44,369 nt of DNA from an uncultured Desulfobacteraceae bacterium (GCA_964392545.1 CAYMQN010000006.1:1-44369); one strand, 5' to 3'; positions 1 through 44,369 are shown, counted from the first letter of the stretch. Numbers and translations: made by a program. Notes: generated by a model from the sequence alone, not told the origin.

Positions 1-545
1 CCGAGGCGTTCCACCAAGCCTTGGTCGTGGATGCTCTGGAGATTGATGCGGACGTTGAAGCACGCCCCCTGGAGGGCCGCCCGGGCCAGCATGGCGCCCA
101 CGGCACCGTCCGAGGCGGCATTGGGATTGCCCGATCGCACGGCCGTTTGAGCCAGCTCCATGACGGCCAGGGCCTTTTCGGCCACCGCCAGGGGTACCTG
201 GGCGGCCTGCTGCAGGGCGGCCTGGACGGCTTCCGTGCGGCGCCGCTTTTCCGCCGCCGTTGCCCGCGGCAGCTGGAAGGCCTGCATGACGGCGGTGTAG
301 GCGGCGGCATCGCGGTCCATGTCGCTCAGAAGCTCCCCGCGCAATTTTTGGGCCTTTTCGGCCATGGCGCGCATCTCCGGATCGACGGCGGCGAAGTCGG
401 GGCGCCCGGCGGTAAGCTGGGCCACCATCTGGGCCAGGGCCGCTGCCACGGCCGCGGTCATGGCCGACAGACTGCCGCCGCCCGGCACCGGTGTGCCTTC
501 GGCGGTGCGCTCTAAAAGCTCCTGCAGTGTAAGGTCAGCGAGCAT
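1..545 (-). CDS. Formiminotetrahydrofolate cyclodeaminase-family protein (FTCD_C-like), 3' end beyond window edge
   Basis: Absent from the ORF track because it is open at the window edge. My reverse-strand translation from ATG 545..543 reads MLADLTLQELLERTAEGTPVPGGGSLSAMTAAVAAALAQMVAQLTAGRPDF...ACFNVRINLQSIHDQGLVERL with no stop down to position 1. The PGGGS..A..VA.LT and NVRINL motifs mirror the C-terminal half of the FtcD at 6501..8123. The start overlaps the hutI stop by 11 nt. Confidence 0.75.
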   Translation of the reverse strand, partial: MLADLTLQELLERTAEGTPVPGGGSLSAMTAAVAAALAQMVAQLTAGRPDFAAVDPEMRAMAEKAQKLRGELLSDMDRDAAAYTAVMQAFQLPRATAAEKRRRTEAVQAALQQAAQVPLAVAEKALAVMELAQTAVRSGNPNAASDGAVGAMLARAALQGACFNVRINLQSIHDQGLVERL

Positions 546-1812
546 CGACGTGTCCTCCCCGAGCGGTGTCGTAAACCAGCCGCCCCTTCTTGATCACCTG
601 AGCCACCGTGTTGACCCCGATGTGATAGGGGATATAGCGATAGGAGGGATAGTCCAGGATAACGACGTCCCCCTGCTTGCCCGGTTCCAGGCTGCCCACC
701 CGGTCGGCCCGGCCCAGGGCGGCGGCCCCGTTCAAGGTGATCGCGGTCAGGGCTTCTTCCGGCGTCATCTCCATGTAGAGGGTGGCCAGGGCCACCAGCA
801 GGGGGATGCTGTGGGAAAAGCAACTGCCCGGATTGAGATCGGTGGCCAGGGCCACGGCGCAGCCCCTGTCGATCATGGCGCGTCCCCGGGCGTAGGGTTC
901 CTTCAGGCTGAAGGCGGTCATGGGCAGCAGCGTGGCCACCACCCCGGAGGCGGCCAGCCCCTGGATGCCCGCATCGGAGGCGTGCAGGAGGTGGTCGGCG
1001 GAAACGGCCCCCAGTTCCACGGCCAGCTCGGTGCCCCCCAGGGGCACGATCTCGTCGGCGTGCAGGGTCAGCTTGAACCCCAGGTCCCGGGCCGTCGTCA
1101 ACAGACGGCGGGACTGCGCCACGGAAAAGACCTGGTCTTCACAGAAGATATCGCAGAATTCGGCCAGGCCGCGTTCGGCGACGACCGGCAGGACATCCTG
1201 CATGACGAACGCCAGGTAGGCCTCTCCGCCGCCGGGATAGTCCCTGGGGACGGCATGGGCCCCCAGGAAGGTGGCCACGATGTCCAGGGGGTGCTCCCGC
1301 GCCAGGACGGCCATGGCTTCCAGCTGCCGCAGTTCGGTGTCCCGGTCGAGGCCGTAGCCGCTTTTGCCTTCCACCGTGGTCACCCCGAAGCCCAGCATGG
1401 CGTCCAGCCGGCGGCGGGCCGTTTCCACGAGCTGGTCCAGGCCGGCTTCGCGGGTGGCCGCCACGGTGCTGACGATGCCGCCCCCCCGGGCCATGATGTC
1501 CATGTAGCTGACGCCCTGCAGGCGCCAGGCGAATTCGTCGGCCCGGTACCCGCCGAAGACGAAGTGGGTATGGGAATCCACAAACCCCGGCAGCACGGCC
1601 CGCCCCGAGGCGTCGATGACGGTAAAGGCCTGGGGGTCGACATCGGCCGTCACCGCGTCGGTGGGGCCCACGGCCGTGATAGTGCCGTTTTCGATCCTCA
1701 CCGCACCGTCGGCCACGGTGTAAAGGTCGCTCATGGCCTTCCCGGAGCGGGCCTGGAGCCCGCAGCTGGTGGCCAGCTCCGCGGCATGGATGACCATCAG
1801 GTTTCCGTTCAT
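535..1812 (-). CDS. hutI: Imidazolonepropionase
   Basis: 425-aa ORF with amidohydrolase signatures (VDSHTHFVFGG, KLTLHADE, ATDLNPGS). Full-length resemblance to HutI by eye. SD-like GGAG upstream. It lies 21 nt downstream of hutU. Confidence 0.9.
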   Translation of the reverse strand: MNGNLMVIHAAELATSCGLQARSGKAMSDLYTVADGAVRIENGTITAVGPTDAVTADVDPQAFTVIDASGRAVLPGFVDSHTHFVFGGYRADEFAWRLQGVSYMDIMARGGGIVSTVAATREAGLDQLVETARRRLDAMLGFGVTTVEGKSGYGLDRDTELRQLEAMAVLAREHPLDIVATFLGAHAVPRDYPGGGEAYLAFVMQDVLPVVAERGLAEFCDIFCEDQVFSVAQSRRLLTTARDLGFKLTLHADEIVPLGGTELAVELGAVSADHLLHASDAGIQGLAASGVVATLLPMTAFSLKEPYARGRAMIDRGCAVALATDLNPGSCFSHSIPLLVALATLYMEMTPEEALTAITLNGAAALGRADRVGSLEPGKQGDVVILDYPSYRYIPYHIGVNTVAQVIKKGRLVYDTARGGHVDAR

Positions 1813-1833
1813 GATCTCAAGGCTCCTGCCATT

Positions 1834-3882
1834 TCATTCGGATTCCGGCCCTGCCGGCAGATTGTCCAGGGTGGCCGCAAGCAGGTCGTCGTCCACCAGG
1901 TAAGGCAGGGTGGCATGGTCGCGGCCCCCGGATCGGCGGTTATGGCCGGCCATGGTTTCGAGGGCGTTGGGGTTGCGGGCCCAGGCCCGCCGCGCCACAC
2001 CCCCCAGAACGTCCCAGGGCATGGCCCGGCGGATGATGGCGTCCACCCGCTCGCTGCCGTCGAGCACCAGGCCGAAGCCGCCGTTGACGGCCTTGCCGAT
2101 ACCCACGCCGCCTCCGTTGTGCAGGGCCACCAGACTCATGCCCCGCGCGGCGTTGCCGGCAAAGCAGTGGGTGGCCATGTCGGCCATGACATTGCTGCCG
2201 TCGTGGATATTGGCGGTTTCCCGATAGGGCGAATCCGTGCCGCCGGTGTCGTGGTGGTCGCGCCCCAGCATGACCGGACCGATGACGCCCTCGCGGACCA
2301 TGGCGTTGAATTTCAGTGCGATGCGGGTGCGGCCGTCGGCATCCTGGTAAAGAATGCGGGCCTGGCTGCCCACCACCAGCCGGTTTTGGCCGGCATCGCG
2401 GATCCAGTTGTAGTTGTCGCGGTCCTGGAAACGCCGTTCGGGATCGATGCAGGCCAGGGCGGCCCGGTCGGTGGCCTCCAGGTCCTCGGGCCGGCCGCTG
2501 AGGCAGACCCAGCGGAAAGGCCCGTAGCCGTAATCGAAGAGCAGCGGCCCCATGAGATCCTCCACATAGGAGGGGTAGATAAAGCCTTCCAGAGTGTCGC
2601 GGCCGTTGCGGCAGACGTCCTTCACGCCGGCGTCGAAGATCGCCTTCAGAAAGCTGTTGCCGTAATCGAAGAAATAGGTGCCCCGCGCCGTGAGCTGCCG
2701 GATGAGGTCGAAATGGCGTTTGAGGGAAGCGTCGACCAGGGTTGCGAAGCCGGCGTGGTCCGTTCTGAGCAGGGCCGTGCGCTCCTCGAAGGAAAGGCCC
2801 TGGGGGCAGTAGCCCCCGTCGTAGACCACGTGGCAGGAGGTCTGGTCGGAGAGCAGGTCGATGGATTCCCCATGCTCGACGGCATGGGCCAGCAGGTCCA
2901 CCACGTTGCCGTGAAAGGCGATGGCCGCGGGGGTCCGGGAGGCCTGGCAGCTCCGGGCCTGCCGGAACGCTTCGGCCGGATCCGCCGTCACCTGGTCCAC
3001 CCAGCCCTGGTCGTGCCGGGTGCGGATGCGGGAAGCGTCCACTTCGGCGATGATGCCGACCCCTCCCGCAATCGCAACGGCCTTGCCCTGGGCGCCGCTC
3101 ATGCCGCCCAGGCCGGAGGAGACGAAAAGCCGGCCTTCCAGGGCCCCTTCGGCCTGGGTGCCGAAGGTGCGCCGGGCGGCGTTGAGAAGGGTGCTGTAGG
3201 TGCCGTGGACGATCCCCTGGGGGCCGATGTACATCCAGCCCCCGGCGGTCATTTGTCCGTAGTTGGCCACCCCCAGGGCCGCGGCCCGGTTCCACTGCGC
3301 GGAGTCGTCGAATTCGCCCACCATCAGGCCGTTGGTGATGATCACCCGCGGCGCCTCGGGGCTGGAGGCAAACAGCCCCAGGGGATGGCCCGAGGCCATG
3401 ACCAACGTTTGTTCGCGGGTGAGTTCCTCAAGGTAACCCTTGATGAGGCGGTACTGCATCCAGTTCTGGCAGACCTGGCCGGTTTCGCCGTAGGTCACCA
3501 GCTCGTAGGGATACAGGGCCACATCGACATCGAGGTTGTTGTCGATCATGACCTGGAAGGCGCGGCCCTCGATGCAGCGGCCGCGGTAGGTGTCGATGGG
3601 CTGGGCGCGAATGGCCCCCCGGGGGCGGAAGCGGTAGCCGTAGATGCGCCCGCGCGACTGCAGCTCCTCCAGAAATTCCGGGGCCAGGGCCGCATGCCAG
3701 GCCGGGGGGATATAGCGCAGGGCGTTTTTAAGGGCCAGAGCGGTCTCGGAGCGGCTCAGGCGGATGTGGCGCCGGGGGGCGCGCCGGATGCCGTCCTGGA
3801 AAACGGCCGGACCCGGCATCTCGCGGAACACGTCGGCGAGTCGAATGCGCATGGCGTCGTGGATGTCCTGATTACCGAGCAT
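1834..3882 (-). CDS. hutU: Urocanate hydratase (urocanase), long ~680-aa form
   Basis: Urocanase motifs are present throughout (LALKNALRYIP, GQMTAGGWMYIGPQGIVHGTY, GGMSGAQ, HDTGGTDSPYRETANI). The ORF is open to 3972. The ATG at 3882 is preceded by GGGAGG plus a 5-nt spacer, whereas the ATG at 3972 has no SD, so I prefer 3882. Confidence 0.88.
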   Translation of the reverse strand: MLGNQDIHDAMRIRLADVFREMPGPAVFQDGIRRAPRRHIRLSRSETALALKNALRYIPPAWHAALAPEFLEELQSRGRIYGYRFRPRGAIRAQPIDTYRGRCIEGRAFQVMIDNNLDVDVALYPYELVTYGETGQVCQNWMQYRLIKGYLEELTREQTLVMASGHPLGLFASSPEAPRVIITNGLMVGEFDDSAQWNRAAALGVANYGQMTAGGWMYIGPQGIVHGTYSTLLNAARRTFGTQAEGALEGRLFVSSGLGGMSGAQGKAVAIAGGVGIIAEVDASRIRTRHDQGWVDQVTADPAEAFRQARSCQASRTPAAIAFHGNVVDLLAHAVEHGESIDLLSDQTSCHVVYDGGYCPQGLSFEERTALLRTDHAGFATLVDASLKRHFDLIRQLTARGTYFFDYGNSFLKAIFDAGVKDVCRNGRDTLEGFIYPSYVEDLMGPLLFDYGYGPFRWVCLSGRPEDLEATDRAALACIDPERRFQDRDNYNWIRDAGQNRLVVGSQARILYQDADGRTRIALKFNAMVREGVIGPVMLGRDHHDTGGTDSPYRETANIHDGSNVMADMATHCFAGNAARGMSLVALHNGGGVGIGKAVNGGFGLVLDGSERVDAIIRRAMPWDVLGGVARRAWARNPNALETMAGHNRRSGGRDHATLPYLVDDDLLAATLDNLPAGPESE

Positions 3883-3994
3883 GGCGACCTCCCTGAGGCC
3901 GGGGATGCCCGCGGGGCCACCAACGGCGACAGGGGGGGCCTTCCGAGCCTCATTTTCGATCTTTTGAACCATTTGAAATTACATTGAAATGGTA

Positions 3995-4024
3995 TTGACA
4001 TGTGAATTTTGGAATGTGTATAGA
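3995..4024 (+). promoter_or_regulatory. Candidate sigma-70 promoter for hutC (TTGACA, 18-nt spacer, TATAGA)
   Basis: TTGACA at 3995..4000 and TATAGA at 4019..4024, in the only AT-rich stretch between divergent hutU and hutC. The operator palindrome begins 2 nt downstream. Confidence 0.35.
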
Positions 4025-4025
4025 C

Positions 4026-4037
4026 TTGTATATACAA
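4026..4037. promoter_or_regulatory. Putative HutC (GntR-family) operator, perfect 12-bp palindrome TTGTATATACAA
   Basis: Perfect inverted repeat at 4026..4037, preceded by the related half-site TGTATAGAC at 4017..4025. GT-N-TA-N-AC / TGTATA-type palindromes are the known recognition pattern of HutC-subfamily repressors. It sits between divergent hut genes. Confidence 0.55.
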
Positions 4038-4056
4038 CTGCGCTGCCTACTGTCAA
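4029..4056 (-). promoter_or_regulatory. Candidate sigma-70 promoter for hutU-hutI (TTGACA, 16-nt spacer, TATATA)
   Basis: The minus strand reads TTGACA (4056..4051), a 16-nt spacer, then TATATA (4034..4029). The -10 element lies inside the operator palindrome. Confidence 0.35.
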
Positions 4057-4178
4057 TATGGTTTGATGGTCGGGAAGCCGGAGGTGTTTTCCGGTACGAT
4101 CCAGGCCGAACAGGGCGAAACGTGGCCTGAACCGAAAACGACGCTTTCAGGGCGCCCCCTCAGGAACGAGAACACGCC

Positions 4179-4934
4179 ATGCGCCACCGCCGACAACCGA
4201 ACCGCCCGCGGCGGCCCCTCTACCAGGAGGTCAAAGCCCATGTCCTGGATCGGATGCAACGGGAAGCATGGCCCCCCCATTATCGGGTGCCGTCCGAAAA
4301 TGCTCTGGTGGCCAGGCTGGGCGTCTCCCGCATGACGGTCAACCGGGCCCTGCGGGAACTGTCCGCCGAAGGGCGCCTCTACCGGCTTCAGGGGGTGGGT
4401 ACCTTCGTGGCGGCCCAAAAGCCGGACGCGGCGTTTTTGACGGTCCGCAGCATCGCCGACGAGATCCGCAGCCGGGGGGGCATCCACCGCAGCGAGGTGC
4501 TCCTGTTGCAGGAGGAAGCCGCCCCCGAGGCGATTGCCGATGTCATGGGGCTGCCCCGGGAAGCCCGGGTGTTCCACGCCGTTCTGGTGCACATGGATCA
4601 CGGTGTGCCGGTGCAGTACGCCGAGCGCTTCGTCAATCCGGCCGTGGCTCCCGATTTCCTGAAGCAGGATTTTGACCGCATAACCCCCAGTGAATATCTT
4701 TTGCGCGTTGCACCGGTGACGGAGGCCGAGCACGTGGTGGAGGCTTCGCGCTGCGAACCCCGCATCCGCCGGCTGTTGCAGATGCCCGAAGACGAACCCT
4801 GCCTGGTCCTGTACCGCACCACCTGGGTGGCATCCGCGGTGGCCACCCGCAACCGGTTCGTCTATCCGGGATCACGCTTCCGGATCGGCAGTCGTTTCCG
4901 CGTTAAACCGGAAGATACCCATCCGGTCATTTGA
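4179..4934 (+). CDS. hutC: Histidine utilisation repressor, GntR/HutC family
   Basis: N-terminal winged-HTH (LPSENALVARLGVSRMTVNRALRELSAEGRLYRLQGVGTFV) plus a UTRA-like C-terminal domain. Divergent from hutU and directly upstream of hutH. Confidence 0.88.
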   Translation: MRHRRQPNRPRRPLYQEVKAHVLDRMQREAWPPHYRVPSENALVARLGVSRMTVNRALRELSAEGRLYRLQGVGTFVAAQKPDAAFLTVRSIADEIRSRGGIHRSEVLLLQEEAAPEAIADVMGLPREARVFHAVLVHMDHGVPVQYAERFVNPAVAPDFLKQDFDRITPSEYLLRVAPVTEAEHVVEASRCEPRIRRLLQMPEDEPCLVLYRTTWVASAVATRNRFVYPGSRFRIGSRFRVKPEDTHPVI

Positions 4935-4967
4935 GGCCGTCGCCAGAACAGGCCTGGGAGAGGGACG

Positions 4968-6497
4968 ATGCATACCATCGCGTTGGGAATGGACGGCATG
5001 CGGTTGGACGACCTCGTGCGGATTGCCCGTCAGGGAGCGGCCGTAACGCTGCGTCCGGCCGCCCGGGAGCGCATCCGGCGGGCCTGGCGGCTGATCACGC
5101 GCTGGGTGGCCGAAGAGCGCACGGTCTACGGCGTGACCACCGGTTTCGGTGCGCTGAGCGATGTCGCCATTTCCAGGGCCGATACCCGCCGTCTGCAGTT
5201 CAATATCCTCAAGAGCCATGCCGTGGGGGTCGGCGATCCCCTGGCGGCCGAGATCGTGCGGGCCATGATGGCCCTGCGGATCAAGGACTTCGCCCGGGGC
5301 AACGCCGGGGTGCGCACGGAGACGGTGGACGCCTGGATCCGCCTGTTGAATGCCGGCGTCGTTCCGGAGGTGCCGGAGAAGGGTTCGGTGGGGGCCAGCG
5401 GCGACTTGGTGCCGTTGGCCCATGTGGGCATCGTGCTGATCGGTGAAGGCCGGGCGGAGGTGAACGGGCAGCGGGTTTCGGGACGGGAGGCCTTGGCCGC
5501 CTGCGGCCTGGAGCCGCTTCAACTGGAGGCCGGCGAGGGGCTGGCCATGATCAACGGCACCCAGGCCATGACGGCCATCGGCGCCCTGGCGGTCCACGAT
5601 GCGGCCCGGCTCGCCGCCCACACGGATCTGGCCGCCGCCATGAGCACCGAGGTGCTCATGGGCAGCAAGACCGAATTCGACCCGCGCATCCATCGCCTGC
5701 GCCCGCACCCCGGCCAGGCCGTGGCCGCCGGGAACATGGACCGCATCACCCGCGACAGCGAGATCATTTCCTCCCACCAGGACTGCAAGCGGGTCCAGGA
5801 CGCCTATTCCCTGCGCTGCTCGCCCCAGGTGCACGGCGCCAGCCGGGACGCCATCGCCTACACCCGCCAGGTGCTGGAAACCGAGATGAACGCCTCCACC
5901 GGCAACCCGCTGATCTACCCGGAAAGCGGGGATTTTCTGCTGGGCGGCAATTTCCACGGCCAGCCGGTGGCCCTGGCGCTCGATTTCATGTGCATGGCCG
6001 TGGCCGAACTGGCCAATATTTCGGAGCGCCGCATCGAGCGGCTGGTCAACCCCAAGTTGAGCGGTCTGCCGGCCTTCCTGGTCAAGGACGGCGGGCTCAA
6101 TTCCGGCTTCATGATCGCCCAGTACGTGGCCGCCGCCCTGGTGTCGGAAAACAAGGTCCTGAGCCATCCGGCGGTGGTGGATTCCATCCCCACCTCGGCC
6201 AACAAGGAGGATCACGTTTCCATGGGCACGATCTCGGCCCGCAAGTGCCGGGAAGTGGTCCGCAACGCGGAGAACGTGGTGGCCATCGAGCTGCTCTGCG
6301 CGGCCCAGGCGCTGGACCTTTTCACCAATATGCAGCCCGGGGCGGGCACCCGGGCCGCCTACGATGCCATCCGCCGGGTGGTGCCGCATCTGGAAAACGA
6401 TCGGATCCTCTCCGAGGACGTCAAGCGCGTGGTGGACCTGATCCGCGCAGGGGAGATCATGGCGGCGGTCGAACCCCAGATCGGTCCAGTGAGGTAA
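4968..6497 (+). CDS. hutH: Histidine ammonia-lyase
   Basis: 509 aa. MIO-forming Ala-Ser-Gly triad in context (GSVGASGDLVPLAH). Aromatic ammonia-lyase motifs (NGTQAM, QDAYSLRC, GNFHGQP). Strong SD GGGAGAGGGA upstream. Confidence 0.93.
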   Translation: MHTIALGMDGMRLDDLVRIARQGAAVTLRPAARERIRRAWRLITRWVAEERTVYGVTTGFGALSDVAISRADTRRLQFNILKSHAVGVGDPLAAEIVRAMMALRIKDFARGNAGVRTETVDAWIRLLNAGVVPEVPEKGSVGASGDLVPLAHVGIVLIGEGRAEVNGQRVSGREALAACGLEPLQLEAGEGLAMINGTQAMTAIGALAVHDAARLAAHTDLAAAMSTEVLMGSKTEFDPRIHRLRPHPGQAVAAGNMDRITRDSEIISSHQDCKRVQDAYSLRCSPQVHGASRDAIAYTRQVLETEMNASTGNPLIYPESGDFLLGGNFHGQPVALALDFMCMAVAELANISERRIERLVNPKLSGLPAFLVKDGGLNSGFMIAQYVAAALVSENKVLSHPAVVDSIPTSANKEDHVSMGTISARKCREVVRNAENVVAIELLCAAQALDLFTNMQPGAGTRAAYDAIRRVVPHLENDRILSEDVKRVVDLIRAGEIMAAVEPQIGPVR

Positions 6498-6500
6498 CCC

Positions 6501-8123
6501 ATGCCGAAGATTGTCGAATGTGTCCCCAATTTTTCCGAGGGCCGGAATCAGGAGGTCATCGAGGCGCTTGCCGCGGCCATCCGCCGCACCGAAGGCTGCA
6601 CGCTGCTCGATGTGGATCCGGGGAAATCCACCCACCGTACGGTCTATACCTTCGTCGGATCGCCGGAGACCGTTGTGGAAGGGGCCTTGAATGCGGCCCG
6701 CGTGGCCCGCGAGCGCATCGACATGCGCACCCACAGCGGAGAACATCCGCGCATGGGGGCCCTGGATGTATGCCCCTTCGTGCCGGTGGCCAACGTCACC
6801 ATGGCGGAATGTGCGGCGGTGGCGCGGGAGTTCGCCCGCCGGGGGGCGGAGGAGCTGAAGGTGCCCTTTTATCTCTACGAGGCTGCCGCCGATCCCGCGC
6901 AGGCGCATCGGCGTACCCTTAGCCAGATCCGCGAAGGCGAGTACGAGGGGCTGGAGGAAAAACTCAAACAAGCGGCCTGGCGGCCGGATTACGGTCCGGA
7001 CCACTTCGTGCCGGAATGGGGTGCCACGGTCACCGGTGCCCGTCCTTTTCTCATTGCCTACAACGTCAATATCCTGGGCACGCCCAACCAGGCCCACCGC
7101 ATCGCGCTCAATCTGCGCGAAGCCGGGCGGGGGCCCGATGCGCCGGGTCGTTTCAAGGACGTCAAAGGCATGGGCTGGTTCGTGGACGAATACAACCTGG
7201 CCCAGGTGACGGTCAACCTGACCAATTATCGCGTGACCCCGCCGCATGTGTTTTTCGAAGCGGTCCGTGAGGAGGCGGCCAAACTGAACGTGACCGTGGC
7301 GGGATCCGAGGTGGTGGGCCTGCTGCCCCTGGAGGCCATGCTGATGGCGGCCGACGATTATATCGGTCGGGAAAACCTGTTGATCTACGAGGAGGACCAG
7401 AAGATCCGTCTCGTGGTGGACCGCCTGGGCCTCAATAGCGTGGCGCCCTTCGACCCCATGGAAAAGATCATCGAATACCGCGTGGCCGAAGCACCCGAGG
7501 AGCCGCTGGCCGGCGCCAGTCTGCGGGCGTTTATCGAGCAGATCGGCGCCCGCACCTCGGCGCCGGGCGGCGGGTCGGCTTCGGCGGCGATGGCCGCCGT
7601 CGGGGCGGCCCTGGGCGCCATGGTGGCCAAGCTGACCTACGGGGTGCGCAAATTCGAAACGGTCGATCCGCAGATGCGGCGGGTCATTCCGGTCCTGCAT
7701 GACGCCGTGCAGCGGCTGATCCCGATGATCGACGCCGACACGAACGCTTTCGGCGATTACATGGAAGGGGTGCGGATGCCCCAGGAGACGGATGCGCAAA
7801 AGGAGGCCCGCCGCCGGAAGATGCAGGCGGGGCTCGAAACGGCGGTGGCCGTGCCCCTGGAGACCATGAAGCTTGGCGACGGCGTCTGGGAAAGTCTCTG
7901 CGATGTGGCCCGTTTCGGCAATCCGGCCTCGCGCTCGGACGTCGAAGTCGGTGCCCGGGCGCTCGAGGCCGGCATCTGGGGCGCCTACCGCAATGTGCGG
8001 ATCAACTTGGAGGAGATCGACGACGCGGCGTTCAAAGCGGCCATGACCCGGGAGGCCGAACAACTGGCCCGGCGCGCCGAAGCCAAATGCGCCGAAGTGC
8101 TGGCGCTGCTCGCGGGCCGGTGA
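6501..8123 (+). CDS. ftcD: Bifunctional glutamate formimidoyltransferase / formimidoyl-THF cyclodeaminase
   Basis: The N-terminus MPKIVECVPNFSEGRN is the classic formiminotransferase start. The C-terminal ~200 aa carry the cyclodeaminase motifs (APGGGSASAAMAAVGAALGAMVAKLT, NVRINLEEI). The gene starts 3 nt after the hutH stop. Confidence 0.9.
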   Translation: MPKIVECVPNFSEGRNQEVIEALAAAIRRTEGCTLLDVDPGKSTHRTVYTFVGSPETVVEGALNAARVARERIDMRTHSGEHPRMGALDVCPFVPVANVTMAECAAVAREFARRGAEELKVPFYLYEAAADPAQAHRRTLSQIREGEYEGLEEKLKQAAWRPDYGPDHFVPEWGATVTGARPFLIAYNVNILGTPNQAHRIALNLREAGRGPDAPGRFKDVKGMGWFVDEYNLAQVTVNLTNYRVTPPHVFFEAVREEAAKLNVTVAGSEVVGLLPLEAMLMAADDYIGRENLLIYEEDQKIRLVVDRLGLNSVAPFDPMEKIIEYRVAEAPEEPLAGASLRAFIEQIGARTSAPGGGSASAAMAAVGAALGAMVAKLTYGVRKFETVDPQMRRVIPVLHDAVQRLIPMIDADTNAFGDYMEGVRMPQETDAQKEARRRKMQAGLETAVAVPLETMKLGDGVWESLCDVARFGNPASRSDVEVGARALEAGIWGAYRNVRINLEEIDDAAFKAAMTREAEQLARRAEAKCAEVLALLAGR

Positions 8124-8206
8124 GACGGTGGTTTAAATCAAACCCGTAACGGGAATTTCCTAAAAGGCCGACTTTTGGGGATGATGATGGCAAGGAAGAG
8201 GTTAAG

Positions 8207-8725
8207 ATGCGCAAGGCCGTCAGCGATATCCTGCTAAGCTGGGAGCGCCAAGACCGGCCGCCGACCCGGGACGACTACCTGGCGGGGGCCCGGGCGCTCG
8301 CGGCCCTGCGTCTCAAAGGCGCCGGCCGCGGCCTGTGGCCGCAACCGCCGCGTATGATCACCGCCACTTTGGATGACGGATGGGGGCACGGCCTTGACGT
8401 GATCGAAGCCCTGGCCGCTGCCGTGGGCGTCGATGTGCAGCGCCTGGGCCTCCTGCAGCCGCCCGAGGCCATCGTGGAGGTCTGCCGGACACAGGCGCCC
8501 GACCTGCTGGGCCTGACCGTGCTGCAGTTCGACAGCGACGAAGCCCTCGGCGCGATAACGGACGCGCTGCCACCGCAAACCACCCTGATTGCCGGGGGGG
8601 CGGCCTTTCGCTACGACCCGGAGTTGGCCGCCCGCACCGGCACCCATGCGGTGGCCCGCGATGGAGCCGCTTTCCTGCAGTTTCTGATCGCTTACGAATA
8701 CCTTCCGTCGGGCACGCCCCGATGA
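8207..8725 (+). CDS. B12-binding-domain-like protein (degenerate DxHxxG)
   Basis: 172 aa. The segment MITATLDDGWGHGLDVIEALAAAVGVDVQRLG...PDLLGLTVLQ...TLIAGGAAF follows the Rossmann-like cobalamin-binding domain layout. The canonical DxHxxG reads WGHGLD, so His is kept and Asp is lost. SD AGGAAGAGG upstream. Confidence 0.5.
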   Translation: MRKAVSDILLSWERQDRPPTRDDYLAGARALAALRLKGAGRGLWPQPPRMITATLDDGWGHGLDVIEALAAAVGVDVQRLGLLQPPEAIVEVCRTQAPDLLGLTVLQFDSDEALGAITDALPPQTTLIAGGAAFRYDPELAARTGTHAVARDGAAFLQFLIAYEYLPSGTPR

Positions 8726-9693
8726 CGCATCCACCCGTCCAAAGAAGGCCGCAAATCACCGTGGCCCGTCTGATTCCCTCCCAGCGCGATATCAAATTCC
8801 GGACGGCGGTGTATATGATGCTGCTGTGCACCCTCTTCGGTGCCAATGCCGTGGCCATCAAGGTGACCTTCGAGGGGTTCGGCATTTTTACGGCCGCGGC
8901 GCTGCGCTTCGGCATCGCGGCCGCGATCATCGCGCTCTGGGCCCATTTCAGCGGTCGATCGTTTCGCTTGCAGCGCGGGCAGTGGAAGGTGCTGCTGGTC
9001 TATTCGGTCCTCTTTACGGCCCAGCTGTCGCTTTTCTTTACCGGTCTCAACCGGACCTATGCCAGCCGCGGCACCCTCCTGATCAACCTGCTGCCGTTTC
9101 TGATTCTGCTACTGGCGCACTTCTTTATCCCCGGCGACCGCATCACGCGCCGCAACCTGGTGGGTTTGATCCTGGGCTTCGGCGGCGTGGTCAGTGTTTT
9201 TGCCGGCCAGGAGACTTTAACCGGCGACATTCGCACCGGCGACGGCCTGGTTCTGGCGGCGACCTTCATCTGGGCCTGCAACACGGTCTTCATCAAGCGG
9301 GTCATCGACCGCTTTCATCCGTTTCACATCGTCTTTTATTCCATGCTGTTTGCGCTGCCGTTTTTTATCCTGGAAGCGTGGCTGTTCGATGCGGCGGCGG
9401 TTCAACGCTTTTCCCTGCGGGCGTTGACCGGCCTCGGCTATCAGACTTTCGTGACGGCTTCATTCGGCTTCATCGCCTGGAATACGCTGTTGAAAACTTA
9501 CGGCGCCGTGGCGCTGCATTCGTTCGTTTTCATCATGCCGCTGGTGGGGGTCGTGCTTTCCGGCTGGATCCTGGACGAACCCCTGCATCCCAATCTTTGG
9601 CTGGCGCTGATCCTGATCGTGGCCGGCATCCTGGTGATCCATTTCAAGCCTCTCCGCGGCCTGCCGGCCTTTCCCCTGCGGCGTCACATGTAG
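8722..9693 (+). CDS. DMT-superfamily (EamA-like) transporter
   Basis: About 10 predicted hydrophobic helices and a duplicated EamA-like architecture. The ATG overlaps the upstream stop (ATGA). The true start could be an internal Met about 30 codons in. Confidence 0.75.
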   Translation: MTHPPVQRRPQITVARLIPSQRDIKFRTAVYMMLLCTLFGANAVAIKVTFEGFGIFTAAALRFGIAAAIIALWAHFSGRSFRLQRGQWKVLLVYSVLFTAQLSLFFTGLNRTYASRGTLLINLLPFLILLLAHFFIPGDRITRRNLVGLILGFGGVVSVFAGQETLTGDIRTGDGLVLAATFIWACNTVFIKRVIDRFHPFHIVFYSMLFALPFFILEAWLFDAAAVQRFSLRALTGLGYQTFVTASFGFIAWNTLLKTYGAVALHSFVFIMPLVGVVLSGWILDEPLHPNLWLALILIVAGILVIHFKPLRGLPAFPLRRHM

Positions 9694-9786
9694 TCCGGAA
9701 ACCTGCAGCGGTCTCCGGTTGACCCTGCCGCCTGCCGCGTGTATGGTCCGCCTTTCGAATCCACACGCGTCCAAAGGAACCCCTGC

Positions 9787-10686
9787 ATGGACCTCCGGAC
9801 CTACCGCGCCGATGCGCTGCTGTTGTTGACCGCCACGATTTGGGGCTTCGCCTTCGTGGCCCAGCGGGTGGGCATGGCCTATGTCGGCCCCTATACCTTC
9901 AACGGGGTGCGGTTCGCCCTGGGGAGCCTTTCGCTGGTGCCCCTGCTGCTGGTGCTGGAGCGCCGGGCGCCGTCCGCCCCCCGGCCGGCATCCCTTGCGT
10001 CCTGGCCCAGGCTGCTCTGGGGGGGCGGCCTGGCCGGGCTTTTCCTGTTTGCCGGGGCGTCCCTTCAGCAGGTCGGCCTGGTCTACACCACGGCCGGCAA
10101 CGCGGGCTTCATCACCGGGCTCTATGTGGTGATCGTCCCCATCATGGGGCTTTTCCTGCGCCAACAGACCCATGCCGGGACCTGGCTGGGGGTTTTTCTG
10201 GCGGCGGCGGGCTTGTATTTGCTCAGTATCACCGAAGCGCTGACCATTGCCTGGGGCGATTTGCTGGTGCTGGTGGGCGCTTTTTTCTGGGCCGCCCACG
10301 TCCTGATCATCGGCTGGCTCTCGCCGCGCATGGAGGCCCTGCGTCTGTCCATCATCCAGTTTGCGGTCTGTGCCGCGCTGAGCCTGATGACGGCGGGCGC
10401 CTACGAGACCATCACCTGGGAGGGGCTGCGCCAGGCCGCCGTCCCTATTCTCTATGGGGGTCTTGGCTCGGTGGGCGTGGCCTACACCCTGCAGGTGGTG
10501 GCACAGAGAGACGCCCATCCGGCCCATGCGGCGATTTTCCTCAGCATGGAGGCCGTCTTTGCCGCCATCGGGGGCTGGTGGCTGCTGGGCGAGATCCTGA
10601 CGCCCCGTGCCCTGTTGGGTTGCGGCCTCATGCTGTTCGGCATGCTGGTATCCCAGCTTTGGGGCTTCATCAGGATGGTCCGCTGA
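9787..10686 (+). CDS. DMT-superfamily (EamA-like) transporter
   Basis: Polytopic and EamA-like (ALLLLTATIWGFAFVAQR..., second repeat GDLLVLVGAFFWAAHVL). The ATG at 9787 follows AAGGAA. The track's 9739 start is a GTG without an SD. Confidence 0.75.
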   Translation: MDLRTYRADALLLLTATIWGFAFVAQRVGMAYVGPYTFNGVRFALGSLSLVPLLLVLERRAPSAPRPASLASWPRLLWGGGLAGLFLFAGASLQQVGLVYTTAGNAGFITGLYVVIVPIMGLFLRQQTHAGTWLGVFLAAAGLYLLSITEALTIAWGDLLVLVGAFFWAAHVLIIGWLSPRMEALRLSIIQFAVCAALSLMTAGAYETITWEGLRQAAVPILYGGLGSVGVAYTLQVVAQRDAHPAHAAIFLSMEAVFAAIGGWWLLGEILTPRALLGCGLMLFGMLVSQLWGFIRMVR

Positions 10687-10701
10687 GGTCCCATGGGACC
10701 G

Positions 10702-11706
10702 TCATCCGTTTCGCCACAAGGGGCCGGCATCCCAAAAGGCCGACACCGCCGCCTGATACTGCTCGATACCACGCGCTTTGTGGATCCGTTTGCGATGGGC
10801 CTCGCAGTCGTGGAATCCCTGGGCGAAATAGCGCCACAGGCCCTTCATGCGGTCCAGCACGTGGCCCGGGCCGTTCAGGCGCCCGCGATACCGCTCGAAA
10901 AGGGCGTCGTGAAAGCGGCGGAAGCGATCCGTCTTCTCCGCGACAGCCACGCGGCGGCCGGTTTTGAGCCGCCCGGGCAAAAACGGATCGGCCAGCAAGC
11001 CGCGCCCGATCATCCAGCCGGCCACCCCCTCGAAGCGGCGGGTCAGTGTCTGAAAATCCTCCGGGCTTCTGATATCCCCATTGTACACCACCGGATGGCG
11101 GCAATGCCCCAGGCACCATGCGAACATGGCTAAATCGGGGACGCCGGCATACATCTGAAGGCCGGTGCGGGGATGAACGACGACCGATTCCAGGGGATAG
11201 CGGTTGAAAACCGTCATCACGGCCTGGATTTCGTCCGCCCGCCAGCGGCCCAGACGGGTTTTGATGGATAGTCGGTTGGGAATATGCGCAAGGACGGTGT
11301 CCAGCAGACGATCGAGGGCCTCCGGGGTGCAGAGCAGGCCCGATCCCCGCCCCTTATTGGCCACCTGGGGAAAAGGGCAGCCGCAGTTCAGATTGATGGT
11401 CGTGTAGCCCATGTCAAAAAGGTGGTCGGCGAGGGTGATGCAATCCGCTGCGTTCTTGGTCAAAATTTGCGGGATGACGGGCAGCCGGCGGTTGTCGCGG
11501 GGCTGCAGATCGCGCACATGCACGGGTTTGATGCGCCGGCCGGCGTGGGTGGTGACAAAGGGGGCCACCGCCAGGTCGATGCCTTCAAAATGCGCGGCAT
11601 AGGTCGATCGAAAGATGGCATCGGTAACTCCCCGCAGGGGAGCCATGATCATCGTCCGGCCGGGTGCCGATGGCGTGGAAAAATCCGATTGCAGTTCGGG
11701 GCTCAT
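10702..11706 (-). CDS. tRNA-dihydrouridine synthase family protein
   Basis: Dus signatures are present: MAPLRGVTDAIFR, QILTKN, INLNCGCP (catalytic Cys) and VHPRT. The start is uncertain because ATGs lie 18 and 20 codons downstream. Confidence 0.82.
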   Translation of the reverse strand: MSPELQSDFSTPSAPGRTMIMAPLRGVTDAIFRSTYAAHFEGIDLAVAPFVTTHAGRRIKPVHVRDLQPRDNRRLPVIPQILTKNAADCITLADHLFDMGYTTINLNCGCPFPQVANKGRGSGLLCTPEALDRLLDTVLAHIPNRLSIKTRLGRWRADEIQAVMTVFNRYPLESVVVHPRTGLQMYAGVPDLAMFAWCLGHCRHPVVYNGDIRSPEDFQTLTRRFEGVAGWMIGRGLLADPFLPGRLKTGRRVAVAEKTDRFRRFHDALFERYRGRLNGPGHVLDRMKGLWRYFAQGFHDCEAHRKRIHKARGIEQYQAAVSAFWDAGPLWRNG

Positions 11707-11827
11707 TTTGGCAATTTAGGCGCTTCTTTGCCCTAAGTCCAGGCCCGGTGGACGTGCGGCGGCACGTGGATACCGACCATGAGGCTTTTAGGGTTTTTAC
11801 AACTGGGAGCCGATTGCGTTCACCACG

Positions 11828-12826
11828 ATGACGTTTTTCCGGAAAAAGCGCCGCGAAGCGGCACCGCTGCCCACCCTGGCCTGGGCCTATGCCGGCATCG
11901 TTCTGGCCATGGTCATCTGGGCCAGTTCCTATGTGGCCCTGAAACTGGCCTTCCGCAGCTATGATCCCATGGTGGTGATTTTCGGCCGCATGCTTGTGGC
12001 CAGTCTCTGTTTCACCGCCTTCATTCCCCGGTTTCGATCGTCGGCACCGCGGCTGCTGCGCAAGGATCTGAAGCCCCTTTTTTTTATGGCCCTCTGCGAA
12101 CCCTGCCTCTATTTCACCTTCGAAGCCCGTGCCCTGGAGCTGACCACCGCCTCCCAGGCCGGCATGATCAGTGCCATGCTGCCCCTGCTGGTGGCGGTGG
12201 GCGCCCGTCTGGTGCTGGGGGAGGTGCTTACCCTGCGGGCCGCGGCCGGATTTATCGTGGCCATCGCCGGGGCCTGCGGTTTGAGCCTGGCCGGTGAGCC
12301 CTCGGAGGCCGCCCCCGATCCGATCCTGGGTAACTTCCTGGAGTTCATGGCCATGGTTTGCGCCACAGGCTACATCATCAGCCTCAAATGGCTGACGGCG
12401 CGCTATTCGCCCTTCCTGCTGACCGCCGTGCAGGCGTTCGTGGGCGCCCTGTTCTTCTTCCCGTTTCTCTTCCTGCCGTCAACGGCCCTTCCGGTGGCCT
12501 TCGATCCCGTGCCGGCCATGGCGGTCTTCTATCTCGGCGCCGTGGTCACCCTGGGCGCCTACGGGCTCTACAACTACGGCGTCAGCCGCATCGCGGTCAG
12601 CCGGACCTCCGTCTTTTTCAATTTGGTCCCGGTGATTACCGTCATTTTAGGGGTCGTCATTCTGGGCGAGCGCTTTACGCTAGGGCAATACCTTGCCTCC
12701 GGCCTTGTTTTTGCGGGGATTTACCTGAGCCAGCGGGAAGGCCGCAGCGCGGTTGGCCCTCCAGGGCCCGGTTCAAGCGATGGGCGCCGGCAATCGACCG
12801 GCGTGGGGTCGTCACAGCCTTCCTGA
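11828..12826 (+). CDS. DMT-superfamily (EamA-like) transporter
   Basis: Polytopic with two EamA-like repeats (VIWASSYVALK..., NFLEFMAMVCATGYII...). It has a hydrophilic Gly/Ser/Pro-rich C-terminal tail. Confidence 0.75.
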   Translation: MTFFRKKRREAAPLPTLAWAYAGIVLAMVIWASSYVALKLAFRSYDPMVVIFGRMLVASLCFTAFIPRFRSSAPRLLRKDLKPLFFMALCEPCLYFTFEARALELTTASQAGMISAMLPLLVAVGARLVLGEVLTLRAAAGFIVAIAGACGLSLAGEPSEAAPDPILGNFLEFMAMVCATGYIISLKWLTARYSPFLLTAVQAFVGALFFFPFLFLPSTALPVAFDPVPAMAVFYLGAVVTLGAYGLYNYGVSRIAVSRTSVFFNLVPVITVILGVVILGERFTLGQYLASGLVFAGIYLSQREGRSAVGPPGPGSSDGRRQSTGVGSSQPS

Positions 12827-12849
12827 CGATGCTTCCATCGGTTGCCCGG

Positions 12850-13458
12850 CTAGAAAAAGCCGACCATCGACAGAAGGATCAGAATCACGGACAGCAAGAG
12901 GCCGATGGTTCCCGTCAATACCGGGCGGCGCAAGACGAAGCCATCGAAGGCATCGTTGTAGCTGTCCAGCCGATCCACCAGCGATTGGGTGCCGATCCAG
13001 GTGTTCAGGCGCCTTTCGATGCGCTGCAGGCGATGGGGGGCGATCATCAGGGCCAGGCCGAGCAGCAGGCCGATGGTGCCGGCGATTTTTCCGAGCAGCA
13101 TCATGGCCTCCAAGGCCATTTCCCCCAGCAGGCGTTGGGTACCCTCCAGGTCCAGAACCGCCAGCAAATCATCGGTGTCGATCTGGCATACCAGAAAGAT
13201 GAGCACCATGACGGCCCCCACGGTGAGCAGGGCGCCGTAGACGAGGGGATGGCGGTAAATGAAAAGGGTATTGGGAAATGTACGGTCGAAATAGGCGAGG
13301 CGCTCCTTGACGTGATAGCTGCGGCTGAGAAGGGCGTTGAGGTGGCGGATGCGCTCCGGGAAGAGCAGCAACCCCAGGGACAGCAACAGCCCGGCGACGC
13401 CGCACAGAATGGTCAGAAGCGCGGCGGCGTCGAGGCCGATAGCGATGAGGGGGGTCAT
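12850..13458 (-). CDS. Hypothetical integral membrane protein (about 4 TM helices)
   Basis: 202 aa with four clear hydrophobic segments. SD AAGGGGA upstream. I recognise no family. Confidence 0.6.
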   Translation of the reverse strand: MTPLIAIGLDAAALLTILCGVAGLLLSLGLLLFPERIRHLNALLSRSYHVKERLAYFDRTFPNTLFIYRHPLVYGALLTVGAVMVLIFLVCQIDTDDLLAVLDLEGTQRLLGEMALEAMMLLGKIAGTIGLLLGLALMIAPHRLQRIERRLNTWIGTQSLVDRLDSYNDAFDGFVLRRPVLTGTIGLLLSVILILLSMVGFF

Positions 13459-13513
13459 GGGCCGAGATCCCCTTGCGGGCGCACATCACGCCCCTGACGG
13501 CAGGCCGGCGGCA

Positions 13514-14113
13514 TCAGCGGCCGCCGACGACCAGTTCCTGGCCGGGCCGAATCGTCACATCGTCGCCCATTTTATTGAGTTGTTTTAAGCGGTCGACGGC
13601 GACGCCGTACCTGCGGCTGATCTGGTAGAGCGTTTCGCCTGCTTTGACCACGTGAACCTTGGGGGGCGTTTTGGCGCTTGGCGGCGGAGCTGTGGAAACG
13701 GTTTTGGCCATGCTCTTTTGACGGTTCTCCAGGTCGGCCAATTTGCGGTTGACCTGGTTGAGCCCCTCGCCGAGTTTCGCTTCCAGGTTCTGAAATTGCC
13801 GCGCGAGGGTTTCGGTTTGCTGCTGCAGCGCCCCCATGTTTTCACCGCCGGCGCCCACCTGTTCGAGATTGCCGATGCGAAACTCAAGGTCGTCCAGCCG
13901 TTTTCCCAGCAGGGCGATTTCCTCCGTCAGGGCATCGTTCTGGGAGCTGCCGCCGTACATGGCAAATCCGATGATGACGACCAGGGCCACCACCGCGGCG
14001 GCGATATAGGGCACGTAGGGTTTGCGCAGGAGACTCTGGCGGTTGAGGGCCGCGTAGGCGTCATAGTCCTCATAGGTCTCTTCTCCATCGTCTCGCTTGA
14101 ATGTCATGGCCAT
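13514..14113 (-). CDS. LysM domain-containing membrane-anchored protein
   Basis: It has one TM helix (YIAAAVVALVVIIGFAMY), a coiled-coil-like middle and a C-terminal LysM (HVVKAGETLYQISRRYGVAVDRLKQLNKM...IRPGQELVV). The ATG at 14113 lies 6 nt after AAGGAGG. The track start at 14116 is the preceding GTG. Confidence 0.8.
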   Translation of the reverse strand: MAMTFKRDDGEETYEDYDAYAALNRQSLLRKPYVPYIAAAVVALVVIIGFAMYGGSSQNDALTEEIALLGKRLDDLEFRIGNLEQVGAGGENMGALQQQTETLARQFQNLEAKLGEGLNQVNRKLADLENRQKSMAKTVSTAPPPSAKTPPKVHVVKAGETLYQISRRYGVAVDRLKQLNKMGDDVTIRPGQELVVGGR

Positions 14114-14155
14114 CACGGACCTCCTTGATGTCTGGGATTGATTCTACTGACGCCT

Positions 14156-14785
14156 CTATTTTTGAAGCCCTCTTCCCAGAATGTCAAATGCGACTTCAAA
14201 AGATTTATCCAGATCGTAGCGGGCAGGATTGATGAGCTTCTTGCTCCCCTCCCAGAGGACGATGCCGGAGAAAAGGGCCCAGATGATGTCCGCCAGAGCG
14301 AGGGGATTGCGGTCGATGATGTTGCCGCTCGCAATGCCTTGTCGAAACAAGCTGGCCATGGACTGGAGGGCTTTGCGTGAAAGGGCGTTGATGTCGTCCA
14401 ACAATTCCGGCGACAGGGTGCGCAGGGTGTCGCTGGACTGGAGATGAAACATATTGTTGAGAATCAGGGGGTCATAATCGTAGACTTCTTTCATGGCATC
14501 GAGCAGGCCCTGCTGCTTTTCCGCATAGCTGGTGCCGGCCTCGTTGATCACGTGCTCGACCTTGACGTGGATAAAGCGCAGGACGCGCAGACAGAGCGAG
14601 GCATACAATTCATCTTTGCTCTTGAAGTAGAGATAGAGGGTGCCCGCACTGAGCTCCGCCTCCCGGGCAATGTCTTCCATCGTGCTTTTTTCATACCCCT
14701 TCTCGGAAAAAACGCGCTTGGCGGCAACCATGATCTGCTGGCGCCGCATTTCCCGCTCGCGCTTTTTGCGCTCCTTGATGCCCAT
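14156..14785 (-). CDS. TetR/AcrR-family transcriptional regulator
   Basis: TetR HTH is present (RQQIMVAAKRVFSEKGYEKSTMEDIAREAELSAGTLYLYFKSKDELY). The ATG at 14785 follows GGAGGA. The longer track ORF adds 16 unsupported codons. Confidence 0.85.
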   Translation of the reverse strand: MGIKERKKREREMRRQQIMVAAKRVFSEKGYEKSTMEDIAREAELSAGTLYLYFKSKDELYASLCLRVLRFIHVKVEHVINEAGTSYAEKQQGLLDAMKEVYDYDPLILNNMFHLQSSDTLRTLSPELLDDINALSRKALQSMASLFRQGIASGNIIDRNPLALADIIWALFSGIVLWEGSKKLINPARYDLDKSFEVAFDILGRGLQK

Positions 14786-14883
14786 CGATCCTCCCGGAAG
14801 CGTATCAAATGCTTTCATCGCGAAAAAAATCACTTATTTAAATCATATATCGCGACGAACTTCAACCGTTCAAGTACGGGGCG

Positions 14884-17800
14884 CTAGGGTGCCGGGTCCT
14901 CGCCCTTGTCCCAGAGGGGCGCCACGATTTGGACGGGGAGCTTGATCGTTTTTTTCATCAGGTTCATCAGGCTGCTGCCGACCGCCGACGGTGCGAGGGG
15001 GGTTACGGTGGGATCGGCGAAGGGGCCGGTGACCTTGACCGGGATGGAGATCAGAGTGCCGCCCAGCCAGTCGCCGATGAGCGGGGTGTAGCTGATCAGG
15101 GCATCCACGGTTTTGAACGGGGCTACAAGCACGATCATGTCGGTTTCACCGGTCACCAGATTAATCGTCCCCTGGCCGGCAATATTGGCCGTGGTCCCGT
15201 CGATCACGGCTTCCTTGATGGTACACGTGCTGTTTTGGATGTCGACCTGGATGGCGATGCTCTCGTAGGCCAGCCCGTCTTTCATCAGGTCCGGCAGTTT
15301 GCCGCGGAAGATTTCGGTGAGGTTGACGACGGTCAGGACTTTGCTCAGCAGGTTGAAACGGTAAATGCGTCCCTGGCGGCCCTTGAGTTCCATCGCCCCG
15401 TTGACGGAACGGGTCAGCCGCTGCGGTGGTGCCTGGGCCTCCAGTCGACCGGAGAGATCGAATTGCCCGTCCATCAGGTCCGGCCGTTTCAGGAGGCAGT
15501 TCATGGTGCTGTCGAAGGCGGCGTCCCGGACTTCCGGCGTGAGGGTCAGCGCCATGTTTTCCGGCGTGAGGCGCAGCGAGCCCGGGGTGGCAATCCCGCA
15601 CAGCGCGGCATCTTCGATGCGGATGTGCCAGCTGCCGGCTTCCAGGCGGACGGAAGCGTTGAACGGCGACCATTCGAATTGGCCCAGGGTCAGCGTGTCG
15701 ATCCGCGAGATGATGCGGCCGCGCAGGGGCAGATCCCACAAGGCAAGCGTTGCGGACGGCGCGGGCGGCTCCTCGGACGGCGGTGCTTCCGGCGGCGACA
15801 GGGCCAGATGCGTGGCCGTATGCACGAGGTCCAGCAGGAAACCCTCGTCCTCGATGGTGACGGCTCCGGTCACGCGGTGGGTCTGGTCGTTGACGACGAC
15901 CACTGCCGGGTCGATGTGGACCTGGTTGTCCCGGGCCTCGAGGTTGAGCGTCCGGACATGATGGCGCGGGGGCAGGGGCAGCGGCTGAGCGATGTCATGG
16001 ATTTGGAGGTTTCCCGCAACCGATGAGCGGCCGGGGTTTTGCAGGTCGATCCGGGCCTGGAAGCGGCCTTCCATGCGGCCGCTGCTCCGGCGCTTTTCCT
16101 GAAACACCCGGTCCCAGGTGGCTCCAGCGAAACGGCCGTTGAAATCGATCTCCAGAAACCCGGCCCCGAAGATCGTGCTCACTTCGGCTTGGGAAAGCTC
16201 GTCCTCGATCGTTACGCTCTGACGCTGCAGCCGGTCGTCCTGCATGGTGAGGTCCAGTACGAGTTTCGTACCGCCGGCGGTCGAGAGCTTCCCGTCGACC
16301 GTCCTGGCGCCATCGGCGGTCCACGCCAGGTCGATCGTCGACACCGCCAAAGGCGCTTTCAGGCGCCATGCCCGGCCCAGATCGATACGATCGCCGATCC
16401 AGTTGGCGGCAACCTTGCCCACTTCGCCTTCGATCCTGGCCGTGGCCGCCGCCGGCCGTCCCTCCTCGAAGCGGATCTCGGCATTTTTGACGGCCAGGCG
16501 GGCATCGGCCATGTGCATCTCGGCCGCCGGCAGTTGCAGGCGGGACGGGGCGATCACAAACCGGCCGGATGCGACGGTCAAAGGGCCGGGCAGATCGGTG
16601 GAAAGAAAGGCCAGGCGCTCCACCTGGCCTTGGGCGTCCACCGTCCACCGGGCAGGCGCCAGCAGGGGGCCGTGCAGGGTGAGGCGGTCGAGGCCCAGCC
16701 AGCCTTTGTCGGAGCGAAGCTCGAAGGGCAGGGTTTCCAGAGCGCCCTTGCCGGCCAGCCAGGGAACGATTTGATCCAGATCGAGGCGCGCCGTCCCCGC
16801 ATCGATCTGCAAAAGCGGATTTTCGCCGAAGACCACATGTCCGGTGAGGTTGGCGAATTCTGTGGTTGCCGCCCGGCCCTGCAAATGGATGACCTGAATG
16901 CGGTCCTGGGTATACTGGACCTGCCCGGCAAGGATCTCCAGCGGGGCCGGGAGACGGTCATAGACGGCATCGAACCGGCATCGGGTGACGTCGACGGTGA
17001 CATCCAGACCGGCTTGGCGACCATCCAGAACAAGAACGCCGTCGGCCGTTCCGGAGACGTCCCGGATGCGATCCATTTCCACCCCCAAGGCGGGTTCGTC
17101 CACCCATCTTTTCAAAAGGGACGGCAGGGGAGCCAGGTCGGCCTCCACGTCGATCTCGAGGAAAAACGGCACCTCGTCTTCCTGATCGAGATCCAGCCAG
17201 AGGCGGCCGTCGCTTCCCTTGGTGCGGCCATAGGCGGCATTGAGCCCGCGGCCGGTCAAAACGCCATGGCTGATATCCGCCTTGCCGTTCACCCGGGTCA
17301 GCGCGAGCTCGGCTTCCGGTATGAACAGACGGCCTTGTTCAACCACGCCGGCGATCTTCATATTGCGAAACCGACCCATGGCGCCCAAGGTGGGGCCTTG
17401 GGTGCTGAAGCGGATCCAGGGCACCCGCCCCCCGCGCAGAACATCGAAGATCCCGGCCACGACTTCCTGCCGGCCCGCCAAGGTCAGCGCCGCCGTCCGC
17501 AAGGGTTCGATGCCGAGCTGTTTGCCCGCCAATTCGATTTCATAGCGGGAATTCACGGCATCGAAGAGGGCCTGGCCGTCGAGCGCCAACGTTGGCTCCC
17601 GGGCCTCGATCTGCAGCGCATCCACGCGGAGGCGGCGGGGGATCCAGTCCAGGACCGCCTCCAGGCGGGGGTTCCTGACCGTCACGGCCTGGTCGGTGTG
17701 CTGCAAAAGCAGTTCCGGGGTCTGGGCCGTGACGGTCACGCGCGCATGGGGTCCGGACGCCAGGTCGGCCGTGGCATGGACATACATCGGTCGGGGCTGC

Positions 17801-18540
17801 CATTGAATGGCCCCGGCAGGAAGCGACGGCTTCAACAAGGCCGGATCGAAATGCTGGGCGGTGAGCTCCAAGCGGCCCTCGAAGGTGGCCGGCCGCAGCG
17901 ACCCGGACAGCCGCAGGGCCTTCCAGAAATTCGATCGGCAGCGCAGCTCGAGGTCAAATTCTTCCCCTTCCCCCTGGAGATCCAGAAACAGGTTTTCAAG
18001 CCGGATCGGCGATGCGGCCAAGCCGCTCAGGCTCAGGCTTCCCTCCCGAATGTCAATCGTCATGTCATTTAAGAGACCGGCGGCGAGCGACACCGTTTCC
18101 TGAAGGCGCCGGGTCAGGGCCTCCACCGAAGGGGAACCGGTTGCCGCGGCTGACTCGGGGGGCGGGCCGGACGGCTGTCCGAGGGTCAGATCGGGGTTTT
18201 CAAGGACGATGCCGCCGACCCGCATGTTTCCCGTAAGCAGGGCGGCATAGTCGGGATATATACGGGCGGTGGCCCATTGCCCGCTGAGCCGCTCCGGAAT
18301 CGTGATCTGTCCATTCGGAACGACCGCATGGGGCAGCGGCCAAAAATGAACCGCCACTCGGCCGCTGGTGAAGGTGCCGCCCGTGGCTTCGGCAAAACGG
18401 CCGCCGATGTCCTGCCGGTTGACCACTTTTTCGATGTAGGACGGGAGCCAGAAGGCCAGGACCATTGCCAGGCTCAAGCCGAGGACGGCGATGCCGATAC
18501 CATACTTGCGCAGTGCATGCTTGCTGGGAGAGGGCGTCAT
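14884..18540 (-). CDS. YhdP/AsmA-like large envelope protein
   Basis: 1218 aa. It has a single N-terminal TM helix (IGIAVLGLSLAMVLAFWL) and a long repetitive beta-rich body. The C-terminal region resembles the AsmA-like/YhdP C-terminus (GRIYRFNLLSKVLTVVNL..., IPVKVTGPFADPTVTPL). Confidence 0.7.
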   Translation of the reverse strand: MTPSPSKHALRKYGIGIAVLGLSLAMVLAFWLPSYIEKVVNRQDIGGRFAEATGGTFTSGRVAVHFWPLPHAVVPNGQITIPERLSGQWATARIYPDYAALLTGNMRVGGIVLENPDLTLGQPSGPPPESAAATGSPSVEALTRRLQETVSLAAGLLNDMTIDIREGSLSLSGLAASPIRLENLFLDLQGEGEEFDLELRCRSNFWKALRLSGSLRPATFEGRLELTAQHFDPALLKPSLPAGAIQWQPRPMYVHATADLASGPHARVTVTAQTPELLLQHTDQAVTVRNPRLEAVLDWIPRRLRVDALQIEAREPTLALDGQALFDAVNSRYEIELAGKQLGIEPLRTAALTLAGRQEVVAGIFDVLRGGRVPWIRFSTQGPTLGAMGRFRNMKIAGVVEQGRLFIPEAELALTRVNGKADISHGVLTGRGLNAAYGRTKGSDGRLWLDLDQEDEVPFFLEIDVEADLAPLPSLLKRWVDEPALGVEMDRIRDVSGTADGVLVLDGRQAGLDVTVDVTRCRFDAVYDRLPAPLEILAGQVQYTQDRIQVIHLQGRAATTEFANLTGHVVFGENPLLQIDAGTARLDLDQIVPWLAGKGALETLPFELRSDKGWLGLDRLTLHGPLLAPARWTVDAQGQVERLAFLSTDLPGPLTVASGRFVIAPSRLQLPAAEMHMADARLAVKNAEIRFEEGRPAAATARIEGEVGKVAANWIGDRIDLGRAWRLKAPLAVSTIDLAWTADGARTVDGKLSTAGGTKLVLDLTMQDDRLQRQSVTIEDELSQAEVSTIFGAGFLEIDFNGRFAGATWDRVFQEKRRSSGRMEGRFQARIDLQNPGRSSVAGNLQIHDIAQPLPLPPRHHVRTLNLEARDNQVHIDPAVVVVNDQTHRVTGAVTIEDEGFLLDLVHTATHLALSPPEAPPSEEPPAPSATLALWDLPLRGRIISRIDTLTLGQFEWSPFNASVRLEAGSWHIRIEDAALCGIATPGSLRLTPENMALTLTPEVRDAAFDSTMNCLLKRPDLMDGQFDLSGRLEAQAPPQRLTRSVNGAMELKGRQGRIYRFNLLSKVLTVVNLTEIFRGKLPDLMKDGLAYESIAIQVDIQNSTCTIKEAVIDGTTANIAGQGTINLVTGETDMIVLVAPFKTVDALISYTPLIGDWLGGTLISIPVKVTGPFADPTVTPLAPSAVGSSLMNLMKKTIKLPVQIVAPLWDKGEDPAP

Positions 18541-18790
18541 GGGGGTCGGGCCTGTCCGTCGTGCCCCTTCCTGTTCGGGCGGATATTAAGGCGTCCGATC
18601 CCGTAGGGGCAATAATGAGGGATACCGTATACCCTTTGGCGGACGGGGATCAAGGCTCTTTGTCGGCGGCGATGCCCTTGGGGGTCGGACGGGGAAGAGG
18701 ATGATGCCGGATGCCGCGCCTGTTATGCCGCAGGAAAGGGTGGGGATGGGGGGCACTTGGAGGGAAGGTCATTTTGACACAGGGTTCGGC

Positions 18791-19087
18791 TTAAAAAATG
18801 ACCTTCAGTGTCAGACAGGCGGCATAGGCATTCAAAGACGCCCCGCCATCCCCGTTAAGGTGTTCGAGCCCTTTCTGCGAATCGGTGTCTTCGATTTCCA
18901 GGTGAACGGCATAGGGATCGGCCCTGTAAACCTGGAAACTGCTCGCTTGGCGATCGCCGGCGGCGCCTTGGGCCCAGGCGCTATCGAGCTGCTCGGCATA
19001 GGAAGGCTGCAGGATAGGTGCCAAGCCGCCGCATCCGGTCGCCGCGAGGCAAAAAATTATGAACATCAAGAGCATTGCGAGTTTCAT
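18791..19087 (-). CDS. Small lipoprotein, function unknown
   Basis: From the internal ATG at 19087 the sequence reads MKLAMLLMFIIFCLAATGCGG. That is a signal peptide with a lipobox (L-A-A-T-G-C). SD AAGGA lies 8 nt upstream. The gene is immediately upstream of the YhdP-like gene. Confidence 0.65.
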   Translation of the reverse strand: MKLAMLLMFIIFCLAATGCGGLAPILQPSYAEQLDSAWAQGAAGDRQASSFQVYRADPYAVHLEIEDTDSQKGLEHLNGDGGASLNAYAACLTLKVIF

Positions 19088-19124
19088 GTCGAATTCCTTC
19101 AGCGCCTGTCTGGTGGCTACTCTT

Positions 19125-19140
19125 ATCAATTTGTATGCCA
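19125..19140 (-). promoter_or_regulatory. Weak candidate sigma-54 (-24/-12) promoter, TGGCAT-N5-TTGAT
   Basis: The minus strand reads TGGCATACAAATTGAT with correct -24/-12 spacing. The -12 element is GA instead of the near-invariant GC. It lies about 40 nt upstream of the lipoprotein ATG and is divergent from a sigma-54 activator gene. Confidence 0.2.
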
Positions 19141-19228
19141 TTCGGTACGCCCTTTTGCCAACCTCCGGAATTTACGATGAATAAAATGACAGACAACTGA
19201 ATAGGGCTTTAACAGGAGGAATGATGGT

Positions 19229-19275
19229 TGATATATCGCCATGATTGGATTATATATCATCAAAAAGGTGATATA
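19229..19275. repeat. Cluster of TGATATA/TATATCA half-sites (possible activator UAS or autoregulatory sites)
   Basis: TGATATATC at 19229..19237 contains the palindrome GATATATC. TATATCA at 19253..19259 and TGATATA at 19269..19275 form an inverted pair 9 nt apart. The cluster sits in an AT-rich divergent region. Confidence 0.3.
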
Positions 19276-19280
19276 AGATA

Positions 19281-20828
19281 ATGAAGACTTACCTAGACGT
19301 TTTTCGGTCCCTTTCGGAAGAGCTCGATCCCCAACGCCTTCAGCGCAAATTTCTTGGCGCCCTGCTGGAAATGCAGGGGGTTTCCAGGGGATCGATCTGG
19401 ATCAAAAAGGGCGAGGGCTATAAGTGTGTCGAGGCGCGCGGGGAACAAGGCGAGGCCATTCAGGGGATCCACATTGACGGCCAGGATCCCAGTATTGTCG
19501 GCTGGGTGATCGAAAACCGTCAAAAGACGGTGGCGGATCCCGGGGCCGACGGACGCCATCACAGCACGACCGAGGTCGGGCTGAACATCAAGAGCAGCAA
19601 GATCCTTTGCTTTCCCCTGTTCCTGCGCGACGGGGCCGTCTATGGCGCGGTCCAGCTCATCGATACCTCGCCGGACAAATCCGGTCTGAACCTGGACCGG
19701 GATTACCTCGACAAGCTTCAGGAGCTCATCGATATCGGCTCCATAGCCCTCAGTACGGCGGTTCTCTACCACCAGAAGCTTGAAGAAACCGAAACCCTCA
19801 AAGACACCCTGAAACAAATCCAGGGGGAAAGCCGTCTGATCGGTCAGGGGCCGGCCTTTCTGCAGGCCCGGGAGCTGATGGAGAGCTACGCCCTGACGGA
19901 CTATCCGGTTTTGATTGCGGGGGAAAGCGGCACGGGCAAGGAACTCTTCGCCCGTCAGCTCCACCGGCTGAGCCCCCGCAGTGCGGCCCCCTTTCTGGTT
20001 CAGAACTGCAGTGCGATTCCCGAGACGCTTCTGGAAAGCGAGTTGTTCGGCTATACCAAGGGAGCGTTCACGGGAGCGGTCAAAAACCGGGACGGTCTTT
20101 TCGAGGCGGCCCACGGGGGCACGCTTTTCCTCGATGAAATCGGTGACATGCCCCTTAACCTGCAAGCGCGTATCCTGCGGGTGATCCAGGACGGCGAGGT
20201 CAAGCCGCTGGGCGCCAACCGGTCGCGGCAGGTGGATGTCCGGATCGTTTCGGCCACCCACCGCAACCTGACCGAAATGGTCGCCCAGGGCGGCTTTCGG
20301 GAAGATCTTTTCTATCGTCTCTCGGTTTTGCCCCTGCCCCTTCCGCCTTTGCGGGAGCGCCCGGAGGACATCCCGCTGCTCCTGCGGCATTTCATGCATC
20401 ATGAGGCCAAGAAGATGAACGTGCGGCCCAAGCAATTGAGCCGGGAAGCCGTCAACCTGCTGACGACATATGCGTGGAGCGGCAATATCCGCGAACTGGA
20501 GAACTTTGTCCGCTATATATTGGTCACCGTGGAAAAGGAGGTTATCGAAAGGGTGGATCTGCCGCCCCCCATGCTCGACGTGGGCCAGCGGCGGCGCCGA
20601 ACGGACCGTGAGCGCTCCGCGGGTCGACCGTTTTCAGAGGACGCACCGGATACGCCGGCGACCCTGGCCTTCGGTCAGCGCTCCTGGCAGGAGGTGGAGC
20701 GCGATTATGTGCTCCACCTCATGCGGCAGACCAACTGGAACATCACCCGGGCCGCCGGGATGGCCCGGGTCAACCGCTCCACCTTTGTCTCGCGTATGCG
20801 CCGTTTGGGGATTGCCAAGAAAGCTTAA
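19281..20828 (+). CDS. Sigma-54-dependent transcriptional activator with N-terminal GAF domain and C-terminal Fis-type HTH
   Basis: Walker A GESGTGKE, the GAFTGA loop, Walker B LFLDEIG and an R-finger region are present. The C-terminal HTH reads NWNITRAAGMARVNRSTFVSRMRRLGI. There is no receiver domain. Confidence 0.9.
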   Translation: MKTYLDVFRSLSEELDPQRLQRKFLGALLEMQGVSRGSIWIKKGEGYKCVEARGEQGEAIQGIHIDGQDPSIVGWVIENRQKTVADPGADGRHHSTTEVGLNIKSSKILCFPLFLRDGAVYGAVQLIDTSPDKSGLNLDRDYLDKLQELIDIGSIALSTAVLYHQKLEETETLKDTLKQIQGESRLIGQGPAFLQARELMESYALTDYPVLIAGESGTGKELFARQLHRLSPRSAAPFLVQNCSAIPETLLESELFGYTKGAFTGAVKNRDGLFEAAHGGTLFLDEIGDMPLNLQARILRVIQDGEVKPLGANRSRQVDVRIVSATHRNLTEMVAQGGFREDLFYRLSVLPLPLPPLRERPEDIPLLLRHFMHHEAKKMNVRPKQLSREAVNLLTTYAWSGNIRELENFVRYILVTVEKEVIERVDLPPPMLDVGQRRRRTDRERSAGRPFSEDAPDTPATLAFGQRSWQEVERDYVLHLMRQTNWNITRAAGMARVNRSTFVSRMRRLGIAKKA

Positions 20829-20992
20829 GCCATGCCGATTCATCTCTAGCCGGATATTAAAAGAGGGTCTTGGGAGGACGTGGCCTGCCGGGGAGCCAAT
20901 TCGGCCACCGGAAGCGCCGCTGCCGGCGGATCAGCTCCTGTGTGGTGATGCGCAGGCGTTCGGCCGGGGTTTGTTCACGCGCGAGAATTCAT

Positions 20993-21021
20993 TTGACATC
21001 TCCGATGCCGAGCGTTAATTT
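20993..21021 (+). promoter_or_regulatory. Candidate sigma-70 promoter (TTGACA, 17-nt spacer, TAATTT)
   Basis: TTGACA at 20993..20998 and TAATTT at 21016..21021, about 50 nt upstream of the first zinc-ribbon gene. Confidence 0.35.
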
Positions 21022-21069
21022 CGCTATTTGGAAAAAATCGATTTCTTTTCTCGGAGAAAGGAAACGGAT

Positions 21070-21261
21070 ATGCCGGTCTACGAATTCGAATGCCCCGAAG
21101 GCAAGGTGACCGAACGCCTGGTCAAGGTGGGCACCAAATCCATCGAGTGCCCCCATTGTCATCAGCGCGCCCACAAGATCATGTCCCGCTGCACCTTTGA
21201 ACTGAAAGGCGGCGGTTGGTACGCGGACGGGTATGGGTCGACCCAATCCAAGAAATCCTGA
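21070..21261 (+). CDS. FmdB-family (CxxC-CxxC) zinc-ribbon protein
   Basis: The sequence is MPVYEFECPEGKVTERLVKVG...IECPHCH...GGGWYADGY. The YEF/YEY-xC start and paired Cys motifs are typical of FmdB-type putative regulators. SD GGAGAAAGGAAACGG upstream. Confidence 0.75.
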   Translation: MPVYEFECPEGKVTERLVKVGTKSIECPHCHQRAHKIMSRCTFELKGGGWYADGYGSTQSKKS

Positions 21262-21328
21262 CATTGCCCCGGGTGGGCGCCGCCTGCCTGATCAAACCGC
21301 CATCGGCCGGTTTTTAGAGAGTGTAGCT

Positions 21329-21535
21329 ATGCCGCTATATGAATATCGCTGCAAGCATTGCGGCAGTGAATTCGAGTGCCTCATGCTTTCCCCGAACGAT
21401 CCGGAGCCGGAGTGCCCCTGCTGCCATAGAAAAGGGGTCGAAAAGTTGATGTCCGCCGGCAGTGTCCGGCCCCAAGGCATCGCCGCGGGCAAAGGGGGGT
21501 TTACCCCGCCGGCCTGCGCCCCCACAGGTGGCTGA
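21329..21535 (+). CDS. FmdB-family (CxxC-CxxC) zinc-ribbon protein, second copy
   Basis: The sequence is MPLYEYRCKHCGSEFECLM...EPECPCCH...KLMS. The track ORF (21233..) carries an unsupported N-terminal extension. Confidence 0.75.
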   Translation: MPLYEYRCKHCGSEFECLMLSPNDPEPECPCCHRKGVEKLMSAGSVRPQGIAAGKGGFTPPACAPTGG

Positions 21536-21666
21536 AAGATCTAACCGCTCCCTGGTCAGGGAGCCTGGCGCTACGTTTTTCAGAGCGCGTAAACCGCATG
21601 GGACGGACCGGCGGACCCGGACGGGACGCGTGCGCCTGGCCGCCGGCGATCAATGGAGGGAAGCCG

Positions 21667-21900
21667 ATGAGCGACATTCGGATGACGACCGAAATGCGCA
21701 CGGATTTTGACTGTGAAACCACCGGCATGCCCGCCGAACGCTGGGGTGAGGCCGTCTTCAGCGTGGGTGAACGCGAGCTTGCCATTGAAGTCAGCGTTGA
21801 AAAAGATATCATCATCGCCGTTATGGCAGGCGAAGACGCCGTTTGGAAAGGAACCTGGGAGGGCTTTCGGCAGCTGCTGCTCAGCGGACTGACCCGATAA
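21667..21900 (+). CDS. Hypothetical small protein (77 aa)
   Basis: The ATG at 21667 lies 6 nt after GGAGGG. The protein is acidic and soluble, and I recognise no family. Confidence 0.45.
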   Translation: MSDIRMTTEMRTDFDCETTGMPAERWGEAVFSVGERELAIEVSVEKDIIIAVMAGEDAVWKGTWEGFRQLLLSGLTR

Positions 21901-22285
21901 TCCCCTTTTTCTCAACCTCCGAACGCCATTTTGCCCGTGAGCCCTTCGGCTCCCATCCCCTATCCCTTCCTTTTCCCCTCGCCACCTCGAACCCCCTAAG
22001 AATAACGGCCTCACCAGGCTTCCCAAACATTTTTCCCGCCAAAAGCTTACGCGCCAGCCTTGCTGGAGAGGTCCCACCCTTTGCTGAAAAGCGGTGGCGG
22101 ATCCGACTGCGCCTTGCTTCTGAATGCGCTCTACGATGATGTGAGGCCACTTTCATACATCATTGCAGGCGCATGATGGAGGCGTGGATTTTTGTTGATT
22201 AGTTCTCGAAAACAATTTATGAATCATTATTCGAGCGGTGCTCAATAAGCGATGGTTTTCTGGGATCCATAAGCGGGAGGATGGC

Positions 22286-23122
22286 ATGTACGCCGATTTG
22301 CAAGGGAAAACGGCGCTGGTGACCGGTGCCGGCAAAAAAACGGGGATTGGCTTTGGGATTGCGCAAAATCTGGCGGCCAACGGGTGCCGGGTGATCGTGG
22401 CCGATCTGGGGTCCGAGGGCAGCAGCGGCGGCGTCGTGGCCGCGGCTTCCGTCCAGGAGATGGAGGCCATCGCCGCCGCGCTGGGGGAACAGCACAGCGT
22501 CCAAACAATGGCGGTCAGCGTGGATGTCACGGACAACGGCTCCCTGCAGCGGATGGTGGCCGCGGTTTCAGCCGAATTCCCGCACATCGATATTCTGTGC
22601 AACAATGCCGGGGCCGTCTTCGGCGTACCGAATGCCATCCACACTTACGACGAAACGGCTTGGCTGAAGACCATCGACGTAAACCTGCACAGTGTGTTCC
22701 GGGTCACCCGGGCCGTGCTGCCCCTCATGTTCGGCAAGCCCGGATGCATCGTCAACACCGCGTCACGGGGCGGCAAGGTGCCGCCCCTTTTCAATGGGGC
22801 CTATGCCGTGGCCAAGGCCGGCGTCATCATGCTGACCAAGGTGATGGCCAAAGAGTTGGCCGGCGCGGGCTTCCGGGTCAATGCGATTTGTCCCGGCCAG
22901 ATCCATACCGATCTCGAGGACTGGCGGGCCCCTCTCGAAGCCAGTTTCCAGTCCCAGAGCGTGGAAGAGCGCAACGCCGCCGTAAGGAAAACCATCCCCC
23001 TGGACCGGGTGGGGTCACCCGACGAGGTCGGGCGGGTGGTGGCTTTTCTGGCCTCGGAGGCCTCGGCCTACATGACCGGCCAGGCCATCAATGTGACCGG
23101 CGGACAGCTGATGGAGTTGTAA
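22286..23122 (+). CDS. Short-chain dehydrogenase/reductase (SDR) family oxidoreductase
   Basis: TGAGKKTGIG nucleotide-binding motif, NNAG, catalytic Y-x3-K (YAVAK) and a PG motif are present. The ATG at 22286 lies 5 nt after GGGAGG. Confidence 0.85.
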   Translation: MYADLQGKTALVTGAGKKTGIGFGIAQNLAANGCRVIVADLGSEGSSGGVVAAASVQEMEAIAAALGEQHSVQTMAVSVDVTDNGSLQRMVAAVSAEFPHIDILCNNAGAVFGVPNAIHTYDETAWLKTIDVNLHSVFRVTRAVLPLMFGKPGCIVNTASRGGKVPPLFNGAYAVAKAGVIMLTKVMAKELAGAGFRVNAICPGQIHTDLEDWRAPLEASFQSQSVEERNAAVRKTIPLDRVGSPDEVGRVVAFLASEASAYMTGQAINVTGGQLMEL

Positions 23123-23168
23123 CTCGACATCACAAACCCTTTAGGACCTTTTCGATTGGAGCGAAATC

Positions 23169-24896
23169 ATGACGGAAATGACCGGTGGAGAACTTTTGGT
23201 GCGCTGCCTGCACGCTGAGGGTGTGCGCCACATCCATGCGATTACGGACGGTACCTATATGATGGTGATCGAAGCGCTGGAGCGCCTGGGGGATGAACTG
23301 GGCATCCGCCTGGTGGTGCCGCGCCACGAGGCGGCCGCGGCGCATGCCTGCGATGCCTACACCCGGGTTTCCGGCAAGCCGGGGGTCGTGATGGCCTGCG
23401 CGGGCCCCGGGGCCGCCAACCTGCTGGCCGGCATGATGTGCGCCGAAGCCGAAGGCAGCCCCGTGGTGGCGATCACCACGACGCGCCGCAGCGACATGTC
23501 GGATGCCTACGTGCAGCAGGGGGGCATGCAGGTCAGCCGCCATCTGGAGATTTTCAAGCCGGCCGTCAAATGGAACGGCAAGGTGGAGCACTGGAAGCGC
23601 ATTCCCGACATGGTGCGCCACGCCTTTCGGGTGGCGCTCGCCGGTAGGCCGGGACCGACCCACATCCTGATTCCGGAAGACATCATCGCCCAGAAGGGTG
23701 AGGCCGACAGCGTGTCCATCGTCTCCCCGGACCGCTACCGGCTGACGCAAGCGCTGCCGGGGGATCCCGCGACCGTTCAGGAGGCGGCCCGTATGCTGGT
23801 GGAAGCGGATTTGGTCAATATCCACTGCGGCAACGGCACCGAACGCGCGGGGGCTTCCGCGGAGCTCCGGCAACTGGCGGAGCATCTGGGGTGTGCCGTC
23901 ACGCATACCATTCGGGCGCGCGGCATTCTGCCGGATGATCATCCCCTGTGTTTTCATCCGACCTGCATGTCGCGCATCGCGGCCAACAACCAGGCCGACG
24001 TGGTGCTGGCCGTGGGCACGCGCCTGGGCGAGCTCAACATGTGGGGCCAGCCGCCCATGTTCGGGGAACCCGACAAGCAGCGCCTGATCCAGATCGACAC
24101 CGAGCCCGCCCACATCGGCCTCAACCGGCCCACGGATATCCCTCTGGTGGGGGACGCCCGGGCCATTTTGGCGCAGCTTTGCGAGGCGGTCGGGCAACGG
24201 ACCGAAAAGCGCCCGCCGCATGCCAAAATCGCGGAGTTCAGGGCCCTCCAGGACCAGTTCGAGCAGGAACTGGCGGCCTCCCTGGAAGACAAAGCGCGCC
24301 AGCCCATGCTGACGGGCCAGATTTTGAAGGCCTGCAACGCCTTTTTCGACGCGGACGCCGTTTTCGTGATGGACGGCGGCAACACGACCCTCTGGGATAT
24401 TCACTATCACGTGGCCCGCACGCCGCGCTCCGTGATCTACTCCATGAACTACGGCCATTTGGGAACGGGCCTGCCCTACGCCATCGGCGCCAAGCTGGCC
24501 GCGCCGCAAAAACAGGTGTATTGTGTCACCGGCGACAGTGCCTTCGGCTTCAACATCCAGGAACTCGAAACAGCGGTCCGCAACGCCTTGCCGGTGATCG
24601 TCCTGGTGGCCGTGGACGGCGCCTACGGCATGGAAAAGAGCGCCCAGCTGCGGCAATTCGGCCGCCAGGCGCCCTGGTTCGGCCATGATCATGCCCCGGT
24701 GCGCTACGACCAGGTTGGTATCGCCATGGGCTGCCACGGGGAATACGTCGAAGCCGTCGACGAGCTTCGGCCGGCCCTGGAGCGGTCCGCGGCTTCGGGC
24801 AAGCCGGCGGTGATCCATGTCGTGGTCGATCCCGAAGCCAATGTGGATCCGCCGGGCAACTGGCTGTGGGCGGCCGCGCGGACCGGTAAGATGTAA
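23169..24896 (+). CDS. Thiamine-diphosphate-dependent enzyme (acetolactate-synthase-like fold), substrate unknown
   Basis: 575 aa with three-domain ThDP-enzyme organisation. Catalytic Glu context PRHEAAAAHACDAY. ThDP-binding motif GTGLPYAIGAKLA...VTGDSAFGFN. Confidence 0.8.
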   Translation: MTEMTGGELLVRCLHAEGVRHIHAITDGTYMMVIEALERLGDELGIRLVVPRHEAAAAHACDAYTRVSGKPGVVMACAGPGAANLLAGMMCAEAEGSPVVAITTTRRSDMSDAYVQQGGMQVSRHLEIFKPAVKWNGKVEHWKRIPDMVRHAFRVALAGRPGPTHILIPEDIIAQKGEADSVSIVSPDRYRLTQALPGDPATVQEAARMLVEADLVNIHCGNGTERAGASAELRQLAEHLGCAVTHTIRARGILPDDHPLCFHPTCMSRIAANNQADVVLAVGTRLGELNMWGQPPMFGEPDKQRLIQIDTEPAHIGLNRPTDIPLVGDARAILAQLCEAVGQRTEKRPPHAKIAEFRALQDQFEQELAASLEDKARQPMLTGQILKACNAFFDADAVFVMDGGNTTLWDIHYHVARTPRSVIYSMNYGHLGTGLPYAIGAKLAAPQKQVYCVTGDSAFGFNIQELETAVRNALPVIVLVAVDGAYGMEKSAQLRQFGRQAPWFGHDHAPVRYDQVGIAMGCHGEYVEAVDELRPALERSAASGKPAVIHVVVDPEANVDPPGNWLWAAARTGKM

Positions 24897-24999
24897 TCTC
24901 CGCCCAACGGTTTTACGGCCCGGGACGGTTGGCAGCGATCCCGCCGCGCGGATACGGGCCGCGCGGCGGATGACCCTTTCACAAGAAGGAGGCGACCCT

Positions 25000-25941
25000 A
25001 TGGATATGGCGGCGATTGATCAGGTCCGGTTGAATTTCAACCCCCAGGGGCTGCTTGTCATCAACGCCGCCATCGGCCTGATGATGTTCGGGGTGGCGCT
25101 GGATTTGAAGCTGGAGGACTTCAAGCGGGTCGTGGTGTCGCCCAAAGCACCCGGCATCGGCTTGATCGCCCAGTTTCTGCTGCTGCCCGCCTTTACCTTC
25201 CTGCTGACGCTCATCATCCGGCCGCACCCCTCCATGGCCCTGGGCATGATTCTGGTGGCCTCCTGCCCGGGGGGCAACCTCTCCAACATCATCACCTATC
25301 TGGCGCGGGGCAATTGCGCGGTCTCCATCAGCATGACGGCGGTCTCTTCGGCGGCGGCCATCGTCATGACGCCTTTCAACCTGGCCCTGTGGGGGCGTAT
25401 GAATGCCCAGACCGCCGAGATTCTGCGGCAGGTCAGCCTGAGCCCCCAGGATGTGTTCGTGACGATTTTCGTCATCCTCGGCATTCCGCTGGCGGCCGGA
25501 TTGATGGTTTCGCGGCTGGTGCCGACCCTGGCGGACAAGGTGCGCCGACCCTTCAAGATTTTTTCGCTGTGCTTCTTTATCCTGATCGTCTGCGGCGCCC
25601 TGGCCGCCAACTGGCAATACTTCCTGGCCTACGTGGGCCTGGTGGTCTTCGCCGTTTTCCTGCACAACCTCATGGCGCTCAATATCGGCTACTGGTCCGG
25701 CCGGCTTTTCAAGCTGCATGAACGCGATTGCCGGGCGGTGTCCATCGAAGTCGGCATTCAGAATTCCGCTCTGGGACTCGTACTGGTGTTCAATTTTTTC
25801 GGGGGCCTGGGGGGCATGGCGATCCTGGTGGCCTGGTGGGGGATCTGGCATATCATCGCCGGCCTGACCGCGGCCTTTATCTTCACCCGTCGCCGGCTGC
25901 CGGGAGATGCCGAGGCCGCCCAAAGCTGCGGCCGCTCATAG
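25000..25941 (+). CDS. Bile acid:Na+ symporter (BASS) family transporter
   Basis: From the ATG at 25000 (after AGGAGG) the protein reads MDMAAIDQVRLNFNPQGLLVINAAIGLMMFGVALDLKLEDFKRV...SCPGGNLSN. These are typical BASS/SBF motifs. The track ORF start at 24817 overlaps the upstream gene. Confidence 0.8.
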   Translation: MDMAAIDQVRLNFNPQGLLVINAAIGLMMFGVALDLKLEDFKRVVVSPKAPGIGLIAQFLLLPAFTFLLTLIIRPHPSMALGMILVASCPGGNLSNIITYLARGNCAVSISMTAVSSAAAIVMTPFNLALWGRMNAQTAEILRQVSLSPQDVFVTIFVILGIPLAAGLMVSRLVPTLADKVRRPFKIFSLCFFILIVCGALAANWQYFLAYVGLVVFAVFLHNLMALNIGYWSGRLFKLHERDCRAVSIEVGIQNSALGLVLVFNFFGGLGGMAILVAWWGIWHIIAGLTAAFIFTRRRLPGDAEAAQSCGRS

Positions 25942-25985
25942 CTTCGACGTCAAACAAAGGAATTCACGTGCCTTTACCCGAAACC

Positions 25986-27011
25986 ATGCAGGCCGTCGTC
26001 TTCCGGGGCGGCCGTCTTGAAGTGGCAACGGTGCCGGTTCCGGCGGTCGAGCCGGACGGCGTCCTGCTCGAGGTCCTCAAGGTCGGCTTCTGCGGTTCCG
26101 ACCATTCGCTGATCAAATCCGGCGGCCTGGCCGACGGCACGATTCTGGGCCATGAGGTGTGCGGGCGGGTGGTGGCCTGCGGCGCCGAGGTTCACCACGT
26201 AACCCCGGGGGCCGGTCGCTACATCGTGCGCCCCACCGCCTGCGGGCGGTGCCGCGACTGCCGGGGAGGGCGCCCCTATTTCTGCCAGGTGGGACGGCGC
26301 TCCATCGGCATCGGCGACCTGCCGGGGGCCTTTGCCGAGTACGTCAAGGTTTACCCGGATATGCTCATCCCCGTGCCGGAGGCGGTGGATTCCTGCAACG
26401 CCGCCCTGGCCGAGGCCTTTGCGGCGGCGCTGCACGGCATCAATTGCCTGGGGGCCGTCGAGGGGCCGGCCCTGGTCATGGGGGGCGGGCCGATCGGCCT
26501 GGCCACCGTCAGCTTGTTGCGGGTCTTGGGGCTATCGCCCATCGTGCTCACCGAGCCCGTGGCCGCCAAGCGCCGTCTGGCCCGGGAACTGGGGGCCGAT
26601 CATGCCCTCGACCCCTTCGACGAGGCCATTGCCGGTCCTGTTTTCACCCTGACGCAGGGGACCGGTTTCCCGGCCATACTGGAGTGCTCGGGCGTGCCCG
26701 ACAACGTCCAGAAAGCCCTGGACTGGGTGGCCCGTGGGGGGCGCATCTGTGTGGTCAGCATGATCTTCGCTTCGGCGCCCATCGTGCCCATGACCCTCAA
26801 TTTCAAGGAGGCCGTCCTGACCGGCTGCTACAGCAACACGCACGCGGAAAACCGGCAATGCCTCGAATGGATGGCCGAGGGCCGCCTGGACGGCCGGCCC
26901 CTGATAACCGACCGGGTAAATCTGCGGCAGCTGCCGCAGGTCTACCGGGACCGCATCGACGGCGGCCAAGCCATCAAGGTCATGGTGGAAATCGACACAG
27001 GACGTGCATGA
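25986..27011 (+). CDS. Zinc-dependent medium-chain alcohol dehydrogenase family protein
   Basis: GFCGSDH and GHE catalytic-zinc motifs are present. A structural-zinc Cys cluster reads CGRCRDCRGGRPYFC. A GGGPIG Rossmann motif is present. The start could alternatively be the GTG at 25968. Confidence 0.85.
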   Translation: MQAVVFRGGRLEVATVPVPAVEPDGVLLEVLKVGFCGSDHSLIKSGGLADGTILGHEVCGRVVACGAEVHHVTPGAGRYIVRPTACGRCRDCRGGRPYFCQVGRRSIGIGDLPGAFAEYVKVYPDMLIPVPEAVDSCNAALAEAFAAALHGINCLGAVEGPALVMGGGPIGLATVSLLRVLGLSPIVLTEPVAAKRRLARELGADHALDPFDEAIAGPVFTLTQGTGFPAILECSGVPDNVQKALDWVARGGRICVVSMIFASAPIVPMTLNFKEAVLTGCYSNTHAENRQCLEWMAEGRLDGRPLITDRVNLRQLPQVYRDRIDGGQAIKVMVEIDTGRA

Positions 27012-27045
27012 GAAGGATGCAAAGAAGGATGTGAGGTCGGGTGGA

Positions 27046-27723
27046 ATGGGCATCAAGCAGCGGCGCAGGCGTGAAAAGGAGCATCGACGGCGGCAGATCC
27101 TGGATGCCGCCCGGGCCCTCCTGTTCAAGAAGGGCCTCAACGCCATATCGGTCAATCAGATCGCCCGCCAGGCCGAGCTTGCCGTGGGCACGATCTATTT
27201 CTACTTCCGCAGCAAAGAGGACATTTTTGCCGTGCTGCAGGAAGAAGGCTTGACGCTGCTGCGCGAGGAAGTCCAGCGGGCCCTTGAGGGAGAAGCCGAC
27301 CCCGCGGAGCGGCTGCACGCCATGGCCCAGGCCTATCTTCGGTTCAGCCGGGAGCATAAAAACTATTTCGACGTCATCAACTATTTTCTGTCCGCCACGG
27401 ACGTGATGTTCACGCCGGAAGTCAAACAACAGATCGACGAGCACGGCAACCGCATATTGATGGCGGTCCAGGAGGTGCTGCGGGAAGGGGTTTCCCTGGA
27501 GAGGTTCCGGGGCATCGACGTCCGTCGCCACGCGCTGCTTTTCTGGGGCATCCTGCATGGGTTGATCCCCTTCCAAAAAATGCAGGGTACCTTGCTGGCC
27601 GACGATTCTTTTTCCGCCCTCTACCGCTTCGCGGTGGATAACTTCATCAATGGATTGTCCCAGCCCGTGCCGACCCAAGTGGCGGCGGGGGATTTGCCGG
27701 CGGCGGGGGCGCATCATGATTGA
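27046..27723 (+). CDS. TetR/AcrR-family transcriptional regulator
   Basis: The sequence begins MGIKQRRRREKEHRRRQILDAARALLFKKGLNAISVNQIARQAELAVGTIYFYFRSKEDIF. This is the last gene of the SDR-ThDP-BASS-ADH cluster. Confidence 0.85.
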   Translation: MGIKQRRRREKEHRRRQILDAARALLFKKGLNAISVNQIARQAELAVGTIYFYFRSKEDIFAVLQEEGLTLLREEVQRALEGEADPAERLHAMAQAYLRFSREHKNYFDVINYFLSATDVMFTPEVKQQIDEHGNRILMAVQEVLREGVSLERFRGIDVRRHALLFWGILHGLIPFQKMQGTLLADDSFSALYRFAVDNFINGLSQPVPTQVAAGDLPAAGAHHD

Positions 27724-27856
27724 CCGCACGGTGACGGTTGCGGTGGAGGCCGATCAATGCGTGGGCTGCGGATGAAGCCTATGTCCGCCTGCCGGGAAGA
27801 AAAGCGGCGCCGGTGCGTTTCTGGGAAGGCGACTGAGCCGCGGTTTTTTGCAATCG

Positions 27857-28471
27857 CTATCCGCCGGAAGCCGCCGGCACTGCGCTCAAGGCCGCCTTCA
27901 GGTCCTCCATATGATCGAAAAAGAAATGGTCCGCCCCGGATACGATTGCCAAGCGGGCCGCGGGGTTCCATTGGGGCACGAGGCGCCCGAGGAGGTCCGG
28001 TGGGGCGATATCGTCGCGGCTGCCGGTCATCACCAGCTTCAGCCCGGGGAGACGCTGGACGGCGCGGAAATCCATGAAGGCCGCGGGGGGCGAGACCATG
28101 GTCATCGTGATGCCGGGCCGGACATTAGCTGCGTACAGCGCATTGACCCAGGTTCCGAAGGAATAGCCGGACAGTTCGACCGGGCCGTATCCGGATTGCT
28201 GGAGATAGGCAATCGCCTGGCCCAGGTCCTCCTGCTCGCCCTGCCCCTCGTCATAGTGCCCCTGGCTGCCTTCGACCCCGCGGAAGTTGAAGCGCAGCGT
28301 GGTATATCCCCGCTGCCGATAGCGCGCTGCAATGGCCTCGACCACCGGGTTGTGCAGGTTGCCGCCATAGAGGGGATGGGGGTGGGTGACCACCACCGCC
28401 CGGGCATCCCCAACCTGCAGCCGGCCTTCCAGGCGAAGCGTCGACGACCTGAAGTGGATGGGCTCTTCCAT
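27857..28471 (-). CDS. Alpha/beta-fold hydrolase (small, about 204 aa)
   Basis: From the ATG at 28471 the protein reads MEEPIHF...VVVTHPHPLYGGNLHNPVV...ELSGYSFGTWV (nucleophile-elbow G-x-S-x-G)...GADHFF. It starts 5 nt after the rnd stop. Confidence 0.75.
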   Translation of the reverse strand: MEEPIHFRSSTLRLEGRLQVGDARAVVVTHPHPLYGGNLHNPVVEAIAARYRQRGYTTLRFNFRGVEGSQGHYDEGQGEQEDLGQAIAYLQQSGYGPVELSGYSFGTWVNALYAANVRPGITMTMVSPPAAFMDFRAVQRLPGLKLVMTGSRDDIAPPDLLGRLVPQWNPAARLAIVSGADHFFFDHMEDLKAALSAVPAASGG

Positions 28472-28476
28472 GGTGC

Positions 28477-29625
28477 CTAACGGACCTGTTTCATGAGATC
28501 GACGATCTCGCGGCCGAAGACCTTGCGCCGCCAGCGGTGCAGGTCGGGGATGTCGTCGAGGTCGGCGCGCTGCTGGGGGTGACGGACGGCGATGGCCTGC
28601 ATCAAGGCCTTGTTGAGCATCAGCCCCGGGTCGAGGTCCAAGACCTGGGCCTTGCGGTCGCGCCAGGTTTTCAATACGGTCATGCGTTCCGGCACCCGGC
28701 CCGGCAGGCGGGGGCTTTTGTGCCGCGGATAGAGCGGCAGTTTTTTCTCCGGAAGATCCAGGGCCCAGCGAACGGCCGCCAATAGGGCCGGAGCGTGCAT
28801 TTTGACCTGCTTCGGACTGAGGGCGCCGGTGCGCTCCAGAGCCTGGGATGTCCCGGGGGCGGCGGTGGCCAGTGAGAGCAGGGATTTGTTGGAGAACACC
28901 TTGAAAAGGGGGCGATCCTTGGCCTCGGCCAGCTCGCGACGCAGCTGCAGCAGGGCTTCCAGAACCGCCAAATTGCGGCGGTCCAGTCGGCCGGCCCCTT
29001 TGAAGTGGAGAAAGAGGGGGTCGTCGTTCGCTGCGGGGGGCCGAACCTGACTCAGCAGGTCGCATTCCTCGTGCACCCACGCAAGGCGGTCTTTGGCGCG
29101 CAGTTCTTCGGTCAGAATGCCCGCGAGGCGCAGGAGATAATGGACATCCTGGGCGGCGTAGGCCATCATGGGCTCCGGCAGGGGCCGCTTGGACCAGTCC
29201 TTGCGTTGGTATTTTTTGTCGAGATGGACGCCGAAACGGTCCTGCAGCACCGCATCCAGGCCGGTTTCGCGGATCCCCAGAAAGCGCGAGGCCAGTTCCG
29301 TGTCGAAGAGATTGTTGACCACGATGCCGAAGTCACGGTAGAGGGACCGGATGTCATAGTCGGCCCCGTGCAGGACTTTGCGGATGCGGCGGTTGGCCAT
29401 GACCGGTTTGAGGGGCGAGAGGTCGGCAAGTTTGAGGGGGTCGATCACCAGGGTCTCATCCGCGGCGGCGATCTGGATCAGACAGACCTTTTCGCGAAAG
29501 TGATACATGGAATCGGCTTCCAGGTCGCAGGCGATTTCCGCGGTTTTGGCCATCTTGCGGGCGGCGCTTGCCAGTTCGGCGGTGTCTTCGATCAGTCGAT
29601 ACCCATCCAGGCTGCCGTTTGTCAT
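28477..29625 (-). CDS. rnd: Ribonuclease D
   Basis: The DEDD 3'-5' exonuclease core is present (IACDLEADSMYHF, KVLHGADYDIRSL, YAAQDVHYL), followed by an HRDC-like domain. Confidence 0.85.
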   Translation of the reverse strand: MTNGSLDGYRLIEDTAELASAARKMAKTAEIACDLEADSMYHFREKVCLIQIAAADETLVIDPLKLADLSPLKPVMANRRIRKVLHGADYDIRSLYRDFGIVVNNLFDTELASRFLGIRETGLDAVLQDRFGVHLDKKYQRKDWSKRPLPEPMMAYAAQDVHYLLRLAGILTEELRAKDRLAWVHEECDLLSQVRPPAANDDPLFLHFKGAGRLDRRNLAVLEALLQLRRELAEAKDRPLFKVFSNKSLLSLATAAPGTSQALERTGALSPKQVKMHAPALLAAVRWALDLPEKKLPLYPRHKSPRLPGRVPERMTVLKTWRDRKAQVLDLDPGLMLNKALMQAIAVRHPQQRADLDDIPDLHRWRRKVFGREIVDLMKQVR

Positions 29626-29726
29626 GATTTTGCTTGACCCACCCCTTGGATTCCCTTAGATTTCCTAATTTCCAATTGCCCTATATGCTGAGCGTACACC
29701 CCATTCCAAGCCGAAGCGAGGATGTC

Positions 29727-31658
29727 ATGATCACTATAACACTTCCTGACGGGAGCATAAAGCAGTTTGAAGCGCCGCCCACCGGAGGCGAGGTAGCGGC
29801 TTCCATCTCGGAAGGTCTGGCGCGCGATTGTGTCGCCATGGAAGTCGACGGCCAGGTGCAGGATATCTATCGGACCATTGACAGGGATGCCCACCTGCGC
29901 CTGATCACCACGCGCGACGACCAAGCCCTGGACATCATGCGCCACAGCGCCGCCCATGTCATGGCCCAGGCGGTCCTGCGGCTGTATGACAACGCCAAAT
30001 TGACGATCGGGCCCGTCATCGAAGACGGGTTCTACTACGATATCGACATGGCGCCCCTCTCGGAAGACGATCTGGCCCGCATCGAAGCCGAAATGCAGAA
30101 GATCGTCAAGGCCAAGCTGCCCATCCGGCGCGAGACCATCCGCAAAGCCGAGGCTCTGGAGCTTTACCGGGACGAGCCCTACAAACTGGAGATGATCGAA
30201 GATCTTCCGGAGGGCACCATCTCCCTCTACCGGCAGGGGGAGTTTTTCGATCTATGCCGCGGACCGCACGTACCGCACACCGGGTTTGTCAAAGCCTTCA
30301 AGCTGATGAAAGTGTCCGGCGCCTACTGGCGGGCGGACCAGAGCAAGGCCCAACTGCAGCGGATTTACGGCACGGCCTATTTCGACAAGAAAGCGTTGAA
30401 AGCCTATCTCACGTTTCTGGAGGAGGCCCGCAAGCGCAACCACCGCAAAATCGGCGAAGCCCAGGAGCTTTTCAGTTTCCATGATGAAGCGCCGGGGATG
30501 CCCTTTTTCCATCCCCGGGGCATGGTGATGTGGAATCTGCTGCTGGATTTCTGGCGTGAAGAACATCGCCGGGCCGGCTATGTCGAAACCAAGACCCCCA
30601 TCATGCTCCAGCGCAGCCTGTGGGAGCGCAGCGGCCACTGGGAGAATTACCGTGAAAACATGTATACCACGGTGGTCGACGATATCGAGTACGCCATCAA
30701 GCCCATGAACTGTCCCGGCGGGATGCTGCTCTACAAAACCCGGCCTCACTCCTACCGCGAACTTCCCTTGCGGGCGGCGGAGGTGGGTCTGGTGCACCGT
30801 CACGAACTCAGCGGCGTATTGTCCGGCCTCTTCCGGGTGCGGGCCTTTCATCAGGACGATGCCCACATCTTCATGACCCCCGACCAGATCGAAGAAGAGA
30901 TCCTGGGTGTTTTGCGTCTGGTGGAGCGTATTTACGGCGTCTTCGGCCTCGGCTTCCATTTGGAATTGTCGACCCGTCCGGAAAAGAGCATCGGCACCGA
31001 CGAACAATGGGAAACGGCCACCGGCGGGCTGCGGGCCGCCCTGGAGGCGTACACGGACACCTACCAGGTCAACGAAGGGGACGGCGCCTTCTACGGCCCG
31101 AAGATCGACATCCATATCAAGGATGCCTTGAACCGCACCTGGCAATGCGGCACCATCCAGCTCGACATGTCCCTGCCCGAGCGCTTCGACCTGACCTATG
31201 TGGATCGGGACAACCAGCGCCCGCGCCCCATCATGATTCACCGCACGGTCCTGGGGTCCATCGAACGTTTTTTCGGCATTCTGATCGAGCATTTTGCCGG
31301 CAAATACCCGTTGTGGCTTAGCCCGGTGCAGGCCGTGGCGCTTCCCATCAACGATGATTTGGCCCCCTATGCCGGCGAGGTCTGCGACCGACTGCGAGCG
31401 GCCGGCCTGCGGGTCGAACGCGACGACCGGACGGAAAGCCTGAACAAAAAAGTCCGCGAGGCCCAGCTGCGCCAGATCCCGTTGATTCTGACCATCGGCG
31501 CCAAGGAGCAGGCGGCCGGCACCCTGGCCGTGCGAACCCTGGACGGCAAGGTGCGCTACGGCGTCGCCGAGGGCGATTTCCTGGATACGGTGCTGGAACA
31601 TGTGCGGGAACGCCGCCCCGAACTGACGATTTTCGATACGGCGGAAGCGGCCGCCTGA
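29727..31658 (+). CDS. thrS: Threonine--tRNA ligase
   Basis: TGS-domain start MITITLPDGSIKQFE, editing-domain HSAAHVMAQA, and class II motifs (FRVRAFHQDDAHIF, GAFYGPKID) are present. The ATG at 29727 follows GAGGA. Confidence 0.93.
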   Translation: MITITLPDGSIKQFEAPPTGGEVAASISEGLARDCVAMEVDGQVQDIYRTIDRDAHLRLITTRDDQALDIMRHSAAHVMAQAVLRLYDNAKLTIGPVIEDGFYYDIDMAPLSEDDLARIEAEMQKIVKAKLPIRRETIRKAEALELYRDEPYKLEMIEDLPEGTISLYRQGEFFDLCRGPHVPHTGFVKAFKLMKVSGAYWRADQSKAQLQRIYGTAYFDKKALKAYLTFLEEARKRNHRKIGEAQELFSFHDEAPGMPFFHPRGMVMWNLLLDFWREEHRRAGYVETKTPIMLQRSLWERSGHWENYRENMYTTVVDDIEYAIKPMNCPGGMLLYKTRPHSYRELPLRAAEVGLVHRHELSGVLSGLFRVRAFHQDDAHIFMTPDQIEEEILGVLRLVERIYGVFGLGFHLELSTRPEKSIGTDEQWETATGGLRAALEAYTDTYQVNEGDGAFYGPKIDIHIKDALNRTWQCGTIQLDMSLPERFDLTYVDRDNQRPRPIMIHRTVLGSIERFFGILIEHFAGKYPLWLSPVQAVALPINDDLAPYAGEVCDRLRAAGLRVERDDRTESLNKKVREAQLRQIPLILTIGAKEQAAGTLAVRTLDGKVRYGVAEGDFLDTVLEHVRERRPELTIFDTAEAAA

Positions 31659-31687
31659 ACCGCTGCCGGCGATTCCGGGCCGCCGTT

Positions 31688-31710
31688 GGGCCGATCGGTC
31701 GGCCCCCTTT
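31688..31710 (+). terminator. Weak hairpin plus short T-run after thrS
   Basis: GGGCCGA-tcgg-TCGGCCC (7-bp stem) at 31688..31705, followed by CCTTT. The U-tract is poor, so this may be only a partial terminator before vanZ. Confidence 0.3.
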
Positions 31711-31727
31711 GAGGGTGAGAATCCGCA

Positions 31728-32153
31728 ATGCCGCACGCCCATGACAAACGGCCCGCCGCCGGCCGCCATCCCGCCCTGCCGTGGCTTCTGCTGGCCGGCT
31801 ACGCGCTGGTCATATTCATCCAGTCTTCCCTGCCGTCCCCCGCTTTGGGGCCGGATGTCCCCGGTCAGGACAAGGTGCTTCATCTGGCCGCCTACGGCCT
31901 CATGGGGTATCTGGCCTGCCGCGCCTTCGCCACGCTGCGGGGGTTGCGTACCCTCCGGTGGGTCTGGCTGGCCGGCGTCCTGTTCAGCATTCTGTTCGGA
32001 CTCAGTGACGAATGGCATCAGGCCTTCGTGCCCGGCCGGCAGGCCGACGGCTGGGATTGGGCGGCCGACAGCTTGGGGGCCATCCTGGGCGCCCTCGTTT
32101 ATGCCTGGCGCCATCGGCCGGCCGCCACTTCCGGCGCCGCTTTCCCTCGTTGA
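31728..32153 (+). CDS. VanZ-like family membrane protein
   Basis: 141 aa with about 4 TM helices. It carries the VanZ-like motifs DKVLHLAAYGLMG and SDEWHQAFVPGR. Confidence 0.7.
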   Translation: MPHAHDKRPAAGRHPALPWLLLAGYALVIFIQSSLPSPALGPDVPGQDKVLHLAAYGLMGYLACRAFATLRGLRTLRWVWLAGVLFSILFGLSDEWHQAFVPGRQADGWDWAADSLGAILGALVYAWRHRPAATSGAAFPR

Positions 32154-32176
32154 CAAGTTGCCTTGAATTCTATAAA
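32150..32176 (+). promoter_or_regulatory. Candidate sigma-70 promoter for fdhA (TTGACA, 15-nt spacer, TATAAA)
   Basis: TTGACA at 32150..32155 (it contains the vanZ stop codon) and TATAAA at 32171..32176. The spacer is shorter than optimal. Confidence 0.3.
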
Positions 32177-32299
32177 AATCCAAGCTTATACTGCGGGTGA
32201 ATTTCCTGAAGTCCCGTCCGCCGGATGGGACGTTCAGCGCGACGCATGGTTTTGGGGCTGTTGCCGACGTCGGCCGGCCTCATGGAAGAGGGGAGCACC

Positions 32300-35068
32300 A
32301 TGACCGATCAGAATCAGTTGACGATCAACGGGAATGCCATTGCCTTTGAGCCGGGCGAGACGATCCTCGAGGTGGCCCGGCGCAACAGCATCGACATTCC
32401 CACCTTGTGCTATCTGAAGGGGGCCACGCCCACGGGCGCCTGCCGCATCTGCGTGGTTGAGGTGGAGGGTGCCCGGACCCTGCTGCCGGCCTGCGCGACC
32501 CCGGCCGGCAAAAATATGGTGGTCCAGACCGAGTCGCCCAAGGTCGTGGAGGCGCGCCGCACCATCCTCAAACTGCTGCTGGCCTCGGGCAATCACAACT
32601 GCGCGGCCCGGGGTTCGGACGAGGGCGACTGGACCGTTTTTCAACTTGCGGTGGAAAAGGACGATCACAGCGACCAGCTCTGCCCGGTGTGGGGGGACTG
32701 CCGTCTGCAGGATCTGGCCTACCGCTACCAGGTCACCGGCGAGGGTCTGCCGGGAACCGTGATCCCCTATCCCATTGAAGACGTGAACCCCTTCATCGTT
32801 CGGGATTTTTCCCGTTGCATCCTCTGCGGGCGCTGTGTCCAGGCCTGCAACGAAGTGCAGGTCAACAAGGCCATCAGTTTCGGTTTCCGCGGATCGGAAA
32901 CCAAGATCATCGCGGCCGGCGACAAGCCGCTCAAGGATTCCGACTGCGTCTTCTGCGGCGAGTGCGTCCAGGCCTGTCCGGTGGGTGCCCTGGTGGAGAA
33001 GGATGTGCGCTACGATGTGAGACCCTGGGAGACCGAGCGCGTGCACACCACCTGCACCTACTGCGGGGTGGGGTGTCAGCTCCACCTGCACGTTCGCGAC
33101 AACCGGGTGGTGAAGGTCACGGGCGTCGAGGACGTGGCGCCCAACTACGGCAGCCTGTGCGTCAAGGGGCGTTTCGGCTACAACTTTATCGGGTCCCCGG
33201 ACCGCCTGACCCAGCCCTTGATCAAGAAGGACGGCGAATTCAAGGAAGTCGGCTGGGACGAGGCGCTGGATTTCGTCGCCCAAAAGCTGACGGCCATCCG
33301 AGAGGACCATGGTTCCGAGAGCATCGGGCTGTTGACCTCGGCCCGCATCACCAACGAGGAGAACTACATCGCCCAAAAATTTGCCCGGGCGGTGCTCAAG
33401 ACGAACAACGTGGACCATTGCGCCCGTCTCTGACATAGCTCCACCGTGGCCGGTCTGGCCGCAGCATTCGGCAGCGGGGCGATGACCAACACCATCGCCT
33501 GTGTCGAGAAAGCCGACGTAATCCTGATCACAGGCTCCAACACCACCGAAAACCATCCGGTGATTTCCGCGGGGATCAAGCGCGCGGTGCAGTCGGGCCG
33601 GACGCGCCTGATCGTGGTGGACCCGCGTCGCATCAAGGTCACCGAATTCGCCGAATCCTATCTGCGCCCCAATCTGGGCACCGACGTGGCCTGGATCAAC
33701 GGCATGATGAATGTCATCATCGCGGAGGATCTCTACGACAAAACCTTCGTGGCCGAGCGCACCGAGGATTTCGACGCGCTCCAGGCCATGGTGGCCAAGT
33801 ACACCCCCGAATACGTCGAACCCATCACCGGCATTCCGGCCGAACAACTGCGGGAGGCCGCCCGCCTGTATGCCCGCGCCAAGGTCGGTAATATCGTATA
33901 TTGCATGGGCATTACCCAGCATACCTGTGGGACCGACAACGTCAAGTCGCTGGCCAACCTGGCCATGCTGTGCGGCAACCTGGGCATGCCCGGGGGCGGC
34001 GTGAACCCCCTCCGGGGCCAGAACAACGTCCAGGGGGCCTGCGACATGGGCGGGCTGCCCAATGTGTTTACCGCCTACCAGCCGGTGACCGACGAGGCGA
34101 TCAGCCGCAAGATGGCCGAGGCCTGGGGGGTGGAGGGCCTGTCCCTCAGCATGGGCATGAAAGTCACCGACATGATTCCCGCCGCTCATGACGGCCGCTT
34201 GAAGGCGCTCTACATCATCGGCGAAAACCCACTGGTGTCCGACCCGGATCTCAACCACGTCGAAGACAGCCTGGCGCATTTGGCGCTTCTCGTGGTCCAG
34301 GATCTGTTTTTGACCGAAACCGCCCGCAAGGCGGACGTGGTGCTGCCGGGCCGCTGTTTTGCGGAGAAGGACGGCACCTTTTCGAACACCGAACGGCGGG
34401 TCCAGCGGGTGCGCAGGGCGGTGGCGGCACCGGGGGAGGCCTGGGACGACTGGAAGATCCTGACCGAATTGGCCCGCCGCATGGGCCATCCCATGGAATT
34501 TGCCGACAGCGAGGCCATTTTCGAGGAAATCCGCCGGGTGACCCCCTCCTATGCCGGCATCACCTACAAGCGCATCGCGCAGGAGGGGCTGCACTGGCCT
34601 TGCCTGAACGAAGAGCACCCCGGAACGCCGGTGCTCCACAGCGCCCAGTTTACGCGGGGCAAGGGGAAGTTTCACGCCATCGAATGGCAGGCGCCGGCCG
34701 AAGTGCCCGACGCGGAGTTTCCACTCTACCTCACGACGGGCCGTTTGCTCTACCAGTACCACACGGGGACCATGACCATGCGCTCGCCGGACCTGGTGGA
34801 GCGGGCGCCGGAGAGTTTCGTGGAGATATCCCCCCAGGATGCCGCAGCCTTCGGGCTGGAGGATGGGGGGTGGATCAGCATCGCTTCCCGGCGGGGCGAA
34901 ATCCAGGCCCGGGTCAAGGTTTCCCGCAAGGCCGTTGCCGGCACGGTGTTCATCCCGTTTCATTATGCCCAGGGGGCGGCCAACAAGCTGACCAATGCGG
35001 CCCTGGATCCCGTATCGGGCATTCCCGAATACAAGGTCTGTGCCGTCAAGGTGGCCCCCCTTCACTGA
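32300..35068 (+). CDS. fdhA: Formate dehydrogenase alpha subunit, selenocysteine-containing (UGA at 33431..33433 read as Sec), cytoplasmic NuoG-like type
   Basis: The track entries 32225..33433 and 33446..35068 are in the same frame. Across the TGA the sequence reads [29 protein letters not shown], the canonical Sec/Cys active-site context of FdhF-type enzymes. The N-terminus carries 2Fe-2S and 4Fe-4S Cys clusters. The remainder has molybdopterin oxidoreductase and C-terminal dinucleotide-binding domains. There is no twin-arginine signal. The ATG at 32300 follows GGAAGAGGGGAG. Confidence 0.88.
33446..33462 (+). promoter_or_regulatory. Bacterial SECIS hairpin (apical part)
   Basis: GUGGCC-GGUCU-GGCCGC forms a 6-bp stem (one G-U pair) with a GGUCU loop. 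The GGU CUG codons are the 7th and 8th after the UGA, the same register as the GGUC loop of the E. coli fdhF SECIS. Confidence 0.7.
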
Positions 35069-35095
35069 CCGGGACTTCGATGGGTTTTTGCAAAC

Positions 35096-35134
35096 CAAAA
35101 ACCCCCGGCTTCTGATGGAAGCCGGGGGTTTTTC
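35096..35134. terminator. Bidirectional rho-independent terminator between convergent fdhA and metV
   Basis: AAAAACCCCCGGCTTC-tgatg-GAAGCCGGGGGTTTTT forms a 12-bp GC-rich stem. An A-run flanks it on one side and a T-run on the other. Confidence 0.75.
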
Positions 35135-35184
35135 TGTTTCAGCGAAGGGCGCGGCGGGGTGCTGCGGACCGTTGCGCCGTGCGG

Positions 35185-35859
35185 TCAGCCCTTCTTGTAG
35201 CGCGACGCGTACTCGTCCTGCACGATGATGCGGCGGGTCTGGTTCTGCCATTGCATGGCCGGTTTGAGCTTTTTGATATCCTCCAGCCGGTTCTGGGCCT
35301 TCAGGCGGTTGTAGATGTCCTGCCAGGCGCAGGGGATTTCGTTGCTGACTTCGCAGTTGCCGTTGTTGGTGCCGCCGCAGGGGCCGTTGAAAAGGCCCTT
35401 GGCGCAGCGGGTCACCGGACAGATGCCGGCGGTGTAGCCCAGAACGCATTCGCCGCAGGCGCGGCAGCGCTCTTCGTAGACGCCGATATCCCGGTCGATG
35501 CCGATGGAAACGGTGTTCACCGCGGGGAAGACGGGCGTATCCGGGTAACGCGCGGCCAGGAGCTGGGCCCCGGCCCCGCAGGCCATGGACATCAGGCAGT
35601 CATAGCGGGGCACCCGTTGGTCGAGATCCACGAGGAAGGCTTCGTTGCACTGCCGTTCCACGGTAAAGCCGTCCACCCGGGCGGCGCGGTTTTCATTCTT
35701 AAAGGCCAGATTCAGTTTCGCGTTCAGAAGATTGACTTCCTTCTGGCCGCCGGCCAGGCAGACGGACACGCAGCCGCCGCAGCCCACGTTCAGCACACGG
35801 GTGTAAGCCTGAATCGCCTGTTTGATTTCATCGAACGGTTTTCTTTTGCATTTAACCAC
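35185..35859 (-). CDS. metV: Methylene-THF reductase C-terminal-domain protein (MetV-like)
   Basis: The GTG at 35859 lies 6 nt after GGAGG. The sequence reads VVKCKRKPFDEIKQ...GCGGCVSVCLAGG...CRACGECVLGYTAGICPVTRCAKGLFNGPCGGT. The CP..C.KG..NGPCGG motif is characteristic of the MTHFR_C/MetV family. The longer track ORF (to 36189) overlaps the cytochrome gene. Confidence 0.8.
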   Translation of the reverse strand: MVKCKRKPFDEIKQAIQAYTRVLNVGCGGCVSVCLAGGQKEVNLLNAKLNLAFKNENRAARVDGFTVERQCNEAFLVDLDQRVPRYDCLMSMACGAGAQLLAARYPDTPVFPAVNTVSIGIDRDIGVYEERCRACGECVLGYTAGICPVTRCAKGLFNGPCGGTNNGNCEVSNEIPCAWQDIYNRLKAQNRLEDIKKLKPAMQWQNQTRRIIVQDEYASRYKKG

Positions 35860-35896
35860 TTGCGACCTCCAAGGGGGTAGAATTAGGGACGCTTGT

Positions 35897-36313
35897 TCAA
35901 GGCTCCGGGCGGTGGCAGGCCCCGCACATTTCGGGGCCGGAGGCCGCGTCGGCCTTGCGTGTTTCGATATGACACCCGATGCACTGGCGATGGTAGGCGT
36001 CCTGCCGCTCCAGGTCGGCCTGGTCATTGTGGCAGGCGGCACAGCGAATGGCCGGGTTGCCTTCCACCAGTTCATCCTCGTCGAGGACGTTGACCCCGTC
36101 CTCATAGGCGTGATGACACGCCAGACATTCCAGAAGCTCCATGTGCAGCTCGTGGGTGAAGGCCACGGGGGGGCGCTGGGACGGGACATCTTGATCAGTC
36201 CCTAAAACGATTTCCGCTTCCTGCGCCACGGCGCAGGGCGCCAGGGCGAGACCGGTGACAGCCAGGACAACCATGGCCAGCAGCATGGAGCGCGTTTTGT
36301 GATTCCTATGCAC
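35897..36313 (-). CDS. Periplasmic tetrahaem cytochrome c3-family protein
   Basis: The GTG at 36313 follows AAGGAGAAAGG (alternative ATG at 36286). A signal peptide reads MLLAMVVLAVTGLALAPCAVA. There are four CxxCH motifs (CLACH, CAACH, CIGCH, CGACH) in about 110 mature residues. The c3 signature F-x-H-x2-H-x4-C-x2-C-H-H is present (AFTHELHMELLECLACHH). Confidence 0.85.
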   Translation of the reverse strand: MHRNHKTRSMLLAMVVLAVTGLALAPCAVAQEAEIVLGTDQDVPSQRPPVAFTHELHMELLECLACHHAYEDGVNVLDEDELVEGNPAIRCAACHNDQADLERQDAYHRQCIGCHIETRKADAASGPEMCGACHRPEP

Positions 36314-36369
36314 GGCGTTACCTTTCTCCTTAAAGCCTCTCGGGACCACCCTCCATCGCAGGAGGGCCG

Positions 36370-36768
36370 CTACGCCTCCGGTTGTTCGAGGTCGCTCCAC
36401 TCGAAGTAGACGTCCTGGGAGCGGCAGATGTCGCGCGCCAGGGCGATCATCTCCGGGATGTCGATGCCCAGCGGGCAATAGCACCGGGTGCACAACACGC
36501 ATCGCCGCCATGCGATTTCCTTGATTTCCTCGAATTCCTCCCGGTCGATCTTCCCCTTCTTTTTGTAGAGTTTGCCGATGGAGTTGATAAACTTGTGGGA
36601 CGGCATGTAGCGGGGATCGCCTTCATGGACGTGGTACAAAAAACAGCTTTCCGCACACAGGCTGCAATGGGCGCAGACCCGCAGGGCGGTTTTCATTTTG
36701 TCGGCGTGCTGCGCCAGCATGCGGCGGATTTCCTCGTGGTCGATGGGCGCTCGATCGTCTGAACTCAT
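36370..36768 (-). CDS. Small 2x[4Fe-4S]-type iron-sulfur protein (HdrC / HdrD-N-terminal-like), no CCG domain
   Basis: 132 aa. It carries CAHCSLCAESC (CxxCxxCxxxC) and CVLCTRCYCP (CxxCxxCxCP). SD GGAGACAGGA upstream. There is no signal peptide, so it is probably cytoplasmic. Confidence 0.75.
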   Translation of the reverse strand: MSSDDRAPIDHEEIRRMLAQHADKMKTALRVCAHCSLCAESCFLYHVHEGDPRYMPSHKFINSIGKLYKKKGKIDREEFEEIKEIAWRRCVLCTRCYCPLGIDIPEMIALARDICRSQDVYFEWSDLEQPEA

Positions 36769-36793
36769 TCCTGTCTCCGCTGGAAGGCGGCGC

Positions 36794-37477
36794 TTAGCGC
36801 CACACGCGGCTCCCGCCGCTTCCCATGGTATTCTCGTGGACCAGTACGAACCGGTTGATGAAATAAAACGGCATGTGTACCAGCTTGGTGAACGGTATGG
36901 CCATCAACATGATTTCGCCGGCCAGCATGTGCAGAAGGATCACCGTATCGTAGTCGAACAGGTGATGGTAGGCCAAAAAGCCGGTGATGAAGGGGGCCGT
37001 GGCAATCAGCAGAACCAGGTAGTCATAGGCCGTTGAAATGGCCCGCACGCGGGCCAGAAAGATCCGGCGCAGCAGAAAGAAAAGGCCGCCGGCCAGAACC
37101 GCGACGGTCAGGCCGTCGGCCACCGCTTCCGGCAGGCTGGGCAGGCTGGCATGCCAGGCGATATCGAGCAGGACGTTGTGGCCCAGCACGAAAAGCGGGG
37201 TCAGCAGCAGCGCCAGGTGGAAAAGGGTCGTGACGGCGATCATGACGGGGTTGCGACCGGCCACGGACAACTGCACCTGCTGCCACCAGGTCAGCTCGGG
37301 TTCGGCGGGTGCCTCTTCGGGCTCTTGGGGCGGCTTGCCGAAGGGGATGCGCAGCCGGTAGCGCTCCCTGGGCCGGCTCAATCGGTAGAAGCGGTAGACC
37401 TGGTAGGCCGTGCCCAAGATGAAAACCAAAAAGGCGACCCACACCAGCGGGCCCCTGACAAAATCGTACATTGACAT
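36794..37477 (-). CDS. NarI/DsrM/HdrE-like membrane protein (putative dihaem cytochrome b)
   Basis: 227 aa with about 5 TM helices. Conserved-looking His residues lie in helices (TTLFHLALLL, LGHNVLL, LAYHHLF, ILLHMLAG, KLVHMPF). The overall layout resembles the nitrate-reductase gamma-subunit family. The start may be the second ATG at 37471 (GGGAG plus 6 nt). Confidence 0.7.
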   Translation of the reverse strand: MSMYDFVRGPLVWVAFLVFILGTAYQVYRFYRLSRPRERYRLRIPFGKPPQEPEEAPAEPELTWWQQVQLSVAGRNPVMIAVTTLFHLALLLTPLFVLGHNVLLDIAWHASLPSLPEAVADGLTVAVLAGGLFFLLRRIFLARVRAISTAYDYLVLLIATAPFITGFLAYHHLFDYDTVILLHMLAGEIMLMAIPFTKLVHMPFYFINRFVLVHENTMGSGGSRVWR

Positions 37478-37555
37478 CTCCCGTTAGGTTCTGTCCCTGC
37501 GGCCGGGCATTCTCCGGCGCTCTTCCCAAGGGATGCGCCGGCTTCGCCGCTGACC

Positions 37556-38476
37556 TTAGACCTCCGGCCGAGGCAGGACGCCGGCCCGTTCGGCAATCTC
37601 CGGAACCCGGTGTTCCCACTCGATGGCCATCAGGTGCACCCCGGCCACCCCCTTCATTTCCTTGAACTCCTCGATCTGCTCGCAGGCCATTTTGATCCCT
37701 TCGTCGGCCTGTTTTTTCTTGTCGACGCCCTGCAGGCGCTTGATCACATCATCCGGGACGTCCATGCCCGGCACCTTGCCCTTCATGTAGCGCGCCATAC
37801 CGAGGCTTTTCATGGGGGTGACGCCGGCCAGGATGTAGGTTTTCTCGGTGAGCCCCATATCGTTGGCCTGCCGGATCCATTCGCGCATTTTTTCCATGTT
37901 GTAGATGCACTGGGTCTGGATGAAATCGGCACCGGCCTCCACCTTTTTGGCCAAGCGGTGCACGCGCCACTCGAAGGGTTCCGCAAAAGGATTGGCCGCG
38001 GCGCCGATGAACATCGCGGGAGGGCCGTCGATCTTGCCGCCGCTCAAAAAAAGACCTTCGTCGCGCATGTGCTTGACCATGCCGATCAACTGGATGGAAT
38101 CGATGTCGTAGACGCCTTTGGCGTTCGGGTGGTCGCCGAACTGCTGGTGATCCCCCGACAGGCAGAGCATGTTGCGGATGCCGTGGGCGTAGGCGCCGAG
38201 GATGTCGGCCTGCATGGCCAGGCGGTTGCGGTCGCGGCAAACCATCTGGTAGTTCGGCTCGAGCCCCTCCTGGAGGGCGATCAGGGCGGCCGCCCAACTG
38301 GCCATGCGCACCATCGCCGTCTGGTTGTCGGTAATATTGACCGAATCCACCATCCCTTTCAGGGGCGCGGCTTTTTCGCGAACCACCTCGACGTTCGAGC
38401 CGCGTGGAGGGCCCAATTCCCCGGTAAAGGCGAAATGGCCCGCTTTGAGAATTCTGGCAAGTCTGCTTTCGCTCAT
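37556..38476 (-). CDS. metF: Methylenetetrahydrofolate reductase (acetogen/anaerobe-type MetF)
   Basis: 306 aa with a TIM-barrel MTHFR pattern (FTGELGPPRG, SVNITDNQTA, CRDRNR, LCLSGDH, ADFIQTQCIYN). SD AGAGGA upstream. Confidence 0.88.
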   Translation of the reverse strand: MSESRLARILKAGHFAFTGELGPPRGSNVEVVREKAAPLKGMVDSVNITDNQTAMVRMASWAAALIALQEGLEPNYQMVCRDRNRLAMQADILGAYAHGIRNMLCLSGDHQQFGDHPNAKGVYDIDSIQLIGMVKHMRDEGLFLSGGKIDGPPAMFIGAAANPFAEPFEWRVHRLAKKVEAGADFIQTQCIYNMEKMREWIRQANDMGLTEKTYILAGVTPMKSLGMARYMKGKVPGMDVPDDVIKRLQGVDKKKQADEGIKMACEQIEEFKEMKGVAGVHLMAIEWEHRVPEIAERAGVLPRPEV

Positions 38477-38774
38477 AGAATGATTCCTCTGTCCCAGTTC
38501 GCGTCGTCAAACGTTGCGGCGCCGGGATGACGGCAGGCGCAACGCTAATCTTATCAGGGCTATTTGAGAATTGTGGTATATGGCATATTCGCCAAACCGG
38601 TGTCAAGTTGCTGACCATTTAAAAAGGTCAATATTTCAAAGGGATTTATGCAACAAAGCCCATCGAGCCCATGTTATGAAATGATGCTCATTTGCCGTGT
38701 GGGACAATGCGCATAAGAAGGGGGAGGAGAGAAGGCGGTGGCCGTTAGGATGGGTTCAGGGACACCTGAAAAGG

Positions 38775-39191
38775 CTATTCGCCGATGATTTTGACGAGCA
38801 CCCGCTTTTTGCGGCGGCCGTCGAATTCACCGTAGAAAATGCGCTCCCAGGTGCCGAAATCCAGGCGCCCCCCGGTGACGGCCACCACCACTTCGCGCCC
38901 CATGATCTGCCGTTTCATATGGGCGTCGGCGTTGTCTTCGCCGACGTTGTGGCGGTACTGCTCGACCGGGGCGTGGGGGGCCAGCTTTTCCAGCCAGACG
39001 TCGTAGTCGTGGTGCAGGCCGGATTCGTCGTCGTTGATGAAGACGGAAGCGGTGATGTGCATGGCGTTGACCAAAGCCAACCCCTCCTGGATACCGCTTT
39101 CATCGATGCATTTCTGGACGTCGGGGGTGATGTTGATAAAGGCCCGGCGGGTGGGCACGTTGAACCACAATTCTTTGCGATAGCTTTTCAT
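38775..39191 (-). CDS. yjbQ: YjbQ/UPF0047-family protein (secondary thiamine-phosphate synthase-like)
   Basis: 138 aa. The sequence reads ...[42 protein letters not shown]...[35 protein letters not shown], a good by-eye match to the UPF0047 family. Confidence 0.8.
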
Positions 39192-39205
39192 GGGGCTCTT
39201 CCCTT

Positions 39206-40171
39206 CTAACCGCGCGGGTTGATTTCCCGGATGGCCTGTTCCAGGAGGCGGCCCACCTCACGGGCCCATGCAAAAGACTGGGCCTTGCGGGGGATATTGG
39301 CCATTTCATCGAAGGTGGCCGCGGTGATGTTCAACTTCTTCCAGCCTTCCTGGCCGAAGGTAATCCGGGCACTCTCGGGGTAGATGTCGAAAAGCGTGAG
39401 CACTTCGGCCCGGGGATTGCCGGGAAGCTCGTATTCCAGGCCGACCCCCTTGTTGCGGTATTGGATCTGGAGGCGTGGATTGCCGTGGAGCACATTGACC
39501 ATTTTGGAGTGCAGATAGACCAGGGCCCCGGACACCTGGCGCGAGTGGTGCCGAAGCTGGGAGAGAAAGCTCTCCACGGTCAATTGGCGGGTGCGGTCGT
39601 CGCGGAGGTGCTGGGAGGCGTTTTTGACGAACTCGATCTGCGCCTCTTCGATGCTCTGCCCCGCCAGACGCTCGGCCACGTGGTTATAAAGCGCGCTGTT
39701 TTTTTTGAAGAAATACTTTTTGCCGAGCATTGCGTCCAGCTCGCCCAGAAGTTTGTTGCCGTCCCTGCCGGTGAGCTCCTCGAAGGCAAACCGGAGGACG
39801 GGCTCGGCTTCGGAAAGATTTTCCTGGTTGAGAAGTGTGCAATAGAGCGCCATGTGCTGGCCGGTGGACAGGAAGATCCAGGGACAATTGAGGCGAAAGC
39901 TGTACTCCAGATATTGGTTGATATCCTCTTCGAGAATGTCGGACCAGGATTTGACCTCCACGATGACGGCGGGATTGTCGTCTTTGAACAGGACGATGTC
40001 GAGGCCCTGATGGTCGAAATCCATATCGCCCAACAGGTTCCACCCGATGGTCTGGAAAATGGGTACGATGATTTTGCTTTTGATGTTCTCCTTGTTGCCC
40101 TTGCGTCCGGCAACGATGTGTTTGTCGACATCGACGGATTTCAGGTGGGTGCGCAGTCTTGCAAAACTCAT
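39206..40171 (-). CDS. Hypothetical protein with N-terminal PD-(D/E)xK nuclease-like (HsdR-N-type) domain and unknown C-terminal domain
   Basis: From the ATG at 40171 the sequence reads ...[49 protein letters not shown]. This is an E...D...E-x-K arrangement as in type I restriction R-subunit N-terminal domains. About 200 further residues match no family I recognise. The gene is visibly more AT-rich than its neighbours and lies 14 nt upstream of yjbQ. Confidence 0.55.
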
Positions 40172-40452
40172 GGCCTTTGTCCCCCGAGGGTTGGGCGGTA
40201 GACGATCAGGGCATCGCCACACAGGCCTGGCCGGCAACAGGCGCTTGCAGGTACGTGCCGTGACGGGCATCGGACACCATCTCGGCGGTTGGCGAGCGAA
40301 CCGTTTGGATGGCGATCGGCCGGAATGGTCCCCTCCAACCTTCCGGCGCAAAAAAGCGAATGATTCGGGTGTTACAACAAACGATCACATCATAGCATAC
40401 AAGCGCGGGAGTTAAAAGCGGACGCGCGGCCGGCAGGGGCCTAAGCGACGGT

Positions 40453-40492
40453 CCGCGGAGGAGCCGCCGCCACTAGGCGGGGTCCTCCGCGG
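40453..40492. other. Strong GC-rich hairpin/palindrome (10-bp stem) in intergenic DNA
   Basis: CCGCGGAGGA at 40453..40462 pairs with TCCTCCGCGG at 40483..40492. The loop contains an inner CGCC/GGCG pairing. There is no flanking T- or A-run. Confidence 0.5.
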
Positions 40493-40553
40493 TAAACCGC
40501 GAACCGGACAGGGGCGGGGAACAGGCCGCCTGGACGATCCCCGGCGACGCTCA

Positions 40554-42134
40554 TCAAAAATCCTGGAACGTCCCGTCATGGTCGTCGAGGGGAATCACCT
40601 GCTCCGAGCGCGGCTTGTGCGGAGCGGCCGCCTTGGCCATCCGTTGTTGGGCGGCCGCCGGTCGCTTGGCCCCTTTCGGCACCATGGCGGATTGGCGACG
40701 GCGGCCATGGCCCTCAACCAGCAGCATGAGCTCCTGCACCATGTGCTTCATTTGCTCGGCCTGGGCATTGAGCTCTTCCGACGCCGATGCGGATTCTTCG
40801 GCGCTGGCGGCATTCTGCTGGACGACCTTGTCCATTTCGGTGACGGCCGTGTTGATTTGTTCGACACCCTGGGCCTGCTCGGAGGAGGCCGCGGCGATTT
40901 CACCGACCAGATCCCCTACCTTGGTGGATGCCTCGGCCACTTCGGCGAAGGCGGCATTGGTGCGGTGGACGAGTTCGGAGCCGTCCTTGACCCGTTTCGA
41001 GGTGTCCTCGATCAGCGCCGAGGTATTCTTGGCGGCTTCCGCCGCACGGATGGCCAGATTGCGCACTTCGTCGGCGACCACGGCAAAACCGGCCCCCGCT
41101 TCACCGGCCCGGGCAGCCTCAACGGCTGCGTTGAGCGCCAGCAGATTGGTCTGAAAGGCGATTTCATCGATGGTTTTCACGATCTTCTGGGTTTCTTCGC
41201 TCGACTGGCTGATGTCATCCATGGATTGGGTCAACTGCGACATTTCTCCGGTAGCGCGCCCGACCACATCATTGGCCTCTCTCATGAGGTGGTTGGCCTG
41301 TCCGGCATTGTCGGCATTCTGCTGGGTCATCGAGGCCATTTCTTCCAGCGAGGCGGAGGTCTCCTCGATGCTGGCCGCCTGCTCGGAGGCCCCTTCGGCC
41401 AGGGATTGGCTTGAAGACGACACCTGGCTCGAAGCCGAGGCGATTTCGTCCGAACCGGTGTTGAGCGATTTGATGATCCGGTCGATGGGCTTGGCAATCG
41501 AACGGGCCATCAGCCAGGAGATGGCCAGCGCGCCGATCGTGATCACGGCCACGACCCCAAAGATGATCGCAAACAGTCCCGCGATCTCTTTCCGGACGTC
41601 ATCGACATAGATGCCGGAGCCGATCACCCAATCCCACCGGGGGAAAAGTTTGACATACGAAATCTTGGGCTGGGGCTTGTCAACACCGGGTTTGGGCCAC
41701 ATGTAATCCACGAACCCGGCGCCGTTCTTTTGGCAGATTTTGACCATTTCCACAAAAAGCTGTTTTCCGTTCGGGTCCTTGGAACCGGACAGATCCTGGC
41801 CGTTCAATTTGGGGTTCATCGGATGCATGATCATGCGCGGCTTGGTATCGTTGATCCAAAAGTAATCTTCGGTTTCGTAGCGCATGGCCTGCAGCGTGGC
41901 GATGGCCCGGGCCTGGGCCTCCTCGCTGGTTGTCTCGCCGCGTTCGGCCGTTGCGGCATGATGGGCAACGACGCTGTAGGCGGTTTCCACCAGATGGCGG
42001 GTCTTGAGATATTTGGCATCATACATGCTGCCCTTGAACTTCGGATACAGCCAGCCAAAAACGGCGCTGAAGGCGATCACGATGACCACCCCCAGCATCA
42101 GAATTCGTGTCGAGAGTTTGAATTTGTTAAACAT
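40554..42134 (-). CDS. Methyl-accepting chemotaxis protein with periplasmic single-Cache-type sensor and HAMP
   Basis: The ATG at 42134 follows GGGGAGG. The layout is TM1, a Cache-like sensor ([15 protein letters not shown]..., [13 protein letters not shown]..., [11 protein letters not shown]), TM2, HAMP, then an MCP signalling domain ([38 protein letters not shown]). Confidence 0.9.
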
Positions 42135-42236
42135 AGGTAACCTCCCCGCATTCAAAGTGTGTTTGCAAAGCAGACGGATGATATCCTAGTGCCATCCATA
42201 AATGGCATCTTTCGGCCCCGGCCGGCGTTCTCGCTC

Positions 42237-42280
42237 TTTGGAAATCCTCGACGTAGCGCGCTACGCCTGCGGTTTCCAAA
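42237..42280. repeat. Nested palindrome: 8-bp inverted repeat TTTGGAAA/TTTCCAAA enclosing the perfect 14-bp palindrome CGTAGCGCGCTACG
   Basis: The arms lie at 42237..42244 and 42273..42280. The inner palindrome lies at 42252..42265. It sits in the 547-bp divergent intergenic region between the MCP and response-regulator genes. Confidence 0.6.
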
Positions 42281-42335
42281 TCGCTGCGGCCTTAGCCGGA
42301 ACCAAAATCTACCATTTCTGGACGGGCACTATCCT

Positions 42336-42447
42336 AGCGCTGCATCGTCATGTCGGCGGCCGGCTTGATGCGATGGAGCGCCCCTTGCAACGAGTATCGG
42401 GAGTTCTTTAGCAGGACTTTAATTTTTTGGGGGAGAGCGCTGCATCG
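42336..42447 (+). repeat. Exact 12-nt direct repeat AGCGCTGCATCG, two copies exactly 100 nt apart
   Basis: The copies lie at 42336..42347 and 42436..42447, in the same intergenic region as the nested palindrome. Confidence 0.6.
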
Positions 42448-42681
42448 CCAATATACCGGCCGGCAGGATGGTTTTGCCGTGCAGCTTACCGGTTTGGGCC
42501 TCTATTGACCCTTTGTGCATATTATGTCATATCGTTTCAGTGAATTACGACTGCACCCGATGCGTGCCGAGCCTGGTGGCGGTGGGCGGCGTCAAACTTC
42601 GGCGCACTTGGCACCGATAATCCTTTGCAGGCCTTTGGATGGCCGCGTGGTTGAGGCGTATTAACCCACCATTCTGACGGG

Positions 42682-43818
42682 ATGAGCCACATGGACAAGG
42701 TTTTGATTGTCGATAGCAATGCCGATTTTCTGAAATCCCTCAAGGACGGACTCGACAAGATGCACCAGTTCGAGGTGCTGACCGCCAGTGACGGGGAAGA
42801 GGCCATCCGGCTCTTGTCCACTGAAAAGGTGGCCGTTTTCGTCACCGACATCAATACGCCCAACCTGGACGGACTGGAATTGCTGGCCTATATGACCCAG
42901 GAGCATCCCAACACGCCCTGCATCGTCATGACCGACTATGGGAAGCCCTGGTTTCGCAAGCGCATGGACCAGCAGGAGGTGCTCTACCACCTGGAAAAGC
43001 CTTTTGAGATCGGCGCTCTGGCCTCGGCCATCTTCGTCGGCCTCAACCTGCGCGATGAGGGCATGAACTACAAAGGCATGACCATGGCCAGCATCCTGCC
43101 GTTGATTGAAATCGAGCAGAAAACCTGCCGCATGGAAGTCAAATCGGCGGGCAAGGGCAAGGGCTACCTCTACTTCGACGAAGGTGTTTTGATCGACGCC
43201 CACCTCAAGGGCAAGACCGGCGAAAGGGCCGCCCTGGCGATTTCCGAATGGGACCGCATCGCCATAAAATTCTCCGATCTGCCCCGGCGGCGCACCCGGA
43301 CGCGGGTCAAGACCCATCTGATGGACATGGCCGGCGCCACCTGGATGCGCGAAGAAACCGAAGCCCTGCAGGAGGACGACTCCACCGGCGAAGGCGCCGT
43401 CCTGGACACCTCCACCAGCCAATCCCTGCTGGACGAGGAAACCAGCCGCAGCATTCTCGCGCTCTCGCTGGAGGATTTCAAATCCATCAAGGGCTACATG
43501 GCCGTGGCCATCCTGGACGCCGACGGCGACGTCATGGCCGCCGACATCCAGGACGAGCACCTCGATCTGGAGCGCCTTGCGGTCGGCGTTTGCAGCATTT
43601 TTTCGGTCGGTGAAGAAACCACCGGGCAAATCGGGTTCGATCACTGCCAGGCCCTCACCCTGCATACGGCCAGCGGCATCATTCTCCTCGTCGCCTCCAA
43701 TCTCGAAGCGGCCGCCGGCTTCCGGCTGATGGGGGTTACCAAACCGGACGGCAACTGGTTCTACATGAAAGTCCAGTTGGAAAATTTGTTTCCCAAAATT
43801 CTGGCGGGCCTGGACTGA
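42682..43818 (+). CDS. Response regulator: receiver domain + DUF4388-like domain + C-terminal Roadblock/LC7-like domain
   Basis: REC features are present: LIVDS, phospho-acceptor context FVTDINTPNLDG, IVMTD and EKPF. The middle segment LPLIEIEQKTCRMEVKS...GYLYFDEGVLIDAHLKGKTGERAALAISEWD resembles DUF4388. The C-terminal segment (IKGYMAVAILDADGDVMAAD...GIILLVAS) is Roadblock/MglB-like. The start may be the ATG at 42691. Confidence 0.75.
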   Translation: MSHMDKVLIVDSNADFLKSLKDGLDKMHQFEVLTASDGEEAIRLLSTEKVAVFVTDINTPNLDGLELLAYMTQEHPNTPCIVMTDYGKPWFRKRMDQQEVLYHLEKPFEIGALASAIFVGLNLRDEGMNYKGMTMASILPLIEIEQKTCRMEVKSAGKGKGYLYFDEGVLIDAHLKGKTGERAALAISEWDRIAIKFSDLPRRRTRTRVKTHLMDMAGATWMREETEALQEDDSTGEGAVLDTSTSQSLLDEETSRSILALSLEDFKSIKGYMAVAILDADGDVMAADIQDEHLDLERLAVGVCSIFSVGEETTGQIGFDHCQALTLHTASGIILLVASNLEAAAGFRLMGVTKPDGNWFYMKVQLENLFPKILAGLD

Positions 43819-43839
43819 TCCTCTCCCTGTTGGAAATGA

Positions 43840-43868
43840 AATTTGTTTGACAAGCCACGCGCGAGCCG
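43840..43868 (+). promoter_or_regulatory. Candidate sigma-70 promoter upstream of the AOR gene (TTGACA, 17-nt spacer, TACAAA)
   Basis: The sequence is tTTGACAagccacgcgcgagccgcTACAAAttt. It would give a leader of roughly 170 nt before the AOR ATG. Confidence 0.3.
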
Positions 43869-44043
43869 CTACAAATTTATGTGCTAATGCTCATTAATTC
43901 GCCGGCCGGTGCAACCCGTAGGGCTACCGGCACGTCCCGCGCTCTCGCCGGGTTGCTCCGCCGACACCTCCCCGGGCTGCCCCGGCCGACCGTCGCATCC
44001 TCTTTTGGTTTCGTCGGGATGCAGGACCCATTAGGAGTACGGC

Positions 44044-44369
44044 ATGGGCCATGCCACCATGGGCAAGATTATGTGGGTCGATCTCGGCCGGGGGAGCATT
44101 CGCATCGAATCCGTTCCCGGCCGTATCTATGAAACGGTCTTGTCCGGCGTCGGACTGGCCGCCCACTTCCTCTACGACCGCATCCCCCCCGGGGCCGATC
44201 CCTTGGGACCCGACAACATTCTCGGATTCGTCTCCGGCCTTCTGACCGGTACCGGCAGCCTTTTTACGGGGCGTTGGATGGTTACCGGCAAATCCCCCTT
44301 GACCGGTGGCTGGGGCGATGCCAATTGCGGCGGCAATTTTTCACCGGCCATCAAACGCTGCGGGGTCGA
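44044..44369 (+). CDS. Aldehyde:ferredoxin oxidoreductase (tungsten/molybdopterin AOR family), N-terminal part; continues beyond window
   Basis: Absent from the ORF track because it is open at the window edge. From the ATG at 44044 (AGGAG plus 6 nt) my translation reads MGHATMGKIMWVDLGRGSIRIESVPGRIYETVLSGVGLAAHFLYDRIPPGADPLGPDNILGFVSGLLTGTGSLFTGRWMVTGKSPLTGGWGDANCGGNF. This is the typical AOR N-terminal domain (V.L..G.I, DPL.P.N.L, TGT, KSPLTG). Confidence 0.85.
   Translation, partial: MGHATMGKIMWVDLGRGSIRIESVPGRIYETVLSGVGLAAHFLYDRIPPGADPLGPDNILGFVSGLLTGTGSLFTGRWMVTGKSPLTGGWGDANCGGNFSPAIKRCGV

Follow-up and report, generated by a model that had tools for sequence, protein, structure and literature searches.

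A gene cluster that combines metF and metV with a cut-down Tmc/Hmc-like membrane module in an uncultured Desulfobacteraceae bacterium

Why do three genes of a transmembrane redox module lie between metF and metV, the genes of a MetFV-type methylene-THF reductase (MTHFR)? The arrangement occupies positions 35185-38476 of the window, by which we mean the whole 44,369-nt stretch of DNA analysed, from an uncultured Desulfobacteraceae bacterium (GCA_964392545.1, CAYMQN010000006.1). Five co-directional minus-strand genes, for MetF, a cytochrome b, a 132-aa 2x[4Fe-4S] protein, a tetrahaem cytochrome c3 and MetV, follow one another with gaps of 78, 25, 56 and 37 nt in gene order from metF, which matches the spacing of about 25 to 78 nt given in an earlier note on this DNA. 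That note had proposed that a redox module embedded in the MTHFR operon links MetFV to the membrane, an interpretation that synteny, conserved ligands and the ends of the operon support, the function itself being inferred. The features are the following.

37556..38476 (-): metF, 306 aa; MethyleneTHF reductase flavoprotein, catalytic; PF02219 E=3.5e-39
36794..37477 (-): TmcC/HmcE-like dihaem cytochrome b, 227 aa; five predicted TM helices; alternative start 37471
36370..36768 (-): small cytoplasmic 2x[4Fe-4S] ferredoxin-like protein, 132 aa; Fer4_8/Fer4_17, CCG domain absent
35897..36313 (-): periplasmic TmcA-like tetrahaem cytochrome c3, 138 aa; PF02085 E=7e-13; signal peptide predicted
35185..35859 (-): metV, Fe-S/zinc electron-transfer subunit of MetFV-type MTHFR, 224 aa; PF12225 E=1e-36
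35097..35133 (no strand assigned): bidirectional intrinsic terminator, common to the operon and the convergent fdhA; 16-bp stem, U-runs on both strands
38577..38606 (-): promoter-like site upstream of metF; TTGACA, 18 nt, CATATA; conserved

Tight spacing on one strand, a promoter-like site and a single strong terminator support the reading of these genes as one unit, co-transcription being inferred from the DNA alone. The two strands of the hairpin at 35097-35133 have folding energies of -32.5 and -33.8 kcal/mol (z = -5.1 and -4.6), and a terminator scan picked up the hairpin as well; because it has a U-run on both strands we call it a bidirectional terminator, as the earlier description of the unit's end had done. 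Terminator-like matches elsewhere in the region numbered 5 against 5.2 expected from shuffles, no excess. Upstream of metF, an alignment of 10 related loci shows no variation in CTTGACAC and in most of the TG.CATA block, although the surrounding spacer has diverged; we infer that this site is the promoter, and a consensus promoter scan missed it since its -10 element departs from the consensus in the last base. Both metV and the c3 gene start with GTG, preceded by GGAGG and AAGGAG, respectively. The neighbours of the cluster are a YjbQ-family gene and fdhA, and in the window's clade the cluster adjoins a selenocysteine formate dehydrogenase, another Wood-Ljungdahl enzyme.

By family, MetF and MetV constitute a MetFV-type methylene-THF reductase, although enzyme activity is inferred. 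The Pfam check bore out both identities: PF02219 spans residues 6-299 of MetF, essentially its full length, and PF12225 matches MetV at the E values listed above. The PDB sequence matches of MetF are MTHFRs. In MetV, 13 Cys are invariant in 43/43 of the complete clusters that we used as the ligand-conservation set, and module-linked MetF is 77-94% identical across complete clusters except in L070, a metagenome-assembled genome (MAG) labelled Myxococcota, where identity is 57%. The two genes share an operon with three genes between them here, and adjoin directly only in rare variants, such as L070.

The cytochrome b had been described as a NarI/DsrM-like multi-His membrane protein, of which the multi-His character and the NarI superfamily stand, a match at the NarI/DsrM family level being only marginal. 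By sequence comparison it is closer to TmcC/HmcE than to NarI/DsrM: its top NCBIfam match is TmcC (NF045723) with 186 bits against a cut-off of 240, followed by HmcE with 173 bits, and NarI (E=2e-3) and DsrM (E=9e-3) are marginal. It is 40% identical to a bona fide TmcC (E=1e-54), and the true TmcC proteins of L077 and L060 score 324-348 bits on the TmcC model. The superfamily is reflected in a PF02665 score of 22.6 bits, just below the gathering score of 22.9, and in a sole PDB sequence match, to NarI (E=2e-4). Four candidate His pass the check for conserved haem-ligand residues, H87 and H100 in TM2 and H183 and H201 in TM5: all 43 complete clusters have each of them. In the alignment, H183 and H201 fall on E. 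coli NarI residues 187 and 205, the TM5 haem-ligand His of that protein. The AlphaFold model is poor (pLDDT 61), and a Foldseek search with it ranked NarI first without significance (E of at least 0.045).

In the same way, the 132-aa protein corresponds in sequence to the N-terminal domain of TmcB, HmcF and HdrD minus the CCG domain, that is, to a ferredoxin of the HdrC or HdrD-N-terminal type. It matches Fer4_8 and Fer4_17 in Pfam, which found no CCG domain in it, in line with the earlier note's description of two 4Fe-4S-type Cys motifs and no CCG domain. All 43 complete clusters keep its eight Cys. It covers positions 38-151 of 457 in the NCBIfam HmcF model and 25-133 of 430 in the TmcB model, where it scores 90 bits against a cut-off of 735. 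Aligned with a true TmcB, it reaches 36% identity over residues 37-138 of the latter (E=2e-19). The best 120 of 690 homologues are nearly all about 125-135 aa long. Its structural model gave no significant fold match.

The c3 carries four CxxCH motifs; of the 43 complete clusters, 42-43 retain these as well as four additional His. Its N-terminus looks signal-like by eye, with a basic n-region, a hydrophobic core and AVA-Q; together with the PF02085 match, this agrees with a signal-peptide-bearing tetrahaem c3. The top NCBIfam match is TmcA (NF045722), at 75 bits against a cut-off of 114, and the best PDB matches are HmcA domains and chain 3cao (D. africanus acidic c3), far above most other tetrahaem c3 entries, with 1w7o and 2cy3 intermediate.

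Next to these identities we place the linkage of the genes across genomes, which the earlier note had proposed to check in relatives and which recurs there in several orders. Among the 80 closest cytochrome b loci from species-representative genomes, metV and/or metF adjoin the cytochrome b in 67. The order c3-metV-cytb-FeS-metF is found in 28 loci and that of the window in 20; six have cytb-FeS-c3-metV without adjacent metF, further variants also occur, and one cluster (L017) has no c3. Because of these six loci and L017 the unit is not strictly invariant. Carriers include cultured Desulfoluna and Desulfosarcina and a Desulforapulum autotrophicum MAG, whose cluster has no Wood-Ljungdahl genes within 6 kb. 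One 6.57-Mb genome has two copies, one of them adjoining RACo, DUF1638, flavodoxin-like and pyridine-nucleotide-disulfide oxidoreductase genes, a set typical of the surroundings of corrinoid methyltransferase systems. In the remaining 13 loci metF and metV are absent beside the cytochrome b; the three of these that were scanned (L060, L075 and L077) are bona fide Tmc, with a full-length TmcB including CCG and a TmcD-type protein, and L065 has a long Fe-S protein of 451 aa. No short-ferredoxin cytochrome b cluster without metV and/or metF was seen in the 80 loci. The gene set holds together through rearrangement of its order and relocation to unrelated flanks, and in pairwise distances MetV correlates with the cytochrome b at r=0.90 and with the Fe-S protein at r=0.87, in both cases more closely than with MetF. 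All five genes recur as a set in dozens of species-level genomes, and the linkage of the three module genes with metV and metF is not due to chance.

We propose, with a probability of roughly 60%, that the five genes encode one respiratory-type enzyme, in which MetFV is plugged via MetV into a cut-down Tmc/Hmc-type transmembrane module; the physical complex is an inference. The positive-inside rule predicts a cytoplasmic location for the Fe-S protein, MetV and MetF, and the c3 has its signal peptide. Electrons would pass between the CH3-THF/CH2-THF couple and the MetF flavin, the MetV Fe-S clusters, the pair of [4Fe-4S] clusters in the 132-aa protein, the two b haems that bridge the membrane, and, in the periplasm, the four c haems of the TmcA-like cytochrome. 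From there they would exchange with the soluble cytochrome c3 pool, and thence with hydrogenase, formate dehydrogenase, Qrc and menaquinone. The inferred path thus most likely connects cytoplasmic MetFV with the periplasmic c3 pool, and possibly also menaquinone; on sequence grounds alone, we favour the c3 pool over the quinone pool because of the module's Tmc/Hmc origin.

In a complete-oxidising sulfate reducer, the oxidative direction is probably the physiological one. With E0' values of -200 mV for methyl-THF, -320 mV for NAD+ and -74 mV for menaquinone (PMC9430772, PMC8578096), methyl-THF cannot reduce NAD+. The module would make a more positive acceptor available, serving as an outlet for methyl-THF electrons into the periplasmic and membrane pool that feeds sulfate reduction, and the membrane potential would assist outward electron flow. 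There is a counterpoint, namely that outward transfer to c3 costs membrane potential, which leaves the net benefit in this direction unclear. In the reductive direction, during autotrophy, oxidation of periplasmic H2 or formate would send electrons inward to methylene-THF, with protons released outside and consumed inside, generating proton-motive force. The weak structural model of the cytochrome b and the lack of a significant fold match for the Fe-S protein also count against firmness, and Desulfobacteraceae constitutively form Hdr-linked MetF paralogues (supplement of PMC11887813), one of which could be the catabolic MTHFR instead.

The same complex might have menaquinone as its partner, with the cytochrome b acting like the quinone site of NarI, DsrM or HdrE and the c3 only an auxiliary entry or exit; the enzyme would then be a methyl-THF:menaquinone oxidoreductase. 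We regard this as unlikely but not negligible: the cytochrome b does belong to the NarI superfamily by its near-threshold PF02665 score and PDB match, menaquinone is thermodynamically a good acceptor for methyl-THF, and the L017 cluster suggests that the module may work without c3. The nearest curated families are nevertheless TmcC and HmcE, with NarI and DsrM reaching just E ~1e-3 to 1e-2, and we know of no demonstrated quinone interaction of Tmc. Retention of the c3 subunit in nearly all clusters, with its haem ligands conserved, argues for a periplasmic partner, and menaquinol cannot drive the reductive direction without energy input.

Another reading would treat the inserted genes as an independent mini-Tmc-like conduit whose partner in the cytoplasm is, for example, ferredoxin or DsrC, their linkage reflecting co-regulation or hitch-hiking and MetFV being a soluble type II enzyme. 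Purified type II MetFV is soluble and accepts ferredoxin in vitro (PMC8760232), other partners might in principle bind the ferredoxin-like protein, and six loci lack an adjoining metF. We give this little credence, given that the short ferredoxin was never seen without met genes in the 80 loci, that the three scanned loci without them have the full TmcB and TmcD-type proteins and L065 a long Fe-S protein, that the association outlasts internal rearrangement and moves to unrelated flanks, and that MetV distances follow the module more than MetF. Equally improbable to us is that MetF and MetV are a paralogue outside the Wood-Ljungdahl pathway, oxidising methyl-THF from methylated substrates via corrinoid methyltransferases, or using a different pterin or substrate, with the module as electron sink. 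The copy beside corrinoid-methyltransferase-type neighbours, the several MetF paralogues of Desulfobacteraceae and the isolated D. autotrophicum MAG cluster can be read in its favour, whereas the high identity of module-linked MetF (L070 apart) is that expected of a central enzyme, and the window's clade keeps the cluster beside a selenocysteine formate dehydrogenase. This alternative would in any case alter the source of methyl-THF and not the mechanism.

Returning to MetFV coupled to the Tmc/Hmc-like module, we suggest only tentatively, at somewhat less than even odds, that it represents a fifth architectural class of MTHFR, one that brings an integral-membrane cytochrome b and a periplasmic c3 of its own. 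For complete-oxidising sulfate reducers it would then supply the electron outlet that the oxidative Wood-Ljungdahl pathway has been missing, a methyl-THF:cytochrome c3/menaquinone oxidoreductase, and its reverse would be a true chemiosmotic coupling site. If this is true, periplasmic H2 or formate oxidation would, in reverse, drive methylene-THF respiration.

Among known systems, sequence comparison places the inserted genes nearest Tmc and Hmc, and they are best described as a cut-down module derived from these and not from DsrMK/NarI. Shared are a periplasmic tetrahaem c3 resembling TmcA, the TmcC/HmcE-type dihaem cytochrome b and the TmcB/HmcF-like two-cluster ferredoxin domain; Tmc/Hmc families are the best NCBIfam match of all three proteins, each under the curated equivalog cut-off, and identity to bona fide TmcDCB(A) subunits is 36-42%. 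The literature gives electron transfer between the periplasm and the cytoplasm as the role of Tmc and Hmc (PMC5109826), a function presumably common to this cluster. The cytoplasmic end differs: canonical Tmc has the CCG (HdrB-like) catalytic domain of TmcB together with TmcD, whereas this cluster lacks that domain, has no TmcD-like gene in the operon, and has MetV and MetF. True Tmc loci do have TmcD, as in L077, where a protein scores 593 bits on NF045725, and in L060 and L075, whose neighbours are likewise PD40-type. The second Cys motif is CxxCxxCxCP here and CxxCxxCxxxCP in Tmc.

With NarGHI, DsrMKJOP and HdrDE the cluster shares the NarI/DsrM/HdrE superfamily, the five-helix plan, the aligned TM5 His pair and a cytoplasmic partner with an HdrD/DsrK-type Fe-S domain, but those systems oxidise quinol, have catalytic subunits of the molybdo or CCG type, and lack a c3 subunit of this sort. 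Type II MetFV of acetogens, for example Clostridium ljungdahlii, has the same core of MetF and Fe-S/zinc MetV, its MetF being described as without an NAD(P)H-binding site (PMC8760232); there, however, metV and metF adjoin and the enzyme is soluble, whereas in this cluster type the three genes of the membrane module lie between or beside them. Type IV MTHFR (MetFV-HdrCBA-MvhD; Moorella thermoacetica) likewise joins MetFV to an accessory module with an HdrC-type ferredoxin, and electrons are proposed to reach MetV via the HdrC/HdrB Fe-S subunits (PMC9430772). Neither HdrA, HdrB nor MvhD is encoded between or beside our five genes, and the cluster therefore lacks both a flavin-based bifurcation module and an NADH site. 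We found no description, in the literature searched, of metF/metV with this set of cytochrome b, FeS and c3 partners. The HdrCBA-MvhD-MetVF complex of Sporomusa ovata, the closest precedent, is attached to the membrane and connects periplasmic H2 oxidation to methylene-THF reduction, but its membrane-integral partner could not be identified (PMC9430772), whereas here the cytochrome b anchor and the periplasmic cytochrome are encoded in the operon. Because a membrane-linked MTHFR coupling site already has experimental support in S. ovata, where the linker differs, the concept is not new; only this architecture is.

Five co-directional genes occupy positions 35185-38476 on the minus strand, and Pfam matches together with intergenic gaps of only 78, 25, 56 and 37 nt agree with the arrangement recognized in the earlier note. 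We list them from metF to metV, where cytb, FeS and c3 denote the three genes inserted between the subunits of methylene-THF reductase (MTHFR).

Genes of the five-gene unit
37556-38476, minus strand: metF, 306 aa (PF02219, E=3.5e-39)
36794-37477, minus strand: cytb, polytopic membrane protein, 227 aa (PF02665, 22.6 bits, slightly below the gathering score of 22.9)
36370-36768, minus strand: FeS protein, 132 aa (Fer4_8/Fer4_17; CCG domain absent)
35897-36313, minus strand: c3-type cytochrome, 138 aa from GTG 36313 (PF02085, E=7e-13; four CxxCH motifs)
35185-35859, minus strand: metV, 224 aa, GTG start preceded by GGAGG (PF12225, E=1e-36)

We placed the c3 start codon at GTG 36313, which is preceded by AAGGAG; the resulting N-terminus has a basic n-region, a hydrophobic core and the sequence AVA-Q, as expected of the signal-bearing tetrahaem protein proposed earlier. 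The unit is closed by a bidirectional terminator situated between metV and a convergent formate dehydrogenase gene: the hairpin, at 35097-35133, has a 16-bp stem and a U-run on each strand (folding energies -32.5 and -33.8 kcal/mol; z = -5.1 and -4.6). Within the unit there were 5 terminator-like matches, no more than the 5.2 expected from shuffled sequence. Upstream of metF, an alignment of the window with nine related loci (10 loci in all) revealed that CTTGACAC is invariant and that a TG.CATA block about 18 nt further on is largely so, while the rest of the spacer has diverged; from this pattern we infer that the two blocks are a conserved promoter of the unit.

The same alignment contains an inverted repeat, ATGA-N8-TCAT (38676-38691, minus strand), upstream of the promoter-like site, with TGA/TCA cores that are invariant in all 10 loci. 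This may be the binding site of a regulator, which we have not identified. We dropped a further operator candidate, the perfect palindrome TGACCATTTAAAAAGGTCA (TGACC-N9-GGTCA; 38612-38630; 0.05 such matches expected by chance) just 5' of the -35 element: it is missing from close relatives, which makes a conserved operator improbable. In the whole window, scans for Rfam families and for tRNAs gave no matches.

To assign the inserted proteins to families we relied on NCBIfam models and their curated cut-offs, which here resolved the families more sharply than Pfam. The membrane protein had been described as NarI/DsrM-like, a label that we replace: its best matches were TmcC (186 bits; cut-off 240) and then HmcE (173 bits), whereas the NarI and DsrM models reached E-values of only about 1e-3 to 1e-2. 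The top match of c3 was TmcA (75 bits against a cut-off of 114), and the FeS protein aligned with no more than the N-terminal ferredoxin segment in the models of HmcF (positions 38-151 of 457) and TmcB (25-133 of 430). It is a ferredoxin of the HdrC/HdrD-N-terminal type, and homologues are named "heterodisulfide reductase subunit C" in some sources.

Searches of PDB sequences matched c3 to HmcA domains (E=2.6e-16) and to chain 3cao (E=2.6e-14), which we take to be the acidic, type II/TmcA-class c3 from D. africanus; most other tetrahaem c3 entries were far weaker (E 1e-4 to 1e-2), with 1w7o and 2cy3 intermediate (about 3e-7). NarI was the sole match of the cytb profile among PDB sequences. In the TM5 motif LH..G....PF(T/S)(K/R)L(V/I)H, H183 and H201 align to E. 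coli NarI residues 187 and 205, presumably the TM5 haem-ligand histidines. The predicted cytb structure, built from an 18-sequence alignment, was of low confidence (pLDDT 61, pTM 0.47), and Foldseek placed NarI chains at ranks 1-8 with E>=0.045 and TM of about 0.31, which makes this weak support only. Neither the FeS protein nor MetV had a significant match in the PDB sequence searches, and the FeS model (pLDDT 72) had no significant PDB fold match, the top TM score being Complex II SdhB (0.47).

We also compared the window directly with bona fide Tmc loci among those fetched from species-representative genomes, namely L077 (TmcD, TmcC and TmcB above curated cut-offs) and L060 (TmcC and TmcA), where full-length TmcB includes the CCG domain. 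Identity was 40% between cytb and TmcC (E=1e-54), 36% between the FeS protein and TmcB residues 37-138 (E=2e-19), and 42% between c3 and TmcA (E=1e-16). On the strength of these alignments, the NCBIfam matches and the PDB sequence searches, the inserted genes are, as judged from sequence, a derived, cut-down Tmc/Hmc module: a TmcA-like and a TmcC-like protein with the TmcB ferredoxin domain alone, without CCG and without TmcD.

The predicted cofactor ligands are strongly conserved over the 43 complete clusters that we counted. All four candidate haem-ligand histidines of cytb (H87, H100, H183 and H201) are kept in 43/43, as the earlier note's b-type assignment demands. In c3, the four CxxCH motifs with His48, His59 and His99 are likewise present in every cluster, and His45 in 42/43. 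The eight cluster cysteines of the FeS protein, in the two 4Fe-4S-type motifs noted previously (C32xxC35xxC38xxxC42 and C90xxC93xxC96xC98P), are found in 43/43 and a ninth, C115, in 42/43; MetV has 13 cysteines in 43/43. The second FeS motif (residues 90-99, CxxCxxCxCP) lacks two residues relative to the CxxCxxCxxxCP found in true TmcB, and the signature DPxYMPSHKFINS, located between the two motifs, is peculiar to the short proteins linked to MetV. The basic loops of cytb are those after TM1 and TM3 and the C-terminal one; applying the positive-inside rule, we infer a NarI-like N-out/C-in topology, in which one histidine pair would lie close to each membrane face.

A cytb profile, run against 185,579 species represented by a single genome each, yielded 223 relatives. 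We fetched the best 80 of these 223 loci and typed gene order by tblastn with the five window proteins.

Gene order at the best 80 of 223 cytb loci
c3-metV-cytb-FeS-metF: 28 loci
metF-cytb-FeS-c3-metV, the window's order: 20 loci
cytb-FeS-c3-metV, metF not adjacent: 6 loci
further variants linked to metV/metF, and clusters truncated at contig ends: 13 loci
neither metF nor metV beside cytb (Tmc-type where scanned): 13 loci

The module is thus syntenic with metV and/or metF in 67 of these best 80 loci. Among the 13 without either gene, the three that were scanned (L060, L075 and L077) are bona fide Tmc clusters, and none of the best 80 of 223 loci has a short-ferredoxin cluster lacking both metV and metF. 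The most frequent order is found in Desulfoluna limicola, D. spongiiphila and D. butyratoxydans, in MAGs of Desulfobacula and Desulfotignum, and in a MAG of Desulforapulum autotrophicum; Desulfosarcina variabilis and Desulfosarcina cetonica are among those in which metF is not adjacent. The cluster is widespread in the Desulfobacterales, being conserved in dozens of species, cultured strains included, and its flanks differ entirely from genus to genus.

In the 43 complete clusters the two main orders form one clade each, and they differ by an exchange of the [metF] and [c3-metV] blocks around a fixed [cytb-FeS] core. Pairwise distance matrices of the proteins are strongly correlated (cytb-MetV r=0.90, FeS-MetV r=0.87, cytb-FeS r=0.86, MetF-MetV r=0.77), which shows that the five proteins are co-inherited as one unit; contact is not proven by that alone. 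Rare variants include L017 (7001-8769; cytb-FeS-metV), in which the FeS-metV gap is only 78 nt and there is therefore no c3 gene; L078, with metV ahead of c3; and L070, a MAG labelled Myxococcota, with cytb-FeS-c3-metV-metF and a more divergent MetF (57% identity).

The gene convergent to metV and sharing its terminator encodes a selenocysteine formate dehydrogenase alpha subunit (fdhA; 32225-35068, plus strand), with an in-frame TGA at 33431-33433 (HCARL-U-HSS) and an N-terminal 2Fe-2S/4Fe-4S extension; it adjoins the cluster within the clade to which the window belongs (L002-L014, L043) and not in other clades. A YjbQ/UPF0047-family gene (38775-39191, minus strand) lies immediately upstream of the five-gene cluster, and is found about 0.3 to 5.5 kb upstream of it in many window-order loci (e.g. 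L002, L009-L013, L043). Elsewhere, a histidine-utilization block (535-8123: HutI-like amidohydrolase, urocanase, GntR/UTRA regulator, histidine ammonia-lyase and formiminotransferase-cyclodeaminase) would supply C1 units to the tetrahydrofolate pool, and is followed by a B12-binding-domain protein (8207-8725). Two coding-like ORFs had no Pfam match at E<=1e-5 (39206-40351, minus strand, 381 aa; 12850-13458, minus strand, 202 aa). No Wood-Ljungdahl genes lie within 6 kb of the Desulforapulum autotrophicum cluster, ruling it out over that distance as part of a Wood-Ljungdahl gene cluster.

One 6.57-Mb genome (ERZ21862645 ctg38578l) carries two full five-gene clusters (L083 and L086). The second copy, of a type also present at L085, adjoins genes for RACo, DUF1638, flavodoxin-like and pyridine-nucleotide-disulfide oxidoreductase proteins, neighbours typical of corrinoid methyltransferase systems that hint at a role in oxidizing methyl groups of methylated substrates. 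Divergent extra metF genes (27-33% identity) flank the cluster in L059, L061, L062 and L067; in three of these four loci a metV copy (41-43%) lies beside them, and L039 has a closer second pair (2-1312; MetF 67%, MetV 39%); several MTHFR paralogues are thus clustered together. Hdr-linked MetF paralogues are known from Desulfobacteraceae as well, where they are formed constitutively (PMC11887813, supplement), and the catabolic flux may therefore run through one of those instead.

We propose that the five proteins would form one enzyme, in which MetV-MetF occupies the cytoplasmic end of a transmembrane wire of Tmc type, where TmcD and the CCG domain would otherwise be. Electrons would pass along CH3-THF/CH2-THF <-> MetF flavin <-> MetV clusters <-> 2x[4Fe-4S] <-> 2 haem b <-> 4 haem c <-> periplasmic c3 pool. 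Such a path is plausible because Tmc and Hmc are described as electron carriers between periplasm and cytoplasm (PMC5109826), and because electrons are proposed to arrive at MetV via HdrC/HdrB in type IV MTHFR (PMC9430772). The relevant potentials are -200 mV for methyl-THF, -320 mV for NAD+, -74 mV for menaquinone and -414 mV for H2 (PMC9430772, PMC8578096). Methyl-THF cannot reduce NAD+, and a complete oxidizer therefore requires another acceptor. To our knowledge, the physiological acceptor of methyl-THF oxidation in complete-oxidizing sulfate reducers – organisms that account for much of the mineralization of marine organic carbon – is not known.

In the oxidative direction, outward transfer to c3 would be aided by the membrane potential and would supply the pool on which Qrc, Tmc and Dsr draw; menaquinone would also be favourable as acceptor. 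Because the module descends from Tmc and its c3 subunit is conserved, we consider the c3 pool the likelier partner, and a quinone site on cytb is not excluded. In the reductive direction, periplasmic H2 would drive cytoplasmic methylene-THF reduction with the release of 41 kJ/mol, and proton-motive force would be generated through scalar protons. This scheme, with H2 oxidation outside and methylene-THF reduction inside, has been shown biochemically for Sporomusa ovata membranes (PMC9430772). The earlier proposal of a candidate membrane-coupled MTHFR is thus supported at the sequence level, with the origin of its module corrected to Tmc/Hmc; its function, its direction and any energy coupling are inferences without experimental demonstration.

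Methylene-THF reduction (E0' -200 mV) has been suspected since 1977 of being the energy-conserving step in the Wood-Ljungdahl pathway, and reviews have found no evidence for a membrane-bound MTHFR in genome sequences (PMC8578096, PMC8760232). In a full-text literature search we found no description of metF/metV accompanied by a module of the Tmc-like, c3 or cytochrome b kind; prior mention is not excluded. A figure legend in the D. autotrophicum HRM2 genome paper contains the label "MetF-ABC, methylenetetrahydrofolate reductase", unexplained in text or supplements (PMC2702500), which could refer to the five-gene module. The cluster makes the questions of the energy-coupling site and of the methyl-THF acceptor directly testable in cultured strains, and suggests that Tmc-type modules are re-usable by exchanging the cytoplasmic catalytic end.

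The described MTHFRs comprise type I (MetF alone), type II (MetFV), type III (MetFV-RnfC2) and type IV (MetFV-HdrCBA-MvhD) (PMC8760232). The cluster is a new variant that combines two known elements, the MetFV MTHFR and Tmc-type complexes. Sporomusa ovata has the only experimentally supported membrane-linked MTHFR (PMC9430772); its membrane partner is unidentified, whereas the operon in the window spells out a predicted route that leads from MetF, by way of a membrane cytochrome b, to a periplasmic c3.
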